DNA of 64,000 bases, taken from the NCBI RefSeq assembly GCF_053078305.1, contig NZ_CP166879.1. One strand, given 5' to 3'. Under the pieces are notes generated by a model, which ran no database searches, was not told the DNA's origin, and saw only the letters and a program-made list of their open reading frames with translations. Both the position numbers and the translations under genes were made by a program. Numbering within the stretch: position 1 is the first letter of the stretch; every line of letters begins with the position of its first letter. This document shows positions 1 to 64,000 of the stretch, piece by piece.

Positions 1-692
1 GATGTATCAAGCCCGGATTGTAATCCCAGATTAACATAGATCACAAAACAACTTATTCTTCACTAACGTCAAGATAAATATCGTTGTATGCCCTATCACG
101 ACTACGAATACCAGCAAGATACAACTGACATACGGAAAGATACCACGTTTTTTACTCCCGAAAATAACGCTAAAAAGCTACTTCCCCATCGTTTGTCCTT
201 AGTATTGTCAGCGCCAACAATGTGGGCTGGCATGATAAAGCTGTCTAGGAAATCGTTCACCTCCTCAGCGGACAATCCAAATGGTGATTGTCTCTGTTAA
301 ACGTTTATTTTGAAGGTCGACTGAATAAGGTGATGACGCTGTAGAATTTTTCACGTGACACAGAATTTTGAACGCTTTCTCTTACAATATTTCAATGTTT
401 CTATCAGTATTCGCCGGAAGAAGTCATCGACCAAATCATCCCAGTCGTCTCGCACCACTGACCATTCATGGTTGACATGTGGTGGAAATCCGCTTCTACA
501 GAAACCATTTTTTATTCGCAAAACCGAACACGCCATACGGATAGCTGTTAACTGGCATGCCGAGGCAGTCGTTATTTATATTTAGTTTTGTCAATAATCT
601 TTATTTTTTGTAAAAGGTAAATATAAATTATTCTCATTATTGTTTGTATTTGTGTATTGTCTTGCCGGTTAACATGATCGGAGATTAGTAAT

Positions 693-2783
693 ATGCGAAT
701 AACCACTCTGGCTTCCGTAGTCATTCCCTGTCTCGGATTTTCAGCCAGCAGCATAGCTGCTGCAGAGGATGTGATGATTGTCTCGGCATCCGGCTATGAG
801 AAAAAGCTGACTAACGCAGCCGCCAGTGTTTCTGTGATTAGCCAGGAGGAATTGCAGTCCAGCCAGTACCACGATCTGGCGGAGGCTCTGAGATCAGTAG
901 AGGGTGTGGATGTTGAAAGTGGTACGGGTAAAACCGGTGGGCTGGAAATCAGCATCCGAGGAATGCCAGCCAGTTACACGCTGATACTGATTGATGGTGT
1001 TCGTCAGGGCGGAAGCAGTGACGTGACTCCCAACGGTTTTTCTGCCATGAATACCGGGTTCATGCCCCCTCTGGCCGCCATTGAGCGTATTGAGGTTATC
1101 AGGGGGCCGATGTCCACACTGTATGGCTCTGATGCGATGGGCGGTGTGGTGAATATCATTACCAGAAAGAATGCAGACAAATGGCTCTCTTCCGTCAATG
1201 CAGGGCTGAATCTGCAGGAAAGCAACAAATGGGGTAACAGCAGCCAGTTTAATTTCTGGAGCAGTGGTCCCCTTGTGGATGATTCTGTCAGCCTGCAGGT
1301 ACGCGGTAGCACACAACAGCGTCAGGGCTCATCGGTCACATCACTGAGCGATACAGCAGCCACGCGTATTCCTTATCCCACGGAGTCACAGAATTATAAT
1401 CTTGGTGCACGTCTTGACTGGAAGGTGTCGGAGCAGGATGTGCTCTGGTTTGATATGGATACCACCCGGCAGCGTTATGATAACCGGGATGGGCAACTGG
1501 GGAGTCTGACGGGGGGATATGACCGGACCCTGCGCTATGAGCGAAACAAAATTTCAGCTGGCTATGATCATACTTTCACCTTCGGAACATGGAAATCGTA
1601 TCTGAACTGGAACGAGACAGAAAATAAAGGTCGTGAGCTCGTACGCAGTGTACTGAAGCGCGACAAATGGGGGCTTGCCGGTCAGCCGCGGGAGCTTAAG
1701 GAATCGAACCTTATCCTGAATTCATTACTGCTTACCCCTCTGGGAGAATCTCATCTGGTTACGGTGGGGGGCGAGTTTCAGAGCTCGTCCATGAAAGACG
1801 GAGTTGTCCTTGCCAGCACAGGTGAAACTTTCCGGCAGAAAAGCTGGTCGGTATTTGCTGAGGATGAGTGGCATCTCACGGATGCACTTGCGCTGACTGC
1901 GGGCAGCCGCTATGAACATCATGAGCAATTCGGGGGACACTTCAGTCCGCGTGCATATCTGGTCTGGGATGTGGCAGATGCCTGGACGCTGAAAGGCGGT
2001 GTGACCACGGGATATAAGGCACCCAGAATGGGGCAGCTACATAAAGGGATTAGTGGTGTGTCCGGGCAGGGAAAAACAAATCTACTTGGTAACCCCGACC
2101 TGAAGCCGGAAGAGAGCGTCAGTTATGAGGCTGGGGTGTATTACGATAACCCCGCCGGTCTGAATGCCAATGTCACAGGTTTTATGACTGACTTCTCCAA
2201 CAAGATTGTCTCTTATTCCATAAATGATAACACCAATAGCTATGTAAACAGCGGAAAGGCCCGGTTGCACGGTGTGGAATTTGCCGGCACATTGCCGCTG
2301 TGGTCAGAGGATGTCACGCTGTCACTGAATTACACCTGGACCCGAAGTGAACAACGTGATGGTGATAACAAAGGTGCGCCGCTGAGTTATACCCCTGAAC
2401 ACATGGTGAATGCGAAACTGAACTGGCAGATCACCGAAGAGGTGGCATCATGGCTGGGTGCCCGTTATCGCGGGAAAACACCACGTTTCACCCAGAATTA
2501 TTCGTCACTGAGCGCTGTACAGAAGAAAGTGTATGATGAGAAAGGAGAATACCTGAAAGCCTGGACGGTGGTGGATGCAGGTCTGTCGTGGAAGATGACG
2601 GATGCCCTGACGCTGAATGCTGCGGTGAATAACCTGCTCAACAAGGATTACAGTGACGTGAGCCTGTTCAGTGCCGGTAAGAGTACGCTGTATGCCGGTG
2701 ATTACTTCCAGACGGGATCATCAACAACGGGATATGTGATACCTGAGCGAAATTACTGGATGTCGCTGAACTATCAGTTCTGA
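693..2783 (+). CDS. iha: TonB-dependent outer-membrane siderophore receptor / adhesin (IrgA-homologue adhesin-like), 696 aa
   Basis: Signal peptide, TonB-box/plug-like N-terminus, beta-barrel repeats, C-terminal ...YQF aromatic terminus; length and N-terminal sequence match my recollection of Iha. Not database-verified. Confidence 0.7.
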   Translation: MRITTLASVVIPCLGFSASSIAAAEDVMIVSASGYEKKLTNAAASVSVISQEELQSSQYHDLAEALRSVEGVDVESGTGKTGGLEISIRGMPASYTLILIDGVRQGGSSDVTPNGFSAMNTGFMPPLAAIERIEVIRGPMSTLYGSDAMGGVVNIITRKNADKWLSSVNAGLNLQESNKWGNSSQFNFWSSGPLVDDSVSLQVRGSTQQRQGSSVTSLSDTAATRIPYPTESQNYNLGARLDWKVSEQDVLWFDMDTTRQRYDNRDGQLGSLTGGYDRTLRYERNKISAGYDHTFTFGTWKSYLNWNETENKGRELVRSVLKRDKWGLAGQPRELKESNLILNSLLLTPLGESHLVTVGGEFQSSSMKDGVVLASTGETFRQKSWSVFAEDEWHLTDALALTAGSRYEHHEQFGGHFSPRAYLVWDVADAWTLKGGVTTGYKAPRMGQLHKGISGVSGQGKTNLLGNPDLKPEESVSYEAGVYYDNPAGLNANVTGFMTDFSNKIVSYSINDNTNSYVNSGKARLHGVEFAGTLPLWSEDVTLSLNYTWTRSEQRDGDNKGAPLSYTPEHMVNAKLNWQITEEVASWLGARYRGKTPRFTQNYSSLSAVQKKVYDEKGEYLKAWTVVDAGLSWKMTDALTLNAAVNNLLNKDYSDVSLFSAGKSTLYAGDYFQTGSSTTGYVIPERNYWMSLNYQF

Positions 2784-2815
2784 TAATAACAAAACGCTAT
2801 CACTGACGGTAGAAT

Positions 2816-2854
2816 ACGTTGCCACTGCAACTCCTGGCGGAACAGTGGCAACGT
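2816..2854 (+). terminator. 12-bp perfect inverted repeat (acgttgccactg ... cagtggcaacgt) just downstream of the iha-like stop; possible terminator or REP-like hairpin
   Basis: Inverted repeat read directly; no clear T-tract follows, so terminator function is uncertain. Confidence 0.35.
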
Positions 2855-3429
2855 ATTAGGTTAAGTGCATTTCCGATCCGCTAATGAGATTTCGTTACCA
2901 ACAACTAATATCGTCACAGGAAATGCACGGATTATTTTTAACTTATCATTTACATACTTGTCCAGAGTGTAAGCGCACCGTGAAGGACGAGGGGTAAAAA
3001 TTAGTTTACAGAGAGAGTGACGTTCCAGGGCAACAACTCTTTCATGCGGTTGGCAGGCCAGGTGTTGATTACACTGATCACGTGGCGTAGCCACGTTTCC
3101 GGCTCGATTCCGTTAAGTTTTGCAGCTACCGATCAGGCTGTACATCACTGCCGCACTATCGCTCGTCATCTCAAAGTCCGGTCTCGTCAGCAGGAAGGTA
3201 TCATTCTCTCCCGCCATTTTTCCGGAAGCCCGGTCAGATAAGTCCCTTTGTCTATCGCTGACTCCTGGCTCATAACCCGGTTAGCAGAATGCAGGGTCAC
3301 CACCTCGCCACGACCGAATCCGGATAAGTCAATTGCACCTTCTCAATCGCCATTTTGTCACAATTAAGTTTGATAAAGCAGGTCACTGAGGTGTACTGGC
3401 AATAGCGGACACTACCATTTGTTCTTTTT

Positions 3430-4248
3430 TTAAGCAGCCATCTGATGATATTTTTCCCTGAAGGCTGCCGGGGAGATATTCCCCAGACGAGAGTGACGAC
3501 GCTGACGATTGTAGAAAATCTCAATGTATTCCCGTATTACTGAGATGGCCTCATCCCGGCTCTTAAAACGATAGTGGCTCAGGCTCTCATTTTTCAGCGT
3601 TCCCCAGAAGCTTTCCATCGGAGCGTAGTCGTAACAGTTACCTTTACGCGACATTGATGTTTTCAGACCAAACTGCTCCTGTATGACCCGGTAATCGTAT
3701 GCGCAGTACTGTGAACCTCGATCGGAGTGGTGGATTAGCCCGGCAGGTGGGCGCTGGCTCCTGAGCGCCATAAACAGGGCTTTACCTGTCAGCTCTTTTG
3801 TCATGCGCTCTCCCATGGCGTAGCCGACAATTTCGCACGTATAAACATCTTTGATGCCAGCGAGGTACAACCATCCCTCCTGTGTGGCAACATACGTCAG
3901 GTCCGCCACCCAGACCTGATTTGGTGCTGTAGGAGCGAACGTCTGGTTCAGCAGATTTGGCGCAACTGGCAGATTGTGGTTCGAGTTCGTAGTCGCTCTG
4001 AACTTGCGTTTATGCTTACAGCGTAGCCTTAGCTCCTTACGAAGACGTGCCAGTCGGTCACGACCAACGATGATGCCATTCTCTGCCAGCTCCGTCTGGA
4101 GCCGCCGGGTTCCATATGTTTCGCGAGTGCGGATATGTGCCACCTTAATCTCCAGTTTTAGCCGCTCATCACTTTGTTTTCTGTCTGAGGGTTCATGCTG
4201 TACCCGGTTGTAATAACCGCTCCTGGATACACCAAATACCTGACACAT
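3430..4248 (-). CDS. IS600 OrfB (IS3-family transposase, DDE integrase core), 272 aa
   Basis: rve/DDE signature region (VWVADLTY...HSDRGSQY...); position inside the IS600 inverted repeats. Confidence 0.8.
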   Translation of the reverse strand: MCQVFGVSRSGYYNRVQHEPSDRKQSDERLKLEIKVAHIRTRETYGTRRLQTELAENGIIVGRDRLARLRKELRLRCKHKRKFRATTNSNHNLPVAPNLLNQTFAPTAPNQVWVADLTYVATQEGWLYLAGIKDVYTCEIVGYAMGERMTKELTGKALFMALRSQRPPAGLIHHSDRGSQYCAYDYRVIQEQFGLKTSMSRKGNCYDYAPMESFWGTLKNESLSHYRFKSRDEAISVIREYIEIFYNRQRRHSRLGNISPAAFREKYHQMAA

Positions 4249-4283
4249 CGCTTCAATGGGAAATTGTTGTCGCCATTGTTCGA

Positions 4284-4586
4284 TTAACGCGTATTTTTCA
4301 GCGACTCCTGTGCAAAATACGCTGTTGCTTTTTTTAATATATCTCGCTCAAGGCGAGCTTCATTTAACGCCTTACGCAGTTGCAGAATTTCAGATTCCAG
4401 TTCAGCCACCGTGCGGGAACCAGGAGTACCGAGCCCTTTTCTGGCGGCGGTAACCCATTGTCCTAAAGTGCCTTCAGGAAGAGATAATCGGGAAGCGCCT
4501 TCACTGATCGAAAGTTGATTTTCAAGAACCGTTCTGACAGCTTCGGCTTTGAACTCTTTAGAGTAACGTTGGGTTTTTCTGCTCAT
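4284..4586 (-). CDS. IS600 OrfA (IS3-family transposase HTH subunit), 100 aa
   Basis: Sequence MSRKTQRYSKEFKAEAVR... matches recalled IS600 OrfA; followed by OrfB. Confidence 0.8.
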   Translation of the reverse strand: MSRKTQRYSKEFKAEAVRTVLENQLSISEGASRLSLPEGTLGQWVTAARKGLGTPGSRTVAELESEILQLRKALNEARLERDILKKATAYFAQESLKNTR

Positions 4587-5071
4587 TATTAGCTCCTTCT
4601 GATGCCATTCTATTTCAGGAAGGAGTGTCCGTTAAACTCAGGCTACCTCACATCAGATGCCAACGCAACATTCCCTGCCATAAGCGCAGCCAGAACGCCT
4701 GTTACAACTAAACTATTCCTGGTGATATTGCTCATTCTCTTTCTCCATTTGTCGAGGATTTGGGCGTTGATTTTCGACGAGCTCCAGTTGCAACTCCAGT
4801 CTTAAGGTTATATCGGGATAGCACACAAGTGTTACACGCATAAACAAAAAATACCCAAAAAGTATTATTTCATAACATTTATTCATGGAAGATAACAATG
4901 AAACGATTCAGCTATATTTTTTAAACTAAAAAATACTTTATAAGAACATCCCAATTTTGGAGGCGATACTCATTCTCCCCCTGATAAATAAACACTCTCG
5001 TCCGACAGGGCGTGGAAACTATCAATAACCACAGTAATGATGCTGACTTTGTTTTCGTTTAAGGAAATGAC

Positions 5072-6628
5072 ATGCACGATTACCTGCTTTTTTTACTGGG
5101 ACTTACCCCCCTTCTGGCGATGATCATTTTGATTCTGAAAGTCAAAATGCCCATACACTATTCTGTGCTTAGCACTCTCCTGCTCACGCTAATCCTTGGA
5201 GGGGTTTTCTGGCAGACGCCAGTTATGGATATGGGATCTGCTGTGGTATACGGCGCAATCAAAGGTTTGTGGCCGATTGTGATTGTCATCCTTGCTGCCA
5301 TTTACAGCTATAACCTGATGAATGCGACAAAAAGCATGGATATTCTGAGAAATGTTCTAGCCAGCGTGAGCGATGATAAACGTATCCAGGTTCTTCTTAT
5401 CTCATGGTGTTTTGGCGGATTTCTTGAGGCGGCCGCCGGATACGGTACAGCGGTAGCAATCCCCATAGGTATACTCATTGCACTGGGCTTTAACCCACTA
5501 AAAGCAGCGATTGCATCACTGGTTGCTAATACAGTCCCTACAGCGTTTGGGGCAGTCGGTATACCTGTCTCCGTGCTTGCTGAACAAGTTAATTTACCTG
5601 TAACCACACTCAGCGGGACGATTATTCTTCAGCTGGCACTGTTCAACATTCTGCTCCCCTTCGTTATCGTCACGATTATCGGTGGAGGTATGAAAGCTAT
5701 ACGAGGCGTAGGGTTAATTACCCTGATGTGCGGTATTAGCACATTGATACCTCAGTATCTGGTGGCTGTTAATCTTGGCGCAGAGCTCCCGGCTTTCGCA
5801 GGAAGTCTTGTCAGTCTGATCGTTATAGTCTTTATGGCAAAAAACCGTAAAGAAAAAACAGAACCTGAATTTCTTATTGAGAGTTCAGCAGATAGCGCCA
5901 GCGCACTTTCATACTCTCGTGGGGCGTTGTTACGTGCGTGCTCAATCTACATTCTGATCTTTCTGTTCATTCTGCTTTGCTCTCCACTGTTCCCGACGAT
6001 AAAAAGTGCAGTGTCTCAGATTGCCTCGTCACTCACCTTCTCTCTGAGTAACGGCAGCAATCTGTCGATGAAAATTGAATGGATCGCAACCCCCGGTGTT
6101 CTGATTATCATTGCCAGTGTTATTGGCGGCTTGATACAGAAAGCATCCCTGTCATGCCTGTTAAACGTATTTGTCAGCACGGTAAAACAACTTAAAAACT
6201 CCATTATTGCCATTTCTGCGATTGTTGCCATGGCAACGGTAATGGATGTCTGTGGGTTGATTGGCACTCTGGCACAGAGCCTTGTGGATCTGACTGGTGG
6301 GGCCTACCTCTTCATTGCTCCGGTTATCGGCGCTCTTGGTACATTTGTTACTGGTAGTGACACAAACTCCAACATTCTGTTTGGTAAATTGCAGACTACT
6401 GCGGCTGAAAAATTGCATGTGGACCCGCTCTGGCTGGCTGCCGCAAATACATCTGGCGCAACAGGCGGCAAAATGATTTCTCCTCAGAGTATTGCTATCG
6501 CTGTTTCAGCCACCCGTATGGATGGTCAGGGCAGCGTAATCATGTCAGGAACACTGAAGTACTGCTTTGCTTATATTGTTATTCTTGGACTGAAAGTAGG
6601 CCTTGTCTACCACCTGTTCATGGCCTGA
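5072..6628 (+). CDS. L-lactate permease family (LctP/LldP-like) transporter, 518 aa
   Basis: Polytopic membrane protein; conserved LctP blocks (GLWPI, CFGGFLEAAAGYG, TGSDTNSN, GGKMISPQSIAIA) recalled from LldP/GlcA. Confidence 0.75.
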   Translation: MHDYLLFLLGLTPLLAMIILILKVKMPIHYSVLSTLLLTLILGGVFWQTPVMDMGSAVVYGAIKGLWPIVIVILAAIYSYNLMNATKSMDILRNVLASVSDDKRIQVLLISWCFGGFLEAAAGYGTAVAIPIGILIALGFNPLKAAIASLVANTVPTAFGAVGIPVSVLAEQVNLPVTTLSGTIILQLALFNILLPFVIVTIIGGGMKAIRGVGLITLMCGISTLIPQYLVAVNLGAELPAFAGSLVSLIVIVFMAKNRKEKTEPEFLIESSADSASALSYSRGALLRACSIYILIFLFILLCSPLFPTIKSAVSQIASSLTFSLSNGSNLSMKIEWIATPGVLIIIASVIGGLIQKASLSCLLNVFVSTVKQLKNSIIAISAIVAMATVMDVCGLIGTLAQSLVDLTGGAYLFIAPVIGALGTFVTGSDTNSNILFGKLQTTAAEKLHVDPLWLAAANTSGATGGKMISPQSIAIAVSATRMDGQGSVIMSGTLKYCFAYIVILGLKVGLVYHLFMA

Positions 6629-6677
6629 GAAAAAACAACAAAAGGACGTGGAATATTAATCAACAGGAGAAATTTCT

Positions 6678-7397
6678 GTGAATGTTAACTTTTTCGTCAC
6701 CTGCATTGGTGATGCGTTTAAATCCCGGATGGCACAAAAGAGTGTGCTGTTACTGGAGCAATTGGGTTGCAATGTCCATTTCCCCGAAAAGCAGGGATGT
6801 TGTGGTCAGCCAGCGATAAATGGCGGTTATGTTCGTGATGCCATCCCGGGCATGAAAAATCTCATATCTTCGCTGGAAGAGAATGACTGGCCGGTAGTAT
6901 CTCCTGCCGGGTCATGCACTTACACGATAAAAAATTACGCTCGCTATCTCAGTGAAGAACCTGAGTGGGCGGCACGAGCTGAAAAAGTGGCTGAACGCCT
7001 GCATGATTTGACATCATTTATAGTAAATCATCTTGGCATCACAGATGTTGGGGCAAAACTCAATGGTCGCGCTGTGTACCATCCCTCCTGCAGCCTTTCC
7101 CGTAAGCTGGGTGTAACCAGAGAGCCGCTTTTGCTACTTGAGAATGTACAGGGGCTTGAGCTACTGCCGTTTCACGCTCAGGAAACGTGCTGCGGGTTTG
7201 GCGGCACATTCTCTGTAAAAATGGCGGAGATCTCTGGTGAAATGGTGAAAGAGAAAGTCGGGCATATTATGGATGTTAAACCTGATTTTCTTATCGGGGC
7301 TGACGCCAGTTGCCTGCTAAACATCGGCGGTCGGCTTAACCGTGAAGGGCATCCTGTAAAAGTGATGCATATTGCTGAAGTCCTGATGCACAGATGA
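6678..7397 (+). CDS. LutA/YkgE-like Fe-S oxidoreductase (cysteine-rich CCG-domain protein), 239 aa, GTG start
   Basis: Two CCG motifs (QGCCGQP, ETCCGFGG); size and order as in lutABC/ykgEFG operons. Confidence 0.75.
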   Translation: MNVNFFVTCIGDAFKSRMAQKSVLLLEQLGCNVHFPEKQGCCGQPAINGGYVRDAIPGMKNLISSLEENDWPVVSPAGSCTYTIKNYARYLSEEPEWAARAEKVAERLHDLTSFIVNHLGITDVGAKLNGRAVYHPSCSLSRKLGVTREPLLLLENVQGLELLPFHAQETCCGFGGTFSVKMAEISGEMVKEKVGHIMDVKPDFLIGADASCLLNIGGRLNREGHPVKVMHIAEVLMHR

Positions 7398-7407
7398 GGT
7401 AAACAGA

Positions 7408-8823
7408 ATGTCTTTGAAAACAAGTGATATCAGGTTTAAAGAGCGTATCCGTATTCAGATTCAGGACCCGATCATGCGAAAAGCTGTGGCTAACGCACAG
7501 GAGCGCATAGGGACTAATCGACAGAAAATGGTTGATGAACTGGGACACTGGGAGGAATGGCGTTCACGAGCTGAACAGATTCGTCGGCATGTTCTGGAAA
7601 ATCTTGATGCTTATTTGTATCAATTGTCCGAAAAGGTTACTGCGAATGGCGGGCATGTATATTTTGCCCGTACCAGAGAGGATGCAACCAGTTACATACT
7701 GAAGGTGGCGAAAGAAAAAAACGCCAGGAAGGTTGTTAAATCCAAATCAATGGTGACTGAGGAAATTGGCATGAATGCCGTTCTTCAGAAAGCCGGGATA
7801 CCCGTGATTGAAACGGACCTTGGGGAATATATTCTTCAGCTAGCACATGAGCCACCATCGCATGTGGTTGTGCCGGCAATACATAAAGATCGCCATCAAA
7901 TCCGCAGAGTTTTACATGAACATCTGGGGTATGACGGGCCTGAAACTCCAGAAGCAATGACATTGTTCATCCGTGAGAAAATCAGACAAGATTTTCTGAG
8001 TGCTGAAGTTGGCGTAACGGGGTGTAACTTTGCCGTTGCAGAAACAGGGTCAGTCTGCCTTGTTACAAACGAAGGCAACGCACGGATGTGCACCACATTA
8101 CCTAAAACACATATTGCTGTTATGGGTATGGAGCGTATTGCTCCGACATTCCAGGAGGTGGATGTTCTGATTACCATGCTTGCAAGGAGTGCTGTCGGGG
8201 CGAGACTGACAGGTTATAACACCTGGCTTACAGGCCCCAGAGAAGAAGGACATGTTGATGGTCCGGAAGAGTTCCATCTCGTTATTGTTGACAATGGGCG
8301 TTCAGAGATTCTCGGCTCAGAATTCAGCGATGTATTGCGATGTATCCGCTGCGGTGCCTGCATTAATACCTGCCCGGCTTATCGTCAGATTGGTGGGCAT
8401 GGTTATGGTTCAATCTACCCGGGGCCAATCGGCGCGGTTATTTCCCCATTGCTTGGTGGATATGAAGACTTTAAGGATTTACCCTATGCCTGCTCATTGT
8501 GCACTGCCTGCAATGGGGTATGTCCTGTAAAAATACCTCTGGCAACGCTAATACAAAAACATCGCCAGGTTATGGCAGAGTCTGAAATCACACCATTAAC
8601 GGAACGCCGTATAACCAGAGCATTCAATTACATAAACAGCCATCCGGCGTTGTGGAAGGTAGGTATGGTTGCTGGGGCCAAAACAGCCCGTCTGTTCATC
8701 AGGAAAGGAAAAACGCCGATTAGTGTTGGGGCGATAAAAGAATGGACTGAAGCCAGAGACCTGCCATCACCTGATGGAGAAAGCTTCCGTAGTTGGTTCA
8801 AGCGACATAAGAAGGAGGGGTAA
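7408..8823 (+). CDS. LutB/YkgF-like 4Fe-4S lactate-utilisation protein, 471 aa
   Basis: Two ferredoxin-type clusters (CIRCGACINTCP, CSLCTACNGVCP); follows the lutA-like gene with a 10-bp gap. Confidence 0.75.
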   Translation: MSLKTSDIRFKERIRIQIQDPIMRKAVANAQERIGTNRQKMVDELGHWEEWRSRAEQIRRHVLENLDAYLYQLSEKVTANGGHVYFARTREDATSYILKVAKEKNARKVVKSKSMVTEEIGMNAVLQKAGIPVIETDLGEYILQLAHEPPSHVVVPAIHKDRHQIRRVLHEHLGYDGPETPEAMTLFIREKIRQDFLSAEVGVTGCNFAVAETGSVCLVTNEGNARMCTTLPKTHIAVMGMERIAPTFQEVDVLITMLARSAVGARLTGYNTWLTGPREEGHVDGPEEFHLVIVDNGRSEILGSEFSDVLRCIRCGACINTCPAYRQIGGHGYGSIYPGPIGAVISPLLGGYEDFKDLPYACSLCTACNGVCPVKIPLATLIQKHRQVMAESEITPLTERRITRAFNYINSHPALWKVGMVAGAKTARLFIRKGKTPISVGAIKEWTEARDLPSPDGESFRSWFKRHKKEG

Positions 8824-8826
8824 TTT

Positions 8827-9525
8827 ATGGAAAACAGAGAGGAATTTCTCGTTGCGATCGCCAGAAAGCTTGGCAGACCAGTAAGACATATTCCCGAAGC
8901 AATGCCGGAGCCTGTAAATACGCTGGCTACGACACGTTTAACAGAGTTGACATCAGACCAACGCTGTGAGGCGTTTATTAAATTTGCCTCGGAAGTGATG
9001 CTTGCCGAGTGTGTTCTGGTGTCGCCTGAGAACGCACCATCAACAGCCTTAGACATCTGTTGGAAGTTCGGTTCCGGGCCAGTCATTATCAGCAACGATC
9101 AACGACTGGTCGATACAGGGATTACGCCATTGCTACAAAAAGAAATGGACGCTGCTCTGTGGGATCCGGAGAAGGGCGATGAAAATATCCATCTTGCTGA
9201 AAAGGCAAAAACTGGTGTCGTTTTCGCTGAGTATGGGCTGACAGAATCAGGAGGCATTGTCTTATTCTCCGCACCAGAACGTGGGCGCTCAGTAAGCCTT
9301 TTGCCTGAAGCATCATTATTTGTTTTACGTAAAAGCACCATTCTCCCCAGAGTGGCGCAGCTTGCGCAAAAACTTCATGATATGGCTCAGGAAGGACAAC
9401 GGATGCCGTCCTGTATAAATCTGATTGGAGGCCCAAGTTCTACTGCAGATATAGAACTGATCAAAGTTGTTGGCGTACATGGTCCTGTACATGCAACCTA
9501 TTTGATCATTGATGATTGCGATTAA
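8827..9525 (+). CDS. LutC/YkgG-like lactate-utilisation protein, 232 aa
   Basis: Size and position completing the three-gene lutABC-like set; start 4 bp after the lutB-like stop. Confidence 0.65.
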   Translation: MENREEFLVAIARKLGRPVRHIPEAMPEPVNTLATTRLTELTSDQRCEAFIKFASEVMLAECVLVSPENAPSTALDICWKFGSGPVIISNDQRLVDTGITPLLQKEMDAALWDPEKGDENIHLAEKAKTGVVFAEYGLTESGGIVLFSAPERGRSVSLLPEASLFVLRKSTILPRVAQLAQKLHDMAQEGQRMPSCINLIGGPSSTADIELIKVVGVHGPVHATYLIIDDCD

Positions 9526-9618
9526 CGATTGCTAATAAAAAAATGGCCTTAAGGTGATATTTCGTCTTGTGAAAAGGCAACAATAGACTAAAGGTTAGGC
9601 ATAATTGTGTTTCTTTAT

Positions 9619-9649
9619 GCCTCCGCAGCAATTTGTGGAGGCTTTTTTG
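9619..9649 (+). terminator. Rho-independent terminator after the lactate module
   Basis: GC-rich hairpin gcctcc-(loop)-ggaggc followed by TTTTTTG. Confidence 0.6.
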
Positions 9650-9730
9650 CTTACTCCAAACAGTTTGGCTTCTTGAAAAAGTCATATCCCAAACCTATTG
9701 ACGCTTATAAAAAAGTAAAGAATGGTGAGT

Positions 9731-9792
9731 AAGCGTAAACTGACCACCGTATGTAGCCATGATGCCAGTATTGGTAACGTAGGTGCACCCCT
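9731..9792. repeat. Solo IS66-family terminal-repeat remnant (copy 1)
   Basis: GTAAGCGTAAACTGACCACCGTATGTAGCCATGATGCCAGTATTGGTAACGTAGGTGCACCC is near-identical to the orfA-side end of the IS66-family element at 21737..21798. Confidence 0.6.
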
Positions 9793-9861
9793 ATCTATTT
9801 TTGTAGAACCGGAGGAAACAGACCAGATAGTTTAAATGAGCTGGTTATACGTAACATAATT

Positions 9862-9893
9862 GTAAGCGTAAACTGACCGCCGTATGTAGCCAT
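9862..9893. repeat. Solo IS66-family terminal-repeat remnant (copy 2, shorter)
   Basis: GTAAGCGTAAACTGACCGCCGTATGTAGCCAT repeated 131 bp downstream of copy 1, same orientation. Confidence 0.55.
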
Positions 9894-9981
9894 CAGACGA
9901 AAATTGGTAACTTAGACGCCCATCTGATATAGACGGACATCTAAGTATGGAATTACATGAACCGCCCCGGAAATCCTGGAG

Positions 9982-10212
9982 ACATCTGGCCACCCTGATT
10001 CCTTCCCGTAACAACTGACGCCAGACTTTACGCACATCGTATACGCACGGTATCTTTTTCTTCAGCCAGTCATCACGCTGCGCACGGGCATTGCGTTTAT
10101 CAGGATGATGTCGCTGTTGCTGACAGTGGTAATACGTTGACGGGGCAATATGCAGTTCACTGCATACCGGTCCGATCCCGTACTGCTCACGCGACTTATC
10201 CAGCAGTGGCAT
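9982..10212 (-). pseudogene. IS629 orfB, 5' 77 codons only (deletion derivative)
   Basis: MPLLDK...GIRVARC matches the IS629 OrfB N-terminus; the reading frame then runs into the inverted-repeat sequence. Confidence 0.7.
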
Positions 10213-10538
10213 TATTTTTTCCAGGGGCGGTCGAACTCCGCCTTCGCAAAATAAGTGGAAGCCTGGCGAAGGATATCGTTACTGCGGCTCAGTTCACGAT
10301 TTTCACGTTCCAGCTCTTTCAGACGCTGACGTTCAGTGGTGGTGAAACCACCATCACCGCCCCCAATATCCTGCTCATGCTGGAGTACCCAGACGTGCAG
10401 AGTCTCCGGTGTACAGCCAATCTTAGGGGCAATAGAACAAATTGCTGTCCATTGTGAGTCATATTCGCCCTGACTTTCCAGAACCATACGAACTGCCCGT
10501 TGACGGACTTCGGGGGAAAAACGTGTATTTTTAGTCAT
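10212..10538 (-). CDS. IS629 OrfA (IS3-family transposase HTH subunit), 108 aa
   Basis: MTKNTRFSPEVRQRAVRMVLESQGEYDSQW... matches recalled IS629/IS1203 OrfA. Confidence 0.8.
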   Translation of the reverse strand: MTKNTRFSPEVRQRAVRMVLESQGEYDSQWTAICSIAPKIGCTPETLHVWVLQHEQDIGGGDGGFTTTERQRLKELERENRELSRSNDILRQASTYFAKAEFDRPWKK

Positions 10539-10752
10539 CCTGTTTACCTCTTTCTCAGGGAGTTTAGTCTCCAGGATTTCCGGGGCGGTTTAACGTTTAT
10601 AACAACTCCGACCATTCAAAATGGCCGGCGGGGTATAAATCCCTATCAATTTAACATTATCTCATTTGACATGAATAACGCCGTTTATCTATTTGTTGCC
10701 CTTTAGCTAGTTCATAGCAACCTAGAAAAATTTATTCGTTGCAATATAAATG

Positions 10753-12300
10753 CTACTTGCGTAGCGATAAAATTGCCCGTGCGGTTTCAGCACGGTTATA
10801 GATCTGCATTTTTTTTATTGCAGCATCCACATCTTCACCGCTTTTCTTATTCAGTTTAATCAGAAACTCAACAGGTAATAGCGAAGCTAAATTTTCAAAT
10901 TTTGATTCAGACCAAGTAATGGTTGCAACAGCCCCTTCAGTTCTCTTAATCATTAGTTTTTTAAGTAATTCTAAACGCTCTGGCTCAACAGTTATATAAC
11001 CAATCGGCAGGGTTAATGCACTATCAGAATTAGGTTGACCGTGGTATTGCACCAAAGCAATCACATCAGGAATTAAGAGGATCTCCAAACGATCAAATTT
11101 AGCCTCTGAAGTAAGGCCAATACCGGTAGGAAAACGACCTAAGTGCCGCTTACGCTCTTGACGTTTTTCACCTTCATCTGCACTTGAGTGTAAAAGCGAA
11201 ATGCGAGCAATCTTATCATCGGCATAATTGCCAAGTATATCGCCTAGAGCGCGAGTAAAACGCGAAAGTTGACTACCATTAGCTCCCCACAGTGGTACTT
11301 TACTGCTATACCACAGCGCTTTTGGAGCTGTTTTACCTATATAATCACGTAATGCATTATGCAACATACTAATGAACAGCTTAGAATTGTGCGGCAAATA
11401 AACAGCCCCTAACATGCCGGTAGTCAATGAAGTACCGTAGCCAGTTTTACGTTGTTCACGAGCCTCTATCCAGCCGGAATAGTTGAACTTATAACCATTA
11501 GCAAATTGTAACAACACTTTATCATTTGCTAGTTTACAGAAATCTTCACAGTCGATACCGAATTCATCTAGTTTATGTTCTCCCAAAAAATCTGCGATAT
11601 GAGCTTCCAGCTCGTTTGAAAGCGGCAGCCGGGTGTTACCTAAATATTCATAGGAACGAGTAAATTTCTGCGGCTCAATGCTCCCAGCAGAAACACCGTA
11701 GCTAACCTCTATCTCTATTGGGAGCTGCACCATCTCATGCGAACTACAGCCCATTATCTTATATAATTTAGTCCGTTGACGCTCATACTCGCTGTTGCGG
11801 CTGAGCAAAAGATGGTGCCGAAACTGGGAACTAAAAGCCTCTGTTACCGCAGCAGCATCTCCCCCGATCTGATGCCGCGGCAATAGCTCTGGCAGTCCAG
11901 AAGTAAAACGACGATTTGGTTGCGGTTTACATATCGAAAGAGTTAGTAGATCGAATGCAACTTCCTCCGTACATTCTTGATATTTAACTAAACTTGGCTT
12001 CCCACCATTATTAGCTGCATGCTTACGTAGGAATGAGCTAGCCTCAATATGCCCATCAGGATTAATGTTGATCAGTCTGTTAGCCAGCAACCCATCAAGC
12101 AATACCTCTCGCTCACGATCAGTTAGACCAAAGTAATTCTGTAACTCGCTGGGATAGAGTTGATCAAAAATCAGCAGCAAGCGACATGCAAACTGTTCAA
12201 TTCCAGGCATCAGTTTTTCAGTGGTCAAAGCGCAGTTGATCTTGTAACTACGCGCAGGTAGTAAAACGGTAATCAGATTACCCAGACGTGGTTCTGACAT
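10753..12300 (-). CDS. Hypothetical 515-aa protein, partner of the NERD-kinase-helicase gene; no motif recognised
   Basis: Long ORF in low-GC DNA; its ATG overlaps the upstream stop (TAATG) indicating translational coupling. No TM segments, P-loop, HKD, HEPN or other signature seen by eye. Confidence 0.7.
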   Translation of the reverse strand: MSEPRLGNLITVLLPARSYKINCALTTEKLMPGIEQFACRLLLIFDQLYPSELQNYFGLTDREREVLLDGLLANRLININPDGHIEASSFLRKHAANNGGKPSLVKYQECTEEVAFDLLTLSICKPQPNRRFTSGLPELLPRHQIGGDAAAVTEAFSSQFRHHLLLSRNSEYERQRTKLYKIMGCSSHEMVQLPIEIEVSYGVSAGSIEPQKFTRSYEYLGNTRLPLSNELEAHIADFLGEHKLDEFGIDCEDFCKLANDKVLLQFANGYKFNYSGWIEAREQRKTGYGTSLTTGMLGAVYLPHNSKLFISMLHNALRDYIGKTAPKALWYSSKVPLWGANGSQLSRFTRALGDILGNYADDKIARISLLHSSADEGEKRQERKRHLGRFPTGIGLTSEAKFDRLEILLIPDVIALVQYHGQPNSDSALTLPIGYITVEPERLELLKKLMIKRTEGAVATITWSESKFENLASLLPVEFLIKLNKKSGEDVDAAIKKMQIYNRAETARAILSLRK

Positions 12301-15300
12301 TAGTTGTTATCTCCAAGCAGACTTTGACCACACAGGATTTGGTAGTTGGGTTCATCTACTGCAACCTGTTTACTAATAAATTCATGAACGTTTCCAAGTG
12401 CTGAATCATTATTGGTCTTTGACCACATACGCCTTGCTCCCAGAATCAATAACCTTTCTTGAGCTCGCGAAATAGCAACGTTTATTCGCGGCGCGTCGCG
12501 CAGGAAACCTTGTAGTTTGTTGGGATTATCGCGAACCAGACTGAGGATAATTATCTTGTTTTCCTGGCCCTGATATGAATCAACGGTATCGATCTTGATC
12601 AAACCACGTAACGATGCAGCCCATTCAGCCCGACTGATAGCATTGTCAATTTCCTCTTTTTGCTGACGATACATTGTGATTATACCAATAGGATATGGCT
12701 GTTCTGTGGTAATAGTTTGCTCAAGCTGTGCAATGCAGCCATCACTCGACAATGACTGCAAAGCCTCTAGCAGTAGCCGGACTTCTCGTTGATTATAGTA
12801 ACGACCATTACCCTTATGTTCTTCTGCACCTGCTTCATTAGGGCTCGAACTATCGATCCAAGTAACAGTTTTGTTCCAAGGGATTGGTAACTTGGAATAC
12901 CAATCTGGCGAGACTTTCCTCGATGAATGCAGTTTACCGATATCTTGAGCGTAAAAGCACTCCGATACTAACTCGCCAATTGGTTCTACCATTCGATATT
13001 GAGTATCGAGTGTTACGCCGCCTGTTGCTTTAAAAGCACGTTCAAAATCAGACTCATAAAAGATCCCTTTCCCGAGTTCTAATTTCTTAGAGGCTAACTT
13101 AAGATGCTGTTGATGATAGAATGGTGGCAATTGTTTATGATCCCCTACCAACAGCACCCGCTTGCCTGATTGCAGCGCTACCATCAATTCAGCAGCTTGT
13201 GCTCGGCCAGCCTCATCAACTATTACCCAATCAAAGCTGGACTCAGCTAGTTCTAGTCGACGATTCCCAACACCAACAAGAGTTCCACAAACCAATCGCT
13301 TACTTTTGAACATAAATCGATCAAATCCAGCCTCGCCGCCGCGTAATACATCCATCCACTCTTGGCTCATTTCCAATAGCTGCATAAAACGTTCAAGGTT
13401 CTCTGGATTGTTATAATTGTATTGTATGGCAACTTGCTCAGCCAACTGTCTTATCAAGGTTTCATCATAGACAAGAGTTTTCAGCAAGCTGTCATCGAAT
13501 ATTGAGTTAATAATTTCTTGTGTTCGCAGTTTAAGCTGATTGCTTTGTTCTAATAATTCAGCCAGTCGCTCTTGATGACTAATACTACTACTCTTTATTT
13601 GTTCTACTTTATCCAGCTCACGGCTATATTGGCCATATGTCACCATCAAGGGATTCAGCGTACGATGTAACTGACATAACTGTTGGACTAATAATGGGGC
13701 CATCCCTAGGCGCTTTCCTAGGGAGCTAACTCGCAGATCATATTCACGGTGAAATTTATGCTGAATCTGTCGCTGAAGAGCTTTAGTTGCAACACTTAGC
13801 ATACCCTCATCAATCATAAGTTCATTACCAATACGTACTGTATCCAGTTCCATTCCTTTCGTATGGCAGAGCTCTCGAGCCTTGATGGCTACATTATCAA
13901 CAGAGGCATGGGATTGCCCGACCAAAAGAATGTTATTCACACCGCAATGTTGATACAGATAGTGAATAAATTTTGAAATAAATGTTGTTTTACCTGTTCC
14001 AGGTGGTCCCTGCAGAACTCCAACTGGTCCAAACTCGACCAACTGTTGAAATGCCATTAGCTGCTGTTCATTAAAACGTTGTCCAGGCTGATCATAAAGT
14101 GCGCGTAATGTCTCCGCGGATGGCCGCGGTTGCATTTGCTGCATGCAGGGTTTCTGGTGGTAATCAAAATACTGTGGCAGATGCTGGATCTCTGCTTTGT
14201 TTTCAATTACCCGTTGAAGGGCTCTTTGACGCAACTCTCTTGATGATTTGTCACGGATCGATTCCAATTGTAGCTGGCTGCCGCTACTAATTCGCTTACG
14301 AGCAGCATCAAAATCAAAGCGAATAGCCAATAGACTCGGCGTAGTCTCACTTAGCTGCAATTCCCCTAATTGCACTGATTCACGCTTATCTTTAATATAA
14401 ACAATGATCTTATCATCAAGTTCAAAGCTGAGGTCAGCACCGGATTCCGTAGTATATGGGTAGAGTAAGCAACCACTCGGTGATTCCTGAAAGTCAGTAG
14501 AGTCGATGTTGACTATATCTCGTAGGTCTACTTCTGTATCAGATAATGCCTGCCATAACTCAATTGGGCTTGACTCACTACTATCGAAGTCATCTTCATC
14601 CATCTCTTGATTAGGATTAGCTCGCTCAATGATGGCATCAATTACTGGCTCGAGGTTAAACAGTAGTTCAATAAAAGTATTACGCTGATTAAGTGAGCCA
14701 CGTTGTAATGAAAGTTGAGTATTAATTTTAGCCTGGGAATATTTACCAGCCTTTATACTTTCTTCGATCGATAATCCTTTTTCATACACTATTCTATTAA
14801 TAGTGCGATTATCAGGATCTAAGTCTATCAATAGCCGCTCTCCTAGGCCAGTGATGTAACAACGCAATTCATGCGCAAAGCGTGGGTTAGATGACCAGTT
14901 ACATTGAAAATAATAGATCCCATCATTTTGTTCTAGAAGCTTCACTTCTTGCGGCCAATCATCTGTGCCCCAGCAAACAGGAATTACCTTATCCTGTGAC
15001 TCAGACGCCACAACTTGATTAATCTCAGCTTGTTCCGGTGCTCGAATTGACTGCAGCAAAGGATCGAGCGCGATAGGTATACCGTCAACGGTTTGTTTTG
15101 CGCGTTCTAGCTCAGCCTGCACCAGTACTGGCATATCTTCACTAAATAGCTCCTCCACCATACGATATACTGCAAAGCAATCTCGCCCAAAAGCATCAGT
15201 ACTTTCGGGATTCTCTGGCTGGTAGCGATTATCTGCAGTTAATTCATCACTGAATTCAAGCAATCCAATCAGAGTAATTACTGTCTGCTCCCCGACTTGT

Positions 15301-17258
15301 ACCAGCAGTTTCTCTGGGCAAAGATCTCCATGAGGTAACTGCTTTTCATGAAAAGCATGAATGGTGTTGATCAACTTTTCCGCAATTGTAAAACGTTGGG
15401 ATTGTACTAACACGTTCTCAGCAATAAACTGTGACCACGGTAGGCCATCCACATACTCGCTCACTACATACAAGCCGCCTTGTCCTAATAGTCCATAGGA
15501 CTGCACCTTAGGAGTTGGCAGATTTATATGCGTAAGCTTATCGATCCGTTGCTTAAAAGCGTGGATACGGCGGTTAACACCAGGTTGTTGAGGGGTCAAA
15601 ATAACACCATCCCACAATTTTACCTGCAGAGCTTTCCCACCTTGTTCACAGTGATAACTGATGCTGCCAGTCGTAGCAATAGCAGCAAGAGCAGAGTAAA
15701 CCATAGACAACTGTTCAGGAAGTGGAGGAAACTCAATTAACACACCAACGCTGTTCATCCCTTCGCGAAAGAATTTGTTTTGCTTTAATTCTTGATAAAT
15801 CTGGTTAGCTTCATCAAATTCTTGGCTATGTTCCTTAGTAGCTGCATTAAACTCATTGAGCATTATGTCCGCACGTGGAAAGCGTTTACTTGGCTCAAGG
15901 TTAAGAGCTTGCTCAAACCAGCTATTTAGAATACCGCTAAAAGGATCAGTTAATGGAGCTCTCCATTCAGGCATCTGTCCAGGAGTCAGTAATGATTCAC
16001 CTGCAAAACAAATACGATAAGCAATTACAGCCAACATGAATACATCTAGGCGATAGGGCTCAACTGCTTCTTCAAAAGCATCTTCGGGCAAAATATATGG
16101 AGCACTTTGCAATGTCGGACGCAATGACTCTAGGCTATTATGTCCCTCCAGTGAGGCTGCGCCAAAGCCAGTAACGACAATGCTCTTCTGATCCCCTGCG
16201 TACCATAGATTGTGCGGGTCAATATCACAATGACTGATACCCAAGCTATGTAATTCCGAGAATGGAGCTAATAATGCACGAACGCGATCAATACGCTCAG
16301 ATTTACTCCATCCGTCAGCTTCGCTATCTAGAATCTCATCTAATCGGCTAAAACTACGGCGTAACTCATACAGCTCACGGGCATCATCAGTTATATCCTC
16401 CTCGGATAGTTCCCTTACAGCACGCAACATATAATCCTGCATAGTTGCGCTGCCATGACGAACTAGGCGACCGACTCGAGTCTCACGCAGAGCTATCTCA
16501 GCCCACAATGTTTGCATTGCGTTTGCTACACCCAAGGCATCAAAGTTCCACTGCCGTAGCAGACCTCTGTGTTGACTATTGTCTTTGTGGGTAGCCCTGA
16601 ATTCGTTGTAGACCATGTGAGGGTGACTAAAGAATGGCTTATCGTTCGCAAGATAACCGCTTTCTTTTAGTGGCAAAGGCCTGACTTTTGGTCCTTCAAA
16701 GAAGGACTTAATTATAGGTAATGCCTCATCAGAATTTGGTCGAGGCTTTCCCCCTTCAAAAAGATGAAAAAAGTTAGTGTGTTGCACCAGCTTTTCGTAA
16801 TTTTTTGGGTTACCTATAGTCAAGAATTCATCACGGGTATGAACATAGCGCCTCTCACTTAATGGCAAGTTTTCAGGACCAGCTGTGCCACACAGCACTA
16901 CATGAGCCTCAACATGCAAAAAGTAACCCAGCTTACGAGATAACTCTTCCTGCAACAAATCTTTTAGTCGCAGTGCATGCTCACGCTTGATCTGATAGGG
17001 ACTTTTGCCTCGTGACTTACCATTTTGCAGCCACTTCCCCCCTTCAAATGTGATGTTACCATTCCACTCTTTAAGCTCGACTAATAGCAGACGGTCAGCA
17101 GTAATAATTAGCATATCGATTTCCATCGACCCTTGGCTATCAGTAACAACTAAGCCAGCATAGCCAAACCAACTATCTGGTAACTGCTTAACCATCATAT
17201 CAACTGTTTTGGTTTCGCTGCGGTGCAGGCCAGCACCACCTACTATCTGATACTTCAC
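12300..17258 (-). CDS. 1652-aa multidomain protein: NERD (PD-(D/E)xK-like) domain, two protein-kinase-like domains, Upf1/DNA2-like SF1 helicase
   Basis: GTG start with GGAG about 9 nt upstream; NERD-like EIDMLIIT...LLVELKEW (aa 45-64); kinase-like catalytic loops HCDIDPHNLW (aa 343-352, then TGFGAA) and HGDLCPEKLLV (aa 643-653); helicase Walker A GPPGTGKTT (aa 1085-1093), Walker B VIVDEAGRA (aa 1345-1353), VGDHKQLPP, DSYQGQE, NVAISRAQERL. Confidence 0.75.
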   Translation of the reverse strand: MKYQIVGGAGLHRSETKTVDMMVKQLPDSWFGYAGLVVTDSQGSMEIDMLIITADRLLLVELKEWNGNITFEGGKWLQNGKSRGKSPYQIKREHALRLKDLLQEELSRKLGYFLHVEAHVVLCGTAGPENLPLSERRYVHTRDEFLTIGNPKNYEKLVQHTNFFHLFEGGKPRPNSDEALPIIKSFFEGPKVRPLPLKESGYLANDKPFFSHPHMVYNEFRATHKDNSQHRGLLRQWNFDALGVANAMQTLWAEIALRETRVGRLVRHGSATMQDYMLRAVRELSEEDITDDARELYELRRSFSRLDEILDSEADGWSKSERIDRVRALLAPFSELHSLGISHCDIDPHNLWYAGDQKSIVVTGFGAASLEGHNSLESLRPTLQSAPYILPEDAFEEAVEPYRLDVFMLAVIAYRICFAGESLLTPGQMPEWRAPLTDPFSGILNSWFEQALNLEPSKRFPRADIMLNEFNAATKEHSQEFDEANQIYQELKQNKFFREGMNSVGVLIEFPPLPEQLSMVYSALAAIATTGSISYHCEQGGKALQVKLWDGVILTPQQPGVNRRIHAFKQRIDKLTHINLPTPKVQSYGLLGQGGLYVVSEYVDGLPWSQFIAENVLVQSQRFTIAEKLINTIHAFHEKQLPHGDLCPEKLLVQVGEQTVITLIGLLEFSDELTADNRYQPENPESTDAFGRDCFAVYRMVEELFSEDMPVLVQAELERAKQTVDGIPIALDPLLQSIRAPEQAEINQVVASESQDKVIPVCWGTDDWPQEVKLLEQNDGIYYFQCNWSSNPRFAHELRCYITGLGERLLIDLDPDNRTINRIVYEKGLSIEESIKAGKYSQAKINTQLSLQRGSLNQRNTFIELLFNLEPVIDAIIERANPNQEMDEDDFDSSESSPIELWQALSDTEVDLRDIVNIDSTDFQESPSGCLLYPYTTESGADLSFELDDKIIVYIKDKRESVQLGELQLSETTPSLLAIRFDFDAARKRISSGSQLQLESIRDKSSRELRQRALQRVIENKAEIQHLPQYFDYHQKPCMQQMQPRPSAETLRALYDQPGQRFNEQQLMAFQQLVEFGPVGVLQGPPGTGKTTFISKFIHYLYQHCGVNNILLVGQSHASVDNVAIKARELCHTKGMELDTVRIGNELMIDEGMLSVATKALQRQIQHKFHREYDLRVSSLGKRLGMAPLLVQQLCQLHRTLNPLMVTYGQYSRELDKVEQIKSSSISHQERLAELLEQSNQLKLRTQEIINSIFDDSLLKTLVYDETLIRQLAEQVAIQYNYNNPENLERFMQLLEMSQEWMDVLRGGEAGFDRFMFKSKRLVCGTLVGVGNRRLELAESSFDWVIVDEAGRAQAAELMVALQSGKRVLLVGDHKQLPPFYHQQHLKLASKKLELGKGIFYESDFERAFKATGGVTLDTQYRMVEPIGELVSECFYAQDIGKLHSSRKVSPDWYSKLPIPWNKTVTWIDSSSPNEAGAEEHKGNGRYYNQREVRLLLEALQSLSSDGCIAQLEQTITTEQPYPIGIITMYRQQKEEIDNAISRAEWAASLRGLIKIDTVDSYQGQENKIIILSLVRDNPNKLQGFLRDAPRINVAISRAQERLLILGARRMWSKTNNDSALGNVHEFISKQVAVDEPNYQILCGQSLLGDNN

Positions 17259-17468
17259 GTTTTCTCCTGCACCACTAAATTTTTGTTGGTGGTAGTCCAG
17301 TAAAAATGGATGTAGTTATCTAAGACAGCGCATAGATTGTGCCTGCCTAACCCTAAAAAGTGTAATTATGAAAAGTAACGCTAGAAATTCTATACCGTTC
17401 GCAAAGAGAACACTTTTCAAAGATATATCATCATCTTGAACATGTCACTATAATGGTGAATCCATAAG

Positions 17469-17630
17469 ATGCGAACACCACATCTTGTGCCACTCAGCAA
17501 ACAGGCTGTAGCCATACTGATAAAACTTCAGACATGGGCAGTTGAAAATGGTCTGGTCTTTACGGGAGCACATGACCCGCGTAAACCAATCAGCGAAAAC
17601 ACCGTAAATAAGGCCCTTAGGTGCCCTTGA
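17469..17630 (+). pseudogene. Tyrosine-recombinase (phage integrase) C-terminal fragment, about 53 codons
   Basis: Translates to MRTPHLVPLSKQAVAILIKLQTWAVENGLVFTGAHDPRKPISENTVNKALRCP*, resembling the integrase segment around the catalytic region; no N-terminal part present. Confidence 0.35.
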
Positions 17631-17725
17631 ACCACTATATCCAGACAGCCGTTGAGCTTAAGTTAACGTTACCGAGTGACGTTGATATTCCCTCGGTGAG
17701 AGATAACCAAGGCACCATGAGGATG

Positions 17726-18353
17726 CTATTCGTTATAGTGTTCGAACGCCTCCGCAAGGTTTTTTACTGCCGTTAACACGTCCGGTTTAGGTATGATACT
17801 GATGTAATCGCTCTTCATCGTTTTCACGAACCGTTCTCTCATTCCATTACTCTGAGGGCTACTGACTGCCGTCGTGCAGAGCTCCAGATTCAACTCTCTG
17901 GCGAACTGCCGTGTTTCATGAGTTGTATAAGCCGAACCGTTATCGGTCAGCCACTGGATGGGCCATCCCGGTCTATCGCCAAAGCGTTTTTCTATCGCTC
18001 CTGACATGACATCCTGCACCGTTGCTTTGCCATAACCTCCCGTGCTTGCGGCCCAGTCTATGGATTCAAGATCGCAACAGTCCAGTGCGAACGTGACACG
18101 CAGTTTTTCGTCATCATCACAACCGAACTCAAAGCCATCGGCACACCAGCGCGGGTCGCTTTCCTTCACCGATATTCGGGCCTTTATGTTCCCTCTGCGG
18201 TCGTGAAGGTTTGTCATGTAATAACAACAGGTTATTCTCGCTCATTATTCGATAAACGCGATTTGCATTCACGAACTGCAGTCCTTCGTTAAGACTGCCG
18301 TCTGAGAATAGCCCAGACACGACGATAGCCATCGAATCGCTGAACAGCGTCAT
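17726..18353 (-). pseudogene. IS2-like (IS3 family) transposase OrfB remnant, truncated and frameshifted
   Basis: 163-aa ORF contains [10 protein letters not shown]...WLTDNGS...AEAFEHYNE resembling IS2 InsD; the upstream 74-aa ORF in another frame carries the adjacent NANRVYRIM segment. Confidence 0.6.
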
Positions 18354-18459
18354 TCGGCAGGCGATAAAGAAGGTGTCGTTACGGGGAAGTCATCTTCACA
18401 GAGATTTTCAGTCAGTTAGCATTACCGACATTCATTCACCAACTTACCGGAGATAATCA

Positions 18460-18789
18460 ATGTCAAAACCCCGATGGACCATTGAACAGAAAAGGCAGCA
18501 CGTTGCTGCCTGGCGCGCCAGTGGTCTTACACGTCAGCAATACTGTGAACTCAACGATATTCCCTTCACATCACTTCGCGAATGGCCGCAGGATGTCGCA
18601 AAAGCTGAACGCCGGGCAAATGAACCGACCGTTCTTCCCGTTCATATTGCGCCACCACTGCATGCTGATGTACCACAGCCCGTCACGAATGAGCCAGTCA
18701 CGCTCTTCCTTCCCGGCGGAGTACGGATGTGCTGTCAGCCGTCACAACTTACCGATGTCTTCAGGGCGCTCAAATATGCTCAGTCCTGA
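18460..18789 (+). CDS. IS66-family element B, OrfA-like (HTH), 109 aa
   Basis: Small HTH-like ORF immediately upstream of an IS66 TnpB-like ORF in the typical overlapping arrangement. Confidence 0.5.
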   Translation: MSKPRWTIEQKRQHVAAWRASGLTRQQYCELNDIPFTSLREWPQDVAKAERRANEPTVLPVHIAPPLHADVPQPVTNEPVTLFLPGGVRMCCQPSQLTDVFRALKYAQS

Positions 18790-19168
18790 TAATGTCTTCA
18801 TCGCGATTAAACCTGTTGACATGCGCCGGGGCATCGACACACTGACGCAGTATATACAGGATGAACTCCGGTCGACATGGCATGAGGGAGCCGCCTTCGT
18901 CTTTGTTAACAAAGTCCGTTCGCGTATCAAAGTTCTCCGGTGGGATAAACACGGGGTGTGGTTGTGTACCCGCCGTCTGCACAAAGGCAGCTTCCGCTGG
19001 CCACGTGCAAATGATGCTGCCTGGCACCTCACTCCCGACGAGTTTAACTGGCTGATTGCCGGTGTTGACTGGCAGCAGGTTAAGGGACATGACCTGACGA
19101 AATGGGGCTGGCAGAATGAACCTGAACTGCGCCCTGAAAACACGCAAAATACACTGCTAACTCAGTGA
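18776..19168 (+). CDS. IS66-family element B, OrfB (TnpB-like), about 130 aa
   Basis: MLSPDNVFIAIKPVDMRRGIDTL... typical IS66 OrfB; ATG overlaps the orfA stop (ATGCTCAGTCCTGA). The 228-aa ORF in the track is an upstream extension of this frame. Confidence 0.65.
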   Translation: MLSPDNVFIAIKPVDMRRGIDTLTQYIQDELRSTWHEGAAFVFVNKVRSRIKVLRWDKHGVWLCTRRLHKGSFRWPRANDAAWHLTPDEFNWLIAGVDWQQVKGHDLTKWGWQNEPELRPENTQNTLLTQ

Positions 19169-19295
19169 AAAATAATGAATATCCGTATCCGGAGTGGTAT
19201 ACTCCCCTGTATGGATATCTCCGCTCTCAACACCACGAATGACATCGAAAAACTGCGTGCTATGGGTAAGCGTCAACGGAGCACCGTATTGACGC

Positions 19296-20909
19296 TTATT
19301 TATTGGTGAGTACTACGTTCCATGGCAGGAGTTCATCAACTCGGTTGGAAGGCCATTCTGGCAGTACGCTCAGGATATGGCGCAGATACGCTTCCGGATC
19401 GATACCGTTCAGACGGCAGGTGCCGATCAGCCCGTACAACAGTGCTCCACGCTCGCCGCCGTGATCGCTGCCAAAGAACATAAAGTTTTTCTTTCCGAGA
19501 CAGACTGCACGAAGCGCTCTTTCCGCAGCATTATTATCCGCCTCCGCCAGACCGTCATCACTGTAATAACAGAGGGCATCCCACTGATTCAGTACATAGC
19601 TGAACGCTTCGCCCAGTCTGGATTTTTTCGACAGCGTACCATTCTTCTCCACCATCCATTCATGCAGTGACGTCAGTAACACTTTGCTTCGCTGCTGCCT
19701 GACGGCAAGACGCTCTGACTCCGGTAATCCCCGTATTTCATCCTCGATGGCGTACAGTTCACTGATTCGCTTCAGGGCTTCTTCTGCCGTCGCACTTTTG
19801 CTGCTGATGTATACATCGTGGATTTTTCGCCGGGCATGGGCCCAGCACGCAACTTCTGTCAGTGCACCACCTTCACGTTCTGCACTGAACAGCCGATCGT
19901 AACCGCTGAACGCATCCGCCTGCAGGATACCCCGGAAGGGACGAAGGTGTTGTACCGGATGTTTTCCCTGCCTGTCTGGTGAGTAGGCGAACCAGACCGC
20001 CGGTGGCTCTGATGAGCCCGCATTCCGGTCATCCCGGACATACGTCCAGATGCGTCCTGTTTTTGCCTTTTTTCTGCCCGCTGCCAGCACTTTTACTGGT
20101 GTGTCGTCAGTGTGAACCTTGCGGGTGTTCATCACGTAACGGTACAGGGTATCATTCAGCAGAGTCATTAACTGACAACATGCGTCAACCCAGTTGGAGA
20201 GTAATGCCCGGCTCAGTTCGATGCCCTGGCGGGCAAAGATTTCACTCTGACGATACAGTGGCAGGTGTTCGCAGTATTTTCCCGTTAACACGCGGGCAAG
20301 TAATCCGGAGCCCGCGATGCCGCGCTCTATCGGGCGGGACGGCGCTGGCGCTTCAACTATACAGTCACATTTTGTACAGGCTTTTTTTACCCGAACAGTG
20401 CGGATCACTTTCAGGGCGCTACTCACCAGTTCCAGCTGCTCAGCACTGACTTCCCCCAGATAATCCAGCTCACTGCCACACTCCGGGCAACAACTTTCTT
20501 CAGGCTCCAGACGGTGTATTTCACGGGGAAGATGTGCCGGTAACGGACGACGATGACGTGACTGTCGCAACTGGCGGGGAACCTGCGGGTCATCCTCACG
20601 CCCACTGTAACGATCGCTTTCCTGTTCGCGTTGTTTCAGTTGGGCCTCAGCCTGTTCAACCTCACGCTGCAGTTTTTCAGAACGGGTACCGAACAACATC
20701 CGGCGCAGTTTTTCTATCTGGGCCCTCAGATGTTCTATTTCCCGCTCCTCCTCTTCGATCTTTTCCTCGGCACGTGCCAGTGCAGAGCGCAGGAAGGCCT
20801 CCGTCTCTTCAACCAGACTCAGTTGCTGATCTTTCTGACGGAGGGCTTCAGCCTGCTCAGAGAGCAGCCTTTCCAGCTCAGTGATACGAATGAGGTATTT
20901 CCGACTCAT
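19296..20909 (-). CDS. IS66-family transposase OrfC, 537 aa (element A)
   Basis: Coiled-coil N-terminus, CxxC zinc-finger region, DDE-type core typical of IS66 TnpC. Confidence 0.8.
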   Translation of the reverse strand: MSRKYLIRITELERLLSEQAEALRQKDQQLSLVEETEAFLRSALARAEEKIEEEEREIEHLRAQIEKLRRMLFGTRSEKLQREVEQAEAQLKQREQESDRYSGREDDPQVPRQLRQSRHRRPLPAHLPREIHRLEPEESCCPECGSELDYLGEVSAEQLELVSSALKVIRTVRVKKACTKCDCIVEAPAPSRPIERGIAGSGLLARVLTGKYCEHLPLYRQSEIFARQGIELSRALLSNWVDACCQLMTLLNDTLYRYVMNTRKVHTDDTPVKVLAAGRKKAKTGRIWTYVRDDRNAGSSEPPAVWFAYSPDRQGKHPVQHLRPFRGILQADAFSGYDRLFSAEREGGALTEVACWAHARRKIHDVYISSKSATAEEALKRISELYAIEDEIRGLPESERLAVRQQRSKVLLTSLHEWMVEKNGTLSKKSRLGEAFSYVLNQWDALCYYSDDGLAEADNNAAERALRAVCLGKKNFMFFGSDHGGERGALLYGLIGTCRLNGIDPEAYLRHILSVLPEWPSNRVDELLPWNVVLTNK

Positions 20910-20939
20910 GACCGTTTTTATAATCCGGCCATGACATTT

Positions 20940-21290
20940 TTACAACATTGTCAGTGCATTAAGGCGGGATGTTTTGGGCTGACGCCAGTCCAGTTTATCG
21001 AGGAGCATTGCCAGCTGCGAGCGGGTAATGGATACCTTACCGTCACGCACCGCAGGCCAGATAAACTGGCCTTCCTCCAGACGTTTGGTGAACAGGCACA
21101 GACCATCAGCATCAGCCCACAGAATTTTAATCGTGTCACCCCGTCGGCCGCGAAAGATAAACAGGTGACCGGAGAAGGGGTTCTCATCCAGCACATGTTG
21201 TACCTGTTCTCCCAGACCGTTGAAGGATTTACGCATATCAGTAACGCCGGCAACCAGCCAGATTCGAGTGCCTGATGGGAGCGAGATCAT
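20940..21290 (-). CDS. IS66 OrfB (TnpB), 116 aa (element A)
   Basis: MISLPSGTRIWLVAGVTDMRKSFNGL... characteristic IS66 OrfB. Confidence 0.8.
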   Translation of the reverse strand: MISLPSGTRIWLVAGVTDMRKSFNGLGEQVQHVLDENPFSGHLFIFRGRRGDTIKILWADADGLCLFTKRLEEGQFIWPAVRDGKVSITRSQLAMLLDKLDWRQPKTSRLNALTML

Positions 21291-21712
21291 CGTCCCCTCC
21301 CGGTCAGTTCACGGATCAACACCGTGAGCAGCTCTGGTGAAGGATTTTCCAGCGTCATGTTACCGTGGCGGAACTCAACTTTACAGGAACTGGCACTGAC
21401 TGTGCTTTGTGAAGGAGTGGATAAAAGCGGAGTAAGAGCCGCCACAGGCTCTTTCTGCTCATCAGGCGTTATCTCAACAGGTAATAATTCAACGCCAGCG
21501 CCAGAAGAGGTTGTTACCGGAAGACGCCGCGATATACGCCCTTCGTTCTGCCAGAGCCTGAGCCATTTGAACAGGAGGTTATCATTGATATCGTGTTCCC
21601 GGGCAATACGGGCAACAGAGGCTCCTGGTTGTGAAGCCAGTTTAACCATTTGAAGTTTAAACTCATTTGAAAATGATCTGCGGGGTTCTGAGGATAATAT
21701 TTTCTGTTCCAT
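21287..21712 (-). CDS. IS66 OrfA, 141 aa (element A)
   Basis: HTH-containing OrfA (NEFKLQMVKL...); overlaps orfB by 4 bp. Confidence 0.75.
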   Translation of the reverse strand: MEQKILSSEPRRSFSNEFKLQMVKLASQPGASVARIAREHDINDNLLFKWLRLWQNEGRISRRLPVTTSSGAGVELLPVEITPDEQKEPVAALTPLLSTPSQSTVSASSCKVEFRHGNMTLENPSPELLTVLIRELTGRGR

Positions 21713-21802
21713 AACAGGTGTCCACTAGTTGAAAAGGTGGGCACCTACGTTACCAATACTGGCTTAATGGCTACATACGGCGGTCAGTTTACGCTTACTG
21801 CT

Positions 21803-23320
21803 ATGGCACTTACCATGGTACAAAAAGTCATGTCGGAGAATGCCGAAAAAGAGCGGGAATTACTGGAGAAAAGCCGGCGCATCCAGCTTCTGGAAGAAAT
21901 GCTGAAACTGGTTCGTCAACAGCGCTTCGGTAAAAAATGTGAAACGCTGGCTGGTATGCAACGCTCCCTGTTCGAAGAGGATGTTGATGTCGATATCGCC
22001 GCGCTTACCGCACATCTGGATAAACTGCTCCCGCAATCCCCTGAAGAAGACGAAAAAGCGTCCCGTTCACGCCCGATACGCAAACCCTTACCGGCTCATC
22101 TTCCACGGGTGGAAAAAATTATCCAGCCGGACACTGACCATTGCCCTGAATGTGACGAGCCGCTGCACTATATCCGTGATGCGGTGAGTGAAAAGCTGGA
22201 GTATATTCCCGTTCACTTCGTGGTGAACCGTTATGTCCGTCCGCAATACAGTTGTCCCTGTTGCCAGAAGGTGTTCAGCGGTGAAATGCCGGCACATATC
22301 CTCCCGAAAAGTGCCGTTGAGCCATCAGTCATCGCACAGGTGATCATCAATAAATACGGTGACCACCTGCCTCTGTATCGCCAGCAGCACATTTTCTCCC
22401 GAATGGGGGTGGAGCTCCCCGTCAGTACAATGGCGGATAGGGTCGGTGTTGCTGGCGCTGCACTGGCCCCGCTGGCAAAATTGTTACGCCACGAGCTTCT
22501 GACACGGGATGTTATTCATGCCGATGAAACGTCCCTGAGGCTCCCTGATACCCGGAAAGGCGGTAAATCCTGCTCCGGCTGGCTGTGGGCTTACGTCAGC
22601 GGAGAAAGAAGCAGTCCGCCGGTCGTCTGTTTTGACTCGCAGACCGGACGGGCCCTCAGATATCCTGAGGCCTGGCTGCAGGGCTGGTGTGGCGGTACGC
22701 TGGTGAGTGACGGATACAGCGTGTACAAATCTCTGGCGGATAATGACCCCGGTATTACATCTGCCTGTTGCTGGAGCCACGCAAGGCGCGGTTTCGCAAA
22801 TCTGTATAAGGCCAGCAGGGAGCCCCGTGCAGCCATGGCGCTGAGAAAAATCGCGGGTCTTTATCGCATTGAGAAGTTCATCCGTGAACGTCCTGTGGAA
22901 AAAATACGGCAATGGCGACAACGGTATTCCCGGCCGATAGTGAATGACCTGTTTGCCTGGCCTGAAGAGCAGGAGCCGTGCTGTCCGCCCGACGGACCAC
23001 TAAACAAAGCGATTAATTATATCCTGAACCGGCGCGATGAACTGAGCTGCTTCCTGAGTGACGGAGCCGTGCCCCTGGACAACAATATCTGCGAGCGTGC
23101 TATCCGCCCGGTCGTTATGGGACGAAAGGCCTGGTTGTTCGCCGGTTCACTGATGGCCGGAAACCGCGCGGCACAGATAATGAGCCTTCTGGAAACGGCA
23201 AAACGTAATGGTCTGGAGCCACATGCCTGGCTGACAGACGTCCTGGCGCGTCTGCCGGAATGGCCAGAGGAGCGACTGGCAGAGTTGCTGCCTCTTGAGG
23301 GATTTACCTTCTCCGGGTGA
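21803..23320 (+). CDS. IS66-family transposase OrfC (element B), about 505 aa; start codon lies inside the duplicated target of element A
   Basis: IS66 TnpC-like sequence; the track's longer ORF (from 21737) reads through the element A inverted repeat, so the first ATG after the repeat (21803) is preferred. Confidence 0.65.
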   Translation: MALTMVQKVMSENAEKERELLEKSRRIQLLEEMLKLVRQQRFGKKCETLAGMQRSLFEEDVDVDIAALTAHLDKLLPQSPEEDEKASRSRPIRKPLPAHLPRVEKIIQPDTDHCPECDEPLHYIRDAVSEKLEYIPVHFVVNRYVRPQYSCPCCQKVFSGEMPAHILPKSAVEPSVIAQVIINKYGDHLPLYRQQHIFSRMGVELPVSTMADRVGVAGAALAPLAKLLRHELLTRDVIHADETSLRLPDTRKGGKSCSGWLWAYVSGERSSPPVVCFDSQTGRALRYPEAWLQGWCGGTLVSDGYSVYKSLADNDPGITSACCWSHARRGFANLYKASREPRAAMALRKIAGLYRIEKFIRERPVEKIRQWRQRYSRPIVNDLFAWPEEQEPCCPPDGPLNKAINYILNRRDELSCFLSDGAVPLDNNICERAIRPVVMGRKAWLFAGSLMAGNRAAQIMSLLETAKRNGLEPHAWLTDVLARLPEWPEERLAELLPLEGFTFSG

Positions 23321-23921
23321 GTGATACCTGCCGTCAGGTGTTCGTGCACCGGGCCATAACCTGCAGTCGGGAGTTGAACTCCTGACGACAGGAAATGAGC
23401 CAGACCAGCAACCACACGGGCTGACAGCGAATAAGAACCTGAATCAGCCCGGAGTCATTCCCGGGTCAGTACATCATCACCTGCCATTAATCCCCGAGTC
23501 AGTACTTCGCGGCCTGACGCGATCACCCTACTCAGTACTTCAGAGCCCGCCTCCGGTACCTGCCTGGCGATCGCCCCTGTGCAACAAAATAAATCAACCG
23601 TTATCAGACCACGATCGTTCGTATGCGCCGCCGATGACGCGCGCCTGAAAAACGCGTCAATATGAGTTCCCCGGAAGCTTACGGAAAAGTTGAAGATCAT
23701 GCTGTTTATTTTCATCTGTATTGTCACCAGTCAGCATATGCCCCGGTCCCCGATTAGGTTGCGTGTTTTCATGGAAGGAGAGCGCCCAATAACCTCTATT
23801 GAGATTGGAGTTACTCACCGATCACTTCCACAGTAATACGCACATTACCATCATTCCTGATGGCATTGACCAGGAACATAACTACCAATAAAAATTCCCC
23901 AAAGTTGAAGTTACCGTAAGC

Positions 23922-24197
23922 CTATTTTTTATCTTCTTTTCTTTCTTGTAACTTTGCTTTTATCCAAATACCAATCCCTGCTAACATACCAGCCCCTCCC
24001 CCCACCTTTAAAGAATAAATAATATCTGCCCTCCAATCAAAAAATAAAACTTGAGTTTTAGAAAAAACTATCAGTCTACCAAGAATAGTACCTAACATTG
24101 CCATAAAAAAGATGCAAGCTATGCAGCGCATTATTAGTATGATAAGAATGTAAAAGTTGACACTCTTATTTATTTTTAATGGATTTATCAGCTTCAT
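23922..24197 (-). CDS. cdiI: CdiI-like immunity protein (small membrane protein), 91 aa
   Basis: Overlaps the cdiA 3' end by 32 bp; hydrophobic helices; position typical of CDI immunity genes. Function inferred from context. Confidence 0.55.
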   Translation of the reverse strand: MKLINPLKINKSVNFYILIILIMRCIACIFFMAMLGTILGRLIVFSKTQVLFFDWRADIIYSLKVGGGAGMLAGIGIWIKAKLQERKEDKK

Positions 24198-27100
24198 CTA
24201 GTGTTCCTTTTGTTACATTCCCGATAGCTTCACCAGTAATTGTTCCCCCAATATTACCAATAATATCAGATGTTCCCTCTTTGACAGTAGAGCCCATTGA
24301 CCCCGAGATGACTTTCCCTATACCGCCACCAAATACTGAACCTAATCCTGTCCCAATAACTGAATTTGTCGGATCCTCGCCTTTAATACTACTACCAATT
24401 GCCGCGCCGCTCATGTTGATAGGAGTTGAGACGATGATGCCTTTACCGGTTGTAGCTGCAGCTGTCACCCCAGCCATTATCGCATCCACATAACTGAAAG
24501 GACCTTTTCCAGCAAGCTGAGCAGCTGAGTTTACGCTGATACCAATTGCTGCATTAGTCGCCATACCTTTCACTGTTAACCCCAGTACGCTTCCTCCAAA
24601 CAACAAAGGAGCATCACCAATACTTGCATTAGATTTATGATACCCCCAGGTATTCATAATGCTTTGAGCCTTTGCCATTGCTTCAGTATCAGGGTTACGT
24701 TTTATATAGTCCTGTCCTGACAGTAACCCGGTAACAAGCTCCTGTGCCACCGCTGTACCGTACTCCTTTTCCATTTCTGAAGCATATACACGCAAGTAAG
24801 CTGCCAGTTCAGCACGTTCTGCGCTGTTTAATTGTGAAGGATCTTTATTAAATTTGGATACCAGAGCATCACTACGTTTATCTGCATTTTCCAGCTTAAT
24901 CAGCTCATTAGCAGTGGCTAATGTCTTATCGCCGTTCCTGATTTTCTCAATGGCTTTATCCAGTTTGTCAGAAGATGTCGCTCCCAGAAAGTTATTCTCA
25001 ACAGTCGTCTTACCTGACTGTGCGCCGGCTACCGCTGAAGCCCCCGAGTTGCCCACCAGACCACCGGCCAGGCCGGCAGCAACCGTTGCCAGTGTCGAGA
25101 CCGTCTGCTTCTCTGTCTCGCTCAGTTCACTCACCGGCTTACCGTACATCTGTGTGGCTATCATTCCCACCACCTCGCCGGTGGCAGCCCCTGCGGCACC
25201 GGCAAGGGCATTATTTCCCTGTGCCACCGCCAGCGCGGCATTCACAACCGCATGGGCGGCCACACGCCCCGCACCGTCCGGGGTGTTATTTTTGATTATT
25301 TCTGCAATGTACGGCGCAGCACCACCTGCCAGGGCTGCACTCAGATTACCACCGGCCAGTCCCTGTACCGCTGCCGTTGCAGCCTGTATCGCCTGCTGGT
25401 ATTTGCCTCCCGTTCCAAAACCGGAGGCTGCCATACCGTTATTGTAGGCCCGCTGTGCCACATCCTGTTCCGTGAACGGTTTTCCTGCTGCCTCAAGCTC
25501 CGCACGGGCCTGATTCAGTGCTGCCGGGTCCCGCTTCGCTTTCTCACCGGCTATCTGTCCTTCCGTTCTGGCAATATCTGCCACCTGGTTACCAATCTCA
25601 CCAATGAGTTGCGCCTGCTGCAGTCGCTGCTGCTCTTTTTCCCTGTCAAAGATGGGGGACAGCGTCTGATTTGCATGTGCTGCGTCACGGTTCAGGTCTG
25701 CCACATCCTGTTTCTGGCTCTGCGTATCCCGGATGGTGATATTCCCGGCAGACACTGCCGACTGCGTGGTACTGTCCGCATGGCCTTCATGATTTGCACC
25801 GACCAGCAGATTGTTTGCCATGTTCCCCAGGAAATTTCCAGCAACACTGCCACCGGTACTGAGCCCTGTACTCTGATGTTCCGTTTTAAAGTCGGCCCGG
25901 TTTTCAATGTCACTGAAGCCCAGTGTGCCGGTATCCAGCCTGTTTTTATCTGCCGTTGCCGTGGACGCAATCACCGCACCGTTCAGTTGCGTATGCTGTC
26001 CGGTGGTGACATCAAACCCGCCCCTGCCGGCAAAAATCCCCGTCTGCTCCTGTACACTGTCGTAGTTACTGTGCATTTTATCCCGGCTGAGGTTCACACT
26101 CGCCGAACCGCTCATGGACCCGAAAATGAAGCTGCCTCCGGCGCTGGCATTCTGCTGCTTACTGTCATAACGGTCACTGTCCTGCTCACTGGTCAGTGTC
26201 AGATGACGACCGGCATCCACTTTCACCGTTTCACCGCCAGCCTGCGCGCCGGTAAGCGTGGTGTCCCGCCCGCTGATAATGGTCAGCCGGTTTCCCGCAT
26301 CCACCGTGGTTTCTGTATGGGTGGTACCGTTGCCTTTTTCACTGCCCTTACCCTGGTTTGCGCTGGCTGAAACACTGATACCCCAGCCTCCGGAGCCCAC
26401 ACCAACACCGACACCCACGCTGCCACCACTGGATGTGTTCTTTCCTTCCAGCTTTGACGTGTTTTCTGCTGATACCAGATTCACGTCACGGTTTGCCTGC
26501 AGCAGAACGTTGTTCCCGGCCTTTATCTGACTGCCCTGTATCGTCAGGTCACCATCCACGCCCTTCACGCCGGAGCCGGTGGCCTGAATACTGAGGTTAT
26601 TACCTGCGGTCAGTGTACTGCCCTTCGCCACCGTCTGCTCTGACTGCTGTTCTGATTTCGAAGACTGGCTGCCGTAAGAGAGGCTGATGCCCACCGTGTT
26701 ATTATTTCCGGCATCGGCTCCCTGCGCGTCTGCCAGTCGTCCGGCCTGCACGGCCTGAGCCCCCGAGAGCGCGGCCTTCACCCCCTGCAGGGCTTCAAGC
26801 CGGCTGTTTCCGGCAGATTTCGCCGCCTGTACGGTCTCCACCGTCGTATTCAGGGCGCTGCCCGCTGTGCCGGACAGGGCAAGCGTCAGACCGGAGGTTT
26901 TCTGCTCCACCGTATGTGTCTGTACATGCTGGTCTGTGGCGGCGGTAATGCTGACCTCCTTACCGCTGAGTGCCATGTCCCTGCCGGCAATCAGGTCAGA
27001 GCCGTTGACGGTCAACCGGTTACCTGCCTGAAGGGAAACATCACCGTGAACACTCCCCACCGTGCTGCCTTTCTGTGTGGTGTCTGTTGCGGTGTCCGTG

Positions 27101-30100
27101 ACTTTCAGACTCTGGCTGCCCATGCTGAATCCCACACCTCCGGAGCTCATCAGCCCAGATTTTTTCTCCTGTTTCAGGTGTGTTTCACGGTTGCTTTCTG
27201 TCAGCGTGCCGATACTCAGGTCATTTCCGGCAGCCAGGGAGACACGGTTATCCCCGGCCACACTGCTGCCCGTGACGTTCAGATTATGTCCGGCACTGAT
27301 ACTGACCGTATCCCCGTTCAGTTCACTGCCCGTCATGGTCCGGCGGTCAGTGACATCATGCGTGGTTGTGGTGGTTTTCGATAACATCCCGCTGCTGCCG
27401 GTCACTTTATGGTATTCATCCAGCGAGCGGGTATTCTGTGCACCGGTCAGCGTCACGTCATGACCTGCCATCAGGGCCAGGCCTTTCTGAGCTGACAGCG
27501 ATGCCGCCTGTGACGTCATATCCCGTCCGGCGGTCAGCGTGACATCACCGTTACCGGCAAGCGTGCTGCCCGTACTCTGTGTGACGCCCTGCGACAGACG
27601 ATTATTTTTATCCCAGATAATATTGTCCTGCGCGGAAGTGGTCACAGTGGAAAGCGTCATATCCCTGCCCGCACTGAGTTGCGTCAGGCTGTCCTTACCC
27701 TGATTCACCACCGTTGCAGCCGTCAGATTCATATCCCGTCCGGCCTGCAGCACCAGTCTTCCCTGGTCGTTCTGCACATACACGCCGGCCACACTGTCGA
27801 TACTGGTACGTTCAAAATGGTTCTGTCCGGCGTCGCGCTGTGCCGTACGGGTGGTGGTGGTCAGACTGATATCCCGTCCGGCCATCGCCAGCAGGCTGTC
27901 CGTGGCCTGCAGCAGCCCGCCGGTACTGTTAATATCCGTCCGGGCCGTCAGGCTGACATTTGCTCCCTGAATGGAGCCGGCCTGGTTGTGAATGTTTTCT
28001 GCACTGAGCTGCACGGTCTGCTTCCCGGCCAGTTTACCGCTGTTAAACAGGTCACCATCCAGCTTCATCACCATGTCCCTGCCGGCAATCAGCGCACCGG
28101 CGCTGTTCACATCACCGGGTTTTACACGGGCATACACCTGAGGTACCTGAACCGTCTGCGTGCTGCCGTCCGGCAGTGTCACCGTGGTGTTAACCAGCCA
28201 GACAATATCACCGGTCAGTAACGCCATCTGCTCAGCAGTCAGCGCCACACCTGGTGTCAGGTTGTATTGCTTACCAAATGCAATACCCGCATCCATTAAC
28301 GCCTTAAACTGCTCTTCATCATTACTGTATCCGTCCAGGTACCGTTGCCCGGTCAGAGCGACAACCTGCTCACGAATCAGACGCTGTTCGTAAAAACCAT
28401 CCCCCAGGCGTTTGAGCATGTTATCCCCGTTCTGAGAAAACGCCTTCTGCATGTAATCACTGCCCAGCCACGTCTTCTGGTTCGTAAAACGCGGGTCCGT
28501 TTCAACCAGATATGGCACATTCACTGCCGGGTTTGTTTTAAACAGGCTGCTGTCCGGCAGACGGGTATCCGGCCCGGCAACATGGATACTGCCCTGAGGT
28601 GCGCTGACTTCAAACTGCTGCCCCGGCAACAGAATGACCGGTTCACCGGCAGACACCACCGGGCGAAGCGGTATCCGGTCAGTAGCGGCTACTGCCGCAT
28701 CCACATTTCCGGCCTGTCCTGTCTGTACATCCGTTCCCTGTGGCTTCAGAGGAGAAAGCGTGACCTGGCTGCCCTGAATCTGTCCGTGGCTGGTGAGCTC
28801 TCCCGGCTTCAGCGTAATGCTCTGAATTACAGTGGGCGGAGTGTACTGAGAGGTTTTCTCCCCCTGCTTATCCTTTCCTTTTTTCCTGATACGGTAATAA
28901 TACGTGGATGTTCCTGAGTCCGTAACATGCCGCTCGCCACTGACACTGACATTTTCCACGCTTCCTGACGGAATGGTCAGCAGGCCGCCTGCAACAACCT
29001 GACTCTTATCATTAAGCAGTTTGTCTGCCACAATCGTCATGCCGGCACCGGACAGAATTTTTCCCGGGTCGGAGTCTTTTACCCGGGTTTCTTCCACGGT
29101 ACGGGTGTAATCATACTGCGTGAATTTATCTCTGGCGCCTTCCGGTGTATGCAGTTTTTTCAGTGAGTTACTGGAATCGTTATCCACATAAACGCCCGGT
29201 TCACCGGCGCTCCAGCGTTTATCTGAGCCGCTGAGCTGATACTCAGTCACCTTTTCCGTGGAAACCACCACGCGCTCCGTGGTGAAATGGTCATTGACGT
29301 TATTGATTTGTCCGGCACTCAGTACCAGATATCCGGCGGCTTCAATAGTGGCACTGTGATTATTCAGTACACCGGCTTTCCCCGTGGCGGCACCATTCGC
29401 ATCCAGCATGCCACCAGTATGCATATCACCTGCACTGTAAATCAGGCTGTGCGTCCGGTTATTCAGGGTCTGTACCCCTAAGTCCACACGCTCACGCCCG
29501 GCCAGCGTCGCCGCCACGCCATTTTCTTCCAGATTATTAAATGTGGCAGCGCTGACACCAACAGCATCGCCGTAGATTCGCCCGGTACCGGAATTCGTCA
29601 GGGTGTTCGCCTGAAGATGCGTATATTTCCCGTCAATCAGCCCACGGTTCAGCAGTGTGTCCGTCACGTTAAGCCAGGTCTGCCCGGCACTGATTTCACC
29701 TTTCTCTGTGTTTTCAAGGCGGATGCTGTTCAGGTCAAGCCGGCTGCCTGCCAGCAGGCTGCCGGTATTAGAGACATCGCCATTAACGGAAAGCGTAAGG
29801 TTTCCGTTCGCAATAGTCTGACCACTGTTGCTGAACGTTGTGTTACTTTTCAGCGTCATATCGCCCAGCGAAAGCAGTTTCCCGTCACCACCGAGCTGAC
29901 CGGCATCCACAGATACTGACTGCCCGGCCTTAACCACGCCGTCACGGTTCGAAAACGCCAGCTGACGGCCACTGACAGACAATGTCGCGCCGGAAGAGAG
30001 GACGCCGTCATTATTACTGAGCGTCCTGTCTGCCATAACCGTAAGCGCCCTGTCTGCCAGAATACTGCCCTCCTGGTTATCAAGGTCCTGCGTCGTGATG

Positions 30101-33100
30101 TGTATTGTCTGCGCTTCCAGCCCCTGACCGGTATTCTGCGTGTGGCGATTGATAAACTGCAGGGCGTTCAGCGTAATGGCGGAACCACTGCGAATCAGAC
30201 CAGAGACGTTGTCCACAACGCCCCGTACACTGTTGAGCAACATGTCGCCCACAGACTGTATTTGTCCGTGGCTGTTCTGCAGACCTCCCGTATGCAGACG
30301 GAGTTCACCTTCACTGACCAGCCGGCCCCCCTCACGGTTATCCAGCGAGGTGGTGCTCAGGTCAGCTGTCGTTTTCGCCCCCACGGTCCCGCCCCGGTTA
30401 TCCATTGCTCCGGTACTGACAGTCAGTTCCTGCAGGCTGTTCAGCGTACCGCGTCTGTTATCCAGCGTCTGGCCTGCGGTATTAATGCTGATACCCCTCC
30501 CCTGAATAAGACCGGACTGATTGTTCAGCGCCTGGCTGTTCCAGCCGAGCAGACCGTTTGCCACCATCTGACCGGATGTATTGTTAACCACGCCTGCAGT
30601 CAGGGACAGAGCATCTCCCGACAAAAGCACACCGGCAGTGCTGTCCAGTGTGCCGGCATTCAGCGTCATCGGACCCTGACTGATAACCCCGCCCCGGTCA
30701 CCACTATTACGGTTACTCAGTGTGTCAGCACGGAGATTCAGCGATGCACCGCTCTGTATCAGGCCGCCGGCATCGTTGATGATATCCGTCGAGGAAAGTG
30801 TCAGTGACTGCTGTGCCACCAGTCTGCCGCCCTGATTATCAAACCGTGTGACATCCAGCCTGCTGTTACCGTTGCTGACCACCGTCCCCTGCTGATTTTC
30901 CAGCACACTCAGGTGCGTATTCAGGTCCCCGCCGGCGGCAAGCGCCCCTTCCTGATTACTGACATCACCACCACTCAGCAACATATCCGTCCCGGCCTTC
31001 AGTGCGCCTTTCTGGTTCATCAGCGTACCTGACGATATCTGTAATGACGTCTGACTCCCCAGCACGCCCTGACGGTTATCGAGCGTTCCGGCGTTCAGGG
31101 TCATATCCTTCTGACCCGCCATAAATCCCTGCTGGTTATTCAGCATACCGGCCCGCACTGTCAGGGTACCGGCGCTGCTGATACCACCCCGTGTTTTCGT
31201 GTTCCGGTTACTGAGTACCCCGTCCTGTACATCCAGCGTCATGTCACTGCCGGACTGAATCAGACCATCATCAGAGACCAGTTCGCTGCCTGACACAGAC
31301 AGCGTTTTCTGTGAAAGCAGTCTGCCGGACGTATTATCCAGCGCACCATCCAGCGTCACAGACAGCCCGTCAGCCACCACCGTACCCTGGTGGTTATTCA
31401 GATTCCCTGCCGAAATATCCAGCCTGCCGGCGGACTCCATTCGTCCCTCAGTATTGCTGACAGCCTGCTGTGTTTTTATCCTGCCCGTTCCGGCAGCAGC
31501 TGAAATCAGTCCGTTGTCGTTATTCAGCGCCTGTGTATTAATCAGGATGTCACGGCTGGCAAGCAGACGTCCCTGCTGGTTATCCACGGCGCCGGTTGTC
31601 CTCACCTGCAGACTGCCTGACTGCGCCGCCTGCACTTTCCCCCTGCGATTATCAAGGCTCAGTGCATCCAGACGCACCGCGCCATTTGCCGCAAACAGCC
31701 CTTCCCGGTTATCCACGCTTCCCGGCAGACTCAGCGAAAAATCCCCTGTTCCCGTCTGAGTCAGACTGCCTTTACGATTTGACAGGCTTTGTGCCGATAT
31801 CTGCAGTGTGTCGGCATTTATCGTGCCACCATTATTGCTGAAGTGCCCGACAGTCCGGGCGGAAAGCGTACCGGCACTCAGTTGCGCATTCTGTGTGGAC
31901 AGATTTCCACTGGTTGCATCCAGCTCAGTATGTTGTCCCTGTATCCGGCTGTTGCTTAAATCCAGCCCCTGCCCCTTCAGTTGCATGTCCCCACCGGACA
32001 GAACCTGTCCGTGTGCCGCCAGTTCGCCGGTGGTACTGACAGTCAGGTTGCCCGCTGCCGCCAGACGTCCGTCATCTTTCACCCCGGCGGCCAGCAGACT
32101 CCGCTCACCGCCGGTCAGACGCGCTGTCTGAATCCGGGTGTTGCGACGTGATGCCACAGAGCCTGTATGGGTGAAGACACCATCACTCTGTATCTGCGTA
32201 TCCTGCCCCGCATAAACAGAACCACTGTTATGCAGCTCCCGGGTTGTCGCCAGATGCACATCCGTTTTCGCACTGATACTGCCACTGTTTTCAATACGTC
32301 CGTCAGCCGTCAGGGTAACCGCCCCTGCCTGTGCACCAATATGACCGGCGTTACGAACACCCACCCCCGTTTCCGTACCGACAAGGCGAATTTTTCCGGC
32401 ATACATTCCGCCAAGACTGGCCACATCCAGTGCCATCTGAGGCTGTGAAGAGACATCACCGGTCTTTTTCTCAATCTGCCCGTGCGCGATATCCACATTG
32501 TTACGTCCTGTGGTCACTTTCAGATCCTGCGCCCAGATACCCGCATTAATCTTCACAGACCGGGCAATGATATCGGTATAATCCGTGCGCGAGGCATCCA
32601 TCCCTTTGCCCGTAACCTGAATCTCACCACGTTCAACACTGAATCCGGTCAGACTGCCGTTTTTCATCTGCGGCTGCCCCGTGGTCAGCGTGGCCCGGTT
32701 CGCATTAATAAAACCGCACCCGTCGCAACTGATGCCGGCCGGGTTCGCAATCACCACCTGCGCCTTTTTACCGGCAACCTCAACAAAACCGTTCAACTGG
32801 CTGGGATTGCGACTGTTCACTTCATTAAGAATGATTCTGGCCTCTCCCTTAGCCAGCCACGGGTTCCCGGCCACCATGCCACCCAGTTGAGTCTGCACAT
32901 TGTTATGGGCATTATTCAGAATGACGCCCTGGTTACCGACGTCGAACTGGCTGTATGCGTTATGTGAAACCCCGCCGGCAGAAGGCGTCTGAATATTCAC
33001 CTGCGGAATGCCGCTGGCCGTCTGCGTAATCGTGGGCTGCTGATACCCTGGTGCGCCATGGTCTGCGACAATGCCTGCAGCACTGACAGAATGCACCATC

Positions 33101-33279
33101 CCCGAAGCCAGCCACAAAGAGAATGCAAGCGGCGTGACACGGCAGATACGTTGCCTGTGTGGATATCCTGTGCGGGAGGACAGTGATGTACCGGCGCGAC
33201 CGGAACGGGCAATATCTGCCACCACCATCAGCATTCCCCGGGCTTTGTTAAAAATAATGCGGTAACAATTTCTGTTCAT
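24166..33279 (-). CDS. cdiA: CdiA contact-dependent inhibition exoprotein (TpsA/filamentous haemagglutinin family), 3037 aa, with VENN-delimited C-terminal toxin
   Basis: Extended signal peptide (YRIIFNKARG...VVADIARSG), TPS secretion domain (NPAGISCDGCGFINANRATLTTG), long haemagglutinin-type repeats, VENN motif 274 aa before the C-terminus. Confidence 0.85.
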   Translation of the reverse strand: MNRNCYRIIFNKARGMLMVVADIARSGRAGTSLSSRTGYPHRQRICRVTPLAFSLWLASGMVHSVSAAGIVADHGAPGYQQPTITQTASGIPQVNIQTPSAGGVSHNAYSQFDVGNQGVILNNAHNNVQTQLGGMVAGNPWLAKGEARIILNEVNSRNPSQLNGFVEVAGKKAQVVIANPAGISCDGCGFINANRATLTTGQPQMKNGSLTGFSVERGEIQVTGKGMDASRTDYTDIIARSVKINAGIWAQDLKVTTGRNNVDIAHGQIEKKTGDVSSQPQMALDVASLGGMYAGKIRLVGTETGVGVRNAGHIGAQAGAVTLTADGRIENSGSISAKTDVHLATTRELHNSGSVYAGQDTQIQSDGVFTHTGSVASRRNTRIQTARLTGGERSLLAAGVKDDGRLAAAGNLTVSTTGELAAHGQVLSGGDMQLKGQGLDLSNSRIQGQHTELDATSGNLSTQNAQLSAGTLSARTVGHFSNNGGTINADTLQISAQSLSNRKGSLTQTGTGDFSLSLPGSVDNREGLFAANGAVRLDALSLDNRRGKVQAAQSGSLQVRTTGAVDNQQGRLLASRDILINTQALNNDNGLISAAAGTGRIKTQQAVSNTEGRMESAGRLDISAGNLNNHQGTVVADGLSVTLDGALDNTSGRLLSQKTLSVSGSELVSDDGLIQSGSDMTLDVQDGVLSNRNTKTRGGISSAGTLTVRAGMLNNQQGFMAGQKDMTLNAGTLDNRQGVLGSQTSLQISSGTLMNQKGALKAGTDMLLSGGDVSNQEGALAAGGDLNTHLSVLENQQGTVVSNGNSRLDVTRFDNQGGRLVAQQSLTLSSTDIINDAGGLIQSGASLNLRADTLSNRNSGDRGGVISQGPMTLNAGTLDSTAGVLLSGDALSLTAGVVNNTSGQMVANGLLGWNSQALNNQSGLIQGRGISINTAGQTLDNRRGTLNSLQELTVSTGAMDNRGGTVGAKTTADLSTTSLDNREGGRLVSEGELRLHTGGLQNSHGQIQSVGDMLLNSVRGVVDNVSGLIRSGSAITLNALQFINRHTQNTGQGLEAQTIHITTQDLDNQEGSILADRALTVMADRTLSNNDGVLSSGATLSVSGRQLAFSNRDGVVKAGQSVSVDAGQLGGDGKLLSLGDMTLKSNTTFSNSGQTIANGNLTLSVNGDVSNTGSLLAGSRLDLNSIRLENTEKGEISAGQTWLNVTDTLLNRGLIDGKYTHLQANTLTNSGTGRIYGDAVGVSAATFNNLEENGVAATLAGRERVDLGVQTLNNRTHSLIYSAGDMHTGGMLDANGAATGKAGVLNNHSATIEAAGYLVLSAGQINNVNDHFTTERVVVSTEKVTEYQLSGSDKRWSAGEPGVYVDNDSSNSLKKLHTPEGARDKFTQYDYTRTVEETRVKDSDPGKILSGAGMTIVADKLLNDKSQVVAGGLLTIPSGSVENVSVSGERHVTDSGTSTYYYRIRKKGKDKQGEKTSQYTPPTVIQSITLKPGELTSHGQIQGSQVTLSPLKPQGTDVQTGQAGNVDAAVAATDRIPLRPVVSAGEPVILLPGQQFEVSAPQGSIHVAGPDTRLPDSSLFKTNPAVNVPYLVETDPRFTNQKTWLGSDYMQKAFSQNGDNMLKRLGDGFYEQRLIREQVVALTGQRYLDGYSNDEEQFKALMDAGIAFGKQYNLTPGVALTAEQMALLTGDIVWLVNTTVTLPDGSTQTVQVPQVYARVKPGDVNSAGALIAGRDMVMKLDGDLFNSGKLAGKQTVQLSAENIHNQAGSIQGANVSLTARTDINSTGGLLQATDSLLAMAGRDISLTTTTRTAQRDAGQNHFERTSIDSVAGVYVQNDQGRLVLQAGRDMNLTAATVVNQGKDSLTQLSAGRDMTLSTVTTSAQDNIIWDKNNRLSQGVTQSTGSTLAGNGDVTLTAGRDMTSQAASLSAQKGLALMAGHDVTLTGAQNTRSLDEYHKVTGSSGMLSKTTTTTHDVTDRRTMTGSELNGDTVSISAGHNLNVTGSSVAGDNRVSLAAGNDLSIGTLTESNRETHLKQEKKSGLMSSGGVGFSMGSQSLKVTDTATDTTQKGSTVGSVHGDVSLQAGNRLTVNGSDLIAGRDMALSGKEVSITAATDQHVQTHTVEQKTSGLTLALSGTAGSALNTTVETVQAAKSAGNSRLEALQGVKAALSGAQAVQAGRLADAQGADAGNNNTVGISLSYGSQSSKSEQQSEQTVAKGSTLTAGNNLSIQATGSGVKGVDGDLTIQGSQIKAGNNVLLQANRDVNLVSAENTSKLEGKNTSSGGSVGVGVGVGSGGWGISVSASANQGKGSEKGNGTTHTETTVDAGNRLTIISGRDTTLTGAQAGGETVKVDAGRHLTLTSEQDSDRYDSKQQNASAGGSFIFGSMSGSASVNLSRDKMHSNYDSVQEQTGIFAGRGGFDVTTGQHTQLNGAVIASTATADKNRLDTGTLGFSDIENRADFKTEHQSTGLSTGGSVAGNFLGNMANNLLVGANHEGHADSTTQSAVSAGNITIRDTQSQKQDVADLNRDAAHANQTLSPIFDREKEQQRLQQAQLIGEIGNQVADIARTEGQIAGEKAKRDPAALNQARAELEAAGKPFTEQDVAQRAYNNGMAASGFGTGGKYQQAIQAATAAVQGLAGGNLSAALAGGAAPYIAEIIKNNTPDGAGRVAAHAVVNAALAVAQGNNALAGAAGAATGEVVGMIATQMYGKPVSELSETEKQTVSTLATVAAGLAGGLVGNSGASAVAGAQSGKTTVENNFLGATSSDKLDKAIEKIRNGDKTLATANELIKLENADKRSDALVSKFNKDPSQLNSAERAELAAYLRVYASEMEKEYGTAVAQELVTGLLSGQDYIKRNPDTEAMAKAQSIMNTWGYHKSNASIGDAPLLFGGSVLGLTVKGMATNAAIGISVNSAAQLAGKGPFSYVDAIMAGVTAAATTGKGIIVSTPINMSGAAIGSSIKGEDPTNSVIGTGLGSVFGGGIGKVISGSMGSTVKEGTSDIIGNIGGTITGEAIGNVTKGTLDEADKSIKNK

Positions 33280-33294
33280 TCTGATAAACCTGAC

Positions 33295-33822
33295 TTATCT
33301 CTCCGGCACATCCACAGCAAGCGGGTGCTGCACACGCCACTGGCGCGCCTCTTCACGACTGACCTGTGCACCCCGGAAATTCATCACCCGTAACCCGGTC
33401 TGCTGCCCACGGTGGTACAGCGAACGCCAGCACAGACGGGGAAAAATATCCTGCCGGACAAGACGACTCATATCCGGAGTGTGTCCAAAAGGGGCAACCC
33501 AGTCACAGACCCACATCCGGTCGCCGCTGTTCCAGTCCGACTGAGGCATGAGAATTGCCGGCTGCGTAAGATAACGCGCCTCTGCCTCCGGGCTGAGCCA
33601 GGCCTGGCTCATGAAGAAAACCGGTCGCCCCTGCTCTGTTGCCACCACATACTGTCGGTGCTTAATCACCGGCAGCAGCAGGTCCGGCAGGGTATGCAGT
33701 GGCGCATCACGATGCAGGGGGGAGTGCATCCACAACCAGACGGCCGCCCCCAGGACTTCCGCCTCATTGACCGGCTCACCGGAATACAGGGGACTCAGAA
33801 CGTCATATTTCCCGTTACGCAT
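33295..33822 (-). CDS. cdiC: HlyC-family toxin-activating lysine acyltransferase (CdiC-like), 175 aa
   Basis: HlyC-like blocks WLWMHSPLHRDAP and SGDRMWVCDWVAPFG; sits between cdiB and cdiA. Confidence 0.7.
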   Translation of the reverse strand: MRNGKYDVLSPLYSGEPVNEAEVLGAAVWLWMHSPLHRDAPLHTLPDLLLPVIKHRQYVVATEQGRPVFFMSQAWLSPEAEARYLTQPAILMPQSDWNSGDRMWVCDWVAPFGHTPDMSRLVRQDIFPRLCWRSLYHRGQQTGLRVMNFRGAQVSREEARQWRVQHPLAVDVPER

Positions 33823-33831
33823 GAAACTTTC

Positions 33832-35571
33832 TCAGAAATCCCGGAACAGATTAAAACCGGCTGTCACATCACTCGTCATAAAACCCGCCGGCTTTGAAAA
33901 CGGACGACCGATGAAAACGTCATAATCCGTACTGAACAGTTGCCCCCTCAGCCCCACAACACCACCGGCCAGATGACGTCCCACCAGATATTCACTGCCG
34001 GCTCCCCCCACCTCGCCGTAATCCATTCCCAGATATAACGCCTGCTCCGGCAGTGGCGTACGCCAGGCCAGGTCGTTGCGGATATACCAGCCGTTACTGG
34101 CATTCAGCGTTCGCTCCCCGTCAAAACCACGAACCGTCCAGCGGTTACCGATGGCAAACTGTTCCTGTGGGGTCAGCGGGGTATTGCTCAGCTGGCGCTG
34201 ATACCGGAAGGAATAACTGAAGGGCTGCTCTGCCAGTGTAAAGGGCAGATTAAAGGATGCATTCATCTGCAGGATCTTACTGAGCGCCGTTGCCTCACCG
34301 AAGATTTCCTCCGGTGCCGGCTGTGCACCAAACCAGCGGGTTCCCCGTTGCCAGCTGACACCAGCATCCAGTGTGGCCTGAGAAATATAATGACGGTGCT
34401 GCAGCCCAAGTCGCCAGGCCGCTGTCTGCCGGCGCTGCACCTGGATTTCCGTATCATTAATGTAGTTACGCGACCTGCGGGCCTGAACATCGTAAGTCAG
34501 CACCGTTTTCTGCGTCCCGTTACGATGCAGTACCCGGCTCAGCTGCATGCCCAGATTCTGACTCTCGCCACTGTACTGGTAATCCTCAACCGCACCAGCT
34601 ACCGTCTGATGGTAATCGTAATCACTGGCGGTGACGGAAAACTGCCAGTAACCGAAAGGCACAGAGTAATGGGCCGTGTAGTTTTTACTGCCCTTACCCC
34701 CGTAATGTGGAAAATTATGGGTGGCAGAAACATACAGCAGGTCACTCAGGGAAAAAGGATTATCCAGAGAAAATGTTATACCACCGAGATAACGCCCTGT
34801 GCTGCGGGTACCTGAATCATCAAGCGAAAACCCCAGTCGCCAGTATTTATCCTGTTTACGGGTAATAAGAATATCACTTTCCCCTGGCTGCTCACCGGGC
34901 ACAATTTCCATATCAGCCTGCACACCCGGCAGTCGTTGCATATTCTCCAGCCCCTGCTCAATGTCCCGTAAATCCAGCAGAGAACCTTCGTGTGCCGGGA
35001 ATGAGGAATACAACTGAATATAGTCATCACTGTCCGGTGTCAGACGCACATGTCGCACAACACCGGGAATAATAACCAGCCGGAGGATACCGCTTTTTAA
35101 ATCCTGCGAAGGTGCCAGAACACGGGTGGTGACATAACCATGATCGACCAGACGGTTCTGCAATGTACTCATCAGCAGATTAATTCCTTTCGCCCCCAGG
35201 CAATGCCCGACCGCCCCGTTGGCGATTTTTTGTAAAGGCAGCCAGTGTGGTAACGCATCAGCCCCCTTCAGTTCCGTCTGTTTAATCTGAAAACAGGGCG
35301 TTTCAACAGGAAAATTAATCTTATGGGCAAAAGAGCCAGGTGCAGAAAGGCGAACATCAGGGGCTGAAGGCGTCAGTTGTTGCTCAAGGGCTTCCTGACG
35401 CTGCTGCTGAATGATAAATGTATCCTCTCCACTACGCCGGATATCCGCTGCCTGAAGAGATAAAGGCGATAGTAAAACAGACATCAGTGTCAGTGACAGC
35501 AAGGACGGACAGCGCCGGAATACGCTTTGTTCCTCAGCCCTCTCGTTCCTGCAACATAATTTTCCAGTCAA
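33832..35571 (-). CDS. cdiB: CdiB two-partner-secretion outer-membrane transporter (TpsB/ShlB/FhaC family), 579 aa
   Basis: Signal peptide, POTRA-like region, beta-barrel with C-terminal aromatic residue; immediately upstream of cdiC-cdiA. Confidence 0.8.
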
Positions 35572-36159
35572 ACGAAAAACCTTTTATTCATGCCATACCA
35601 ACAATCACCAGCCTCCTGACGATACCTCCCACCATGTTTTGCAGTGGTACGCTACCGCCCTTCCGGTATTTACCCACACCAACCGGTACCAGAATGCTGA
35701 GTAACAAATCCGTTCAGAATTGACTTAATTTTGATCATTATAGAATAATGATCTGAGCGACAGCAATATGACAGATTTATCGATCGATATAACACAAATG
35801 AACAGATCTTTATTCTGCCGAATATCGCAAAAACAGCATATCGCAAAACTTATAACCATAATTAATGGAAAAGTGCAGAAAATTATTCCACTGAATGCTT
35901 TTAATACAGTTGGTTAGCTAAAAAAATATCATTTTTTGATTTCAGTCATTGAAAATTGCAATGCGTGACGATTCAACAGCATTTAAGTGAGTTTCAGGAT
36001 ATGGGAAGGACATGAAAGGAGGAGCGTAATAAAACACACAGGAAGAAGGGGAAAATGTTTCGTAAAAACAGAAAATTAACAGCGCACATCAGGAAACTCA
36101 GTCTCCTGATTCAGTGCTACCACATGAAAATTTAGTTAACTGTTACCGTACTAAAATTT

Positions 36160-36351
36160 ATGTCAGAAGATGTTCCATTACCGAAAGTCAATCAGCGATA
36201 CAAAGACGATCATGGTGCGCTTGTCACCGTGACCAGTGTTGAGGAAACCCGGGTGGTGTTTATGCGGGAGGGCTATCCGCATCCCTGCATGCGACCGATG
36301 TACAACTTTCTGGGAAAATTCAAACCCGAAGCTCGGGAAGAAACAGAATAA
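36160..36351 (+). CDS. Hypothetical small protein, 63 aa
   Basis: ORF only; weak ribosome-binding site. Confidence 0.25.
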   Translation: MSEDVPLPKVNQRYKDDHGALVTVTSVEETRVVFMREGYPHPCMRPMYNFLGKFKPEAREETE

Positions 36352-36403
36352 AACGAAATCCCTGCCGGCAATCACACTGCCTGATGGCAGCATAATCCAC
36401 TTA

Positions 36404-36637
36404 TTAATTCTCATCCCCGGAGACAAGCCCGGAAAACCACTCCGGGTGTTCACTGTATGCCGTGTTCAGCGCATCCCAGGAAACGTTTATATAAAAGCTG
36501 TCCTGCAATTTCCGGGTAACCACCTCTGCCAGGCGGTTCCGGTTATCCACCAGTCCAGCATAACCTATCTCTGCCAGCCACTCATTCAGTTCATGTTCCA
36601 GAGACAGATTGACAATATCGTAATCGGACCTTGCCAT
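36404..36637 (-). CDS. Hypothetical protein, about 77 aa from the internal start MARSDYD (longer 102-aa ORF also possible)
   Basis: ORF with AGGAAA Shine-Dalgarno before the internal ATG. Confidence 0.3.
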   Translation of the reverse strand: MARSDYDIVNLSLEHELNEWLAEIGYAGLVDNRNRLAEVVTRKLQDSFYINVSWDALNTAYSEHPEWFSGLVSGDEN

Positions 36638-36732
36638 TCCCGTTTCCTTAGCACATGTTTTCAGGCACGGGGATAAAGTATAAAGAATGTCGTACTGCTG
36701 CTGCCAGAGCAATATTCCCCCTGATGGTTGTA

Positions 36733-37392
36733 TCAGAGATGGTATGCCGGTACTTTGCGGGTTGTTCCTGTCAGGTTATCGTGCACCTCCACGGTCGTGG
36801 TCACCACCGGCATTCCGGCCTTTCTCAGCCTCAGAACATCAGCCGCAATACGCTGACTGCCAAACCAGAACAGGCCGTCCAGTGCAGTCACCAGTAAACC
36901 CGCCTCCAGTGCATACTTCAGCCGTTCACGGGGCGCTTTCACTTCCCGGGCAACCTGCTGATATGGCAATGATGTGTTTTCATTCCCAACCACGCGACGA
37001 ATACGGTGAGACAGATGATACCGGAATGTATCCGGCACACCAGAAAGGCTGGCCTTCAGGCTGTACACGCAGCCAAACCGTTTATCGTTAAACACCACAT
37101 TTTTCTGACTGATGTCCCATTCTTCACGCAGCGCGGCAATCAGTTGTGGTGTCCGGGTAAGCAACAAGCGAAAAGGCAGTTCAAAACTGGTGACGTAATC
37201 CACATTCAGCAGTGCAATACGCAGCCGTTCTTCTGGCCCGGCCTCTGTCTGCCGGCACTCCTCCAGAACATCCTGCCACTGCTGGCGAAGACAGGGCGAT
37301 TCGTTCCGTTCTGTAAAACAGTATTTATCCGCCAGATAGTCAATTCGTGTATGCATACTGAAGAGTATTCCGTATAAAGATTCAGCTGGCAA
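36733..37392 (-). CDS. Hypothetical protein, 219 aa (prophage-remnant-like)
   Basis: ORF length and codon usage; no motif recognised. Confidence 0.4.
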   Translation of the reverse strand: MPAESLYGILFSMHTRIDYLADKYCFTERNESPCLRQQWQDVLEECRQTEAGPEERLRIALLNVDYVTSFELPFRLLLTRTPQLIAALREEWDISQKNVVFNDKRFGCVYSLKASLSGVPDTFRYHLSHRIRRVVGNENTSLPYQQVAREVKAPRERLKYALEAGLLVTALDGLFWFGSQRIAADVLRLRKAGMPVVTTTVEVHDNLTGTTRKVPAYHL

Positions 37393-37444
37393 AACTTTAT
37401 CAGTCTGTAAAAACTAACGGAAGAGTCGATATTTCTCCCGTCCA

Positions 37445-37942
37445 TCACCGGATGATTGTTGCAATACCCCGTGGCATCAGAGACTGAACAGCCGTTTTTA
37501 ACGCAACGTATTGCTCTGATGTATCAGGCCGGACAACCCGAAAACACCTTTCCACCCGGCATTGTCCGCCAGCGCTTATCACCGGCCAGGTCTGTTGCAG
37601 TAAATCCGCCACTTGCGAACATGCTTCATCAACTGTAACACTGGCCCGCGGATGGCAAACACTCGTCTGGCTGAGCAGTAACAGGCAGCGTATTGTTGCT
37701 CCTCCATGTTGTTCCCGCAACCAGCGTAATACCACCGGCGATGATGGGCTGGCAGTGTGATTACGCACAGTAATAAGTTCATAAAAGGAAGTACAGAATG
37801 TCTGAATCTGTTGACCACAGACGCCTTCTGTCGAATGAAGTGTGAAGTGGATTGCCAGCAGATGTGGCCTGTGATCCACCGCCTGCTGCACAAAACGCCG
37901 GATTTCCCCCGGCTCTGAAAGTAAGGCTTCGGTTATTTGCAC
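37445..37942 (-). CDS. Hypothetical protein, 165 aa
   Basis: ORF only. Confidence 0.3.
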   Translation of the reverse strand: MQITEALLSEPGEIRRFVQQAVDHRPHLLAIHFTLHSTEGVCGQQIQTFCTSFYELITVRNHTASPSSPVVLRWLREQHGGATIRCLLLLSQTSVCHPRASVTVDEACSQVADLLQQTWPVISAGGQCRVERCFRVVRPDTSEQYVALKTAVQSLMPRGIATIIR

Positions 37943-38291
37943 TATTTTATCTCTGTTGAATTTGGTTAAGTCGGTGCAGACTCATCAACACAAGTACGGT
38001 TCGATGCAAACAGCTGTGACTGGCAATATGAAAGGAATGATGAATCAGTCAGGATGACAAAGTGCCGTCTGACCGGAGGGGACACAGGAAGATTCACGGA
38101 GGGACCAGCACTAGGGAACAGCGCCACATCCCGGGTGGTACTGCTTTGATGCGCCCGGTGACACAAAGCCCGGATTGTTCCAGACATCCTGAATCAAACG
38201 CCCCAGATCAGGGGCGTCGAAATATGCCTCTCTGGCCATTATATTCCGGCGTACAGGTAGCAGGTCAGAAGTGACAATGCGTCACCTAACG

Positions 38292-38858
38292 TTAAAAGTC
38301 ACTACACCCAAGATGACGTTCAACAGCACCATGCGATTCAATGTAAGCCCGGGCTGTCTGTTCCAGTACACCAGGCTCAGCGTTGTATGTGTTAGCTGCA
38401 TCAAATACCAACGACAACACTTCAGGATACACAACCAGATGTGTAATGGAGTTATCTTCACTCAATACTTTTCCCCACGCCTGCTCAATCAGATTTCTTA
38501 GAACCACCACCTCACGACTCTTACACCAGACATCGTTATTAAGTAGCAGCACCATAAGATAAGGAGTGGTATCGTTAGCCACAGCTTCCCTACTCCAGAG
38601 ATAATATAAAGGGGTGGGCTCAACAGATTTATCTTTACGTCTCTTGCACTGCAAATATTCAGAAATGAGTCTATGCAGTTCACCAGTAAAATCAGCCATC
38701 AGAGAGGGAATGGCCTTATTAATACCCTGCCCTGGTATTAATTTAAATTGTAATAATTTAATTTCAGGATGTGTAGCTGCAGCCCGATACAGAGTTGCAA
38801 GGACACACTTTTGCCAGAGGGCGTTACAGGAAAGCTTAACATTTGATTCTGTATACAT
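38292..38858 (-). CDS. Hypothetical protein, 188 aa
   Basis: ORF only. Confidence 0.35.
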   Translation of the reverse strand: MYTESNVKLSCNALWQKCVLATLYRAAATHPEIKLLQFKLIPGQGINKAIPSLMADFTGELHRLISEYLQCKRRKDKSVEPTPLYYLWSREAVANDTTPYLMVLLLNNDVWCKSREVVVLRNLIEQAWGKVLSEDNSITHLVVYPEVLSLVFDAANTYNAEPGVLEQTARAYIESHGAVERHLGCSDF

Positions 38859-38885
38859 AATAAATCACCTTACAGTTACAACAGG

Positions 38886-39128
38886 TCAAAAACCGCTGTA
38901 GCCAGAGTTACGCTGGCCTGATGCTTTAGTGTCGAGCTTCGTCAGATAATCCAGACGTGCCAATAAGCGCTGATACTGCTCAGGGAAATCAGGAGCATTA
39001 ATATCCTGGATGTCACGTCCATTAGCAGGGAAATGAACAATGCAGCCCCCTGGATTAACTATGCAGAAATCATCCTGAGGCACTGATAAATACGGAGAGG
39101 ACTCTCGCGTATGGTTGATTGACACCAC
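38886..39128 (-). CDS. Hypothetical protein, 80 aa
   Basis: ORF only. Confidence 0.25.
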   Translation of the reverse strand: MVSINHTRESSPYLSVPQDDFCIVNPGGCIVHFPANGRDIQDINAPDFPEQYQRLLARLDYLTKLDTKASGQRNSGYSGF

Positions 39129-39329
39129 AGTGCGAATTCGGCGAATGCGAGATCACGGTACGATTCCGCACCACACTACCAATCAATACCCCGGGTTTTA
39201 TTCAGGTAAGCAGGACTGCGGATATCCGGTGTCGCGCCTTTGTGTCACGAACGGGGTGGGTGCGAAACACCAGATAAAATACAGGTTGGCAATACCTCTG
39301 AACGCCCTGAGCAGGTCGGGCATTTCGGA

Positions 39330-39755
39330 TTAAGTACTCGCACCTCCGCAGTCCTCAAACAAGTCTGGCTGGTAGCTGTAAACAGACTTCGTACATACCG
39401 CTCTGCAATAAATCCCCGTACCACAGGCCTCACAGAACTTCTTCCCATGAAAAAACTGCTCACACATCACACAATGCCACTCCAGCACGACCGGTAATGG
39501 CGATAAAAACATCGCCATATCCTCAATGTAAGGGTGGGACTTCTCCGGATTCAGCACCACACAGTCCGCCTTCTGTTGCTCACTCAGGGCATGTAAATCA
39601 TGCTCAAACCACGCCCCCTGAGCATCTGTCTGCAGAATCAACCGGCCATGGCAGGAAAGGCAGAAACACTGCCGGATATTTCTGCTGAGCGCAGAGTCGG
39701 CACTGATAATGTGCTCACCCGGCGTGATCCCCAGCCCCGTTTTTATACCGTTCAT
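39330..39755 (-). CDS. Cys-rich (zinc-ribbon-like) hypothetical protein, 141 aa; paralogue of the next gene
   Basis: CxxC pairs and shared WFEH motif with the upstream ORF; 4-bp overlap with it. Confidence 0.45.
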   Translation of the reverse strand: MNGIKTGLGITPGEHIISADSALSRNIRQCFCLSCHGRLILQTDAQGAWFEHDLHALSEQQKADCVVLNPEKSHPYIEDMAMFLSPLPVVLEWHCVMCEQFFHGKKFCEACGTGIYCRAVCTKSVYSYQPDLFEDCGGAST

Positions 39756-40135
39756 TCTGCTCCCCCCTCCTCACTGAAGCGCCCGGTCTGGCAGTGTGTG
39801 CAGTACTGCTCCCCATAATAATCGTGGTGACATTGCCTGCAGTGCCAGCTGGCTTTACGTACTACGGGTAAGGCATCCGGGACGAATTGCTGCAGACGTT
39901 TAATCAACCGTATTTCTCTGCGTTCCGGCCTGACATAAGGGCACTCATGACCGTGCTCCGTCAGCCCTTCGTCAGCGTGTTCAAACCAGGGCCGTTCAGT
40001 GTCGTATTGCGGGTGGTATCTGAGTGCACTGCCGCAAAGGTGGCAGGTGTAGCTATCGTAAGGTGCAGTCTGTGCGGTACGGGCACCGGTCAGACGTCCG
40101 TTGCCATCAAGTGCGAGAAAAGATTTTGCGTACAT
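39752..40135 (-). CDS. Cys-rich (zinc-ribbon-like) hypothetical protein, 127 aa
   Basis: CxxC ... CxxC pairs (CHLC, CRQC, CTHC) and WFEH motif. Confidence 0.45.
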   Translation of the reverse strand: MYAKSFLALDGNGRLTGARTAQTAPYDSYTCHLCGSALRYHPQYDTERPWFEHADEGLTEHGHECPYVRPERREIRLIKRLQQFVPDALPVVRKASWHCRQCHHDYYGEQYCTHCQTGRFSEEGGAE

Positions 40136-40507
40136 AGTATATGTTCCTCAGCCGCCAGACGACACGCAGGCAACAGCCGTCCCGGTACGGGCAGCGTGGT
40201 CAGGGTGTGAATGGCGGTTCAGTTAAAATCTGGACTGGAGTTTGGGTAAAGCAGGCTGGTTGCTGTTACAGCACTGTGGTTGTCACACAATGGCCCACTG
40301 ACGTAAAAAACAGTCAGTAAGCAGAGATGGAGATTGGGGGATGTGCTGTATCGGTTGCCGGAAGGAATGGTAAAGAATGTGTCATGGTTAAATCTCCGTA
40401 TGGTTCATACGGAATGGCCACGCCGTAAAAAATGCGCAGAGCCGCTGAAGTGGCCGCCGGAACCGACAGCAAAGATTAGCGCCAGCCCGTACTTGTCGTT
40501 CAGGGGC

Positions 40508-41107
40508 TTACACCAGAGCACATATCCCCGGCAGGGGGCTGTCCAGTCGTGGTCGACCACGGTTACTTTTTTCAGGAAGCCCGCTGCATTTCAGGATGAT
40601 GCCACATTCTTTCTGTTCCCGTTTGGCCAGGTAGCTGATGGCATAGCGTAAATCATTCACCGCTTTGTGATCTGAATAGTGAATGACGTGGTTAATGTTT
40701 ACCGGATAATTTTTATTAAACCGGCACCAGTGGTAGTAACCATTACCATCGGTAACCCGCCTCCAGATATCTCCCATCAATCTGGATACCAGATACGAAC
40801 TCCTGTGGATCTGACCGTTCAGATAGCCCACAAAATGAATGTGAAGCCCTTTACGTTCTGTATATTCCATCACCCAGGCATACCCGACCAGTTTCTCTCC
40901 CACCTCGTTAATCAGTTGCAGCATCTCCGCGCACATGGCGTACCTGCAGGCGCATCCGTAGCTGAATGTGTTTTTTCGGTAAGCAAAATCCATTCTGAAC
41001 GGTAACAGCTTCGAATAGACCCCGAATAATGAATCCAGATGCTGGTTAAAGTGTGTCAGGAGCTGGGGAGCCATTTCGTAAGCGGGATTGGTGTTATAAG
41101 TTTGCAT
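40508..41107 (-). CDS. Inovirus Gp2-like / HUH-motif Rep-like protein, 199 aa
   Basis: HUH-type motif LHIHFVGY and downstream tyrosines (RYAISYLAK); recalled similarity to the Gp2 family proteins common in E. coli islands. Confidence 0.45.
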   Translation of the reverse strand: MQTYNTNPAYEMAPQLLTHFNQHLDSLFGVYSKLLPFRMDFAYRKNTFSYGCACRYAMCAEMLQLINEVGEKLVGYAWVMEYTERKGLHIHFVGYLNGQIHRSSYLVSRLMGDIWRRVTDGNGYYHWCRFNKNYPVNINHVIHYSDHKAVNDLRYAISYLAKREQKECGIILKCSGLPEKSNRGRPRLDSPLPGICALV

Positions 41108-41338
41108 GTTTCTTCCTCGTGTTCTGTAACACAGGAAGAAGCGCTGGCGTAATTTTTGAAGAAAACGTTATCACACGAAGACGTGCAAGTTCACAACTCC
41201 CCGGGCGCCACAGAGAAAGTGGGAGCACACCCGGGTATCAGAACCATACAGAGAACGGCATACGTGACTGTCAATCACAGCGCAGATAATATCTGATATG
41301 ATGTCATTGTGACGACTGTACTTCATCAGAAACATTTA

Positions 41339-41692
41339 TCAGGTAACATATTTCCAGACTGAAGCGGGAACACGATCGTAAAGTTTGTTCATGGTCAGTT
41401 CTGCCAGCCGGTGATCGACCGCAGAGTTGAAGGCTTCCATCTCCGCTGGAGTAAGCTTATAACGCGTGTGGGAAATCACTTTTTCCAGTGTCTCCCGGGA
41501 TGAACAACGACGGAACTGATACAGCCAGTCTTCTTTGGTCTTAACTTCCATTATCCTCTCGTTATTTTGTGCTGTGATTAACGTTAACATAATACCGTCA
41601 GAATAACGTATTCTGACGTCATCCCGGAAGTCTTTCCACTTTCCTGTCTCTCCGGTAATAAAACATTTTAAATGCTGAAGGCATAACGCCAT
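41339..41692 (-). CDS. Hypothetical protein, 117 aa (or 71 aa from MEVKTKEDW)
   Basis: ORF only. Confidence 0.3.
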   Translation of the reverse strand: MALCLQHLKCFITGETGKWKDFRDDVRIRYSDGIMLTLITAQNNERIMEVKTKEDWLYQFRRCSSRETLEKVISHTRYKLTPAEMEAFNSAVDHRLAELTMNKLYDRVPASVWKYVT

Positions 41693-42502
41693 AACCAGAT
41701 ATTACAAGTAACGTGGCGTTACACGTGTTAATGCATTACAGAAGTAACAGAGACAATCAGATAGTAAACAACACTCCGGAAGACTGTTTAATGGCATAGG
41801 TATACTTTTTACGATCACAATATTATATCACTACCAAAATTCATCAGGTGAACTGCAAAAGCAAAACATTAACAGTTCTCCCTCAACCACCGTTATCCAC
41901 ACTATTGACACTGACGATTCATACTCTTATTTAGCCAGAATAGCCTCCACACAACAGGCATTACTTAACAAAGTACATTACAGTCAGTGTGTGTACATGA
42001 CAGATTTATATTCAGGTGTTACGAGATTACATTACAGCAGAGAGAGTTAAGGACAGAGTTACAAGTACTACTACAGAGAATATCTCTGTACAGATACTTC
42101 TATGAGCATATCTTTATGAGAGATCCGTCTACAGGATTGGGTTACAAGGTGGAATTACAGAATTACAGGGTTCATTTACATAACCATACTTCTATAAATA
42201 ATACTAATTAACCTTAATTATTTTTTAATAGTACATGAACTGCCTGTAGCTGTAACGACAAATCACCCAAAATGAAAAATACTGGTTATCACGGTTCAGA
42301 GAACTCGTATAAGTACCTCCCCCCTGAGCAATGCTTCATTTTCTGTGGTTCTATGTGATAGAGTTATGCTGAGTACAGTGGCAGTAACCCTGCTTTCCAC
42401 CACTCAATGACAAAACACACAAAAAATTAATTATATGAATTAACAGTGTTTTTTATGGAATGTTATGCATATCAACCAATATGATTAACAGAAAACTTCA
42501 TC

Positions 42503-43294
42503 ATGACAACACGTATAACTTTCAATATGACCAGTGATGAGACGCTGCGAATTGTGGATGAGTACTGTCATACCCACAAACTTTCGCGCTCTAAGGTAAT
42601 CGACGCATTACTCAGCGCCACAGCACCTGTCCTTAACGATATTAACTGTTATTATCAACTTGCAGGCAAACTGCAGTCACGCTTATTAAATGGAGTGTAT
42701 CAACGGGATCTTCCTCACAAACGCAATGTCGTCAGTGCAGAGAAGTATTGTCTGGAAATCTGGGAAAACAAACTTTTCACCAAAAGAATCCTGGAGTTTG
42801 ACAGTTCAAATGGTGTTCTATACGCGCTGAAACATAAAAGACACTATCGCCGGGATAAGATGATTGGACGGGTTGAAAGCCGGCGTATCAAAGACATTTG
42901 CGAATACCAGATGCAACTGTCCGGGGAGAAGGCAAAATATGCCTGTTTTATTTATATTGAAAGAACAATATACAATCACGATAATCCATCCGGTGAAACA
43001 CCTGTAAAAGCGGCTGTTGGTAATGCAGTCATCCTGCTGGCAAAAGACGTGATATATGACGAGTACTTTTTTGATCTGCGGCAGTCATTTTTCGTGAGCG
43101 TTAAAGATTTGATGGCCTCTGGCGCAAAAGGTATTCCGGAGACACAGAAATATCCGGACGTTTATTGCTGGATCCCGCTTTTCTCCATAAATTCCGGCGT
43201 GGTCATTACCCCGGTCTATAAAATTGATCCCCGGAAACCCGTAACGGTAAAAAAACCGGATCAGATCACTGTTGTTTGTAATTACAGAGAATAA
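42503..43294 (+). CDS. Hypothetical protein, 263 aa, low-GC
   Basis: Long ORF preceded by a very AT-rich region carrying TTACAG-type repeats; no motif recognised. Confidence 0.5.
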   Translation: MTTRITFNMTSDETLRIVDEYCHTHKLSRSKVIDALLSATAPVLNDINCYYQLAGKLQSRLLNGVYQRDLPHKRNVVSAEKYCLEIWENKLFTKRILEFDSSNGVLYALKHKRHYRRDKMIGRVESRRIKDICEYQMQLSGEKAKYACFIYIERTIYNHDNPSGETPVKAAVGNAVILLAKDVIYDEYFFDLRQSFFVSVKDLMASGAKGIPETQKYPDVYCWIPLFSINSGVVITPVYKIDPRKPVTVKKPDQITVVCNYRE

Positions 43295-43676
43295 TTTCAG
43301 TCTTCTCCGTTCACCGCAACAGTGTTTACCTCTGCTTTATCTTCCTTTCAGTAAATACAAACCACAGCTCTGGCAGGTACAGGGCGTGGTTTATCTCCGA
43401 TACTCCCCTGCGCAGTAATAATCATCACTGAAAATACTGATTCCGTCACGGCAAAACGCCATCCCATATTCCGGCAACACAAAATCATCTTCCGTTTATA
43501 CCGGCTTCACTGACAAAACAGACAACCTGTATTGCCTGTACACAACAGTTTCTCTCCTGGCAGGAATATTCCTCAACTTTTTTACGTTTCTCCCCGGTTG
43601 TTATGCCGGTGAAGGTGGTGCGTCGTTTTCATCACCAACGCCGGTTGAGATTAACAACATCCGGAGGAACATTTTC

Positions 43677-43883
43677 ATGAAGACCCCAGTTTCGCTGATG
43701 GATGACCAGATGGTCGACATGGCGTTTATCACTCAACTGACCGGCTTAACCGATAAGTGGTTTTATAAGCTCATCAAAGATGGTGCCTTTCCGGCCCCCA
43801 TCAAACTCGGCCGCAGCTCCCGATGGCTGAAAAGTGAAGTGGAAGCCTGGTTGCAGGCGCGTATTGCACAATCCCGTCCGTAA
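43677..43883 (+). CDS. alpA: AlpA-family prophage transcriptional regulator, 68 aa
   Basis: Characteristic AlpA sequence (LTGLTDKWFYKLIKDGAFPAPIKLGRSSRWLKSEVEAWL). Confidence 0.8.
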   Translation: MKTPVSLMDDQMVDMAFITQLTGLTDKWFYKLIKDGAFPAPIKLGRSSRWLKSEVEAWLQARIAQSRP

Positions 43884-43968
43884 TTACTGACCGTTATCCG
43901 TTCAACCGCAGCGAATACACTATCCGGCCTCCGGAGGCATTCTGCTGCGTGCTAAAGGAGAGAATATT

Positions 43969-44541
43969 ATGCAAAAACTTGAAAACCGGTGTGATCTGCT
44001 GCTAATTCAGCATCAGAAATGGATGGCAAGTGTAACCCGGTTTATTGTCGCTCATGGAATGGGCTCTCCGCATCTTCATGGTTATCACCGCCTGACCCTG
44101 GCTCACTTTTTTCTACCGGAAAAAGGCACCATCATCTCAGTGGCACCACAGGGACTCTATCAGGTCGTCAACCCGGGAACGCCACCGTTCATTCCTGCCA
44201 TTCAGGAAGGGTTAATGACCAGCATTCAGACCCATGAAATCATGCTGCTTACGCATTTTAATCTGGGCGGCGTTTTACTCAGTGAGCTACATCGTCTGGG
44301 CGAAAGCCGGCTGGCAAACAGGCTGAACAGTCTGCTCCGGCGTTTCGAAGATCGCGATCTCTACCACACGCTGATATGGCTGTGCTGGTATGATCTGATG
44401 TGTGCCCACTCCATGCAGCCCTGGACTGAAGAGTTAAAGCATAAATCACACACAGAGCTTGAAAGCTGGGCTGTGGCGCGCAAACGGGAAAAGCGCGAGC
44501 TTGAACTGATGATTGACGAGTATCTGTTATACGCCTGTTGA
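43969..44541 (+). CDS. Hypothetical protein, 190 aa
   Basis: ORF following alpA; no motif recognised. Confidence 0.4.
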   Translation: MQKLENRCDLLLIQHQKWMASVTRFIVAHGMGSPHLHGYHRLTLAHFFLPEKGTIISVAPQGLYQVVNPGTPPFIPAIQEGLMTSIQTHEIMLLTHFNLGGVLLSELHRLGESRLANRLNSLLRRFEDRDLYHTLIWLCWYDLMCAHSMQPWTEELKHKSHTELESWAVARKREKRELELMIDEYLLYAC

Positions 44542-46121
44542 TTCATAACGCTCCCGGGATTCCTTCCTCATCGTTGCACACAACCGGACGGCTATCTGTG
44601 GCAGTCCGCCAAATGACCCTCGCCGCATTTCGTTCTGCTGAAAACGGTACGTAGCCAGTGATACCGGAATTTCCGGAGAGGGTCGCAGGTATATTGCTTC
44701 TGTGCAATTGATGCTTATTTACATTGGATGTGGTTATTTCTGCATCCAATGCTATCGGAAAGAGATCAACCAGCAAATGGTTCCTCAAATCGTATTGATA
44801 TTTACCCGGTGCATTGAGCACCTCCATCTGACACTCCGTTCCCGCATCAAACGGCTGAACCGGAAAACGATTTGCTTTTCACGCTCCGTGGAAATTCACG
44901 AAAAAGTTATTGGGTCATTCATCGAAAAACACATGTTCTGCTGACTGGAGCCATCACCCGGAAATATACGTCAACTGAACAATAACGATTTTTTCTTTAT
45001 GGGATCCCATACACTTTCCCATACCCCTCTGAAAATCAGTCATCAACTCACCAACACATCTTCTGAAATCTGTATTAAACTTATTGCTTAAATAGATGAT
45101 ATAACACATCTTCCATTGCACGGAATCAGCGAAAACTGTCATTCTGGCAATCTTAACAAGATCATTTATCGGTTAATTTTATCAGTAAACAATGGAATAT
45201 CACACTGATAAAATGAACATTCAGGGTAAGATGATAAAATTCACATAAAAAATGCTGAAGATTATTTATTTCATGCAGATAAACGATAAAATACAAGAGA
45301 GTATATTTTTCAGTGTAAGAGTCAATCGTTCATCTCCACTGACGATCACGGTCAGCACATAAACAAAGTGAGTCCTCCTGCTTAGTCATTGCGTATCAGA
45401 AACTAAAAAACAAAAGATTCTGTAAACAACGTGACATTTTTTATGACATTTCCCGAATACAGATATATCAACAAACAGTAGTCAGCGTTGAATTAATAAG
45501 TTTTACAGGGCTATACGTATCTTATAAAACCACTCAACGACCATCATCACCTGACTATTTAGCGGGAGTATCATCTGTATAAATCCCTAAATAATAACAC
45601 CTGTTATTAAAATAAGAATGCTGTCAGCAGTAAATTATTAACATAACACCTGTCCACTCTATCTGTTCTTCTAACTCAACCGGCATCGAAAATATTGCCT
45701 GATTAGTGCATCATAGCCTTCTTTTTTCTTTCCCGACCATCAAAACAAATACAACATTTACAACCACACAATAAAACAAAACTAAAACATAAGATTAACA
45801 ACACCAATCAACAGGAAAACACTGAATATTGAGGTGCCCTGTAACCTGGAGAGCGCATACGGCGCATGTGATCAACACAGCCCATTCTTTTCTGTCATCC
45901 CCCAAATGCAGAACAAACAAGCATAACCTAATGAATATAAAATAAAATATTATTTTTCACCATCATAAAAACATCAATGTATCTTTATATAAAAACACTG
46001 ACAACATGACATAAACATTTAAAAACATAAACAAATCACAACAAAAACATTTGATAATCACTTAGTGACAAAATAAAATTGAGACGATTTTGTTATAAGA
46101 GAGGCGCCATGGAGTGAGATA

Positions 46122-47141
46122 ATGAATAACGAACAGATGCTTATCAAATGCAAAGATCCCCGTAAATGTCGGTTTTATGCTGAATATCTGAATCACAAAT
46201 ACCCCAATGAATTCCCTCAGTTTGCGCCTGACAACCCACAAAACTGTATCAGAAATGTTAATGCGTTTTTAAAAGAAAAGTATTGTAATACTTCAAACAA
46301 TTCTTTTGGTGTTTTTGGTTCGACTGCAGAAGAAGCTCTCAGCAAAGAAATTAATGAACTTGAAATTATTGCAGGGCAGGCAATACTGCCTGAAGAGAGT
46401 TTTCTCTGGTTGAAAACTGACGAACTTGCGACTTTCTTTACCTGGACTACTATTTATCTGTCGAAGGAAGACCATACAAATTTCCCGGAAATAAACCATA
46501 ATTCATCAGGGATAAAAAACGGAATTGAAGTCAGAAAAAGACGAACAGTTACCGATGAAACGTTAAATACTTACAAAAAAAGTAACCTTCCGGATAATCC
46601 ATCATCCCATAACGAACGAATAAAAGTAATCATTTTATATTTTGATTCCTGTCATTCTTTAATTAATAAAAATGCAAAAAGCATATACCTCGAGGAACTC
46701 AGGCAGACGTGGCTTAAAAATAAAAGCGCTTGTCAAAAGTTTAAGTGGCTCCTTCCTGACGATGATGAAATGTGTCAGTGGTTCTGGACAAGACTGAAAC
46801 AAAAACAGGATGAAACACATCCGGTACATAACCCGGTGACCCGGTGGTTCATACCATCTTCAACGAAAGAATATTATCTTGCCTCTCTCGTCGCCTTTGC
46901 TTTATGGAAAGAGGCACCTGATACCATTGAACTGTTCAGAACACGCATAAATCATGCCTGGCATCAAAAAAAACAAAAAGACAAATATCGGAATGATGGT
47001 AAAAAGGCTATTAATATACATATAAGAAGCAATGCGAAAGAAATGCTTGATGAACTCAGAACTGTTTACGGTCTGAGAACAGGAGAGTTTTTTGAAATGC
47101 TGATTACAGAAAAATATCTTGAACACAAGCGAAGGAAGTAA
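46122..47141 (+). CDS. Hypothetical protein, 339 aa, strongly AT-rich (Lys/Asn-rich)
   Basis: Long ORF after a noncoding AT-rich stretch of about 1.1 kb; foreign composition. Confidence 0.5.
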   Translation: MNNEQMLIKCKDPRKCRFYAEYLNHKYPNEFPQFAPDNPQNCIRNVNAFLKEKYCNTSNNSFGVFGSTAEEALSKEINELEIIAGQAILPEESFLWLKTDELATFFTWTTIYLSKEDHTNFPEINHNSSGIKNGIEVRKRRTVTDETLNTYKKSNLPDNPSSHNERIKVIILYFDSCHSLINKNAKSIYLEELRQTWLKNKSACQKFKWLLPDDDEMCQWFWTRLKQKQDETHPVHNPVTRWFIPSSTKEYYLASLVAFALWKEAPDTIELFRTRINHAWHQKKQKDKYRNDGKKAINIHIRSNAKEMLDELRTVYGLRTGEFFEMLITEKYLEHKRRK

Positions 47142-47250
47142 TTCATTACCTGTTACATTCTAAATAATCTCAGACAGATATTATCTCCGTGAATCCCCCG
47201 CCACCTTTCCGGTGCGCGGGGTTTTGTCTTTTTTCACCGGGAATACATGT

Positions 47251-48123
47251 ATGAATCCGTCTGATGCCATTGAGGCAATTGAAAAACCGCTCTCCTCCCT
47301 GCCTTACTCACTTTCCCGTCACATCCTGGAACATCTGCGCAAACTCACCAGCCACGAACCCGTGATTGGCATTATGGGGAAAAGCGGGGCCGGTAAATCC
47401 TCACTCTGTAATGCACTGTTTCAGGGGGAGGTCACCCCGGTCAGTGATGTTCACGCCGGCACCCGGGAAGTGCGGCGCTTCCGTCTGAGTGGCCATGGTC
47501 ACAACATGGTTATCACTGACCTGCCCGGGGTGGGTGAGAGCCGGGACAGGGATGCAGAGTATGAAGCCCTGTACCGTGACATTCTGCCTGAACTTGACCT
47601 GGTGCTGTGGCTGATTAAAGCCGATGACCGTGCCATGTCTGTGGATGAGTATTTCTGGCGACACATCCTGCACCAGGGACATCAGCAGGTGCTGTTTGTG
47701 GTGACACAGGCCGACAAAACGGAGCCCTGCCATGAATGGGATATGGCCGGTATTCAGCCTTCTCCCGCACAGGCACAGAATATTCGCGAAAAAACGGAGG
47801 CGGTATTCCGTCTGTTCCGGCCCGTACATCCGGTTGTGGCCGTATCGGCCCGCACCGGCTGGGAACTGGATACGCTGGTCAGTGCGCTCATGACAGCGCT
47901 TCCCGACCATGCCGCCAGTCCCCTGATGACCCGCCTGCAGGACGAGCTGCGCACGGAATCTGTCCGCTCTCAGGCCCGTGAACAGTTTACCGGTGCGGTG
48001 GACCGGATATTTGACACGGCGGAGAGCGTCTGTGTTGCCTCTGTTGCCCGTACGGTTCTGCGTGCCGTCCGTGACACGGTGGTCTCTGTTGCCCGCGCTG
48101 TATGGAACTGGATTTTCTTCTGA
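47251..48123 (+). CDS. yeeP: YeeP/YkfA/YfjP-family GTPase (50S ribosome-binding GTPase-like), about 290 aa
   Basis: P-loop GKSGAGKSSL, DLPG motif; conserved position upstream of agn43 in CP4-44-like modules. Start set at the first in-frame ATG with a plausible context. Confidence 0.7.
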   Translation: MNPSDAIEAIEKPLSSLPYSLSRHILEHLRKLTSHEPVIGIMGKSGAGKSSLCNALFQGEVTPVSDVHAGTREVRRFRLSGHGHNMVITDLPGVGESRDRDAEYEALYRDILPELDLVLWLIKADDRAMSVDEYFWRHILHQGHQQVLFVVTQADKTEPCHEWDMAGIQPSPAQAQNIREKTEAVFRLFRPVHPVVAVSARTGWELDTLVSALMTALPDHAASPLMTRLQDELRTESVRSQAREQFTGAVDRIFDTAESVCVASVARTVLRAVRDTVVSVARAVWNWIFF

Positions 48124-48241
48124 ACACTCTGCCAGGAAAATGCCTGATTACATTGCGTTAACCAACTGAAAACATGACACAAACACCTCATGCTCCTCCT
48201 GTTTCTCTTGCGTGACCGCCTTGCAATCAATAGAATAAAAC

Positions 48242-48277
48242 GATCGATAAAACAGATATCGATCGTTACTATCGATC
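48242..48277. promoter_or_regulatory. Three closely spaced GATC (Dam) sites in the agn43 upstream region: candidate OxyR/Dam phase-variation switch
   Basis: GATC at 48242, 48261 and 48274 within cgatcgataaaacagatatcgatcgttactatcgatcgtt, about 220 bp upstream of the agn43 ATG. Confidence 0.65.
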
Positions 48278-48494
48278 GTTTATAGTGGTTAATGGTCTGC
48301 GAAAAGGCAGTTGAATCTCTTCATCATGCAGAACGGAATTGCACAAAACGGACTGATACTTCTCTGGCGGATGAGAGAGGGGAAGCATTTATGTCCGGGA
48401 AAAACCACTGTATCTGACCATGCTGTTTTGTACCTGCCGGTATCCACATTTGTGGGTACCGGCTTTTTTATTCACCCTCTGTAAGGAAAAGCTG

Positions 48495-51400
48495 ATGAAA
48501 CGACATCTGAACACCAGCTACAGGCTGGTATGGAATCACATTACGGGCACCCTGGTGGTGGCCTCCGAACTGGCCCGCTCACGGGGAAAACGCGCCGGTG
48601 TGGCGGTTGCTCTGTCTCTTGCTACTGTCACGTCAGTCCCGGCACTGGCTGCTGACACGGTTGTTCAGGCAGGAGAAACCGTGAATGGCGGAACACTGGT
48701 AAACCATGACAACCAGTTTGTATCCGGAACAGCTGATGGCGTGACTGTCAGTACCGGGCTTGAGCTGGGGCCGGACAGTGACGAAAACACCGGCGGGCAA
48801 TGGATAAAAGCGGGTGGCACAGGCAGAAACACCACTGTCACCGCAAATGGTCGTCAGATTGTGCAGGCAGGAGGAACTGCCAGTGATACGGTTATTCGTG
48901 ACGGCGGGGGACAGAGCCTGAACGGGCTGGCGGTGAACACCACGCTGAATAACAGAGGCGAGCAGTGGGTTCATGAGGGCGGGGTTGCCACCGGTACAAT
49001 TATCAACCGCGACGGTTACCAGAGCGTTAAAAGTGGCGGGCTGGCAACAGGAACCATCATCAACACCGGCGCAGAAGGCGGCCCGGATTCTGACAACTCG
49101 TACACGGGTCAGAAGGTCCAGGGAACAGCAGAATCCACCACCATCAACAAAAATGGACGGCAGATTATCTTATTTTCCGGGATAGCCCGTGACACTCTCA
49201 TTTACGCAGGTGGTGACCAGTCGGTACACGGAAGGGCCCTGAATACCACACTGAATGGCGGTTACCAGTATGTGCACAAGGACGGACTTGCGCTGAACAC
49301 GGTAATTAACGAGGGGGGCTGGCAGGTTGTTAAGGCAGGTGGTGCTGTCGGTAACACCACCATAAATCAGAACGGTGAACTGAGAGTACATGCCGGCGGG
49401 GAAGCAACTGCAGTCACCCAGAACACGGGCGGTGCACTGGTTACCAGTACGGCTGCAACCGTTACCGGCATAAACCGCCTGGGAGCATTCTCCGTTGTGG
49501 CGGGTAAGGCTGATAATGTCGTACTGGAAAATGGCGGACGTCTGGATGTGCTGAGCGGACACACAGCCACTAATACCCGTGTGGATGATGGCGGAACGCT
49601 GGATGTCCGCAACGGTGGTGCCGCCACCACCGTATCCATGGGGAATGGCGGTGTACTGCTGGCCGATTCCGGGGCCGCTGTCAGTGGTACCCGGAGCGAC
49701 GGAAAGGCATTCAGTATCGGAGGCGGTCAGGCGGATGCCCTGATGCTGGAAAAAGGCAGTTCCTTCACACTGAACGCCGGTGATACGGCCACGGATACCA
49801 CGGTAAATGGCGGACTGTTCACCGCCAGAGGGGGCTCGCTGGCGGGCACCACCACGCTGAATAACGGTGCCACGCTTACCCTTTCCGGGAAAACGGTGAA
49901 TAACGATACCCTGACCATCCATGAAGGTGATGCACTCCTGCAGGGAGGCGCTCTTACCGGTAACGGCAGGGTGGAAAAATCAGGAAGTGGCACACTCACT
50001 GTCAGCAACACCACACTCATCCAGAAAACCGTCAACCTGAATGAAGGCACGCTGACGCTGAACGACAGTACCGTCACCACGGATGTCATCGCTCAGCGCG
50101 GCACGGCCCTGAAGCTGACCGGCAGCACAGTGCTGAACGGTGCCATTGACCCCACGAATGTCACCCTGACATCCGGTGCCACCTGGAATATCCCCGATAA
50201 CGCCACGGTGCAGTCGGTGGTGGATGACCTCAGCCATGCCGGACAGATTCATTTCACCTCCACCCGCACAGGGAAGTTCGTACCGGCAACCCTGAAAGTG
50301 AAAAACCTGAACGGGCAGAATGGCACCATCAGCCTGCGTGTACGCCCGGATATGGCACAGAACAATGCTGACAGACTGGTCATTGACGGCGGCAGGGCAA
50401 CCGGAAAAACCATCCTGAACATGGTGAACGCCGGCAACAGTGCGTCGGGGCTGGCGACCAGCGGTAAGGGTATTCAGGTGGTGGAAGCCATTAACGGTGC
50501 CACCACGGAGGAAGGGGCCTTTGTCCAGGGGAACAGGCTGCAGGCCGGGGCCTTTAACTACTCCCTCAACCGGGACAGTGATGAGAGCTGGTATCTGCGC
50601 AGTGAAAATGCTTATCGTGCAGAAGTCCCCCTGTATGCCTCCATGCTGACACAGGCAATGGACTATGACCGGATTCTGGCAGGCTCCCGCAGCCATCAGA
50701 CCGGTGTAAACGGTGAAAATAACAGCGTCCGTCTCAGCATTCAGGGCGGCCATCTCGGTCACGATAACAACGGCGGTATTGTCCGTGGGGCCACGCCGGA
50801 AAGCAGCGGCAGCTATGGCTTCGTCCGCCTGGAGGGTGACCTGCTGAGAACAGAGGTTGCCGGTATGTCTCTGACGACAGGGGTGTATGGTGCTGCAGGC
50901 CATTCTTCCGTTGATGTTAAGAATGATGACGGCTCCCGTGCCGGCACGGTCCGGGATGATGCCGGCAGTCTGGGCGGATACCTGAATCTGGTACACAACG
51001 CCTCCGGCCTGTGGGCTGACATTGTGGCCCAGGGAACCCGCCACAGCATGAAAGCGTCATCGGACAATAACGACTTCCGCGCCCGGGGCTGGGGCTGGCT
51101 GGGCTCACTGGAAACCGGTCTGCCCTTCAGTATCACTGACAATCTGATGCTGGAGCCGCAACTGCAGTACACCTGGCAGGGACTCTCCCTGGATGACGGC
51201 CAGGATAACGCCGGTTATGTGAAGTTCGGGCATGGCAGTGCACAACATGTGCGTGCCGGTTTCCGTCTGGGCAGCCACAACGATATGACCTTTGGTGAAG
51301 GCACCTCATCCCGTGACACCCTGCGCGGCAGTGCCAAACACAGTGTGCGTGAACTGCCGGTGAACTGGTGGGTACAGCCTTCTGTTATCCGCACCTTCAG

Positions 51401-51617
51401 CTCCCGGGGGGACATGAGCATGGGTACAGCCGCAGCCGGCAGTAACATGACGTTCTCACCGTCACAGAATGGTACGTCACTGGACCTGCAGGCCGGACTG
51501 GAAGCCCGTGTCCGGGAAAATATCACCCTGGGCGTTCAGGCTGGTTATGTCCACAGCGTCAGCGGCAGCAGCGCTGAAGGCTATAACGGTCAGGCCACGC
51601 TGAATGTGACCTTCTGA
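48495..51617 (+). CDS. flu: Antigen 43 autotransporter adhesin, about 1040 aa
   Basis: N-terminus MKRHLNTSYRLVWNHITGTLVVASELARSRG (extended signal peptide), passenger repeats, C-terminal beta-barrel ending ...NVTF. Confidence 0.85.
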   Translation: MKRHLNTSYRLVWNHITGTLVVASELARSRGKRAGVAVALSLATVTSVPALAADTVVQAGETVNGGTLVNHDNQFVSGTADGVTVSTGLELGPDSDENTGGQWIKAGGTGRNTTVTANGRQIVQAGGTASDTVIRDGGGQSLNGLAVNTTLNNRGEQWVHEGGVATGTIINRDGYQSVKSGGLATGTIINTGAEGGPDSDNSYTGQKVQGTAESTTINKNGRQIILFSGIARDTLIYAGGDQSVHGRALNTTLNGGYQYVHKDGLALNTVINEGGWQVVKAGGAVGNTTINQNGELRVHAGGEATAVTQNTGGALVTSTAATVTGINRLGAFSVVAGKADNVVLENGGRLDVLSGHTATNTRVDDGGTLDVRNGGAATTVSMGNGGVLLADSGAAVSGTRSDGKAFSIGGGQADALMLEKGSSFTLNAGDTATDTTVNGGLFTARGGSLAGTTTLNNGATLTLSGKTVNNDTLTIHEGDALLQGGALTGNGRVEKSGSGTLTVSNTTLIQKTVNLNEGTLTLNDSTVTTDVIAQRGTALKLTGSTVLNGAIDPTNVTLTSGATWNIPDNATVQSVVDDLSHAGQIHFTSTRTGKFVPATLKVKNLNGQNGTISLRVRPDMAQNNADRLVIDGGRATGKTILNMVNAGNSASGLATSGKGIQVVEAINGATTEEGAFVQGNRLQAGAFNYSLNRDSDESWYLRSENAYRAEVPLYASMLTQAMDYDRILAGSRSHQTGVNGENNSVRLSIQGGHLGHDNNGGIVRGATPESSGSYGFVRLEGDLLRTEVAGMSLTTGVYGAAGHSSVDVKNDDGSRAGTVRDDAGSLGGYLNLVHNASGLWADIVAQGTRHSMKASSDNNDFRARGWGWLGSLETGLPFSITDNLMLEPQLQYTWQGLSLDDGQDNAGYVKFGHGSAQHVRAGFRLGSHNDMTFGEGTSSRDTLRGSAKHSVRELPVNWWVQPSVIRTFSSRGDMSMGTAAAGSNMTFSPSQNGTSLDLQAGLEARVRENITLGVQAGYVHSVSGSSAEGYNGQATLNVTF

Positions 51618-51737
51618 CAGAACCATCGCCTCTCTGTGGTCCCGGTCATCATGATCGGGACCCGGACCGGCGCAACGGATATTCAACGCCACATTCGCTG
51701 GCATTAACAATAACATGATATTCATCACGGAGTGACT

Positions 51738-54254
51738 ATGTTACAGATAGTCGGCGCGCTGATCCTGCTGATCGCAGGATTTGCCATTCTTCGCCTTTTG
51801 TTCAGAGCATTAATCAGCACGGCTTCTGCGCTGGCAGGGCTCATATTGCTGTGTCTGTTCGGCCCGGCCTTACTGGCTGGCTATATCACCGAACGCATAA
51901 CCCGGTTGTTCCATATTCGCTGGCTGGCAGGCGTATTTCTGACGATTGCCGGAATGATCATCAGCTTCATGTGGGGACTTGATGGTAAACATATCGCGCT
52001 GGAGGCTCACACCTTTGACTCTGTGAAATTTATTCTGACCACCGCTCTCGCCGGTGGTCTGCTGGCTGTTCCCCTGCAGATCAAAAACATTCAGCAGAAC
52101 GGGATCACACCAGAAGATATCAGCAAGGAAATTAACGGGTATTACTGCTGTTTTTATACTGCCTTTTTCCTTATGGCGTGTTCTGCATGCGCACCATTGA
52201 TCGCGTTACAGTACGATATTTCACCGTCACTGATGTGGTGGGGCGGGTTGTTGTACTGGCTGGCTGCATTAGTGACGCTGCTATGGGCGGCCAGCCAGAT
52301 CCAGGCGCTGAAAAAACTGACCTGTGCCATCAGCCAGACACTGGAAGAACAACCGGTGCTCAACAGTAAATCGTGGCTGACCAGTTTGCAAAACGATTAC
52401 AGCCTTCCTGACTCACTGACGGAGCGCATCTGGCTGACGCTCATTTCACAACGGATTTCCCGGGGAGAGCTGAGGGAATTTGAACTGGCAGACGGAAACT
52501 GGTTACTGAACAATGCCTGGTATGAAAGAAACATGGCAGGGTTTAACGAACAGTTGAAAGAGAACCTGTCATTCACACCTGATGAACTGAAAACGCTCTT
52601 CCGGAACCGCCTGAATTTATCACCGGAAGCGAATGACGATTTTCTCGATCGTTGCCTGGACGGCGGTGACTGGTATCCCTTTTCAGAAGGTCGCCGTTTT
52701 GTATCATTCCATCACGTGGATGAGCTTCGTATCTGTGCCTCCTGCGGGCTGACAGAAGTACATCATGCCCCGGAAAATCATAAGCCGGATCCGGAATGGT
52801 ACTGCTCCTCTCTTTGTCGCGAAACAGAAACACTGTGTCAGGAAATTTATGAACGCCCTTACAACAGCTTTATTTCCGATGCAACGGCGAATGGTCTGAT
52901 TCTCATGAAACTGCCGGAAACCTGGAGTACAAATGAGAAAATGTTTGCTTCCGGAGGGCAGGGACATGGGTTTGCCGCTGAACGGGGAAACCATATTGTC
53001 GACAGAGTCCGTCTGAAAAACGCACGGATCCTCGGTGATAATAATGCCAGAAATGGAGCAGACAGACTGGTCAGCGGAACAGAAATCCAGACGAAATATT
53101 GTTCAACTGCAGCCCGTAGCGTCGGTGCGGCATTCGACGGACAAAACGGACAGTATCGTTACATGGGAAATAATGGCCCCATGCAACTGGAAGTCCCCCG
53201 TGATCAGTATGCCGGCGCTGTTGAAACCATGAGGAATAAGATCCGCGAAGGTAAAGTACCCGGTGTAACCGATCCCGCAGAAGCGTCCCGGCTGATTCGT
53301 CGGGGACATCTGACTTATACTCAGGCCCGTAATATCACCCGGTTCGGGACCATCGAATCGGTCACTTATGATATTGCCGAGGGGTCGGTTGTCAGTCTGG
53401 CGGCCGGAGGGATCAGTTTTGCCCTGACGGCATCGGTCTTCTGGCTCAGCACCGGCGAGCGCGATGCTGCCCTGCAGACAGCTGCTGTCCAGGCAGGAAA
53501 AACCTTCACCCGCACACTGGCTGTCTACGTCACAACCCAGCAACTCCACCGGCTCAGTGTTGTTCAGGGTATGCTGAAGCACATTGATTTTTCGACTGCC
53601 AGCCCGACTGTCCGACTGGCTCTTCAGAAGGGGACCGGTGCAGGAAATATCAGTGCCCTGAACAAAGTGATGAAGGGTACGCTGGTGACATCTCTGGCAC
53701 TGGTAGCTGTCACAACCGGCCCTGACATGATCAAAATGTTGCGGGGACGGATCTCCGGTACGCAGTTCATCAGGAATCTTGCCGTGGCATCTTCCGGTGT
53801 GGCAGGTGGAGCTGTCGGGTCAGTGGCGGGCGGGATACTGTTCAGTCCACTGGGACCATTTGGTGCACTGACAGGGCGTGTGGTTGGCGGTGTTCTGGGG
53901 GGAATGATTGCCTCCGCTGTATCAGGAAAAATTGCCGGAGCGCTGGTTGAAGAAGATCGCGTCAAAATTCTGGCAATGATTCAGGAGCAGGTGACATGGC
54001 TTGCCGGCAGTTTCCTGCTGACCGGACATGAGATTGAAAATCTGAACGAGAATCTGGCCCGTGTTATCGATCAGAATGCTCTGGAGATCATTTTCGCCGC
54101 CGGTATACAACAACGGGCCGCGACCAATATGTTAATCAAACCACTGGTGGTCAGTATCATCAGGCAACGCCCCGTCATGGAATATGATGCATCCCATCTC
54201 GGCAATATGGTTAACCGACTGGAAGAAGCATTACCCCCGGAGTTACCGGCATAA
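51738..54254 (+). CDS. YeeR-like inner-membrane protein (long form, about 838 aa)
   Basis: Several N-terminal TM helices; position after agn43 as in CP4-44-like modules; GGAG 6 nt before the ATG at 51738. Confidence 0.55.
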   Translation: MLQIVGALILLIAGFAILRLLFRALISTASALAGLILLCLFGPALLAGYITERITRLFHIRWLAGVFLTIAGMIISFMWGLDGKHIALEAHTFDSVKFILTTALAGGLLAVPLQIKNIQQNGITPEDISKEINGYYCCFYTAFFLMACSACAPLIALQYDISPSLMWWGGLLYWLAALVTLLWAASQIQALKKLTCAISQTLEEQPVLNSKSWLTSLQNDYSLPDSLTERIWLTLISQRISRGELREFELADGNWLLNNAWYERNMAGFNEQLKENLSFTPDELKTLFRNRLNLSPEANDDFLDRCLDGGDWYPFSEGRRFVSFHHVDELRICASCGLTEVHHAPENHKPDPEWYCSSLCRETETLCQEIYERPYNSFISDATANGLILMKLPETWSTNEKMFASGGQGHGFAAERGNHIVDRVRLKNARILGDNNARNGADRLVSGTEIQTKYCSTAARSVGAAFDGQNGQYRYMGNNGPMQLEVPRDQYAGAVETMRNKIREGKVPGVTDPAEASRLIRRGHLTYTQARNITRFGTIESVTYDIAEGSVVSLAAGGISFALTASVFWLSTGERDAALQTAAVQAGKTFTRTLAVYVTTQQLHRLSVVQGMLKHIDFSTASPTVRLALQKGTGAGNISALNKVMKGTLVTSLALVAVTTGPDMIKMLRGRISGTQFIRNLAVASSGVAGGAVGSVAGGILFSPLGPFGALTGRVVGGVLGGMIASAVSGKIAGALVEEDRVKILAMIQEQVTWLAGSFLLTGHEIENLNENLARVIDQNALEIIFAAGIQQRAATNMLIKPLVVSIIRQRPVMEYDASHLGNMVNRLEEALPPELPA

Positions 54255-54329
54255 CGGCTATTCTGCGCCTTTTACGCTTTATCACCTGATTTGTCAGTGT
54301 CATCGTCATGACTCAGAGAGGTAAATACC

Positions 54330-54785
54330 ATGATTCACCTGTTCAAAACCTGCATGATTACCGCCTTCATTCTGGGGTTAACGTGGTCTGCCCCACTCCG
54401 GGCACAGGATCAACGTTACATCAGTATACGCAATACAGATACGATATGGCTCCCGGGAAATATTTGTGCTTACCAGTTCCGGCTGGATAATGGCGGAAAC
54501 GATGAAGGATTTGGCCCCCTCACCATCACTCTGCAACTCAAAGACAAATATGGTCAGACGCTGGTGACCAGAAAAATGGAAACGGAAGCTTTTGGTGACA
54601 GTAATGCCACGCGAACCACAGACGCATTTCTGGAAACGGAGTGCGTGGAAAATGTCGCCACAACCGAAATCATTAAAGCAACTGAAGAAAGTAACGGCCA
54701 TCGTGTCAGTCTGCCGTTATCGGTTTTCAATCCCCAGGACTACCATCCACTGCTGATTACCGTTTCCGGAAAAAACGTTAACTGA
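54330..54785 (+). CDS. Hypothetical secreted protein, 151 aa
   Basis: N-terminal signal peptide (MIHLFKTCMITAFILGLTWSAPLRA). Confidence 0.45.
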   Translation: MIHLFKTCMITAFILGLTWSAPLRAQDQRYISIRNTDTIWLPGNICAYQFRLDNGGNDEGFGPLTITLQLKDKYGQTLVTRKMETEAFGDSNATRTTDAFLETECVENVATTEIIKATEESNGHRVSLPLSVFNPQDYHPLLITVSGKNVN

Positions 54786-54810
54786 TCCCTGAAGTCAGTT
54801 TCATGCTTCA

Positions 54811-54846
54811 GCCTCTGTCACAACGCGTGGCAGAGGCTTTTTATTT
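54811..54846 (+). terminator. Rho-independent terminator
   Basis: Hairpin gcctctg-(loop)-cagaggc followed by TTTTTATTTA. Confidence 0.65.
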
Positions 54847-54863
54847 ATCAGGAGAAAACAGAT

Positions 54864-55097
54864 ATGCCGGGTTACACAGAGTATGTCCTGGCTGAAGGAT
54901 CTTTCTCATACGGGCAGGCGGTTGCTGTCATAACCGCTTACCGCAATGTGTTTATCCAGGATGACCCGGGAATGCATTTCCGTCGGGTTATCCGCAACGC
55001 GGAAGGTCAGCGACGCTGGCGCTGCCGGAATTCTGAACCCGATGCCGGAAAGGTGCTTAATACGCGGCTCGCCAGTGACGGTCTTCTCAGACAATAA
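54864..55097 (+). CDS. Small conserved island protein, 77 aa (DUF905-like, recalled)
   Basis: Position before the yafZ-like gene as in K-12 cryptic-prophage modules. Confidence 0.4.
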
Positions 55098-55196
55098 ACG
55101 TCATTCATTTCACCCATCAGGCCGCGTCTTCTCCGGGAGACGTGGCTTTTTCATTTATTACACCAGTAAATCTTAACCACCGATAAGGAGCAAATT

Positions 55197-56015
55197 ATGC
55201 GACTAGCCAGTCGTTTTGGTTATGCGAACCAGATACGCCGTGACCGTCCGCTGACACACGAAGAACTGATGCACTATGTGCCGGGGATTTTCGGGGAAGA
55301 TAAACACACGTCCCGAAGCCAGAACTATACGTACATCCCCACCATCACCGTACTGGAAAGCCTGCAGCGGGAAGGCTTTCAGCCATTCTTCGCCTGCCAG
55401 ACCCGTGTGCGCGACCCGGGCCGCCGGGGATACACAAAACACATGCTGCGTCTGCGGCGGGCCGGAGAGATAAACGGAGAACATGTCCCTGAAATTATTC
55501 TGCTCAACTCTCATGACGGTACCTCCAGCTACCAGATGCTGCCGGGTTACTTCAGGTTCGTCTGCCAGAACGGATGCGTCTGTGGTCAGTCTCTGGGGGA
55601 AGTGCGTGTTCCGCACCGGGGAAATGTGGTGGACAGAGTCATTGAAGGGGCTTACGAGGTGGTGGGGGTTTTTGACCGGATTGAGGAAAAGCGTGATGCC
55701 ATGCAGTCGCTGATTCTGCCGCCACCGGCACGCCAGGCGCTGGCACAGGCGGCACTGACTTACCGTTATGGTGACGAACATCAGCCCGTCACCACCGCCG
55801 ACATTCTGACGCCACGACGCCGGGAGGATTACGGTAAGGACCTGTGGAGTGCTTATCAGACCATTCAGGAGAATATGCTGAAAGGCGGAATTTCAGGTCG
55901 CAGCGCTAAAGGAAAACGTATCCATACCCGTGCCATTCACAGCATTGACACTGACATTAAGCTCAACCGCGCATTGTGGGTGATGGCGGAAACCCTGCTG
56001 GAGAGCCTGCGCTGA
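55197..56015 (+). CDS. YafZ/YfjQ-like protein (DUF932 family), 272 aa
   Basis: Strong similarity to the recalled YafZ sequence (MRLASRFGYANQIRRDRPLTHEELMHYVP...). Confidence 0.7.
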   Translation: MRLASRFGYANQIRRDRPLTHEELMHYVPGIFGEDKHTSRSQNYTYIPTITVLESLQREGFQPFFACQTRVRDPGRRGYTKHMLRLRRAGEINGEHVPEIILLNSHDGTSSYQMLPGYFRFVCQNGCVCGQSLGEVRVPHRGNVVDRVIEGAYEVVGVFDRIEEKRDAMQSLILPPPARQALAQAALTYRYGDEHQPVTTADILTPRRREDYGKDLWSAYQTIQENMLKGGISGRSAKGKRIHTRAIHSIDTDIKLNRALWVMAETLLESLR

Positions 56016-56069
56016 TTCAGCCATTACCCTGAAAACCACGCATTTATTTGTCCTTTAAGGAGTCATTTC

Positions 56070-56555
56070 ATGAAAACCATTTCACATAATTCCACCACAT
56101 CTTCTGTTTCCGTAACCGCTGCATCAGGGAATGACCAGCCTCAGTTGGTTGCCACCCTCGTCCCTGATGAACAGCGCATCAGCTTCTGGCCGCAGCACTT
56201 TGGCCTCATTCCACAGTGGGTGACCCTGGAGCCCCGTGTCTTCGGCTGGATGGACCGTCTGTGTGAAGACTACTGCGGTGGTATCTGGAATCTGTACACC
56301 CTGAACAACGGCGGGGCATTTATGGCACCCGAACCGGATGACGATGATGACGAAACATGGGTACTGTTCAATGCCATGAACGGTAACCGCGCTGAAATGA
56401 GTCCGGAAGCTGCCGGCATTGCTGCCTGTCTGATGACGTACAGTCATCATGCCTGTCGTACGGAGTGTTATGCCATGACGGTCCATTATTACCGGCTGCG
56501 GGATTACGCCCTGCAGCATCCGGAATGCAGCGCCATTATGCGCATCATCGACTGA
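56070..56555 (+). CDS. Antirestriction protein (YfjX/YafX/KlcA-like), 161 aa
   Basis: Acidic stretch EPDDDDDETW and conserved order before the radC-like gene. Confidence 0.6.
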   Translation: MKTISHNSTTSSVSVTAASGNDQPQLVATLVPDEQRISFWPQHFGLIPQWVTLEPRVFGWMDRLCEDYCGGIWNLYTLNNGGAFMAPEPDDDDDETWVLFNAMNGNRAEMSPEAAGIAACLMTYSHHACRTECYAMTVHYYRLRDYALQHPECSAIMRIID

Positions 56556-56570
56556 ATGGAGAGAAGTACA

Positions 56571-57047
56571 ATGCAACAGCTTTCCTTTCTGCCCGGAGAG
56601 ATGACGCCCGGCGAGCGCAGCCTCATTCAACGGGCCCTGAAAACCCTGGACCGCCATCTTCATGAACCCGGCGTGGCCTTCACCTCCACCCGTGCGGCAC
56701 GAGAATGGCTGATTCTGAACATGGCGGGACTGGAGCGTGAAGAGTTCCGGGTGCTGTATCTGAACAACCAGAATCAGCTGATTGCCGGTGAAACCCTCTT
56801 CACCGGCACCATCAACCGCACGGAAGTCCATCCCCGTGAAGTGATTAAACGCGCCCTGTATCACAATGCCGCTGCTGTGGTGCTGGCACACAATCACCCG
56901 TCCGGTGAAGTCACACCCAGCAAGGCAGACCGCCTTATCACGGAACGTCTGGTACAGGCACTGGGCCTGGTGGATATCCGGGTGCCGGACCATCTGATAG
57001 TCGGTGGCAGCCAGGTTTTCTCCTTTGCCGAACATGGTCTGCTTTAA
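56571..57047 (+). CDS. RadC-like JAB-domain protein (YeeS/YkfG/YfjY-like), about 158 aa
   Basis: JAMM motif region (HNHPSGEVTPSKAD); start set at MQQLSF. Confidence 0.7.
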   Translation: MQQLSFLPGEMTPGERSLIQRALKTLDRHLHEPGVAFTSTRAAREWLILNMAGLEREEFRVLYLNNQNQLIAGETLFTGTINRTEVHPREVIKRALYHNAAAVVLAHNHPSGEVTPSKADRLITERLVQALGLVDIRVPDHLIVGGSQVFSFAEHGLL

Positions 57048-57109
57048 CCCGTCACAACCACATCACACCTGTTTTCACTTTTATCTTCTGTCTTCAGAGG
57101 TATCCCACT

Positions 57110-57331
57110 ATGAAAATCATCACCCGTGGCGAAGCCATGCGTATTCACCGTCAGCATCCGGCATCCCGTCTTTTTCCGTTCTGTACCGGCAAATACCGCT
57201 GGCACGGCAGTGCTGAAGCGTATACCGGTCGTGAAGTGCAGGATATTCCCGGTGTGCTGGCCGTGTTTGCAGAACGCCGTAAGGACAGTTTTGGTCCGTA
57301 TGTCCGGCTGATGAGCGTCACCCTGAACTGA
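57110..57331 (+). CDS. YeeT/YkfH-like protein (DUF987), 73 aa
   Basis: Conserved small ORF preceding the antitoxin gene. Confidence 0.6.
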   Translation: MKIITRGEAMRIHRQHPASRLFPFCTGKYRWHGSAEAYTGREVQDIPGVLAVFAERRKDSFGPYVRLMSVTLN

Positions 57332-57493
57332 TGTTCCGTCACCCGGAAAACGAGTACGACTGGCTGAGCTCAGACGCCGCTGTGGATGAGGTCCTGCTCA
57401 TCAACGAATACACCTTTACCGAAGCCGGTCTGCGCGCCGGCTGACCCGTCATCGTTAAACTATCATTCACCGATTTTCTGTGAGGATTTTATC

Positions 57494-57862
57494 GTGTCAG
57501 ACACACTTTCCGGGACAACGCATCCCGATGACAATGACGACCATCCCTGGTGGGGACTACCCTGCACAGTGACGCCCTGTTTCGGCGCCCGTCTGGTGCA
57601 GGAGGGTAACCGCCTGCATTACCTTGCCGACCGCGCCGGTATCAGAGGCCTGTTCAGCGATGCAGATGCGTACCACCTGGACCAGGCCTTTCCGCTGCTG
57701 ATGAAACAACTGGAACTCATGCTCACCAGCGGTGAACTGAATCCCCGCCATCAGCATACCGTCACGCTGTATGCAAAAGGTCTGACCTGCAAAGCTGACA
57801 CTCTCGGTAGCGGTGGTTACGTTTATCTGGCTGTTTATCCGACGCCCGAAACGAAAAAGTAA
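57494..57862 (+). CDS. cbeA: CbeA/YeeU-family type IV antitoxin, about 122 aa (GTG start)
   Basis: [43 protein letters not shown]... matches recalled YeeU; the track ORF is an upstream extension. Confidence 0.8.
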
Positions 57863-57951
57863 ACCACCGGAATAACCTTCTGCTCCGGCCTGGTGCTTTC
57901 ACCACGCCACTTTTCCATTTTTCATCTCTGCATATCAGGAAAACCTTCAGT

Positions 57952-58326
57952 ATGAAAACATTACCCGATACACACGTACGGGAGGCATCGAGCTGCCCGT
58001 CTCCCGTCACCATCTGGCAGACTCTGCTCTCCCGACTACTGGGCCAGCATTACGGCCTTACACTGAATGACACACCGTTCGCCGATGAACGTGTGATTGA
58101 GCAGCATATTGAAGCTGGCATTTCACTGTGTGATGCGGTGAATTTTCTCGTGGAAAAATACGCGCTGGTGCGTACCGACCAGCCGGGATTCAGCACTTGT
58201 CCCCGCTCTCAGTTAATAAACAGTATTGATATCCTCCGGGCTCGCAGGGCGACCGGCCTGATGACCCGCGACAATTACAGAACGGTAAATAACATTACCC
58301 TGGGTAAGCATCCGGAGAAACGATGA
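57952..58326 (+). CDS. cbtA: CbtA/YeeV-family type IV toxin (cytoskeleton-targeting), 124 aa
   Basis: Matches recalled YeeV sequence (…[41 protein letters not shown]…). Confidence 0.8.
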
Positions 58327-58811
58327 AACTTTCCCTGATGCTGGAAGCCGACAGAATTAATGTGCAGGCACTGAACATGGGGCGAATTGTCGTTGACGTC
58401 GATGGTGTTAATCTCACTGAACTGATTAACAAGGTCGCTGAAAACGGTTATTCACTCCGCGTGGTGGAGGAATCCGACCAACAGTCAACCTGCACACTAC
58501 CACCGTTTGCAACCCTTGCCGGCATACGCTGCAGTACCGCACATATCACGGAAAAGGATAACGCCTGGCTGTACTCGCTGTCGCATCAGACCAGTGACGT
58601 TGGTGAATCAGAATGGATTCATTTCACAGGTAGCGGATATCTGTTACGTACCGATGCGTGGTCATATCCGGTTCTGCGGCTTAAACGCCTGGGGCTGTCA
58701 AAAACGTTCCGTCGTCTGGTTATCACACTTACCCGACGTTATGGCGTCAGTCTCATTCATCTGGATGCCAGCGCTGAATGCCTGCCGGGTTTACCCACTT
58801 TCAACTGGTAA
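58323..58811 (+). CDS. YeeW-like hypothetical protein, 162 aa
   Basis: ATG overlaps the cbtA stop (ATGA); conserved position. Confidence 0.45.
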
Positions 58812-58822
58812 CCAGGAACAAC

Positions 58823-59020
58823 ATGAAATCATTAACCACGGAAACAGCACTGGATATTCTGATTGCGTGGCTGCAGGACAATATCGACTGCGAATCGGGA
58901 ATTATCTTTGACAACGATGAGGATAAAACGGATTCGGCAGCACTGCTGCCCTGCATTGAACAGGCGAGGGAGGATATCCATACCCTGCGCCAGGTGCAGC
59001 TTCTGCACCAGAACCAGTGA
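58823..59020 (+). CDS. Hypothetical small protein, about 65 aa
   Basis: ORF from MKSLTTETALD; the track's longer form starts in the previous gene. Confidence 0.3.
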   Translation: MKSLTTETALDILIAWLQDNIDCESGIIFDNDEDKTDSAALLPCIEQAREDIHTLRQVQLLHQNQ

Positions 59021-59104
59021 ATATTACTCACCATACTTCATTCCACTGACGCCAGCCTGAACAGGGCTGGCGTTTTCATTTATCTGCAAAAAGGAATATC
59101 GATT

Positions 59105-59953
59105 ATGTCTGAACTCACAGCCTCCCGTCCGGAAGTGGTCAACGGACATACGGACGTTATCTGCTCAACCTCAGTCAGCCACATTCTGGCTGTACGAAAG
59201 AGTACACTGTTGCAAATCGACATACTTATCCGGCAACTGGCTGAAATCTCAGCAATGACAGAAAGTATTGGCGGTAAAACTGCTCTGGACTGGGCCATGA
59301 AACAGGATTTTCGCTGCGGCTGCTGGCTGACTGAGAAACCGGAAACCGCAATGAAAGCCATTACCCGCAACCTTGACCGTGAAATCTGGCGTGACCTGAT
59401 GCAACGTTCCGGGATGCTGTCATTAATGGATGCACAGGCACGTGATACATGGTACCGGTCACTGGAGTACGATAATTTTCCGGAAATCAGCGAAGCGAAC
59501 ATTCTGGGCACGTTTGAACAACTGCATCAGAATAAAGATGAGGTGTTTGAGCGAGGAGTCATCAACGTCTTCAGGGGACTGAGCTGGAATTACAAAACCA
59601 ACTCCCCCTGTAAATTTGGCAGTAAAATTATCGTCAACAACCTGGTGAGGTGGGACAGATGGGGATTGCATCTTATCACCGGGCAACAGGCAGATCGACT
59701 CGCCGACCTGGAAAGAATGCTACACCTGTTCAGCGGCAAACCGATCCCCGACAGCCGGGAAAATATCATCATTCGGCTGGATGATCACATCCGCTCCGTT
59801 CAGGGCAAAGTGTGCTATGAAGATGAGATGTTCAACATCAGATACTTTAAGAAGGGCTCCGCACACATCACGTTCAGGAAACCAGAACTGGTTGATCGGC
59901 TAAATGATATTATTGCGAAACATTATGCGGGAAAAGTATCTTCTTCAGTATAG
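59105..59953 (+). CDS. Hypothetical protein, 282 aa (DUF4942-like, recalled as a common island-terminal gene)
   Basis: Long ORF; last island gene before the ulaE junction. Confidence 0.5.
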   Translation: MSELTASRPEVVNGHTDVICSTSVSHILAVRKSTLLQIDILIRQLAEISAMTESIGGKTALDWAMKQDFRCGCWLTEKPETAMKAITRNLDREIWRDLMQRSGMLSLMDAQARDTWYRSLEYDNFPEISEANILGTFEQLHQNKDEVFERGVINVFRGLSWNYKTNSPCKFGSKIIVNNLVRWDRWGLHLITGQQADRLADLERMLHLFSGKPIPDSRENIIIRLDDHIRSVQGKVCYEDEMFNIRYFKKGSAHITFRKPELVDRLNDIIAKHYAGKVSSSV

Positions 59954-60162
59954 ACTTATATATCACAGGTATTGTGTCTCGTCCGGAACAAGACAGGTAG
60001 GTATGCTGCATTCACTGAACCATTACAGAGAATATTTCAACAGAGTTCAATATACCTCCATGTATAACAACTACACCTTGGGGGCTATATTGGGGGCTAT
60101 TTATAGGGAGGTGTTTAAATATATACTTATTATTCAATAATATAGGTTGATTAAGTTCATCC

Positions 60163-60215
60163 CCGGCGGGGAGCGCTTTTTCATAGATGCCAAGCGGGAT
60201 TTGTTTGGACAACAT
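60163..60215 (-). pseudogene. ulaE: ulaE 5' fragment (first 18 codons: MLSKQIPLGIYEKALPAG) truncated by the island junction
   Basis: Starts 10 bp after the ulaD stop; matches the recalled UlaE N-terminus, then diverges into island sequence. Confidence 0.6.
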
Positions 60216-60224
60216 ATCCGCTCC

Positions 60225-60875
60225 TTAGCCCCACAGTTCAGCGATGGAACGTTTGAACTGACGTGCGGCTTCCACCGGAGAAGCGGCATCACGGATACTA
60301 CGGCCCGCGATAAAGACGTGAATCGGAATACCCTTGAACAGCGGCAGATCTTCCAGCGCCAGGCCTCCGGTGACGGTCACTTTGAAGCCCATATCGGAAA
60401 GACGTTTGATCGCGGTGATATCTGCTTCGCCCCACGCCACGCCTGCGGCCTGCGCATCACGGCTGCGGTGATAAACCACCTGCTGAATGCCTGCATCGCG
60501 CCACTGCTGCGCCTGTTCCCAGGTCCAGTAACCGGTCAGTTCGATCTGCACGTCGCCGTTAAACTCTTTTGCCACGTCCAGCGCGCCTTTGGCGGTGTTG
60601 ATATCCGCACAGCAAATTACCGTCACCCAGTCAGCGTTGGCTTCGAAGCACATACGCGAAAGGATTTTGCCTGCATCGGCAATTTTGGCGTCTGCCAGTA
60701 CGATTTTGTGCGGGTAGAGCGCTTTCAGGTCACGAACCGCACGCACGCCTTCGCCCACGCACAGAATGGTGCCCACTTCGATAATGTCGACTTCTTCGGC
60801 AATCAGGCGAGTGGTTTCGTAGGCGCTATCCATAGTCTGGTTGTCCAGCGCGACTTGCAACATCGGTAATGACAT
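60225..60875 (-). CDS. ulaD: 3-keto-L-gulonate-6-phosphate decarboxylase, 216 aa
   Basis: Sequence from [19 protein letters not shown] matches recalled UlaD; start chosen at that Met rather than the track's longer ORF. Confidence 0.8.
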
Positions 60876-60888
60876 GTTCAATTCCTTC

Positions 60889-61353
60889 TTAAGCTGCCGC
60901 GTTGGTGCGGTCAATGAGATCCAGTACTTCCTGCTCGGTACGGCAGGAGCGTAAACGGTCAAAATTCTCTTCATCTTCAAACAGGTTGACGATCTGCATG
61001 ATGCCCACTTCCTGGTGAGTATTGGCATCGACCGCCGCCATGGTGATGAGGATATCCACCGGATCGTTGTCGTCGTGGTTAAATTCCAGCGGCTTTTTCA
61101 GCGTTACCAGAGAGAAACCGGTTTTCTTAACACCCTCTTCCGGCCGCCCGTGCGGCATCGCCAGCCCCGGAGCGATAACGAAATAAGGGCCAAACTGTTC
61201 CACGCCATCCAGAATCGCCTGGTAATAGCGCGGCTCGACAACGTCCGCCGCCACCAGCAGATCGACGCCGATTTTCACCGCGTCCTGCCAGGTTTCAGCT
61301 TCAGCCTGCAGGCGGATGGATTTATTTACAGCCAGCGAATCACGTAATTTCAT
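60889..61353 (-). CDS. ulaC: Ascorbate-specific PTS enzyme IIA, 154 aa
   Basis: Size, PTS EIIA-type sequence and operon position. Confidence 0.75.
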
Positions 61354-61362
61354 GGCGCGTCC

Positions 61363-61668
61363 TTACTTCACATCCTGCGGGAAATGCTCTTTGATCACTT
61401 CCAGCAGTTTCGGGCCAAAGTCAGCAGGAGAGAGCATGTTGCGCACGCCAACCACGTATTTGTTGCCGGTCACGGTGATTTCGCCCGCAATGTGCGTAGA
61501 AGCGATGATGATATCCGCGCCGCTCAACTCGCTTTTGTATTCGCCAACCGCGCAGCTGTTTACCGTGTGGTCAATGTTTGATTGGGTTAAAAACTGGTCC
61601 ACTTTCATCTTCATGATCATGGAACTGCCTTGTCCGTTGCCACACACAGCCAGAATACGTACGGTCAT
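61363..61668 (-). CDS. ulaB: Ascorbate-specific PTS enzyme IIB, 101 aa
   Basis: [16 protein letters not shown] (phospho-cysteine loop); operon position. Confidence 0.75.
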
Positions 61669-61683
61669 AATCAAAACTCCTTA

Positions 61684-63138
<1,455 letters not shown>

Positions 63139-63435
63139 TCACTCTAATTTTCAAAAGTAATCACAACAAGATTATTTATGATTAAATGTGACGCGACACA
63201 CAAATAATTCCATAACGAAAATATGGGATTCACACAAAGAAACAATTAATTATTTAAATTCATTAAGTTAATTGAATTACACATTCCATTAAATCTTTCC
63301 ATACTCCAAATTCACAACAAATCACCCGGCAAAAAGTCAAAAAATGGTCATTGCCTTCCTGAAAAAATAGTGTCAGGATTAATCAAAACCAATCATATGT
63401 TGATTCGAATTGAACTATCATGAAGGTAAATGGCG

Positions 63436-64000
63436 ATGAGTAAAGTGAAAAGTATCACCCGTGAATCCTGGATCCTGAGCACTTTCCCGGAGTGGGGTAG
63501 CTGGTTGAATGAAGAAATTGAACAAGAGCAGGTAGCTCCTGGTACATTCGCGATGTGGTGGCTCGGTTGTACCGGGATCTGGCTGAAATCGGAAGGCGGT
63601 ACCAACGTCTGCGTCGATTTTTGGTGCGGTACTGGCAAACAAAGTCACGGTAACCCGCTGATGAAACAGGGTCACCAGATGCAGCGTATGGCTGGCGTGA
63701 AAAAACTGCAGCCGAACCTGCGCACTACGCCGTTTGTTCTTGATCCATTTGCTATTCGCCAGATCGACGCCGTCCTGGCGACTCACGATCACAACGATCA
63801 TATCGACGTAAACGTCGCTGCTGCCGTGATGCAGAACTGCGCTGATGACGTACCGTTTATCGGACCGAAAACCTGCGTGGATTTATGGATCGGCTGGGGC
63901 GTGCCGAAAGAACGTTGCATCGTGGTTAAACCGGGCGACGTGGTGAAAGTCAAAGACATTGAAATTCATGCGCTTGACGCCTTCGACCGTACTGCACTGA
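63436..64000 (+). CDS. ulaG: L-ascorbate-6-phosphate lactonase (metallo-beta-lactamase fold), 5' partial, runs off the window
   Basis: [23 protein letters not shown]...; HDHNDH-type metal motif; divergent from ulaA as in the known operon layout. Confidence 0.75.

Follow-up and report, generated by a model that had tools for sequence, protein, structure and literature searches.

Lactate is a nutrient that is supplied both by the host and by its microbiota. To our knowledge, every LutABC/LldEFG system characterised to date (B. subtilis, Shewanella, Campylobacter) oxidises L-lactate. The core YkgEFG proteins of E. coli have been established by experiment as a respiratory L-lactate dehydrogenase working with nitrate; lactate promotes the growth of Enterobacteriaceae in the inflamed gut, and deletion of core ykgEFG was without fitness phenotype in mouse colitis models (PMC9701030). 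EHEC apparently uses lactate in bovine intestinal content (PMC4041753). Accessory versions of these genes have been described in UPEC ST127, where lutP-lutABC-hsdMSR is accompanied by an integrase and by a fragment of a peptide-ABC-binding-protein gene at tRNA-Phe (PMC9769692), and in plasmid pFec10, the lactate cluster of which associates LctP, Dld and ykgEFG (PMC7984374).

The window analysed here is the whole stretch of 64,000 nucleotides, numbered from its first letter. Between 3387 and 10592 it displays, in this order, a complete IS600, a gene for a permease of the LctP family, three genes resembling lutA, lutB and lutC, and a 635-bp deletion derivative of an IS629/IS1203-like element. 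The IS600, the permease, the lutABC-like genes and the IS629 relic that the initial annotation had named were all found, almost exactly where it had placed them. The features of the region are as follows.

693-2783, plus strand: iha, siderophore receptor/adhesin (Pfam TonB_dep_Rec/Plug)
3387-4650, minus strand: IS600, complete, 1264 bp (rve/HTH_Tnp_1 ORFs)
4651-4735, minus strand: 85-nt 5' fragment of an oppA-like peptide-binding-protein gene (28 codons, signal peptide)
4736-5071, plus strand: AT-rich region upstream of lctP, presumed promoter/leader
5072-6628, plus strand: lctP, lactate permease of the LctP family (TC 2.A.14), 518 aa
6678-7397, plus strand: lutA/ykgE-like subunit, two CCG cysteine-rich domains, GTG start
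7408-8823, plus strand: lutB/ykgF/lldF-like iron-sulfur subunit, LUD + Fer4 + LutB_C
8827-9525, plus strand: lutC/ykgG-like subunit, LUD domain
9619-9652, plus strand: intrinsic terminator of the operon, 10-bp stem (6 G-C pairs), then TTTTTTGCTT
9729-9960, no strand assigned: two terminal-repeat relics of the IS66 family (9729-9782 and 9862-9915), direct repeat D1
9958-10592, minus strand: IS629/IS1203-like element with an internal/3' deletion, 635 bp

With gaps of 49, 10 and 3 nt between them and a terminator after the last, lctP, lutA, lutB and lutC make up a four-gene operon with its own ribosome-binding sites; that of lctP, AAGGAA, lies 7 nt ahead of the ATG. Upstream of lctP there is a lone weak sigma-70-like match (4841-4868), promoter-like matches being no commoner there than in shuffled sequence, and no convincing CRP, FNR, PdhR/LldR, ArcA or NarL site was seen in that region. 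Rfam gave no element besides the IS3 ALIL pseudoknot, and none in 4736-5071. No regulator gene consistently adjoins lctP-lutABC in ten Enterobacterales loci, and none is linked to the operon here.

The permease matches Pfam Lactate_perm over its full length (E=4e-129, residues 7-510) and, with 407.5 bits, passes the cut-off of NCBIfam TIGR00795 (341). Against the LldP and GlcA equivalogs it reaches 270 and 242 bits, where the cut-offs are 918 (NF007740) and 1121 bits (NF007249). Since it falls below both and is 34% identical to LldP of strain GPEC1176, it belongs to a separate LctP subfamily, orthologous neither to LldP nor to GlcA. Adjacent to it, the Pfam domains at 6678-9525 follow the LutABC architecture: a CCG protein, a protein combining LUD, two [4Fe-4S] and LutB_C domains, and a LUD protein. 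LutB scores 723.6 bits against TIGR00273 (equivalog cut-off 444.8) and has two CxxCxxCxxxC motifs at positions identical to those of core YkgF, while in LutA nine of nine cysteines and both CCG motifs are conserved at the positions that they occupy in core YkgE. Neither for LutB nor for LctP did a sequence search reveal a relative in the PDB.

Such a set of proteins would allow the following process: the permease would import lactate, and the iron-sulfur enzyme would convert L-lactate to pyruvate, delivering the electrons into the respiratory chain. As the module carries its own transporter, it could act without help from the core loci lldPRD and ykgEFG. We infer this oxidation from the sequence, and likewise the substrate, its stereospecificity, the electron acceptor and the way in which the module is regulated. 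If the module acted instead on D-lactate, glycolate or some other 2-hydroxy acid, this would explain why it has been retained beside the core L-lactate systems, and both the distance of the permease from LldP and GlcA and the modest identity of LutC to YkgG (65%) go in this direction. We nevertheless hold it to be unlikely: LutB stands far above the LutB/LldF cut-off, and the characterised LutABC/LldEFG systems that we know of share L-lactate as their substrate. The same is true of E. coli YkgEFG (PMC9701030).

The module, which we continue to read as a route for L-lactate, has the three-gene order, the domains and the cysteine motifs of core YkgEFG, its LutA, LutB and LutC being 77, 83 and 65% identical to YkgE, YkgF and YkgG (about 71% identity at the nucleotide level). 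Unlike it, core ykgEFG, located between rclR and ykgH, has no permease beside it, and the module is distinguished by its accessory distribution and by a lower GC content at the third codon position (GC3), 41-47% where the core lactate genes have 49-67%. The lldPRD locus also couples a lactate permease to an enzyme oxidising L-lactate, but LldD is an unrelated flavoenzyme, LldP is the distant homologue mentioned above, and the locus has its own regulator, LldR. The presence of core genes was looked up in GPEC1176, taken as a proxy for the source genome of the window: it is the closest complete genome, 100% identical over 3000-21583, while the maximum coverage of 9001-34000 by any complete E. 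coli genome is 66%. It harbours an identical module together with lldPRD and with core ykgEFG, adjoining rclR/ykgH. The proposal that the operon is an extra, horizontally acquired capacity is thus borne out, as it is both foreign and additional to the core genes. Indeed, it is far from being the sole ykgEFG locus, placed in the core with conserved synteny: of 5426 complete E. coli genomes, 204 carry it intact, in varied contexts, and about 5129 have core ykgEFG.

The intact lctP-lutABC block was also found on 66 plasmids (64 from Escherichia, 2 from Salmonella), 63 of which are predicted to be conjugative and one of which also carries ehxA and espP; close homology (at least 90%) of the plasmid alleles to the window begins only at 5023. 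Integrases adjoin the module in GPEC1176 and in KOr019. Patchy distribution, atypical GC3, integrases, insertion sequences and conjugative plasmids make of the module ordinary pathogenicity-island cargo, as previously noted by others. Six diverged alleles have all four genes intact, and for nearly all gene pairs dN/dS is 0.03-0.12 at a dS of 0.2-0.5, which implies long-term purifying selection on the module. It is a xenologous extra copy, horizontally acquired and maintained by purifying selection.

This has to be weighed against the view that the operon is redundant passenger DNA, decaying and without present function in cells that already possess LldP/LldD, Dld and YkgEFG. Roughly 600 genomes retain a truncated lctP alone, as a fragment of 0.5-1 kb, so that the module is often dispensable; those inspected were of the UPEC type (Nissle, ST131), and in both loci inspected (n=2) the fragment lies between iha and sat. 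Redundancy is also made possible by the silent phenotype of the core ykgEFG mutant in mice (PMC9701030), and the lack of a linked regulator fits with it. This would hardly account for four frames that have stayed open in six alleles under the constraint just described, for the conservation of the cysteine ligands, or for the upkeep of the module on conjugative plasmids and in several islands, and we find it quite unlikely. Altogether, it is probable that we are dealing with an acquired lctP-lutABC operon, kept by purifying selection and equipped with its own transporter, which would oxidise L-lactate and of which the flanking insertion sequences are scars.

The link with iha invites a further, more speculative proposal. 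This gene is annotated in GPEC1176, S19-651, Nissle and DETEC-S586, with the module or its relic downstream in each case. It is possible, if doubtful, that the iha-type island ancestrally included a self-contained unit for lactate uptake and respiration, which was kept, under strong purifying selection, in STEC, APEC and bovine-associated lineages and on ehxA/espP plasmids and lost in UPEC of group B2. If so, the module would serve the colonisation of particular niches and, far from being redundant cargo, would be a metabolic trait inherited along with adhesin and toxin islands; it could, for example, permit the respiration of lactate in the gut of ruminants or birds under anaerobic conditions, with core lldPRD repressed. 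A second, transporter-equipped operon that accompanies adhesin islands and virulence plasmids might contribute to explaining how LEE-negative STEC and avian strains adapt to a reservoir or niche; the module would serve as a simple genetic marker, and its repeated decay in UPEC would provide a natural contrast. The gene family, the likely chemistry and the existence of an accessory copy are already known, and until a phenotype has been demonstrated these observations are of incremental value. Lactate genes are mentioned neither in the LAA island paper nor in its supplements, and our literature search found no relevant paper tying pO113 or iha islands to a lactate permease.

How the module moves is a separate matter. 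The initial annotation had likened the region to a composite transposon, in which IS600 and the IS629 relic would mobilise the lactate genes as one unit. There are indeed IS3-family elements on both sides, less than 500 bp from the operon, and the relic retains both of its terminal repeats. The two elements are nevertheless different and recognised by different transposases, that on the right having no intact transposase, and the triplets that flank the whole unit do not match (CAC before 3387, ACG after 10592). The block does not travel with its flanks: among the 204 carriers, IS600 is found in about 17 and the right-hand relic in about 11, both flanks being common to about a dozen, in which the right-hand neighbourhood is shared as well. 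In other places the operon is bordered by an integrase, an IS110 relic, ISEc38, IS66, hsdRSM or plasmid genes. With neither a same or compatible pair of insertion sequences, nor a target-site duplication, nor recurrence in unrelated contexts, a composite transposon is extremely improbable and was rejected.

What does recur in different contexts is a unit oppA'-lctP-lutABC (window 4649-9861), in most cases with hsdRSM behind it and in many with a link to iha; elsewhere the unit lies between an integrase or an IS110 relic and hsdRSM, or on plasmids beside unrelated insertion sequences. In strain S19-651 (locus L091), hsdRSM stands downstream of the unit, as it does in L002, and a truncated hsdR is found in L092. 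The junctions with L091 (window 2500-3386 corresponding to 8501-9386, and 4649-9861 to 12947-18159) associate the arrival of IS600 with the loss of 3.56 kb, still present in S19-651. The element has terminal inverted repeats TGAGGTGTACTGG.../TGAGGTAGCCTGA... and is annotated in the identical GPEC1176 sequence (RefSeq) as 'IS3-like element IS600 family transposase'; the triplets on its two sides, CAC and CAT, differ, so there is no matching target duplication. A simple insertion of IS600 was rejected on the evidence of the replaced 3.56 kb, and this replacement also speaks against the composite transposon. On the other side, perfect 24-nt inverted repeats at both ends of 9958-10592, an ALIL frameshift pseudoknot at 10141-10257 and 90-94% identity to the first ~610 bp of IS629/IS1203-type elements identify an internally deleted element of this kind, which lacks most of its transposase gene. 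We can therefore understand IS600 and the IS629-like relic as later, lineage-specific rearrangement scars at the edges of the module, and not as its vehicle.

The order lctP-lutABC is widespread in Enterobacterales, with LctP identities of 65-86%, and the operons of Serratia sp. PAMC26656, Edwardsiella, Pectobacterium, Samsonia and Proteus have the same four-gene order and spacing as the module. The nearest relative is that of Serratia sp. PAMC26656 (86, 87, 91 and 84% amino-acid identity), and nothing closer appeared among 100,044 species genomes or in a set of 5.8 billion proteins; none of the Enterobacterales loci is close enough to be the donor, and their neighbouring genes vary by species. 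Plasmid pFec10 is another case in which a plasmid brings E. coli a second copy of lactate-utilisation genes, but the YkgE of pFec10 is 94% identical to the core protein and dld is included (PMC7984374). With 77% identity in YkgE and no dld, the module described here represents an independent acquisition.

The ST127 module (PMC9769692) is the same as that of the window, with a gene order matching KOr019 and S19-651. The window departs from it in that IS66 and IS629 relics and a different defence-like gene pair have taken the place of hsdRSM, that the oppA fragment has been trimmed by IS600, and that the island lies between ulaE and ulaD. Two items of the region had been absent from the initial annotation, the oppA-like 5' fragment and the IS66-type terminal-repeat relics. 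The first, at 4651-4735, translates as MSNITRNSLVVTGVLAALMAGNVALASD; it has no counterpart beside lctP in any Enterobacterales locus fetched, and longer versions (51-53 codons), annotated as pseudogenes, are present in L002, L091, L092 and L094. This fragment accompanies the module and is a remnant of the donor context. As for the IS66 relics, homology to the hsdRSM-linked arrangement ends at 9861, and in plasmid L003 the sequence matching window 9860-9960 is the end of an IS66 element.

An ORF listing and Pfam and NCBIfam scans established the order of the genes in and around the lactate block; completed with the oppA fragment, the terminator and the IS66-type relics, it is the following:

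693-2783, iha
3387-4650, minus strand, complete IS600
4651-4735, minus strand, 85-nt 5' fragment of an oppA-like gene
5072-6628, lctP, gene of an LctP-family permease
6678-7397, lutA/ykgE-like gene (CCG domain)
7408-8823, lutB/ykgF-like gene (LUD/4Fe-4S)
8827-9525, lutC/ykgG-like gene (LUD domain)
9619-9652, strong intrinsic terminator, downstream of the four lactate genes
9729-9782 and 9862-9915, two IS66-type terminal-repeat relics
9958-10592, IS629/IS1203-like relic (IS3 family)

The elements named in the initial annotation (IS600, the permease, the lutA, lutB and lutC-like genes and the IS3-family relic) are all found in these scans, and to them must be added the oppA fragment, both IS66-type relics and a match of window 9860-9960 to the end of an IS66 element on a plasmid (L003), which it had not listed. 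The gaps between the four lactate genes are of 49, 10 and 3 nt and, considered together with the terminator, lead us to understand lctP-lutABC as one operon. For LutB the NCBIfam score is 724 bits, with the cut-off of the LutB/LldF equivalog at 445; the permease lies above the LctP subfamily cut-off and far under those of the LldP and GlcA equivalogs. All the cluster-binding cysteines of core YkgE and YkgF are kept in the module proteins. The relic on the right matches the first ~610 bp of IS629/IS1203 elements at 90-94% identity. About half of its length is gone, but its 24-nt terminal repeats are perfect and the ALIL frameshift pseudoknot is still there; a full-length copy could in principle mobilise it in trans.

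The window is E. coli DNA. The nearest complete genome, GPEC1176, is 100% identical to it over 3000-21583 and diverges beyond, and none of the complete E. coli genomes was found to carry the whole window. In GPEC1176, where the core loci were looked for, the module exists alongside both ykgEFG, at its usual site in the rclR/ykgH interval, and lldPRD. Its proteins share 77, 83 and 65% identity with YkgE, YkgF and YkgG, and the permease only 34% with LldP. Core ykgEFG is present in about 5129 of 5426 complete genomes, with about 71% DNA identity to the module, which is itself intact in 204 of the 5426 (90-100% identity, chromosomal and plasmid-borne). Its third-codon-position GC (GC3) is 41-47%, and that of the core lactate genes 49-67%. 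This coexistence, divergence, prevalence and lower GC3 bear out one half of the first interpretation, that of an accessory, horizontally acquired, additional copy.

The other half, which likened the block between its two insertion sequences to a composite transposon, has to be abandoned. Junction mapping delineates a recurrent unit, window 4649-9861, running from the oppA fragment through the upstream region and lctP-lutABC to 335 bp further downstream, which is common to strains KOr019, S19-651 and RM14516 and does not travel with the flanking elements of the window: on its right are hsdR-hsdS-hsdM in KOr019 and S19-651 and merely a truncated hsdR adjoining ISEc8 in RM14516, and on its left an integrase, an IS110 relic or ISEc38. 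In the plasmid alleles close homology (at least 90%) is limited to 5023-9530, with other neighbours again: one plasmid has an IS3-family element and IS66 there, another a papB-like regulator gene with an IS3 fragment. The sequence that borders the window's IS600 on the left runs on in S19-651 for 3.56 kb more before reaching the oppA fragment, so that in the window IS600 has taken the place of that segment. The two flanking elements are different, no intact transposase remains in the right one, and the triplets flanking IS600 (CAC/CAT) do not match. Among the genomes listed, no more than about 11 share the right-hand IS629-like relic and about 17 the left-hand IS600; those with both also have the downstream neighbourhood in common, which indicates common descent rather than independent transposition.

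The module is cargo of integrase-bearing islands, as in GPEC1176 and KOr019 (see also PMC9769692). It is also found on 66 plasmids, 63 of them predicted to be conjugative, with 64 coming from Escherichia (E. fergusonii included) and 2 from Salmonella; one such plasmid carries ehxA and espP, another is a colicin Ia plasmid. The linkage of iha with the module is old. In the two loci inspected, of Nissle 1917 type and of DETEC-S586, iha is followed by the same 3.5 kb segment as in S19-651, then by an IS110 relic or transposase fragment, a truncated lctP (L093 7011-7520 and L094 6683-7970, respectively, in the iha-sat interval), an IS3-family element and sat; DETEC-S586 retains the oppA fragment as well. 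In about 600 complete genomes, ST131 and CFT073-like strains among them, only such a 0.5-1 kb lctP remnant is left.

Six alleles were compared (window, KOr019, RM14516, two plasmids and Escherichia sp. MOD1-EC7003), and in each the four frames are intact and identical in length. Pairwise dS is mostly 0.2-0.5, several-fold above the divergence typical of E. coli core genes, the exceptions being lutC against two alleles, with nearly no substitutions; dN/dS is 0.03-0.12. These values indicate long-term purifying selection on the module. Within 5072-9525, dS of one allele pair varies up to 40-fold from gene to gene; between the window and MOD1-EC7003 it falls from 0.25 in lctP through 0.14 and 0.04 to 0.006 in lutC. 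Such variation points to recombination inside the operon, between lineages of alleles. The lctP-lutABC order is common in Enterobacterales; the species representatives that come closest are Edwardsiella, Pectobacterium, Samsonia, Serratia marcescens and Citrobacter (LctP only 73-79%, LutB only 80-85% identity), and in none of the fetched loci does oppA lie beside lctP. The nearest proteins anywhere are those of Serratia sp. PAMC26656 (86, 87, 91 and 84%), where the operon adjoins other island-like genes; with 84-91% as the best identity, no donor species can be named.

LutABC of B. subtilis and LldEFG of Shewanella are known to oxidise L-lactate. For YkgEFG of E. coli this was shown with nitrate (PMC9701030). 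By homology, the permease would import lactate and LutABC would convert L-lactate to pyruvate, passing the electrons on to the respiratory chain; it is on this likeness that a substrate and a physiological role are assigned to the module. Whereas the core ykgEFG locus has no dedicated transporter, the module has its own permease, which would make it self-contained. Neither a linked regulator, nor a recognisable operator, nor an RNA element was found for it. The module genes are already annotated in RefSeq, and this accessory region (integrase, oppA fragment, permease, lutABC, hsdMSR) has been described as a lineage-specific feature of UPEC ST127, with no functional tests (PMC9769692); the second ykgEFG copy of plasmid pFec10 is a different one (PMC7984374), and the LAA island paper makes no mention of lactate genes. 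What is added here is the recurrent unit with its junctions, the prevalence of intact module and relic, the iha linkage with decay in UPEC-type strains, carriage by conjugative plasmids, and the signs of long-term purifying selection.

Where other strains carry hsdRSM, the window has a two-gene unit (10753-17258, minus strand), which, from this position, looks like a swapped defence cassette. Its 1652-aa protein joins a NERD nuclease-related domain with a protein-kinase-like region and an SF1 helicase (AAA_11/AAA_12), and gives sub-threshold NCBIfam matches to three anti-phage proteins, MADS6 kinase, PLuB helicase and PglW; its 515-aa protein has no family match. The annotation of SCU-106 splits the large gene in two (NERD and DEAD/DEAH helicase). 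Divergence from GPEC1176 begins just ahead of a two-partner secretion locus (24166-35571, minus strand) that encodes a ShlB/FhaC-type transporter and a 3037-aa exoprotein with hemagglutinin repeats and a PT-VENN pre-toxin domain (CdiA-like). Beyond it lies an Ag43/AIDA-type autotransporter (48420-51617); for two long plus-strand ORFs of the island, 46122-47141 (339 aa) and 51732-54254 (840 aa), Pfam gave no family at E<=1e-5. The 64-kb window contains no tRNA gene, and the whole island lies within the L-ascorbate (ula) operon, an unusual integration site for an iha/Ag43/TPS island: the right end of the window (~60225-63138) has ulaD, ulaC, ulaB and ulaA, and the left island end in GPEC1176 (L001 2464-4635) has ulaF, ulaE (annotated as 816 nt) and a tyrosine integrase, so that the insertion would split ulaABCD from ulaEF.

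Follow-up and report, generated by a model that had tools for sequence, protein, structure and literature searches.

The 64,000-nucleotide stretch analyzed here (the window; contig NZ_CP166879.1 of assembly GCF_053078305.1) contains a cluster of insertion sequence (IS) fragments at the edge of a low-GC cassette, which raises the question of what these fragments derive from and how they came to lie there. The initial annotation placed them at 9731-10598 and described an IS629 deletion derivative preceded by two tandem IS66-type end repeats. All elements of this observation were confirmed in the sequence, far above chance, and the coordinates were right to within a few bases, except that the IS ends at 10592 and the earlier end was set 6 bp too far. 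Quite probably, this inert stack of IS fragments represents the joint between two accessory modules of a genomic island of E. coli, with an lldP-lutABC-like lactate utilization cluster on its left and a predicted Mokosh type I cassette on its right. The features concerned are as follows; IS names throughout are those given by PGAP.

9729..9792, plus strand: copy 1, tnpA-side end (GTAAGCGTAAACTGACC...) of an IS682-like element, of which the first 64 bp are kept, 92% identical to IS682
9793..9848, minus strand: inverted ISCro1-like left end of about 53 bp, with 92% identity to the ISCro1 of VTB96933v (its positions 1-52)
9849..9861, no strand: spacer of 13 bp that moves with copy 1 and the ISCro1-like end as a conserved module
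9862..9957, plus strand: copy 2, left end of an ISEc23-like element (its first 96 bp), with 98% identity over 103 bp to a plasmid copy named ISEc23 by PGAP
9958..10592, minus strand: IS629-group (IS3 family) remnant of 635 bp, a non-autonomous, probable hybrid copy, from alignment with the IS1203 of pO157, the SC516 copy, and the CE0007a remnant
9958..9982, minus strand: orfB-side terminal inverted repeat, 25 bp, beginning with TG
9982..10212, minus strand: orfB stump, first 77 codons, from its translation compared with IS1203 OrfB
10010..10034, no strand: putative crossover interval, 25 bp identical in both isoforms, placed by diagnostic sites
10141..10257, minus strand: intact programmed -1 frameshift region with ALIL pseudoknot and slippery A-run (Rfam RF01497)
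10212..10538, minus strand: intact orfA, 108 aa, helix-turn-helix (PF01527 HTH_Tnp_1, E 1e-9)
10567..10592, minus strand: orfA-side terminal inverted repeat, reading TAAACC... instead of TGAACC...
10753..17258, minus strand: predicted Mokosh type I anti-phage cassette, low GC (0.42-0.45), from PADLOC and Pfam
10753-12300, minus strand: mkoB, 515 aa (PADLOC MkoB, E 1.1e-61, profile positions 11-439 of 454)
12300-17258, minus strand: mkoA, 1652 aa (PADLOC MkoA, E=0, 1305 bits, profile positions 2-1598 of 1607)
19266..21798, minus strand: intact IS682 (tnpA, tnpB, tnpC), 99.3% identical to the IS682 of CE0007a (NCBIfam IS66 TnpA, TnpB, and transposase)

For the right-hand module, the low-GC cassette is a predicted Mokosh type I defense system, with MkoA encoded beside MkoB. 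The two genes are adjacent and overlapping and are transcribed toward the IS remnant, and the Pfam domains of MkoA are NERD, a kinase-like domain, and an SF1 helicase. The RefSeq labels of MkoA and MkoB are only "AAA domain-containing protein" and "hypothetical protein", respectively. Beyond the cassette, the intact IS682 is a simple insertion into a different IS66-family element (tnpA and tnpB at 18460-19168), for which SC516 has the empty site. Farther to the right, an ORF of 3037 aa (24166-33279, minus strand) lies in a high-GC stretch (0.54-0.59). This stretch is missing from GPEC1176, which is otherwise identical and whose similarity to the window stops near 22.4 kb.

For the left-hand module, the lldP-lutABC-like lactate utilization cluster occupies 5072-9525, downstream of iha (693-2783) and an IS600 (3430-4586). 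Identification of this flank with the ykgEFG locus of K-12 was rejected, as the identity of the lut-like genes to that locus is only about 70%; the cluster is an accessory paralogue, and K-12 therefore offers no empty site. A strong terminator-like hairpin (9619-9652; 10-bp stem, T-run) is found downstream of the lutC-like gene and before the IS66 stumps, and it is probably the native terminator of the operon.

Members of the IS3 family and its IS629 group have terminal inverted repeats of about 25 bp with ends of the form 5'-TG...CA-3'. In the window compared with itself, the termini of the remnant form a perfect 24-bp inverted repeat (9960-9983 versus 10590-10567). The 5' edge at 9958 reads TGAACC..., whereas at the other edge (10592) the 3' CA of the orfA-side terminus is mutated to TA; SC516 has the same mutation together with the same right flank. 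The statement in the initial annotation that this IS629 derivative keeps both termini and orfA is supported. The encoded OrfA shares 95 of 108 residues with that of IS1203, and the two genes differ by 13 non-synonymous and 10 synonymous codons. The orfB gene opens in the -1 frame at 10212 and tracks IS629 OrfB for exactly 77 codons (...GIRVARC) before it enters the inverted repeat, as had also been claimed; these 77 codons reach codon 84 in the standard IS1203 numbering, because this lineage lacks seven codons. The frameshift region between the two genes gave a full-length match to RF01497 (107.3 bits, compared with a gathering score of 50). No Pfam match to the rve (DDE) domain was found in the remnant, the catalytic domain being wholly deleted, and RefSeq annotates the unit as a frameshifted and incomplete transposase pseudogene. 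Without a DDE domain the remnant cannot transpose by itself, and mobilization is unlikely given the mutation of one terminal CA to TA. Judged from these sequence features, the 635-bp unit is a remnant rather than a functional member of the IS3 family.

The extent of the deletion was determined in a four-sequence alignment that comprised the IS1203 of pO157 (1310 bp), a partial copy labeled "IS629 family" by PGAP, the SC516 copy (1287 bp), and the CE0007a remnant. Compared with IS1203, 675 bp are missing, namely 654 bp (alignment columns 26-679 of IS1203) and an additional lineage-specific gap of 21 bp at 10034/10035. Compared with the SC516 copy, which is the closest full-length relative, 652 bp are missing. 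Both values agree with the loss of roughly 670 bp proposed initially. The deletion joint (CCTGGAGA/CATCTGG, at 9982/9983, with a one-base ambiguity of A) has microhomology of 1 bp at most, and its exact nature is slightly ambiguous because base 26 (C) of the left terminus would suit an orfA-side repeat just as well. A transposase-mediated or excision-enhancer-type deletion was considered and rejected on reasoning, since the joint borders the inverted repeat on its inner side, away from the chemically active outer end, and has no more than 1 bp of microhomology.

By the ISfinder convention, copies with more than about 90% nucleotide identity are isoforms of one element. The retained part of the remnant (610 bp) is 99.5% identical to the SC516 copy, 92.6% to the IS1203 of pO157, and 93.3% to the IS629-family copy. 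With about 93% identity to the IS1203 and IS629 copies, it is therefore an isoform-level relative of these elements. The diagnostic sites that distinguish the isoforms fall into two blocks. All three sites beside the joint (9994, 10000, and 10009) have the state of IS1203 and CE0007a, whereas to the right of the putative crossover all 41 diagnostic sites, like the 21-bp gap, have the state of SC516. The IS1203-type segment spans the joint and about 27 bp beyond it, and the remaining approximately 560 bp belong to the isoform linked to Mokosh. Because of sites 9994, 10000, and 10009, the best matches outside this locus remain at 98.6-99.6% identity, and no full-length copy with the site combination of the window was found among 5,426 complete E. 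coli genomes. Together, the two-state pattern of sites and the lack of a full-length match suggest that the remnant is a hybrid. No target-site duplication flanks it (ACA on the left, ACG on the right), as expected for a recombinant copy, whereas an intact IS1203 copy is flanked by a 3-bp duplication (GAC/GAC). Recombination between two IS629 isoforms within 10010-10034 would best explain these patterns, rather than a deletion in place. As such, the initial reading of a deleted copy with both ends holds, but it overlooked the mosaic of two isoforms. Two points would weigh against a hybrid history: the IS1203-type segment is defined by no more than three diagnostic sites, and the 25-bp crossover interval is near the lower limit for RecA-dependent exchange.

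Comparison with related strains revealed arrangements that resemble each half of the window. Of the 5,426 complete E. coli genomes, nine combine the ISEc23/IS629 junction with the deletion joint, and all have them at this locus; seven of these have the hybrid of the window, and two (the cattle strains CE0007a and CE0026a) have a second type, hereafter the CE type. The two cattle strains share with the window the lactate cluster, the IS66 stumps, the ISEc23 stump, and the deletion joint, while the right half of their remnant is of the IS1203 type and their right flank is unlike that of the window. The remainder of ISEc23 is no longer present on the right of the CE-type remnant, and at least one further, unseen rearrangement is therefore needed. 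For the other half, the IS at the Mokosh junction of SC516 is full length (1287 bp), and 160 bp separate it from the mkoB stop codon. It is a degenerate isoform with two 1-bp deletions (frameshifts), the 21-bp gap in orfB, and the terminal CA-to-TA mutation (locus L002 6608-6610; window 10590-10592). The right flank of the window and a further 8.9 kb are 99.96% identical to SC516, which is colinear with the window over 10355-19265 and 21799-22386 at more than 99.8% identity. About 100 records carry the IS-Mokosh junction at 99% identity or higher, and the Mokosh-linked isoform resembles a fixed, immobile fossil that is carried with the cassette in these approximately 100 genomes.

These strains also bear on the simpler possibility of decay in place, in which one IS629 copy inserted next to the cassette and lost about 670 bp without any exchange. 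Such a history would account for the colinear presence of both termini and orfA, as well as for the size of the remnant, which one deletion joint is enough to explain. It leaves unexplained why the sequence is a mosaic, with one type at 3/3 sites and the other at 41/41 sites and the indel, and why a target duplication is absent. Moreover, CE0007a and CE0026a have the same joint with another right half and another right flank, and about 100 genomes pair the right half and flank of the window with a full-length IS. Decay in place is thus considered unlikely. For the hybrid reading, no reciprocal product of recombination was found; the right junction of CE0007a, used as a query, matches only the two CE strains, and the order of events therefore stays an inference. 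An intact precursor, with a full-length IS629 at position 96 of ISEc23, was also absent from the 5,426 genomes, in which the sole near match is an independent insertion 4 bp away and in the opposite orientation. Many other genomes have an IS1203 near an IS66 tnpA; in the two inspected, these are adjacent elements and do not form this junction.

The same distribution argues against mobility of the remnant. A perfect 24-bp terminal inverted repeat and the abundance of full-length IS629/IS1203 copies in E. coli would be compatible with a MITE-like, non-autonomous element that is mobilized in trans by full-length IS629 transposase. Yet only 9 of 5,426 genomes have the joint, all of them at one locus, a target duplication of 3-4 bp is missing, the terminal CA on the orfA side is mutated to TA, and either flank, taken alone, corresponds to an IS junction that already exists in other strains. 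These findings make a MITE-like element extremely unlikely.

OrfA proteins of the IS3 family (e.g., those of IS911 and IS3) are known regulators of transposition. It may be asked whether selection has kept orfA and the frameshift site of the remnant as a trans-acting damper of IS629-group transposition, through OrfA or a truncated OrfAB, and the intact state of orfA, its start, and the ALIL pseudoknot next to a destroyed orfB would fit this role. The 13 residue differences in OrfA and the ratio of non-synonymous to synonymous changes (13 versus 10) are nearer to relaxed than to purifying selection, and the structure is rare (nine genomes with the joint, seven with the hybrid). Furthermore, one of the seven window-type genomes (JNEC-KY172) has an ISEc23-like insertion in the slippery site, which splits the last three codons and the stop codon of orfA from the remainder of the gene. 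A regulatory role retained by selection is therefore very unlikely, and no sign of mobility or function of the remnant was found.

To the left of the remnant, self-comparison of the window confirmed two IS66-type ends in the same orientation, which start at 9729 and 9862. Copy 1 had been described as nearly identical to the end of the IS66 element at 21737..21798, and this is borne out by 92.3% identity over 65 bp (E 2e-21, inverse orientation) to the tnpA-side end of the IS682 in the window (21799-21735). Copy 1 is also 92% identical to the IS682 of CE0007a. Only the end survives here, and in OkiPb01677 343 bp of the same IS682-like element are kept at the same left junction. Copy 2 includes the tnpA start codon (9947-9949), and the IS629 insertion cuts this gene in codon 4. 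Both ends are thus real, but a third fragment had been missed between them, namely the inverted ISCro1-like end at 9793-9848, in which the terminal G is changed to A. Together with copy 1, this fragment makes up two different IS66-family left ends that are fused interior-to-interior. The termini begin with GTAAGCG or GTAACCG, as in the IS66 family, and the stumps are 92% (IS682), 98% (ISEc23), and 92% (ISCro1) identical to the tnpA-side ends of these named members of the IS66 family.

Unlike intact members of the family, these stumps (53-96 bp each) have no tnpA-tnpB-tnpC genes and no second end, and the rest of ISEc23 was not found elsewhere in the window. Four insertions of intact IS66 relatives are flanked by the 8-bp duplications characteristic of this family: the IS682 of the window (perfect duplication TGCTATGG, 19258-21806), a later IS682 insertion in CE0007a and CE0026a (GCAATATG), an ISCro1 insertion at the position of 9691-9698 in VTB96933v (AAACCTAT), and the ISEc23-like insertion of JNEC-KY172 (TTTTTTCC). 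No such duplication flanks copy 1 or copy 2, the partner ends of which are gone. Movement of the 120-bp head-to-head IS66 stump as a MITE was also considered and rejected, given the lack of a flanking 8-bp duplication; among the matches listed, which are a sample, the whole stump never occurs apart from the right flank conserved with it.

The 133-bp module at 9729-9861 is old and is present in more than 200 genomes with different left neighbors, and the whole of 9600-9861 follows the lactate cluster in 121 genomes. E. coli 042 and similar strains match exactly 9729-9861, with 54 bp of an IS629 end and pic on the left. In VTB96933v, the module is followed by a type I restriction system, and homology to the window stops at 9861 as it does in 042. 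Direct examination showed that VTB96933v has copy 1 without copy 2, and the counts indicate that the same applies to most of the 121 genomes with the whole of 9600-9861.

These results are relevant to the relationship between the two copies, which the initial annotation took as tandem copies of one repeat. A local tandem duplication, or the two ends of one miniature IS66 element, might be suspected from the shared orientation, the distance of 133 bp, and the identity of 85% over 54 bp. However, copy 1 is closer to IS682 (92%) and copy 2 to ISEc23 (98%), and copy 2 shares no more than 84-85% identity with IS682 or with copy 1. Copy 2 also runs for 96 bp, into tnpA, and neither copy has flanking 8-bp duplications. 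Since VTB96933v (and, by the counts, most of the 121 genomes) has copy 1 without copy 2, the copies are not tandem duplicates, and an origin of both from one repeat or one miniature element is extremely unlikely. They come from independent elements of different ages, and with the ISCro1-like end the IS66 ends derive from three different members of the family.

Nesting of IS629-group and IS66-family elements is recurrent, with at least five independent events in the window and related strains. These include the IS629 in the left end of ISEc23 in the window; an IS1203 in the left end of an ISEc23-like element in the O157:H7 strain Z892 (locus L015 4069-5378), which entered that element 4 bp from the point used in the window, with its orientation reversed, and is located elsewhere in the chromosome; the IS682 in the IS629 remnant of CE0007a (locus L003 6645-9194); the ISEc23-like element in the slippery site of the remnant of JNEC-KY172 (locus L011 5524-8056); and the IS66 end that abuts position 54 of an IS629 end in E. 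coli 042 (locus L017 4947-5002). Two more IS66-family insertions lie within about 170 bp. It is doubtful that IS629-group and IS66-family elements target each other, and the nesting could reflect only tolerance of insertions in dead DNA. If true, a preference for IS ends or their DNA structure would be a small new point on the target choice of both families.

For the observed anatomy, hybrid pattern, shared joint, and genome distribution, a history of five steps may be proposed. First, an IS682-like and an ISCro1-like element would have been reduced to the 133-bp head-to-head stump at 9729-9861, which is now a module boundary in many strains. Second, an ISEc23-like element would have inserted at 9861/9862. 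Third, an IS1203-type IS629 copy would have inserted 96 bp into this element, in codon 4 of tnpA. Fourth, this copy would have lost 654 internal bp by illegitimate recombination with at most 1 bp of microhomology, leaving the 25-bp inverted repeat, 84 orfB codons (IS1203 numbering), the frameshift site, and orfA. Fifth, homologous recombination or gene conversion within 10010-10034 with the degenerate Mokosh-linked isoform would have joined the two modules and formed the hybrid 635-bp remnant. We infer this order and the mechanism of recombination, and derivation of the window type from the CE type and the reverse both fit. The initial suggestion that IS-mediated rearrangement has recurred at the border of the low-GC cassette is supported.

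Recombination between IS copies at dispersed sites classically leaves hybrid copies that lack target duplications. The locus also resembles the IS graveyards of pathogenicity islands, where nested and truncated IS lie at module boundaries; compared with these, the only unusual points are that the putative crossover tract is short (25 bp) and that one partner appears to have been internally deleted already. The remnant has the same type of termini (TGAACCGCCCCGG...CCTGGAGA) as the IS629/IS1203/IS3411 group and the same order of orfA, -1 frameshift with ALIL pseudoknot, and orfB start. It differs from IS1203 in its size (635 bp versus 1310 bp), the absence of the DDE domain, its probable hybrid nature, and the lack of a target duplication. 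IS629 has isoforms (IS1203 and IS3411) and subtypes that are 4-5% apart (Rump et al. 2011, PMC3271280), and the right-hand isoform, at about 7% from IS1203, is beyond this range. In that study, IS629 had target duplications of 3-4 bp and no sequence-specific targets, and the copies described include truncated ones and a chromosomal one with an internal deletion (PMC3271280). The latter, from E. coli O55:H7 CB9615, was compared by description only; like the remnant, it is internally deleted and lies in a mobile chromosomal region. The CB9615 deletion was termed unique (PMC3271280), and none of the nine genomes with the present joint is an O55:H7 strain.

Taken together, the feature is an ordinary genomic scar, which matters little alone. 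What the analysis adds is the apparent hybrid joint that links a Mokosh cassette to another island module, the derivation of the IS66 ends from three members of the family, and the apparent immobility of the remnant and its limitation to a few strains. The remnant and the 133-bp IS66 stump could help to trace lineages among the few strains in which they are shared. The hybrid remnant would be a physical record of the move of the Mokosh cassette, and it would illustrate cleanly how exchange between scattered IS copies, even defective ones, may shift a complete anti-phage system into a new island context.

Follow-up and report, generated by a model that had tools for sequence, protein, structure and literature searches.

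Gene organization and surroundings of the cassette

We analysed a stretch of 64,000 nucleotides of contig NZ_CP166879.1 (NCBI RefSeq assembly GCF_053078305.1), hereafter called the window. Two adjacent and co-oriented genes, designated mkoA and mkoB, and the region upstream of them are located as follows.

12300..17258, minus strand: mkoA, open reading frame of 1652 aa with a GTG start, encoding a NERD domain, a pair of kinase-like domains, a middle part with no domain assignment and a Upf1-like SF1 helicase
10753..12300, minus strand: mkoB, open reading frame of 515 aa with an ATG start, partner of mkoA
17259..17813, minus strand: upstream region, cloned together with the system in the work on strain CFE331 (forward primer at 17790-17813)

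The end of mkoA and the start of mkoB overlap in the sequence TAATG, and a GGAG starts 9 nt before the GTG of mkoA, within the 5' sequence GCAGGAGAAAACGTG. A preliminary description of this DNA had reported both reading frames, their overlap and the GGAG, and all were found. It had also proposed a tight coupling of the two genes, which is borne out by the TAATG junction and by the conservation of the pair in other genomes. The mkoA-mkoB pair is present in 69 complete E. coli genomes and in 5 further distant loci; in Pseudomonas, in Acinetobacter and in three metagenomic contigs, the gene of a NERD-bearing MkoA (1606-1652 aa) immediately precedes that of a MkoB homologue. The whole upstream region 17259..17813 is confined to 68 genomes, all of which carry the cassette. 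It presumably holds the native promoter; two promoter-like hexamer pairs in it (17475-17447 and 17448-17420) are no better than expected by chance. A 156-nt integrase gene fragment also lies in this region, on the opposite strand.

The GC content of the cassette (43.3%) is lower than that of the DNA on its left (47.2%) and on its right (53.0%), so that the "much lower" GC claimed at first was overstated on the left side. On the flanks of the cassette lie an IS3-family fragment, which carries an ALIL frameshift pseudoknot at 10141-10257, fragments of an integrase and of a DDE transposase, and IS66 elements. These mobile elements are as described beforehand, but the window has the mosaic make-up of a virulence/fitness island (with iha, lactate utilisation, FHA-like adhesin and Ag43), and we found no further PADLOC system among the other large open reading frames of the window.

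With IS debris and cargo genes of virulence and metabolism as immediate neighbours, and no other defence system detected in the window, the pair could be island cargo with a housekeeping or regulatory role, for instance in RNA surveillance or in transcription control through the winged helix of MkoB, whose architecture resembles that of TrmB-type regulators. This explanation is highly improbable, since homologous systems experimentally protect against phages and homologous loci elsewhere adjoin restriction-modification, GmrSD and toxin-antitoxin genes (the neighbours of the distant loci are type I restriction-modification genes, MmeI, GmrSD/ParDE or integrases).

Assignment to Mokosh type I

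In RefSeq, MkoA (WP_000877066.1) is named "AAA domain-containing protein" and MkoB "hypothetical protein". Both are matched over nearly their full length by curated PADLOC models: PDLC03921 aligns with MkoA at 1305 bits (residues 2-1642 versus profile positions 2-1598 of 1607), and PDLC03923 aligns with MkoB with an E-value of 1.1e-61 (residues 8-456 versus positions 11-439 of 454). The likeness to Mokosh MkoA mentioned in the preliminary description was correct. The subtype is called Mokosh_Type_I_A in DefenseFinder, and in PADLOC it corresponds to these two models.

In Table S2 of Millman et al. (2022), the verified system SG199 from E. coli SEC470 is a two-gene operon in which a kinase-helicase MkoA of 1652 aa is followed by a MkoB of 478 aa annotated "HTH" only. 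The window has the same MkoA length and the same domain order (NERD-like N-terminus, kinase, Upf1-like helicase), a MkoB in the same range (about 480-515 aa) equally devoid of PLD annotation, and the same PADLOC models apply. Its proteins are collinear with those of SEC470 over the first 399 SEC470 residues, which is what the comparison covers, with 28% identity for MkoA (first 346 aligned residues, E = 1e-41) and 23% for MkoB (E = 5e-15), so that SG199 stands on a remote branch within the subtype.

A closer relative was cloned from the UPEC strain CFE331, with its upstream region, as "Mokosh_Type_I_A" (HIDEN-SEQ preprint, 2025); there DefenseFinder calls two adjacent genes, MkoA_A and MkoB_A. 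Each of the cloning primers has a single site in the window (10661-10680 and 17790-17813; chance expectation 0), and the two bracket the exact cassette with 1 and 2 mismatches; the region of the forward primer is found in cassette-bearing genomes only. Judging from this primer mapping, the CFE331 clone would be a near-identical allele of the locus of the window. According to the same preprint, the clone is active against T4 without alt or alpha-gt, against Bas37 mutants and against Bas54; T-even phages without Alt or without DNA glucosylation are restricted, and the ADP-ribosyltransferase Alt counteracts the system. Phage defence by an allele of this locus is taken from that literature, which, together with SG199, bears out the defence function proposed earlier. 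The experiment suggested at that time, cloning the operon with its upstream region and challenging it with phages, had already been performed on the CFE331 allele. In one systematic attempt, Mokosh type I resisted purification.

We are almost certain that the operon is a Mokosh type I system, and a NERD-bearing subtype of this anti-phage system is, with high confidence, the best explanation of the locus. The preliminary description had instead seen in it a candidate for a defence system distinct from all named ones. In its favour, MkoB has neither a Pfam, NCBIfam or PHROGs annotation nor an HKD motif, the RefSeq names are those given above, and in the literature searched we found no paper joining Mokosh, NERD and kinase. 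Against it stand the full-length matches to the MkoA and MkoB models, a verified homologous system of the same architecture published in 2022 (SG199) and the cloning of an allele of the locus as Mokosh type I A, which leave this proposal hardly any weight. It falls on its own terms, because both genes belong to a characterised system of the same architecture. The operon is a catalogued anti-phage system and not a new one.

Domains and active-site residues of MkoA and MkoB

The proposed reading of MkoA as a NERD domain, two kinase-like domains and a Upf1-like SF1 helicase is supported by Pfam, PADLOC and NCBIfam matches. The domains of MkoA are as follows.

16893..17219, minus strand: NERD (PD-(D/E)xK-type nuclease) domain, residues 14-122 (Pfam NERD, E = 6.8e-14), putative catalytic residues D48, E61 and K63
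15801..16646, minus strand: kinase-like domain 1, residues ~205-486, bounds approximate (Pfam Pkinase at 317-418, E = 1.1e-4)
15099..15671, minus strand: kinase-like domain 2, residues ~530-720, bounds approximate (PADLOC and NCBIfam kinase models)
14169..15098, minus strand: middle region, residues ~721-1030, conserved within the family
12432..14075, minus strand: Upf1-like SF1 helicase core, residues ~1062-1609 (Pfam AAA_11, E = 1.2e-46; AAA_12, E = 3e-45)

In the NERD domain, D48, D55, E61 and K63 are invariant in 30/30 MkoA homologues, down to 30% identity. The COG1112/Upf1-like helicase typical of Mokosh type I is present with its ATP-binding motifs intact: Walker A reads G1084-PPGTGK1090-T and Walker B contains D1348-E1349, and neither K1090, D1348 and E1349 nor the helicase motifs vary among the same 30 homologues. 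The five helicase motifs quoted beforehand are all present; the Walker A lysine, placed at 1091, is in fact K1090, and residue 1091 is a threonine. Among solved structures (PDB), the closest to the helicase are Upf1/NAM7, Sen1, DNA2 and IGHMBP2 (E = 3e-28 to 3e-18). A Pfam search of the middle region gave nothing significant.

MkoA also has the serine/threonine-kinase feature of Mokosh type I, but in the clade of the window neither domain retains the full set of canonical catalytic residues. Kinase-like domain 1 has an HxD catalytic loop (H343, D345, N350), lacks the DFG Asp and carries an Arg in place of the VAIK Lys. Across the 30 homologues, R235, E259, H343 and D345 are found in all and N350 in 25, and position 363, the DFG Asp site, is Ser or Thr and never Asp (0/30). 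For domain 2, the Pfam kinase match is weak (residues 595-657, E = 0.062); it is matched by PADLOC kinase models, e.g. PD-T4-6 (residues 563-666, E = 1.2e-12), and by NCBIfam Bud32 (E = 7e-7). It keeps K547 and H643-G-D645, but in the clade of the window it has a Lys (K650) for the catalytic-loop Asn, and E668-F-S670 at the site of the DFG motif. The changes N650K, D665G and D668E are found in 6/6 members of the clade of the window, whereas the corresponding N, D and D-[FY]-G are retained in 24/24 homologues outside it, metal-binding residues of domain 2 being lost in this clade only.

These data bear on a different effector step, in which MkoA would phosphorylate host or phage proteins as in Stk2-like abortive infection, the helicase and the nuclease merely sensing. 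Both kinase-like domains are kept family-wide and domain 2 has the canonical Lys, HGD, Asn and D-[FY]-G in 24 of 30 sequences; moreover, the PLD-type Mokosh I of H10407 acts by abortive infection with a phage protein as trigger, and the antagonist Alt of the CFE331 system is an ADP-ribosyltransferase. We nevertheless consider phosphorylation quite improbable as effector step: domain 1 has neither DFG Asp nor VAIK Lys in any of the 30 homologues, domain 2 has the three substitutions in every member of the clade, and the CFE331 allele, which its primer matches put in this clade, still defends. In addition, the dependence on DNA glucosylation is more easily explained by nucleic-acid targeting.

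Two domains were recognised in MkoB.

12001..12213, minus strand: winged helix-turn-helix, residues ~30-100
10891..11433, minus strand: C-terminal PLD-fold domain without HKD motif, residues ~290-470

MkoB has no match in Pfam (PLDc included), NCBIfam or PHROGs, and no H-x-K tripeptide occurs anywhere in its sequence, as the preliminary description had noted. What our analysis adds is that MkoB is a winged helix joined to a PLD-fold domain in which the HKD motif is lost. It has the PLD-superfamily fold of Mokosh type I and lacks the H-x-K-x4-D nuclease motif of the general Mokosh description; this motif is not defining for the NERD subtype, because the MkoB of the verified SG199 system ("HTH") is also without it. 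The term "degenerate PLD", implying descent from an active enzyme, holds at the level of the fold only, because hhalign revealed no significant sequence relationship between the HKD-less and the canonical PLD families of MkoB. The family comprises 383 clusters at 50% identity, and the positions of the HKD Lys and Asp are unconstrained across it.

MkoB could still be the nuclease of a Mokosh type I system, its PLD fold using a non-canonical site, made up of H420 with E406 or of different residues, and NERD serving for recognition or autoinhibition. Nuc, NucT, Zucchini, BfiI and SauUSI are nucleases with this fold, and Millman et al. showed that PLD active-site mutations abolished defence in the Mokosh systems that they mutated. 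Furthermore, among 120 representatives of the family, 78% retain H420 and 98% retain E406, so MkoB may have a residual or non-canonical catalysis. This alternative is unlikely, although less so than phosphorylation: the Lys and Asp positions are free to vary and MkoB of the window has no HxK at all, the fold equally matches non-catalytic members (FAM83 pseudo-PLDs and the effector-binding domain of TrmB), the SG199 protein is listed as "HTH" only, and the invariance of the NERD catalytic residues is unexpected of a purely structural domain. The MkoA partner bears NERD in 6/6 loci with an HKD-less MkoB versus 0/2 with a canonical PLDc_2 MkoB, a count of 8 loci in all.

Possible mechanism and comparison with known systems

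We tentatively prefer a mechanism in which NERD is the effector nuclease and MkoB is non-catalytic; for the NERD subtype it is proposed from sequence. MkoA and MkoB would act as a complex. The Upf1-like helicase would spend ATP on loading onto phage nucleic acid or on translocation along it, and the N-terminal PD-(D/E)xK nuclease would cleave it, standing in for the HKD phospholipase-D nuclease that MkoB provides in the other Mokosh I subtype. MkoB, with its TrmB-like build, would be an adaptor or regulator binding nucleic acid or a ligand. The two kinase-like domains would be regulatory or scaffolding modules and not the effector; domain 1 is without the DFG Asp family-wide, and in the clade the metal ligands of domain 2 are gone. 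That DNA glucosylation protects phages suggests a step directed at DNA; Upf1-like helicases and the fusion of one MkoB homologue to a dsRNA-binding domain speak for RNA instead.

The other Mokosh type I, from E. coli ETEC H10407, is anti-phage as well and consists of a MkoA with kinase and Upf1-like helicase followed by a MkoB with an N-terminal HTH. In contrast to the window, its MkoA (1215 aa) has no NERD and begins directly with the kinase domain, and its MkoB (602 aa) contains two canonical HKD motifs (PLDc_2); BLASTP and hhalign detected no significant similarity between this MkoB and ours. Mokosh type II (MkoC, YjhR of E. coli K-12) likewise combines a Upf1-like helicase with a PLD-superfamily module, and PADLOC MkoC matches residues 1477-1628 of our MkoA (E = 2e-30), but type II has neither NERD, kinase nor separate partner.

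PglW (BREX type 2) and MAD6 (MADS) have N-termini homologous to the NERD and kinase module of MkoA (residues ~10-486): the NCBIfam MAD6 model spans residues 10-486, and the PglW models of NCBIfam and PADLOC span ~12-419. Unlike these proteins, MkoA has a Upf1-like helicase as C-terminal half. Both systems were rejected as identifications. The PglW model, whose full-length protein is about 1400 aa, matches residues 14-417 only (79 bits versus a cut-off of 990), and MAD6 reaches 132 bits versus 460 within the N-terminal 486 residues; no BREX or MADS partner gene is near the cassette, which has IS elements and metabolic genes around it. Nhi and Nhi-like proteins were also discarded, as there is no Nhi model among the 25 best PADLOC matches, which MkoA leads by a wide margin, and the obligate conserved partner gene rules out a single-protein scheme.

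MkoB resembles TrmB-family regulators, in which a winged helix is joined to a PLD-superfamily fold that binds ligands and does not catalyse, and FAM83 proteins, whose PLD folds are HKD-degenerate. Finally, the pairing of a Upf1-family helicase with a PLD-fold protein is shared by Mokosh and the eukaryotic piRNA pathway (Upf1/MOV10L1 with Zucchini/PLD6), but in the window the PLD partner is without the catalytic motif and the helicase protein bears NERD and kinase-like domains.

The two genes of the cassette and the domains of MkoA

The cassette consists of two genes, for which the RefSeq names are 'AAA domain-containing protein' and 'hypothetical protein':

12300..17258 (-): mkoA, 1652 aa, GTG start
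10753..12300 (-): mkoB, 515 aa, ATG start

Both ORFs were found where the preliminary description, made from the sequence alone, had placed them; the stop of the large ORF overlaps the start of its partner (TAATG) and a GGAG starts 9 nt 5' of the GTG, as it had said. The five helicase motifs that it quoted are all present in the translation and residues D48, E61, K63, D345 and D645 of the large protein have the identities that it named, but the Walker A lysine, which it had numbered 1091, is K1090. The cassette had also been described as low in GC. With 43.3% it is indeed lower than the sequence on its left (47.2%) and on its right (53.0%), but on the left only moderately. Scans for promoter and terminator consensus sequences around the cassette gave no excess over shuffled expectation.

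The large protein matches the PADLOC MkoA model PDLC03921 from end to end (1305 bits, residues 2-1642 against profile positions 2-1598 of 1607), and its partner matches the MkoB model PDLC03923 (E 1.1e-61, residues 8-456 against positions 11-439 of 454).

Domains of MkoA
NERD: residues 14-122; Pfam, E 6.8e-14
Protein-kinase domain (first): residues 317-418; Pfam, E 1.1e-4
Second kinase-like stretch: residues 595-657; weak in Pfam, supported by PADLOC PD-T4-6 (E 1e-12) and NCBIfam Bud32
AAA_11 and AAA_12: C-terminal half; E 1e-46 and 3e-45

Matches in Pfam, PADLOC, NCBIfam and the PDB thus bear out the earlier reading of this protein as NERD, two kinase-like domains and an Upf1-like SF1 helicase. 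The closest solved relatives of the helicase are Upf1/NAM7, Sen1, DNA2 and IGHMBP2. Between kinase-like domain 2 and the helicase lie some 300 conserved residues (window 14169-15098, MkoA residues ~721-1030) with no detectable domain. Length (~1615-1680 aa) and architecture of the MkoA family are nearly constant across Proteobacteria.

Residue conservation was examined in 30 MkoA homologues, down to 30% identity. D48, D55, E61 and K63 of the NERD domain are invariant, and likewise the helicase motifs. In kinase-like domain 1, H343 and D345 are kept and N350 mostly so, and all 30 sequences have Arg at the position of the VAIK lysine and Ser/Thr at that of the DFG aspartate. In kinase-like domain 2 (window 15099-15671, residues 530-720), the canonical Lys, HGD, Asn and D-[FY]-G are present in 24 of the 30 homologues, all of them the more distant ones; the clade of the window, defined as the six sequences at >=67% identity, carries N650K, D665G and D668E in 6/6 members. 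These three substitutions are a coordinated, clade-specific loss of metal-binding residues, and the kinase domains of MkoA are partly degenerate.

The fold of MkoB and the distribution of NERD and HKD

We found no sequence relatives of MkoB in Pfam, NCBIfam or PHROGs, and the profile of its family gave 0 matches against PDB sequences at E up to 1. A Foldseek search with MkoB independently returned a set of PLD-superfamily proteins, among them NucT (E 2e-4, TM 0.50). Because of such fold matches, we conclude that the C-terminal domain of MkoB is a PLD fold. The preliminary description had stated that the partner carries no H-x-K motif, and this is the case over the whole protein.

Among 120 representatives of the MkoB family, the near-invariant residues are G298, W330, W338, E406, P432 and G434. 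The segment 'H420-G-Q-P-N-S-D426 ... G434-Y-I-T' was considered as a degenerate form of HKD, the catalytic H-x-K-x4-D motif of PLD nucleases. H420 is kept in 78% of the representatives, but the Lys position holds S, P, Q, K, R or Y and the Asp is unconserved; we therefore dropped the motif and kept the fold-level argument alone. Two perfect HKD motifs are present in the canonical PLD MkoB family. When the HKD-less family was aligned with it by hhalign, the result was not significant (probability 0.55%, E 0.11), the sole collinear alignment being N-terminal and likewise non-significant, and the relationship of the two families is detectable at the fold level only.

The MkoB family comprises 383 clusters at 50% identity, mostly of 450-530 aa and with end-to-end matches. 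Five distant loci, in Pseudomonas, in Acinetobacter and on three metagenomic contigs, have a NERD-kinase-helicase protein of 1606-1652 aa immediately 5' of the MkoB homologue; next to these loci are integrases, an enzyme of the MmeI type, type I R-M, or GmrSD together with ParDE. With the window included, a NERD-bearing MkoA accompanies the HKD-less MkoB in 6/6 loci. Both loci with a canonical PLDc_2 MkoB (2/2) have a shorter MkoA, of 1153 and 1207 aa, from which NERD is absent; the MkoA of strain H10407 begins at its very start with the kinase. The split between NERD and HKD is clean, though the sample is small (6 vs 2 loci).

One member of the MkoB family, P0200 (997 aa, L006 8001-10994), carries two C-terminal dsrm domains (E 1.5e-10 and 9.6e-9). 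Directly 5' of it lies a 1625-aa NERD-kinase-helicase MkoA (L006 3124-8001), and a type I R-M system adjoins. This fusion hints that the NERD-bearing subtype of Mokosh may be able to engage dsRNA.

The island around the cassette

As the preliminary description had it, IS debris, which is of the IS3 family, an integrase fragment and IS66 elements flank the cassette. The wider window contains iha, lactate utilisation genes, an FHA-like adhesin and Ag43.

Features of the window outside the cassette
693-2783 (+) and 5072-9525 (+): iha (siderophore receptor/adhesin), L-lactate permease and a lutABC-type lactate utilisation cluster, upstream of the cassette
10141-10257 (-): ALIL pseudoknot (Rfam RF01497, 107 bits), in a truncated IS fragment just 3' of mkoB
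21737-23320: IS66-family transposase, at the divergence from GPEC1176
24166-33279 (-): 3037-aa filamentous-haemagglutinin-type protein with a TIGR01901 N-terminal domain and FHA repeats
33832-35571 (-): 579-aa ORF upstream of the FHA-type gene; no NCBIfam match at E <= 1e-10
47212-48123: GTPase-like ORF near Ag43, with weak LeoBC similarity (E 3.5e-9)
48420-51617 (+): Ag43/Cah autotransporter adhesin (NF033177, 1871 bits)
51732-54254 (+): 840-aa ORF after Ag43/Cah; no NCBIfam match at E <= 1e-10

The ALIL pseudoknot is the programmed-frameshift element of IS3-family transposases; it was the only Rfam match and lies outside the cassette. The FHA-type gene and the ORF upstream of it are probably a two-partner secretion adhesin or a CDI-like locus, and GC falls to ~41-43% at the 3' end of the FHA-type gene (~23500-25000). 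The layout of the Ag43 region resembles that of a CP4-44-type prophage remnant.

Of the complete genomes, GPEC1176 matches best: identity is 100% as far as position 21583, beyond which it diverges, at the IS66-family element. The island is a mosaic, whose right-hand part has a history other than that of the cassette. PADLOC found no further system among the other large ORFs of the window, and iha and the lactate cluster mark the region as a virulence/fitness island, not as a defence island with several systems. The 'typical defence island' of the preliminary description is therefore a better fit to the homologous loci elsewhere than to the window. In E. coli strain 222, which has an identical cassette, the island also contains a gene for a TIR-domain protein (L001 36261-36965), at a distance of ~10 kb.

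A phage-tested allele, a possible mechanism and the known systems

A system named 'CFE331_Mokosh_Type_I_A_7' was cloned from a uropathogenic E. coli with the primers prDP0298 and prDP0299, and its locus is MkoA_A plus MkoB_A by DefenseFinder (HIDEN-SEQ, bioRxiv 10.1101/2025.11.20.689424). The annealing part of each primer has one match in the window, at 17790-17813 (-) with 1 mismatch and at 10661-10680 (+) with 2 mismatches, where none is expected by chance; the sites span both genes and ~550 nt upstream. The upstream stretch with the forward-primer site occurs in 68/5426 complete E. coli genomes, and these are practically the same genomes as the 69 that have the cassette. The exact primer sequences were absent in the 10 loci examined, which like the window carry alleles with 1-2 mismatches. 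By this mapping, the CFE331 clone appears to be an allele of the window locus.

K-12 with the CFE331 clone restricts T4 mutants without alt or alpha-glucosyltransferase, Bas37 mutants without alt, modA or beta-alpha-glucosyltransferase, and also phage Bas54 (bioRxiv 10.1101/2025.11.20.689424). The defence role proposed in the preliminary description was thus right, and the phage challenge of the cloned operon that it suggested has already been carried out on an allele of the locus. The primer matches place this defending allele in the clade of the window; if it does belong there, canonical kinase-2 chemistry is probably dispensable for defence.

A possible reading, which we put forward tentatively and rate somewhat short of even, is an effector swap within Mokosh type I. 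The PLD domain of the NERD-subtype MkoB would have lost catalysis and serve as a TrmB-like sensor or adaptor, cleavage having shifted to the helicase-fused NERD; in the enterobacterial clade that includes the window, kinase 2 would have lost catalysis too, and this would leave a helicase-nuclease, two pseudokinases and a guiding pseudo-nuclease. In the most likely mechanism, MkoA and MkoB would work jointly: the ATP-driven Upf1-like helicase would engage phage nucleic acid, the NERD nuclease would cleave it, and MkoB, in which a winged helix is joined to a non-catalytic PLD fold as in TrmB, would bind nucleic acid or a ligand and target or gate MkoA, the kinase-like domains being regulatory. 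DNA glucosylation shields T-even phages, which argues for a DNA-directed step; the kinship with Upf1 argues for RNA, as does the MkoB homologue that carries two dsRNA-binding motifs and has a bona fide MkoA as its neighbour. The PLD-type system of H10407 works through abortive infection, for which a small phage protein is the trigger. In the literature searched we found no account of such a swap, and no paper combining Mokosh, NERD and kinase.

Mokosh is among the more prevalent of the recently described defence systems, and its type I proteins resisted purification in the sole systematic attempt. An HKD-less, PLD-fold MkoB, an invariant NERD triad and part-degenerate kinases offer concrete and cheap mutational tests of the type I mechanism, and 'helicase plus PLD nuclease' is an unsafe label for all Mokosh systems. 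The added value is modest: the assignment of a fold to MkoB, the NERD vs HKD dichotomy and the clade-specific degeneration of a kinase. As a discovery the locus has no novelty, since standard defence-finding tools already call it and an allele is phage-tested.

Membership of the cassette in Nhi, BREX type 2 or MADS was rejected on scores and context. By its published definition, type I Mokosh has an MkoA that combines helicase and kinase, and MkoB as a protein of its own; Table S2 of the same study lists two verified E. coli systems (Millman et al., bioRxiv 10.1101/2022.05.11.491447). In SG202, from H10407, MkoA has 1215 aa and MkoB is a 602-aa 'HTH-PLD' protein; in SG199, from SEC470, MkoA is a 1652-aa 'Kinase-Helicase' and MkoB, of 478 aa, is labelled 'HTH' only (bioRxiv 10.1101/2022.05.11.491447). 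The H10407 MkoB does not align with that of the window: BLASTP against a fragment of it gave no match. The SEC470 pair, in contrast, is collinear with the cassette, with 28% identity for MkoA (E 1e-41) and 23% for MkoB (E 5e-15). The 'undescribed system' of the preliminary description was therefore wrong: the architecture, PLD-motif-free partner included, already belongs to the published, verified set of Mokosh type I.

What the first reader, a model, noticed from the sequence alone, without database searches (positions are those of the whole stretch)
15099..16571. Two protein-kinase-like domains with non-canonical catalytic loops inside the giant protein
Residues about 230-470 and 580-720 each carry a kinase/APH-like catalytic-loop signature (HCDIDPHNLW followed by TGFGAA; a G-loop-like LLGQGGLYVV and hinge-like SEYVDG followed by HGDLCPEKLLV and GLLEF). 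The residues after the catalytic Asp differ from the canonical HRDLKPxN, and the DFG equivalents are degenerate. This suggests a pseudokinase or small-molecule/nucleotide kinase pair rather than a standard Ser/Thr kinase; tandem kinase architecture is unusual in bacteria.
Basis: partly seen in the sequence, partly recalled or inferred. Interest (0 to 1): 0.6.

Follow-up and report, generated by a model that had tools for sequence, protein, structure and literature searches.

The report
Pseudokinase-kinase pair in Mokosh defence protein
The two kinase-like regions are real protein-kinase folds, but they are the already described nuclease, dead-kinase, kinase module of bacterial anti-phage proteins, here inside the helicase protein MkoA of a type I Mokosh system, and in this E. 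coli copy the second kinase has also lost key catalytic residues.

Summary
That ORF is a full-length match to the PADLOC MkoA model (E=0, 1305 bits). An MkoB partner lies directly downstream, so this is a type I Mokosh anti-phage system, found in 71 of 5426 complete E. coli genomes.

Across 95 homologues plus the query (96 sequences), K1 is a family-wide pseudokinase. The β3 Lys is an invariant Arg and the DFG Asp is never present, yet the HRD Asp is kept. K2 is canonical in 80 of the 96 sequences, but this allele has N650K and D665G, so it is predicted inactive.

The NERD, pseudokinase, kinase arrangement is already published for PglW (BREX type 2) and DndF, and Mokosh type I is published as "kinase-helicase". 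The finding is therefore real but largely known. The only modest novelty is the doubly degenerate allele.

The parts
12300..17258 (-). mkoA, a 1652-aa long-form type I Mokosh 'kinase-helicase' protein (RefSeq WP_000877066.1, annotated 'AAA domain-containing protein')
   Evidence: ORF and translation. PADLOC MkoA PDLC03921 gives E=0, 1305 bits, over residues 2-1642 of a 1607-position profile. RefSeq annotation.
16893..17219 (-). NERD (PD-(D/E)xK-type) nuclease domain, residues 14-122, with D48, E61 and K63 retained
   Evidence: Pfam NERD 6e-14. In the 96-sequence family alignment D48 is 96/96, E61 is E65/D31 and K63 is 96/96.
15804..16667 (-). K1, a protein-kinase-fold domain (residues ~198-485) that is a family-wide pseudokinase
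16209..16232 (-). K1 catalytic loop, H343-C-D345-I-D-P-H-N350 (family consensus HRDxGxHS)
   Evidence: H343 96/96. D345 95/96. Position 347 (the Lys of HRDLK) is G64. Position 350 (catalytic Asn) is S60/N12/C10.
16155..16175 (-). K1 DFG-equivalent, V362-T-G364-F-G-A-A368, with no metal-binding Asp
   Evidence: Position 364 is G40/H18/N15/S13 and never D. S/T363 is 96/96. The HMM alignment to PknB places the DFG Asp opposite position 364.
14994..15677 (-). K2, a Hanks-type protein-kinase-fold domain (residues ~528-755) that is catalytically degenerate in this allele
15309..15332 (-). K2 catalytic loop, H643-G-D645-L-C647-P-E-K650 (family consensus HGDL(K/H)PxN)
   Evidence: Family counts are D645 91/96, position 647 K42/H27 (query C) and N650 88/96 (query K).
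15252..15272 (-). K2 DFG-equivalent, L663-I-G665-L-L-E668-F (family consensus LIDxxD)
   Evidence: D665 is 93/96 (query G) and D668 is 78/96 (query E). The nearest relatives at 42-44% identity have LVDVLDY or LLDVVDY.
12339..14138 (-). Upf1/DNA2-like SF1 helicase (residues ~1041-1640) with all motifs intact
   Evidence: PDB hits are Nam7/Upf1 at 3e-28, then Sen1 and DNA2. Walker A GPPGTGKT, Walker B DEAG, and the VGDHKQLPP, DSYQGQE and SRA motifs match invariant family columns.
10753..12300 (-). mkoB partner gene (515 aa), whose start overlaps the mkoA stop, with no recognisable PLD domain
   Evidence: PADLOC MkoB PDLC03923 1.1e-61. No Pfam hit and no PDB sequence hit.

Best explanation
The region is the central signalling module of MkoA, the large subunit of a type I (long-form) Mokosh anti-phage system. 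MkoA carries the same N-terminal tripartite module as PglW of BREX type 2: a NERD restriction-type nuclease, then a pseudokinase (K1), then a Hanks-type Ser/Thr kinase (K2). In MkoA this module is fused through a ~280-residue middle region to a Upf1-like SF1 helicase.

Shown here:
- Both K1 and K2 have the protein-kinase fold and are homologous to each other.
- K1 lacks the β3 Lys (invariant Arg235), a glycine-rich loop and the DFG Asp in every homologue. It keeps the αC Glu, the HRD His/Asp, the APE-like motif and the αF Asp. It is therefore a conserved non-canonical, most likely non-phosphotransferase, domain.
- K2 keeps the β3 Lys, the HGD Asp, the catalytic Asn and the DFG Asp in 80 of the 96 aligned sequences. 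The E. coli/Salmonella allele in this window has K647C, N650K, D665G and D668E.
- The NERD and helicase catalytic motifs are intact.

Inferred by analogy:
- The comparison is with PglW, whose second kinase autophosphorylates and is required for phage resistance, and with pseudokinase-kinase pairs such as JAK JH2-JH1.
- In the family, K1 would act as a regulatory or ligand- and partner-binding scaffold for K2. K2 phosphorylation would couple sensing of phage nucleic acid by the helicase to effector activation, through the NERD nuclease and/or MkoB.
- In this allele, phosphotransfer by K2 is predicted to be lost. Both kinase folds would then work, if the system is still active, as non-catalytic scaffolds or allosteric switches.
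For: Identity of the protein:
- The PADLOC MkoA match is full length with E=0, and MkoB is adjacent at 1e-61.
- The same family includes the experimentally verified E. coli SEC470 'Kinase-Helicase' MkoA of 1652 aa (Millman supplement). It shares 28% identity with the query over NERD+K1, E=1.6e-39.

Link to PglW and MAD6:
- PglW HMMs align to residues 12-419 at 1e-22.
- The MAD6 HMM aligns to residues 10-486 at 2e-38.
- PglW is published as NERD 12-130, atypical kinase 195-490 and Hanks kinase 537-704. Its K677A mutant loses autophosphorylation and defence (PMC4365076).

Folds:
- K1 and K2 compared by hhalign give 97% probability, E=9e-11.

Motif statistics:
- Counts come from 95 full-length homologues at <=50% mutual identity plus the query.
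- The same degenerate K2 motif occurs in the 1288-member Salmonella/E. coli cluster P0151.

Evidence that the gene is not simply decaying:
- K2 as a whole is not unusually diverged. The K2/K1 identity ratio is 0.81 for the query against 0.85 for other pairs.
- The nuclease and helicase motifs are intact.
- The ORF is intact in 69 of 71 E. coli genomes that carry it.
Against: - No biochemical data exist for any MkoA kinase domain. Millman et al. mutated only the helicase and the PLD.
- Some kinases work without canonical residues (WNK, CASK, Haspin; my background knowledge). E668, three residues after the missing Asp, could conceivably bind metal, so 'inactive' is a prediction.
- K1 keeps an invariant HRD Asp and several invariant polar residues (H212, E219, R235, R258, E259, H337, H349-like). 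This conservation could reflect an unknown catalytic or ligand-binding activity rather than pure scaffolding.
- The αC Glu of K2 is not conserved even in the family (position 569 is L69, position 570 is E31). 'Canonical' therefore applies to four of the five classical residues.
- The locus sits among IS elements, which is compatible with a decaying island.
- The AF2 models are driven by the alignments and say nothing about activity.
Confidence: 0.8

Rival explanations
1. Both domains are active but atypical phosphotransferases. K1 would use Arg235/Glu259/Asp345. K2 would use Lys547/Asp645 with Glu668 as a substitute metal ligand. The pair would then be a functional tandem kinase with unusual chemistry or an unusual substrate.
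For: D345 (95/96), H343, R235 and E259 are invariant or nearly so in K1. K2 keeps K547 and D645 and has an acidic residue at 668. From my background knowledge, atypical kinases lacking canonical residues do exist.
Against: In K1, an Arg at β3 together with absence of both the G-loop and the DFG Asp in all 96 sequences is the classical pseudokinase pattern. PglW's equivalent domain is described as lacking an ATP site (PMC4365076) and as inactive (PMC12839542). The query's K2 lacks both Mg-coordinating residues, which are 88/96 and 93/96 conserved in the family.
Confidence: 0.12
2. The domains are small-molecule or nucleotide kinases of the APH/RIO/Kdo/CotH type (eukaryotic-like kinases) rather than protein kinases.
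For: There are weak Pfam Kdo, RIO1, ABC1 and APH hits for K2 homologues and weak Bud32 NCBIfam hits for residues 570-673. The HGDLxPxN catalytic loop resembles those of Kdo and Bud32.
Confidence: 0.03
3. The allele is a decaying, non-functional remnant. The K2 substitutions would be the first inactivating lesions in a defence island that is being eroded by insertion sequences.
For: The locus is flanked by a truncated IS2/IS3 transposase and IS66 copies. In one genome the gene itself is split by IS insertions (hit H1). Three to four catalytic K2 residues are changed at once.
Against: A 4959-nt ORF is intact and >=99% identical in 69 genomes and in a 1288-member Salmonella/E. coli protein cluster. 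All NERD and helicase catalytic residues are retained. K2 is not more diverged overall than in other family members. K2 structural hallmarks are retained (K547, W549, H637, H643, G644, D645, P648, D693). Sixteen of the 96 aligned sequences (the query and 15 representatives) show losses at K2 catalytic positions, which suggests a tolerated state.
Confidence: 0.1

Closest known systems
Mokosh type I MkoA, long form (PADLOC PDLC03921; verified example E. coli SEC470, IMG 2720391838; Millman et al. 2022)
   Same: There is a full-length HMM match. The domain order is the same (NERD, K1 with ALLRxWNF / SRER / AHRD..HS.W / LSxF motifs, K2, Upf1-like helicase). The length is the same at 1652 aa. A partner gene lies downstream and matches the paired MkoB model.
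   Different: Identity to the verified protein is only ~28% over NERD+K1. This allele has lost the K2 catalytic Asn and DFG Asp, whereas the representative closest to SEC470 (P0066) is canonical. Published descriptions mention one 'STK domain', not a pseudokinase-kinase pair.
PglW of BREX type 2 / Pgl (Streptomyces coelicolor)
   Same: The N-terminal tripartite module sits at nearly identical coordinates: NERD 12-130, atypical/inactive kinase 195-490 and Hanks kinase 537-704 (PMC4365076). PglW HMMs align to residues 12-419 here.
   Different: The C-terminal half of PglW is a helical domain, wHTH modules and an inactive STAND ATPase, and it works with PglX/Y/Z. MkoA has an SF1 helicase and works with MkoB. 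PglW's K2 is experimentally active, whereas the K2 here is predicted dead. Scores are far below the PglW family cut-off (79 against 990 bits).
DndF variants and MAD6 (MADS) with NERD plus tandem inactive/active S/T/Y kinases
   Same: The modular 'grammar' is the same, as described in PMC10853773 and PMC12839542. The MAD6 NCBIfam model aligns to residues 10-486 at 1.9e-38.
   Different: The C-terminal cores and the partner systems differ. The score is below the MAD6 cut-off (132 against 460 bits).
Bacterial Hanks-type Ser/Thr kinases (PknB, StkP, PknS)
   Same: These are the best sequence-profile and structural matches for both domains.
   Different: K1 lacks the β3 Lys, the G-loop and the DFG Asp. 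K2 in this allele lacks the catalytic Asn and the DFG Asp. Neither has a GxGxxG loop.
Eukaryotic pseudokinase-kinase tandems (JAK JH2-JH1; plant tandem kinase resistance proteins), as an analogy only
   Same: A pseudokinase sits immediately N-terminal to a kinase in one immune-signalling polypeptide. The JAK1 JH2 pseudokinase was the best single-sequence PDB hit for K2.
   Different: No specific homology beyond the kinase fold was found. The comparison rests on background knowledge and was not tested here.

Membership tests
Mokosh type I MkoA (long form) | Full-length match to the family HMM | tested here: met
   PDLC03921 gives E=0, 1305 bits, over residues 2-1642 against profile positions 2-1598 of 1607.
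Mokosh type I MkoA (long form) | Adjacent co-oriented MkoB gene | tested here: met
   The ORF at 10753-12300 (minus strand) overlaps the mkoA stop and matches PDLC03923 at 1.1e-61.
Mokosh type I MkoA (long form) | COG1112/Upf1-like SF1 helicase with an intact ATP site | tested here: met
   PDB hits are Nam7/Upf1 at 3e-28. Walker A and B and motifs III, V and VI are identical to invariant family columns.
Mokosh type I MkoA (long form) | Ser/Thr-kinase domain in the helicase protein | tested here: met
   Two kinase-fold domains are present. Catalytic competence was not shown.
Mokosh (as defined by Millman et al.) | PLD-family nuclease in the system | tested here: not met
   The MkoB here has no Pfam hit at E<=10 and no PDB sequence hit. 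The verified long-form SEC470 partner is likewise listed as 'HTH' rather than 'HTH-PLD'.
Mokosh type I | Protection against phage | not testable with these tools
   Only a ~28%-identical family member (SEC470) is marked as verified.
Catalytically competent Hanks/ePK kinase: K1 | Bilobal protein-kinase fold | tested here: met
Catalytically competent Hanks/ePK kinase: K1 | β3 Lys, glycine-rich loop and DFG Asp | tested here: not met
   R235 is 96/96. There is no GxGxxG. Position 364 is G/H/N/S and never D.
Catalytically competent Hanks/ePK kinase: K1 | αC Glu, HRD Asp, APE motif and αF Asp | tested here: met
   E259 96/96, D345 95/96, P391/E392 94/82 and D405 96/96.
Catalytically competent Hanks/ePK kinase: K2 | Bilobal protein-kinase fold | tested here: met
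Catalytically competent Hanks/ePK kinase: K2 | β3 Lys and catalytic-loop Asp | tested here: met
   K547 and D645 are present in the query, and are 88/96 and 91/96 in the family.
Catalytically competent Hanks/ePK kinase: K2 | Catalytic-loop Asn and DFG Asp (the Mg ligands) | tested here: not met
   The query has K650 and G665. The family has N in 88/96 and D in 93/96.
PglW-like NERD-pseudokinase-kinase module | NERD nuclease followed by an inactive and then an active kinase domain, in that order | tested here: met
   The order and coordinates match published PglW. In this allele the 'active' copy is degenerate.
BREX PglW (equivalog) | Whole-protein score above the curated cut-off, plus the C-terminal wHTH/iSTAND half and a BREX neighbourhood | tested here: not met
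   79 bits against a cut-off of 990, and only residues 14-417 align. The C-terminus is an SF1 helicase. I did not search the window for PglX/Y/Z-type BREX genes, so the neighbourhood was not tested.
APH / RIO / Kdo / CotH small-molecule or atypical kinases | Best profile and fold match to these families rather than to ePKs | tested here: not met

The most novel reading that the evidence does not exclude
This widespread E. coli/Salmonella Mokosh allele may be a functional defence system in which both kinase-fold domains are catalytically dead. Together with the degenerate kinase motifs in the verified ETEC H10407 MkoA and the K2 catalytic-residue losses in the query and 15 of the 95 family representatives, this would mean that the kinase folds of Mokosh (and perhaps of PglW-like modules generally) act mainly as non-catalytic sensors or allosteric scaffolds rather than as phosphotransferases.
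Probability: 0.3. Interest if true: 0.45.

Novelty: already known. Interest (0 to 1): 0.22.

Why it matters
The mechanism of Mokosh is still unknown, and the role of its kinase region has not been tested. Recognising that long-form MkoA carries the PglW-type NERD, pseudokinase, kinase module links Mokosh mechanistically to BREX type 2, MADS and some DndFGH systems. A natural allele lacking both Mg ligands of the second kinase is a ready-made test of whether phosphotransfer is needed for defence. Otherwise this is an ordinary, correctly classifiable defence gene.

Tried and rejected
- A direct BLASTP of K1 against K2 gave only a marginal hit (E=0.011). Profile-profile comparison was needed.
I therefore modelled the two domains separately and learned nothing about their interface.
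- The word-indexed homologue search returned only 12 mostly truncated proteins.
- Kwon et al. 2019 on the origin of pseudokinases (PMC6997932), which is cited for PglW, is not held.
- PHROGs gave only a generic 'serine-threonine kinase' family for K1.
- The literature search for 'tandem kinase' with 'anti-phage' gave nothing relevant.
- I considered and rejected the APH/RIO/CotH small-molecule kinase reading and the reading of LLGQGGLYVV as a glycine-rich loop.
- I looked for a PLD domain in MkoB and found none.
Full report
**Observation.** Window 12300-17258 (minus strand) is a single 1652-codon ORF with a GTG start, the same start that RefSeq uses. No competing ORF of 100 aa or more overlaps it.
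- HCDIDPHNLW at residues 343-352 and TGFGAA at 363-368.
- LLGQGGLYVV at 590-599 and SEYVDG at 600-605.
- HGDLCPEKLLV at 643-653 and GLLEF at 665-669.

The stated coordinates 15099-16571 equal residues 230-720.

**What the protein is.** Against PADLOC the whole protein matches MkoA model PDLC03921 end to end (E=0, 1305 bits, residues 2-1642). The next ORF downstream (10753-12300, whose start overlaps the mkoA stop) matches the paired MkoB model PDLC03923 at 1e-61. This is a type I Mokosh anti-phage system.

[quoted passage not shown] Their supplement lists three tested "Kinase-Helicase" MkoA proteins. One is the verified E. coli SEC470 protein, also 1652 aa, which shows the same NERD and K1 motifs. 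It aligns to the query at 28% identity over NERD+K1, E=1.6e-39.

The gene is chromosomal in 71 of 5426 complete E. coli genomes, at >=99% identity in 69 of them. It is annotated merely as "AAA domain-containing protein". The locus has 43-45% G+C against ~52% in the adjacent 18-24 kb stretch that holds the IS elements. It is bordered by a truncated IS2/IS3 transposase and by IS66 copies.

**Domain anatomy.**
- Pfam finds NERD at residues 14-122 (6e-14), Pkinase at 317-418 (1e-4) and a weak Pkinase hit at 595-657 (0.056).
- The C-terminal ~600 residues are a Upf1/Sen1/DNA2-like SF1 helicase (3e-28 to Nam7).
- NCBIfam and PADLOC models of PglW (BREX type 2) align to residues 12-419 at 1e-22.
- The MAD6 model aligns to residues 10-486 at 2e-38.
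- Many PD-T4-6 kinase models align to both kinase regions.

**Are both regions protein-kinase folds?** A search of 1.84 billion representatives with residues 130-780 found 96 proteins at E<=1e-30. Ninety-five of the listed hits are full-length (~1600 aa) homologues whose alignment spans both regions.

Family profiles built from trimmed alignments hit S. aureus PknB (4EQM):
- 7e-18 for K1, aligned from β4 through αI.
- 1.3e-16 for K2, aligned from the N-lobe through αF.

Scanned individually, 31 of 38 K2 homologues match Pfam Pkinase at <=1e-3. Kdo matches 19, APH 5 and RIO1 2.

AlphaFold2 models are confident and match protein kinases:

All 60 listed hits for each model are protein kinases or pseudokinases. 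None is an APH, RIO or CotH protein.

K1 and K2 profiles align to each other with 97% probability, E=9e-11. The true β3 strand is LQVKLW.

**Which motif positions are conserved?** Counts are from 95 homologues plus the query, 96 sequences in all.

| Position | Query | Family |
|---|---|---|
| K1 β3 Lys equivalent (235) | R | R 96/96 (W237 also 96/96) |
| K1 αC (258, 259) | R, E | R 92/96, E 96/96 |
| K1 catalytic loop (343, 344, 345) | H, C, D | H 96/96; R71/L12/C5; D 95/96 |
| K1 HRDLK Lys equivalent (347) | D | G64 |
| K1 catalytic Asn equivalent (350) | N | S60/N12/C10 |
| K1 DFG Asp equivalent (364) | G | G40/H18/N15/S13, never D |
| K1 preceding Ser/Thr (363) | T | S88/T8 |
| K1 APE-like (391, 392) | P, E | 94/96, 82/96 |
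| K1 αF Asp (405) | D | 96/96 |
| K2 β3 Lys (547) | K | 88/96 |
| K2 catalytic loop (643, 644, 645) | H, G, D | 94/96, 92/96, 91/96 |
| K2 HRDLK Lys equivalent (647) | C | K42/H27 |
| K2 P648 | P | 88/96 |
| K2 catalytic Asn (650) | K | N 88/96 |
| K2 DFG Asp (665) | G | D 93/96 |
| K2 second Asp (668) | E | D 78/96 |

K1 therefore lacks the β3 Lys and the DFG Asp in the whole family, and there is no glycine-rich loop. It is an ePK-fold domain with an intact C-lobe and an intact HRD, which is the classical pseudokinase pattern. The strong conservation of several polar pocket residues leaves room for ligand binding.

K2 differs. Eighty of the 96 sequences are canonical at K547, D645, N650 and D665, but the query is not. 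The nearest relatives at 42-44% identity read HGDLHPENILV...LVDVLDY. The 1288-member Salmonella/E. coli cluster at 97% identity shares the query's degenerate motif.

It is ancestral and family-wide in K1, and lineage-specific in K2.

The αC Glu of K2 is not conserved even in the family. "Canonical" therefore refers to four of the five classical residues.

**Is the allele decaying?**
- The NERD catalytic residues are retained (D48, E61, K63).
- All helicase motifs coincide with invariant family columns: GPPGTGKT, DEAG, VGDHKQLPP, DSYQGQE and SRA.
- K2 as a whole is not unusually diverged. The K2/K1 identity ratio is 0.81 for the query against a median of 0.85 for other pairs.
- K2 keeps the structural hallmarks W549, H637, H643, G644, P648 and D693.
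- The ORF is intact in 69 of the 71 carrier genomes. In one genome it is split by IS insertions, and PGAP then names the fragments "nuclease-related domain-containing protein" and "protein kinase family protein".

This favours retention of K2 as a folded, non-catalytic module over simple decay. The evidence is indirect.

**Comparison with what is known.** Hoskisson et al. (PMC4365076) described PglW as three parts:
- NERD at residues 12-130.
- An atypical kinase domain at 195-490 without a predicted ATP site.
- A Hanks-type kinase at 537-704, whose K677A mutant loses autophosphorylation and phage resistance.

These coordinates are almost the same as those found here. [quoted passage not shown] A 2023 review lists the NERD domain under Mokosh type I.

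The tandem arrangement is therefore not unusual among bacterial defence proteins, and the protein belongs to a named system. I did not find an explicit statement that long-form MkoA contains the pseudokinase-kinase pair. I also found no report that this E. coli/Salmonella allele has lost the K2 Mg ligands. Neither is a conceptual novelty.

**Most likely mechanism (inferred).** By analogy with PglW, the family's K2 would autophosphorylate or phosphorylate a partner, under the control of the K1 pseudokinase. This would couple nucleic-acid sensing by the Upf1-like helicase to effector activity. The only recognisable nuclease in this operon is the NERD domain, because MkoB has no Pfam or PDB match and the verified SEC470 partner is listed as "HTH" only.

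In this allele phosphotransfer is predicted to be absent. If the system works, both kinase folds must act as scaffolds or allosteric switches. It is suggestive that the verified short-form ETEC H10407 MkoA also shows degenerate motifs (LLHRHLDENAIL; QLTGFEWS). That is my own reading of the supplement sequence. Millman et al. report helicase and PLD mutants, and the passages I read mention no kinase mutant.

**Verdict.** Pseudokinase is supported. A small-molecule kinase and an unusual architecture are not supported. The feature is an already known module in an already known defence system, with a minor, testable twist.

Noticed in passing
window 10753-12300 (-): The MkoB partner matches the PADLOC MkoB model (1e-61) but has no Pfam hit at all and no PDB sequence relative. 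No PLD/HKD nuclease is recognisable, although Mokosh is defined by a PLD nuclease. The partner of the verified long-form SEC470 system is also listed only as 'HTH'. In this subtype the NERD domain of MkoA may be the effector nuclease.
   Followed up: partly
Millman et al. 2022 supplement (file 11), MkoA of E. coli ETEC H10407, IMG 2597791081: The experimentally verified short-form type I MkoA appears to have a degenerate kinase domain (LLHRHLDENAIL in place of HRDLKPxN; QLTGFEWS in place of DFG). This hints that kinase catalysis may not be needed for Mokosh defence.
   Followed up: no
family alignment of 95 MkoA homologues plus the query, at query residues 547, 645, 650 and 665: Sixteen of the 96 aligned sequences (the query and 15 of the 95 representatives) deviate at one or more K2 catalytic residues (K547R/Q/N/V, D645S/K/N/G, N650H/K, D665N/G). 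This suggests recurrent loss of K2 catalysis across the family.
   Followed up: partly
window 14139-14993 (-), MkoA residues ~756-1040: A ~280-residue region between K2 and the helicase has no domain assignment, apart from a chance-level SH3_1 hit at E=0.15. It is the least conserved part of the protein, at 23-38% identity among the closest homologues.
   Followed up: no
window 17726-18217 (-), 19296-20909 (-), 21737-23320 (+): A truncated IS2/IS3-family transposase lies immediately upstream of mkoA, followed by two IS66-family transposase genes in opposite orientation. The Mokosh locus (43-45% G+C) sits in an IS-rich island.
   Followed up: partly
window 24166-33279 (-) and 33832-35571 (-): A 3037-aa ORF carries a filamentous-haemagglutinin N-terminal (NPXG) domain and 20-aa β-helical repeats, which makes it CdiA- or two-partner-secretion-exoprotein-like. 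A 579-aa ORF just upstream had no NCBIfam hit at 1e-5.
   Followed up: no
window 693-2783 (+) and 5072-9525 (+): These are housekeeping-type flanks. One is a TonB-dependent receptor (PRK13486, full length). The other is a lactate permease followed by a LutB/LldF-type L-lactate oxidation Fe-S gene cluster.
   Followed up: no

What the first reader, a model, noticed from the sequence alone, without database searches (positions are those of the whole stretch)
16869..17258. NERD-type nuclease-like N-terminus fused to the helicase
The first about 130 residues contain a PD-(D/E)xK-like arrangement (EIDMLIIT ... LLVELKEW) typical of NERD domains, implying a nuclease effector physically coupled to the helicase motor. 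If active, uncontrolled expression would be toxic, which is consistent with a regulated immune effector.
Basis: inference. Interest (0 to 1): 0.5.

Follow-up and report, generated by a model that had tools for sequence, protein, structure and literature searches.

The report
NERD nuclease domain of Mokosh MkoA
The flagged stretch really does encode a restriction-enzyme-like (NERD) nuclease domain, but it is the N-terminus of MkoA, the large subunit of the already described Mokosh type I anti-phage system of E. coli, so it is a correct call on a known system whose nuclease activity nobody has yet tested.

Summary
Observation confirmed. Residues 1-130 of the 1652-aa ORF at 12300-17258 (-) match Pfam NERD (E 4e-14, above the curated cut-off). 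They fold with high confidence (pLDDT 95) into a PD-(D/E)xK core that matches almost only restriction-endonuclease-like nucleases. E15, D48, E/D61 and K63 are conserved in all 76 diverged homologues, and NERD is the best or near-best conserved part of the protein.

The protein is MkoA (PADLOC E=0, full length): NERD, two kinase-like domains, then a Upf1-like SF1 helicase. It is translationally coupled to MkoB, so this is Mokosh type I. The gene sits in 71 of 5426 complete E. coli genomes. A homologous NERD-type pair from E. coli SEC470 was shown experimentally to defend, and a 2023 review already lists NERD in Mokosh type I. The domain call is therefore already known.

Two points were added here:
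- In 15 loci, MkoA with NERD always pairs with an MkoB that has no detectable PLD domain. This window's MkoB models as a winged helix plus a PLD-like fold without the HxK lysine. MkoA without NERD pairs with a PLD-bearing MkoB. NERD is thus the likely effector nuclease of this subtype.
- This clade's second kinase domain has lost its metal-binding Asn and Asp.

Nuclease activity, substrate and toxicity remain untested.

The parts
16869..17258 (-). NERD (PD-(D/E)xK) nuclease core, MkoA residues 1-130. Predicted catalytic residues: E15 (17214-17216), D48 (17115-17117), E61 (17076-17078), K63 (17070-17072).
16644..16868 (-). C-terminal helical extension of the NERD module and linker, residues 131-205.
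   Evidence: It is modelled as part of the same compact, confident unit (block pLDDT 86-98 up to about residue 200). It is less conserved than the core.
17262..17268 (-). Shine-Dalgarno-like AGGAGAA, 3 nt upstream of the GTG start at 17256-17258.
   Evidence: Read directly from the sequence. Homologues in Pectobacterium and Photobacterium begin with the same MKYQIVGG.
15819..16643 (-). Kinase-like domain 1, residues about 206-480. It is atypical: R235 replaces the beta-3 Lys, H343-x-D345 is kept, and there is no DFG Asp.
   Evidence: Pfam Pkinase matches residues 317-418. PADLOC PglW matches 12-419 and NCBIfam MAD6 matches 10-486.
15099..15761 (-). Kinase-like domain 2, residues about 500-720. 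The family consensus is K547, HGD645, N650 and D665. This clade has N650K (15309-15311), D665G (15264-15266) and D668E.
   Evidence: Pfam Kdo and PK_Tyr_Ser-Thr hits, and PADLOC PD-T4-6 and Stk2 hits, fall at residues 563-675.
14199..15098 (-). Unassigned middle region, residues 721-1020.
   Evidence: No Pfam hit. It is the least conserved segment.
12300..14198 (-). Upf1/DNA2-like SF1 helicase, residues about 1021-1652, with intact Walker A (G1084-PPGTGKT-1091) and motif II (D1348-E1349). The stop codon is at 12300-12302.
   Evidence: Pfam AAA_11 2.1e-46 and AAA_12 5.2e-45. PDB sequence hits are NAM7/Upf1, Sen1 and DNA2. Motif residues are at least 93% conserved (mostly invariant) in 72 sequences.
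10753..12300 (-). mkoB, 515 aa. Its start ATG overlaps the mkoA stop (TAATG). It has an N-terminal MarR-like winged helix and a C-terminal PLD-like fold whose motif is Q418-Y-H420-x-Q422-P...D426-S...G434..T437, with no HxK lysine.

Best explanation
[not shown]
For: Domain identity:
- Pfam NERD matches at E=4.3e-14, above the gathering score.
- The AF2 model has pLDDT 94.8. The canonical PD-(D/E)xK order (helix, three strands, helix, strand) places E15 on helix 1, D48 on strand 2 and E61-x-K63 on strand 3.

Selection on the site:
- E15, D48 and K63 are 100% conserved and position 61 is E or D in 100% of 76 homologues clustered at 50% identity or less.
- That equals the conservation of the helicase Walker A motif.
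- The NERD core is the most conserved MkoA segment in 7 of 8 pairwise comparisons, for example 94% against 75-82% for the other segments versus Photobacterium.

System identity:
- PADLOC MkoA matches at E=0 over the full length, and MkoB at 1.1e-61.
- The pair is homologous to the experimentally verified SEC470 pair: MkoA E=4e-44 and MkoB E=5e-15.

NERD in place of PLD:
- Ten loci with NERD-bearing MkoA have an MkoB of 476-516 aa with no Pfam PLD domain (the SEC470 MkoB could only be scanned over 399 of its 478 aa). These are this window, SEC470 and L006-L013.
- Five loci with NERD-less MkoA of about 1050-1215 aa have an MkoB of 579-656 aa with PLDc_2, or annotated HTH-PLD by Millman et al. 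in one case (B. nealsonii). These are ETEC H10407, B. nealsonii and L014-L016.
- All 120 listed homologues of the ETEC MkoB carry PF13091. None of the 41 homologues of this MkoB carries any Pfam domain.
- The MkoB His of the PLD-like motif is itself lost in some partners. The NERD triad is never lost.

DNA as target: T-even phages need DNA glucosylation to escape a Mokosh type I system (10.1101/2025.11.20.689424).
Against: No nuclease assay or NERD point mutant exists for any MkoA. The 2023 review lists the function of NERD in Mokosh type I as 'N/A'. Millman et al. mutated only the helicase ATP site and the PLD site.

MkoB of this subtype keeps a strongly conserved His-centred motif on a PLD-like fold. 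Within the close family, H420, Q418, P423, S427, G434 and T437 are invariant in 27 sequences. A non-canonical catalytic role for MkoB therefore cannot be excluded.

It is not known whether the CFE331 'Mokosh_Type_I_A' system of the glucosylation result is the NERD-bearing subtype.

The complementarity rests on 15 loci, not a census.
Confidence: 0.55

Rival explanations
1. The NERD domain is an active nuclease, but its substrate is RNA. It would cut phage transcripts or RNA in RNA/DNA intermediates that the Upf1-like helicase threads to it, in analogy to the helicase-plus-nuclease logic of MOV10L1 with Zucchini.
Against: Most structural neighbours are DNA endonucleases: Upx, NucS, FokI, Hjc and type II restriction enzymes. 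The same helicase family includes DNA2, which acts on DNA. Escape from a Mokosh type I system required glucosylation of phage DNA. The NERD domain of PglW is discussed as a DNA-targeting REase (PMC12839542).
Confidence: 0.2
2. The NERD domain does not carry out the kill. It would be a nucleic-acid-binding sensor or an autoinhibitory or licensing module, or a 'backup' suicidal nuclease. The primary effector would lie elsewhere: the His-centred PLD-like site of MkoB, a kinase activity, or helicase-driven displacement.
For: MkoB keeps a conserved Q-Y-H-x-Q-P...D-S...G..T block on a PLD-like fold. For PglW, the NERD-REase has been proposed as a backup, abortive effector rather than the principal one (PMC12839542). 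MkoA has two kinase-like domains that could signal.
Against: All four acidic or basic active-site residues are invariant across the whole long-MkoA family, and NERD is the best or near-best conserved segment. That is not expected of a purely binding module. The MkoB His is replaced in some partners, N in L007 and absent in L010. The PLD lysine is absent throughout the close MkoB family (0 of 27). In this clade the second kinase has lost the metal-binding N650 and D665, so kinase signalling cannot be the effector here.
Confidence: 0.2
3. The motif is a chance D...ExK arrangement in a non-nuclease N-terminus.
For: D-x(n)-E-x-K strings are short and common.
Against: The Pfam match has E=4.3e-14 over 106 of 111 profile positions. 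The model is a confident REase-like fold. An exhaustive search found 328 relatives, and most full-length ones have the same 1570-1700 aa architecture.
Confidence: 0.01

Closest known systems
Mokosh type I of E. coli SEC470 (Millman et al. 2022, system SG199, verified anti-phage)
   Same: It has the same two-gene layout and the same MkoA length (1652 aa). Its MkoA has NERD at the N-terminus (Pfam 9.2e-8), then kinase-like domains and a Upf1-like helicase. Its MkoB is annotated only 'HTH'. The pair is homologous to this window's pair, with MkoA E=4e-44 and MkoB E=5e-15.
   Different: Identity is only 28% (MkoA N-terminal 400 aa) and 23% (MkoB). SEC470 MkoA has an insertion after the first NERD helix. 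The authors labelled it 'Kinase-Helicase' and did not mention or mutate the NERD domain.
Mokosh type I of E. coli ETEC H10407 and Bacillus nealsonii (NERD-less subtype)
   Same: It has a kinase plus a Upf1-like helicase in MkoA and a winged-helix protein as MkoB. It carries the same system name, and PADLOC MkoA model PDLC03920 matches the helicase half here at 1.4e-120.
   Different: MkoA is about 1050-1215 aa and starts directly with the kinase, with no NERD. MkoB is about 600 aa with a PLDc_2 HKD domain. A profile of this window's MkoB shows no detectable similarity to the first 399 aa of the ETEC MkoB (hhalign probability 0.07%).
PglW of BREX type 2 / Pgl, MAD6 of MADS, and a subset of DndF
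   Same: They share the same N-terminal tripartite module of NERD-REase, pseudokinase and kinase. PADLOC PglW matches residues 12-419 at 1.1e-22, NCBIfam MAD6 matches 10-486 at 1.9e-38 and BREX_PglW matches 14-417. The module is described in PMC4365076 and PMC12839542.
   Different: The C-terminal half differs. PglW has winged helices plus an inactive STAND domain, and DndF has a P-loop kinase. Here it is an SF1 helicase. Scores are far below those families' curated cut-offs (79 against 990 bits for PglW, 132 against 460 for MAD6), so this protein is not a member of either. In this clade the 'active' kinase has lost N650 and D665.
Nhi / Nhi-like nuclease-helicase immunity proteins
   Same: They are single polypeptides that combine a NERD-type nuclease with an SF1 helicase in anti-phage defence. 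The review lists PF08378 in 'Nhi-like' alongside Mokosh type I. From my own knowledge (Bari et al. 2022, not read here), both activities of staphylococcal Nhi are required and it degrades phage DNA.
   Different: Nhi has no kinase-like domains and no MkoB-like partner. It is also much shorter, with nuclease and helicase roughly adjacent rather than about 900 residues apart; that point is from my own knowledge, not tested here. No direct sequence comparison was made here.
Upx (PDB 9wuf) and other nuclease-NTPase defence proteins
   Different: Identity is 15%. The NTPase and overall architecture differ, and no homology beyond the REase fold was shown.

Membership tests
NERD domain (Pfam PF08378; PD-(D/E)xK clan) | Sequence match to the family profile above the curated gathering score | tested here: met
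   53.4 bits against 22.1, E=4.3e-14, residues 14-122 on profile positions 5-110 of 111.
NERD domain (Pfam PF08378; PD-(D/E)xK clan) | Restriction-endonuclease-like alpha-beta-beta-beta-alpha-beta core fold | tested here: met
   [not shown]
NERD domain (Pfam PF08378; PD-(D/E)xK clan) | Catalytic D ... (D/E)-x-K signature (plus a helix-1 Glu), present and conserved | tested here: met
   E15, D48 and K63 are invariant and position 61 is E (60) or D (16) in 76 sequences. The same holds in 8 further loci.
NERD domain (Pfam PF08378; PD-(D/E)xK clan) | Metal-dependent nuclease activity | not testable with these tools
   No biochemical data exist for any MkoA NERD domain. The review lists its function as N/A.
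Mokosh type I | MkoA: full-length match to a curated MkoA model, with a COG1112/Upf1-like SF1 helicase that has intact ATP-binding motifs | tested here: met
   PADLOC PDLC03921 E=0, 1305 bits, residues 2-1642 on profile 2-1598 of 1607. AAA_11 and AAA_12 match. Walker A and motif II are conserved.
Mokosh type I | Adjacent mkoB gene in the same operon | tested here: met
   PADLOC MkoB PDLC03923 at 1.1e-61. The genes overlap at TAATG.
Mokosh type I | Serine/threonine kinase domain in MkoA | tested here: inconclusive
   Two kinase-like domains are detected. Domain 1 lacks the beta-3 Lys and the DFG Asp family-wide. Domain 2 in this clade has N650K and D665G. The fold is present, but catalytic competence is doubtful.
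Mokosh type I | PLD-family nuclease with an H-x-K-x4-D motif in MkoB (as the family was first defined) | tested here: not met
   No Pfam or NCBIfam hit at E up to 10. The fold is PLD-like, but the motif is H420-x-Q422 with no Lys. The verified SEC470 system shares this state: its MkoB is annotated 'HTH'. This is therefore a recognised subtype, not an exclusion from the system.
Mokosh type I | Protection against phage | not testable with these tools
   Protection is verified for the SEC470 homologue at 23-28% identity, not for this allele.
PglW (BREX type 2) / MAD6 (MADS) | Full-length equivalog match above NCBIfam's curated cut-off, in a BREX or MADS gene context | tested here: not met
   PglW scores 79.4 bits against 990, and MAD6 132.4 against 460. 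Only the N-terminal NERD-kinase module aligns. No pglX, pglZ or MADS genes are nearby.

The most novel reading that the evidence does not exclude
In the NERD-bearing subtype of Mokosh type I, the nuclease function has moved from MkoB to MkoA. The NERD domain would be the sole catalytic effector. MkoB would survive as a winged-helix plus inactivated PLD-like sensor or regulator. In the E. coli / Pectobacterium / Photobacterium clade, the second kinase is also dead, so the system would run as a helicase-gated restriction-like nuclease without phosphorylation. That would give two mechanistically different effector solutions under one system name, and a clean genetic handle (D48, E61, K63 against MkoB H420) on the still unknown Mokosh mechanism.
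Probability: 0.4. Interest if true: 0.45.

Novelty: already known. Interest (0 to 1): 0.3.

Why it matters
Mokosh is one of the commoner recently discovered anti-phage systems. It has been linked by homology to the animal piRNA helicase-nuclease pair MOV10L1 and PLD6. The type I mechanism is unknown, and the type I complex could not be purified in a recent survey. That story rests on the PLD nuclease. A large subtype, including an experimentally verified E. coli system and the allele in 71 complete E. coli genomes, has no detectable HKD PLD domain (the two modelled or aligned in detail lack the HxK lysine) and instead carries an invariant PD-(D/E)xK site on the helicase subunit. This means the subtype probably kills differently. 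It also points to exactly which residues to mutate. The finding itself, however, is a correct domain annotation in a known system, not a discovery.

Tried and rejected
- A megablast of the operon against PLSDB plasmids found nothing. The gene is chromosomal in E. coli.
- The word-indexed homologue search with the N-terminal 243 aa returned only 9 hits, mostly fragments. The exhaustive HMMER search was needed to see the family.
- Profile searches of the NERD alignment (A2) and the MkoB alignment (A1) against PDB sequences gave no hits even at E=10. Relationships to solved structures are visible only at fold level.
- hhalign of the MkoB profile against the first 399 aa of the ETEC H10407 HTH-PLD MkoB found no similarity. 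I therefore do not claim that the two MkoB types are homologous in sequence, only that both end in a PLD-like fold.
- I considered filing the protein under PglW or MAD6 and rejected it. Only the N-terminal module aligns, and scores are far below the cut-offs.
- I considered that the second kinase regulates the nuclease by phosphorylation. That is weakened for this clade by N650K and D665G.
- Promoter and terminator scans around the operon were not above shuffled expectation and are not used.
- I could not determine which DefenseFinder subtype (Mokosh_Type_I_A to E) this locus is. I therefore cannot say whether the CFE331 glucosylation result applies to it.
Full report
**1. What is at the coordinates**

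The finding lies at the 5' end of a 1652-codon ORF on the minus strand, 12300..17258. The ORF starts at a GTG three bases downstream of AGGAGAA. RefSeq annotates the identical CDS in E. coli as WP_000877066.1, 'AAA domain-containing protein'. Residues 1-130 correspond to 16869-17258. D48, E61 and K63 are numbered correctly; I checked the codons at 17115-17117, 17076-17078 and 17070-17072 directly.

**2. Is it more than a chance motif**

Yes, on four lines of evidence.
- Pfam NERD (PF08378) matches residues 14-122 over nearly the whole profile. E=4.3e-14 and 53.4 bits, against a gathering score of 22.1.
- An exhaustive HMMER search of 1.84 billion cluster representatives with residues 1-189 found 328 relatives. 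Most full-length ones are 1570-1700 aa, with the match at their extreme N-terminus.
- In an alignment of the query with 75 such proteins, all clustered at 50% identity or less, G10, E15, D48, K63 and W76 are invariant. Position 61 is E in 60 and D in 16. In the full-length alignment these residues are as conserved as the helicase Walker A motif.
- An AlphaFold2 model of residues 1-205, built on 51 sequences, has pLDDT 94.8 and pTM 0.90. Its order of elements is helix 13-25, strands 31-40, 43-52 and 57-63, a small beta-meander 69-85, helix 87-110 and strand 116-122. This is the classical PD-(D/E)xK core (established knowledge of the fold). E15 sits on the first helix, D48 on the second strand and E61-x-K63 on the third.

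**3. What the protein and the locus are**

PADLOC's MkoA model PDLC03921 matches the whole protein (E=0, 1305 bits, residues 2-1642). The ORF immediately downstream, 10753..12300 (-), matches MkoB model PDLC03923 at 1.1e-61. The two genes overlap by one base (TAATG). This is a Mokosh type I operon.

MkoA has these parts:
- NERD, residues 1 to about 205.
- A kinase-like domain at about 206-480 (Pfam Pkinase 317-418).
- A second kinase-like domain at about 500-720.
- An unassigned, poorly conserved middle region at 721-1020 (no Pfam hit).
- A Upf1/NAM7/Sen1/DNA2-like SF1 helicase at 1021-1640 (AAA_11 2e-46 and AAA_12 5e-45; PDB sequence hits).

The N-terminal NERD-plus-kinase module also aligns to PglW of BREX type 2 (residues 12-419) and to MAD6 of MADS (residues 10-486, 1.9e-38). 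Both scores are far below those families' cut-offs. A 'NERD-REase, pseudokinase, kinase' tripartite module is already described for PglW and some DndF proteins (PMC4365076; PMC12839542).

The window is E. coli. The gene is found at 95% identity or more in 71 of 5426 complete genomes, always chromosomal. It sits among IS3 and IS66 remnants and an integrase fragment. Near-identical pairs occur in Salmonella Kentucky, Pectobacterium aquaticum and Photobacterium profundum.

**4. What is already published**

Millman et al. defined Mokosh as a COG1112 RNA helicase plus a PLD nuclease, with type I adding an STK domain. They mutated the helicase ATP site and the PLD site. Their supplementary table lists three type I systems:
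- ETEC H10407: MkoA 1215 aa 'Kinase-Helicase', MkoB 602 aa 'HTH-PLD'.
- B. nealsonii: MkoA 1049 aa, MkoB 'HTH-PLD'.
- E. coli SEC470, verified: MkoA 1652 aa 'Kinase-Helicase', MkoB 478 aa 'HTH'.

The SEC470 MkoA N-terminus contains the NERD motif (…GEFDLVIVTH…IIVELKDW…) and matches Pfam NERD. It is homologous to this window's MkoA (28% identity, E=4e-44), and its MkoB to this MkoB (23%, E=5e-15).

[quoted passage not shown] The presence of NERD in Mokosh type I is therefore known, and its function is untested. A 2025 survey could not purify Mokosh type I. A 2025 preprint reports that T-even phages need DNA glucosylation and the Alt ADP-ribosyltransferase to escape a 'Mokosh_Type_I_A' system from strain CFE331. 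I could not establish whether that subtype is this one.

This window's MkoB has no Pfam or NCBIfam hit even at E=10. None of its 41 homologues carries a Pfam domain. Its AlphaFold2 model (pLDDT 83) has two parts:
- A C-terminal domain that Foldseek matches to PLD-fold proteins: NucT 3.6e-4, vaccinia F13, FAM83, phosphatidylserine synthase, Nuc 1e-2 and Zucchini 4e-2. It also matches TrmB and TrmBL2.

Where a PLD enzyme has H-x-K-x4-D…G-[ST]-x-N (motif as quoted), the close MkoB family has Q418-[YF]-H420-x-Q422-P423-x2-D426-S427…G434-x2-T437, with no lysine. Among partners of more distant long MkoAs, the His itself is replaced: N in L007 and absent in L010.

By contrast, all 120 listed homologues of the ETEC-type MkoB carry PLDc_2. 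The MkoA next to three diverse examples is 1153-1201 aa with no NERD. ETEC and B. nealsonii MkoA also lack NERD.

Altogether:
- 10 loci with NERD-bearing MkoA have an MkoB with no detectable PLD domain. These are this window, SEC470 and L006-L013. The SEC470 MkoB could only be scanned over 399 of its 478 aa.
- 5 loci with NERD-less MkoA have an MkoB with PLDc_2, or annotated HTH-PLD by Millman et al. for B. nealsonii.
- There are no mixed cases.

The NERD core is also the most conserved MkoA segment in 7 of 8 pairwise comparisons. Against Photobacterium it is 94% identical, compared with 75-82% for the other segments. Against L006 it is 58%, compared with 26-41%. This is a small sample, not a census. 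It still supports the reading that NERD supplies the nuclease in this subtype.

**6. Second addition: the second kinase looks dead in this clade**

Across 72 long MkoAs, kinase-like domain 2 has K547 (62 of 72), H643-G-D645, N650 (64 of 72) and D665 (65 of 72). The E. coli window, Pectobacterium and Photobacterium alleles have N650K, D665G and D668E. A different E. coli allele (L013) and all five metagenomic ones keep N and D.

Domain 1 lacks the beta-3 Lys (invariant R235) and any DFG Asp family-wide. This agrees with the published 'pseudokinase' label for the first kinase of the module. Regulation by phosphotransfer is therefore doubtful for this allele. The kinase-like domains may be structural.

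**7. Mechanism**

- Shown: domain identities, the conserved active-site residues, operon structure, system identity and the NERD/PLD complementarity.
- Inferred: NERD is a metal-dependent nuclease and the effector of this subtype. The SF1 helicase engages phage nucleic acid and feeds or licenses the cis nuclease. MkoB (winged helix plus degenerate PLD-like fold) and the kinase-like domains sense or restrain.
- DNA is the more likely substrate, given the structural neighbours and the glucosylation result. RNA is a live alternative, because the helicase is of the Upf1 type and the best structural neighbours include Schlafens.
- A non-catalytic or merely 'backup' role for NERD, with MkoB's His site as effector, cannot be excluded. 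It fits the conservation pattern less well.
- Toxicity on deregulation is plausible by analogy with PglW but untested.

**8. Verdict**

The feature is the known NERD domain of a known defence protein (Mokosh type I MkoA) that standard defence-system HMMs identify over its full length. Novelty is 'already known' and interest is modest. The useful residue is a sharpened, directly testable hypothesis about which nuclease acts in the NERD-bearing Mokosh subtype.

Noticed in passing
window 10753-12300 (-): MkoB of this subtype has no Pfam or NCBIfam domain. It models as a MarR-like winged helix plus a PLD-like fold whose HKD motif is degenerate: Q418-Y-H420-x-Q422-P..D426-S..G434..T437, with no lysine. 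The His is also lost in some distant partners.
   Followed up: partly
window 15264-15311 (-), MkoA residues 650-668: The second kinase-like domain has N650K, D665G and D668E in the E. coli, Pectobacterium and Photobacterium clade, whereas about 90% of the family keeps N and D. The 'active' kinase of the NERD-pseudokinase-kinase module is probably dead in this allele.
   Followed up: partly
[not shown]
   Followed up: no
window 9832-10538, 17726-18217, 18460-23320: The operon is boxed in by insertion-sequence debris. There are IS3-family fragments downstream (HTH_Tnp_1), an rve integrase-core fragment upstream, and two IS66-family copies (TnpB plus DDE_Tnp_IS66 at 19296-20909 and 21737-23320). 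In one E. coli genome (NZ_OZ546963.1) mkoA itself is interrupted by ISVsa5/IS3 and annotated as separate 'nuclease-related', 'protein kinase' and 'AAA' fragments.
   Followed up: partly
window 24166-35571 (-): A contact-dependent inhibition locus is present. It has a 3037-aa CdiA-like protein (ESPR, TPS, haemagglutinin repeats and a PT-VENN pre-toxin domain) and a ShlB/FhaC-type transporter at 33832-35571.
   Followed up: partly
window 46122-59953 (+): The region looks like a CP4-44-like island remnant. It has a YeeP-like GTPase (47212-48123), an Ag43/AIDA-type autotransporter (48420-51617), an 840-aa ORF with no Pfam hit (51732-54254), DUF932 (55197-56015) and DUF4942 (59105-59953).
   Followed up: no
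window 5072-9525 (+): A lactate permease and a lutABC-like lactate utilisation operon (CCG, LUD and Fer4 domains) lie beside the island. A TonB-dependent receptor is at 693-2783. These are ordinary core or accessory metabolism genes that flank the island on this side.
   Followed up: no
L012 (Photobacterium profundum CR354531.1) 9059-13551: In Photobacterium the near-identical Mokosh operon sits next to TerB-domain, BrxC/BrxD-like ATPase and DEAD-helicase genes. That is a defence-island context absent from the E. coli window.
   Followed up: no
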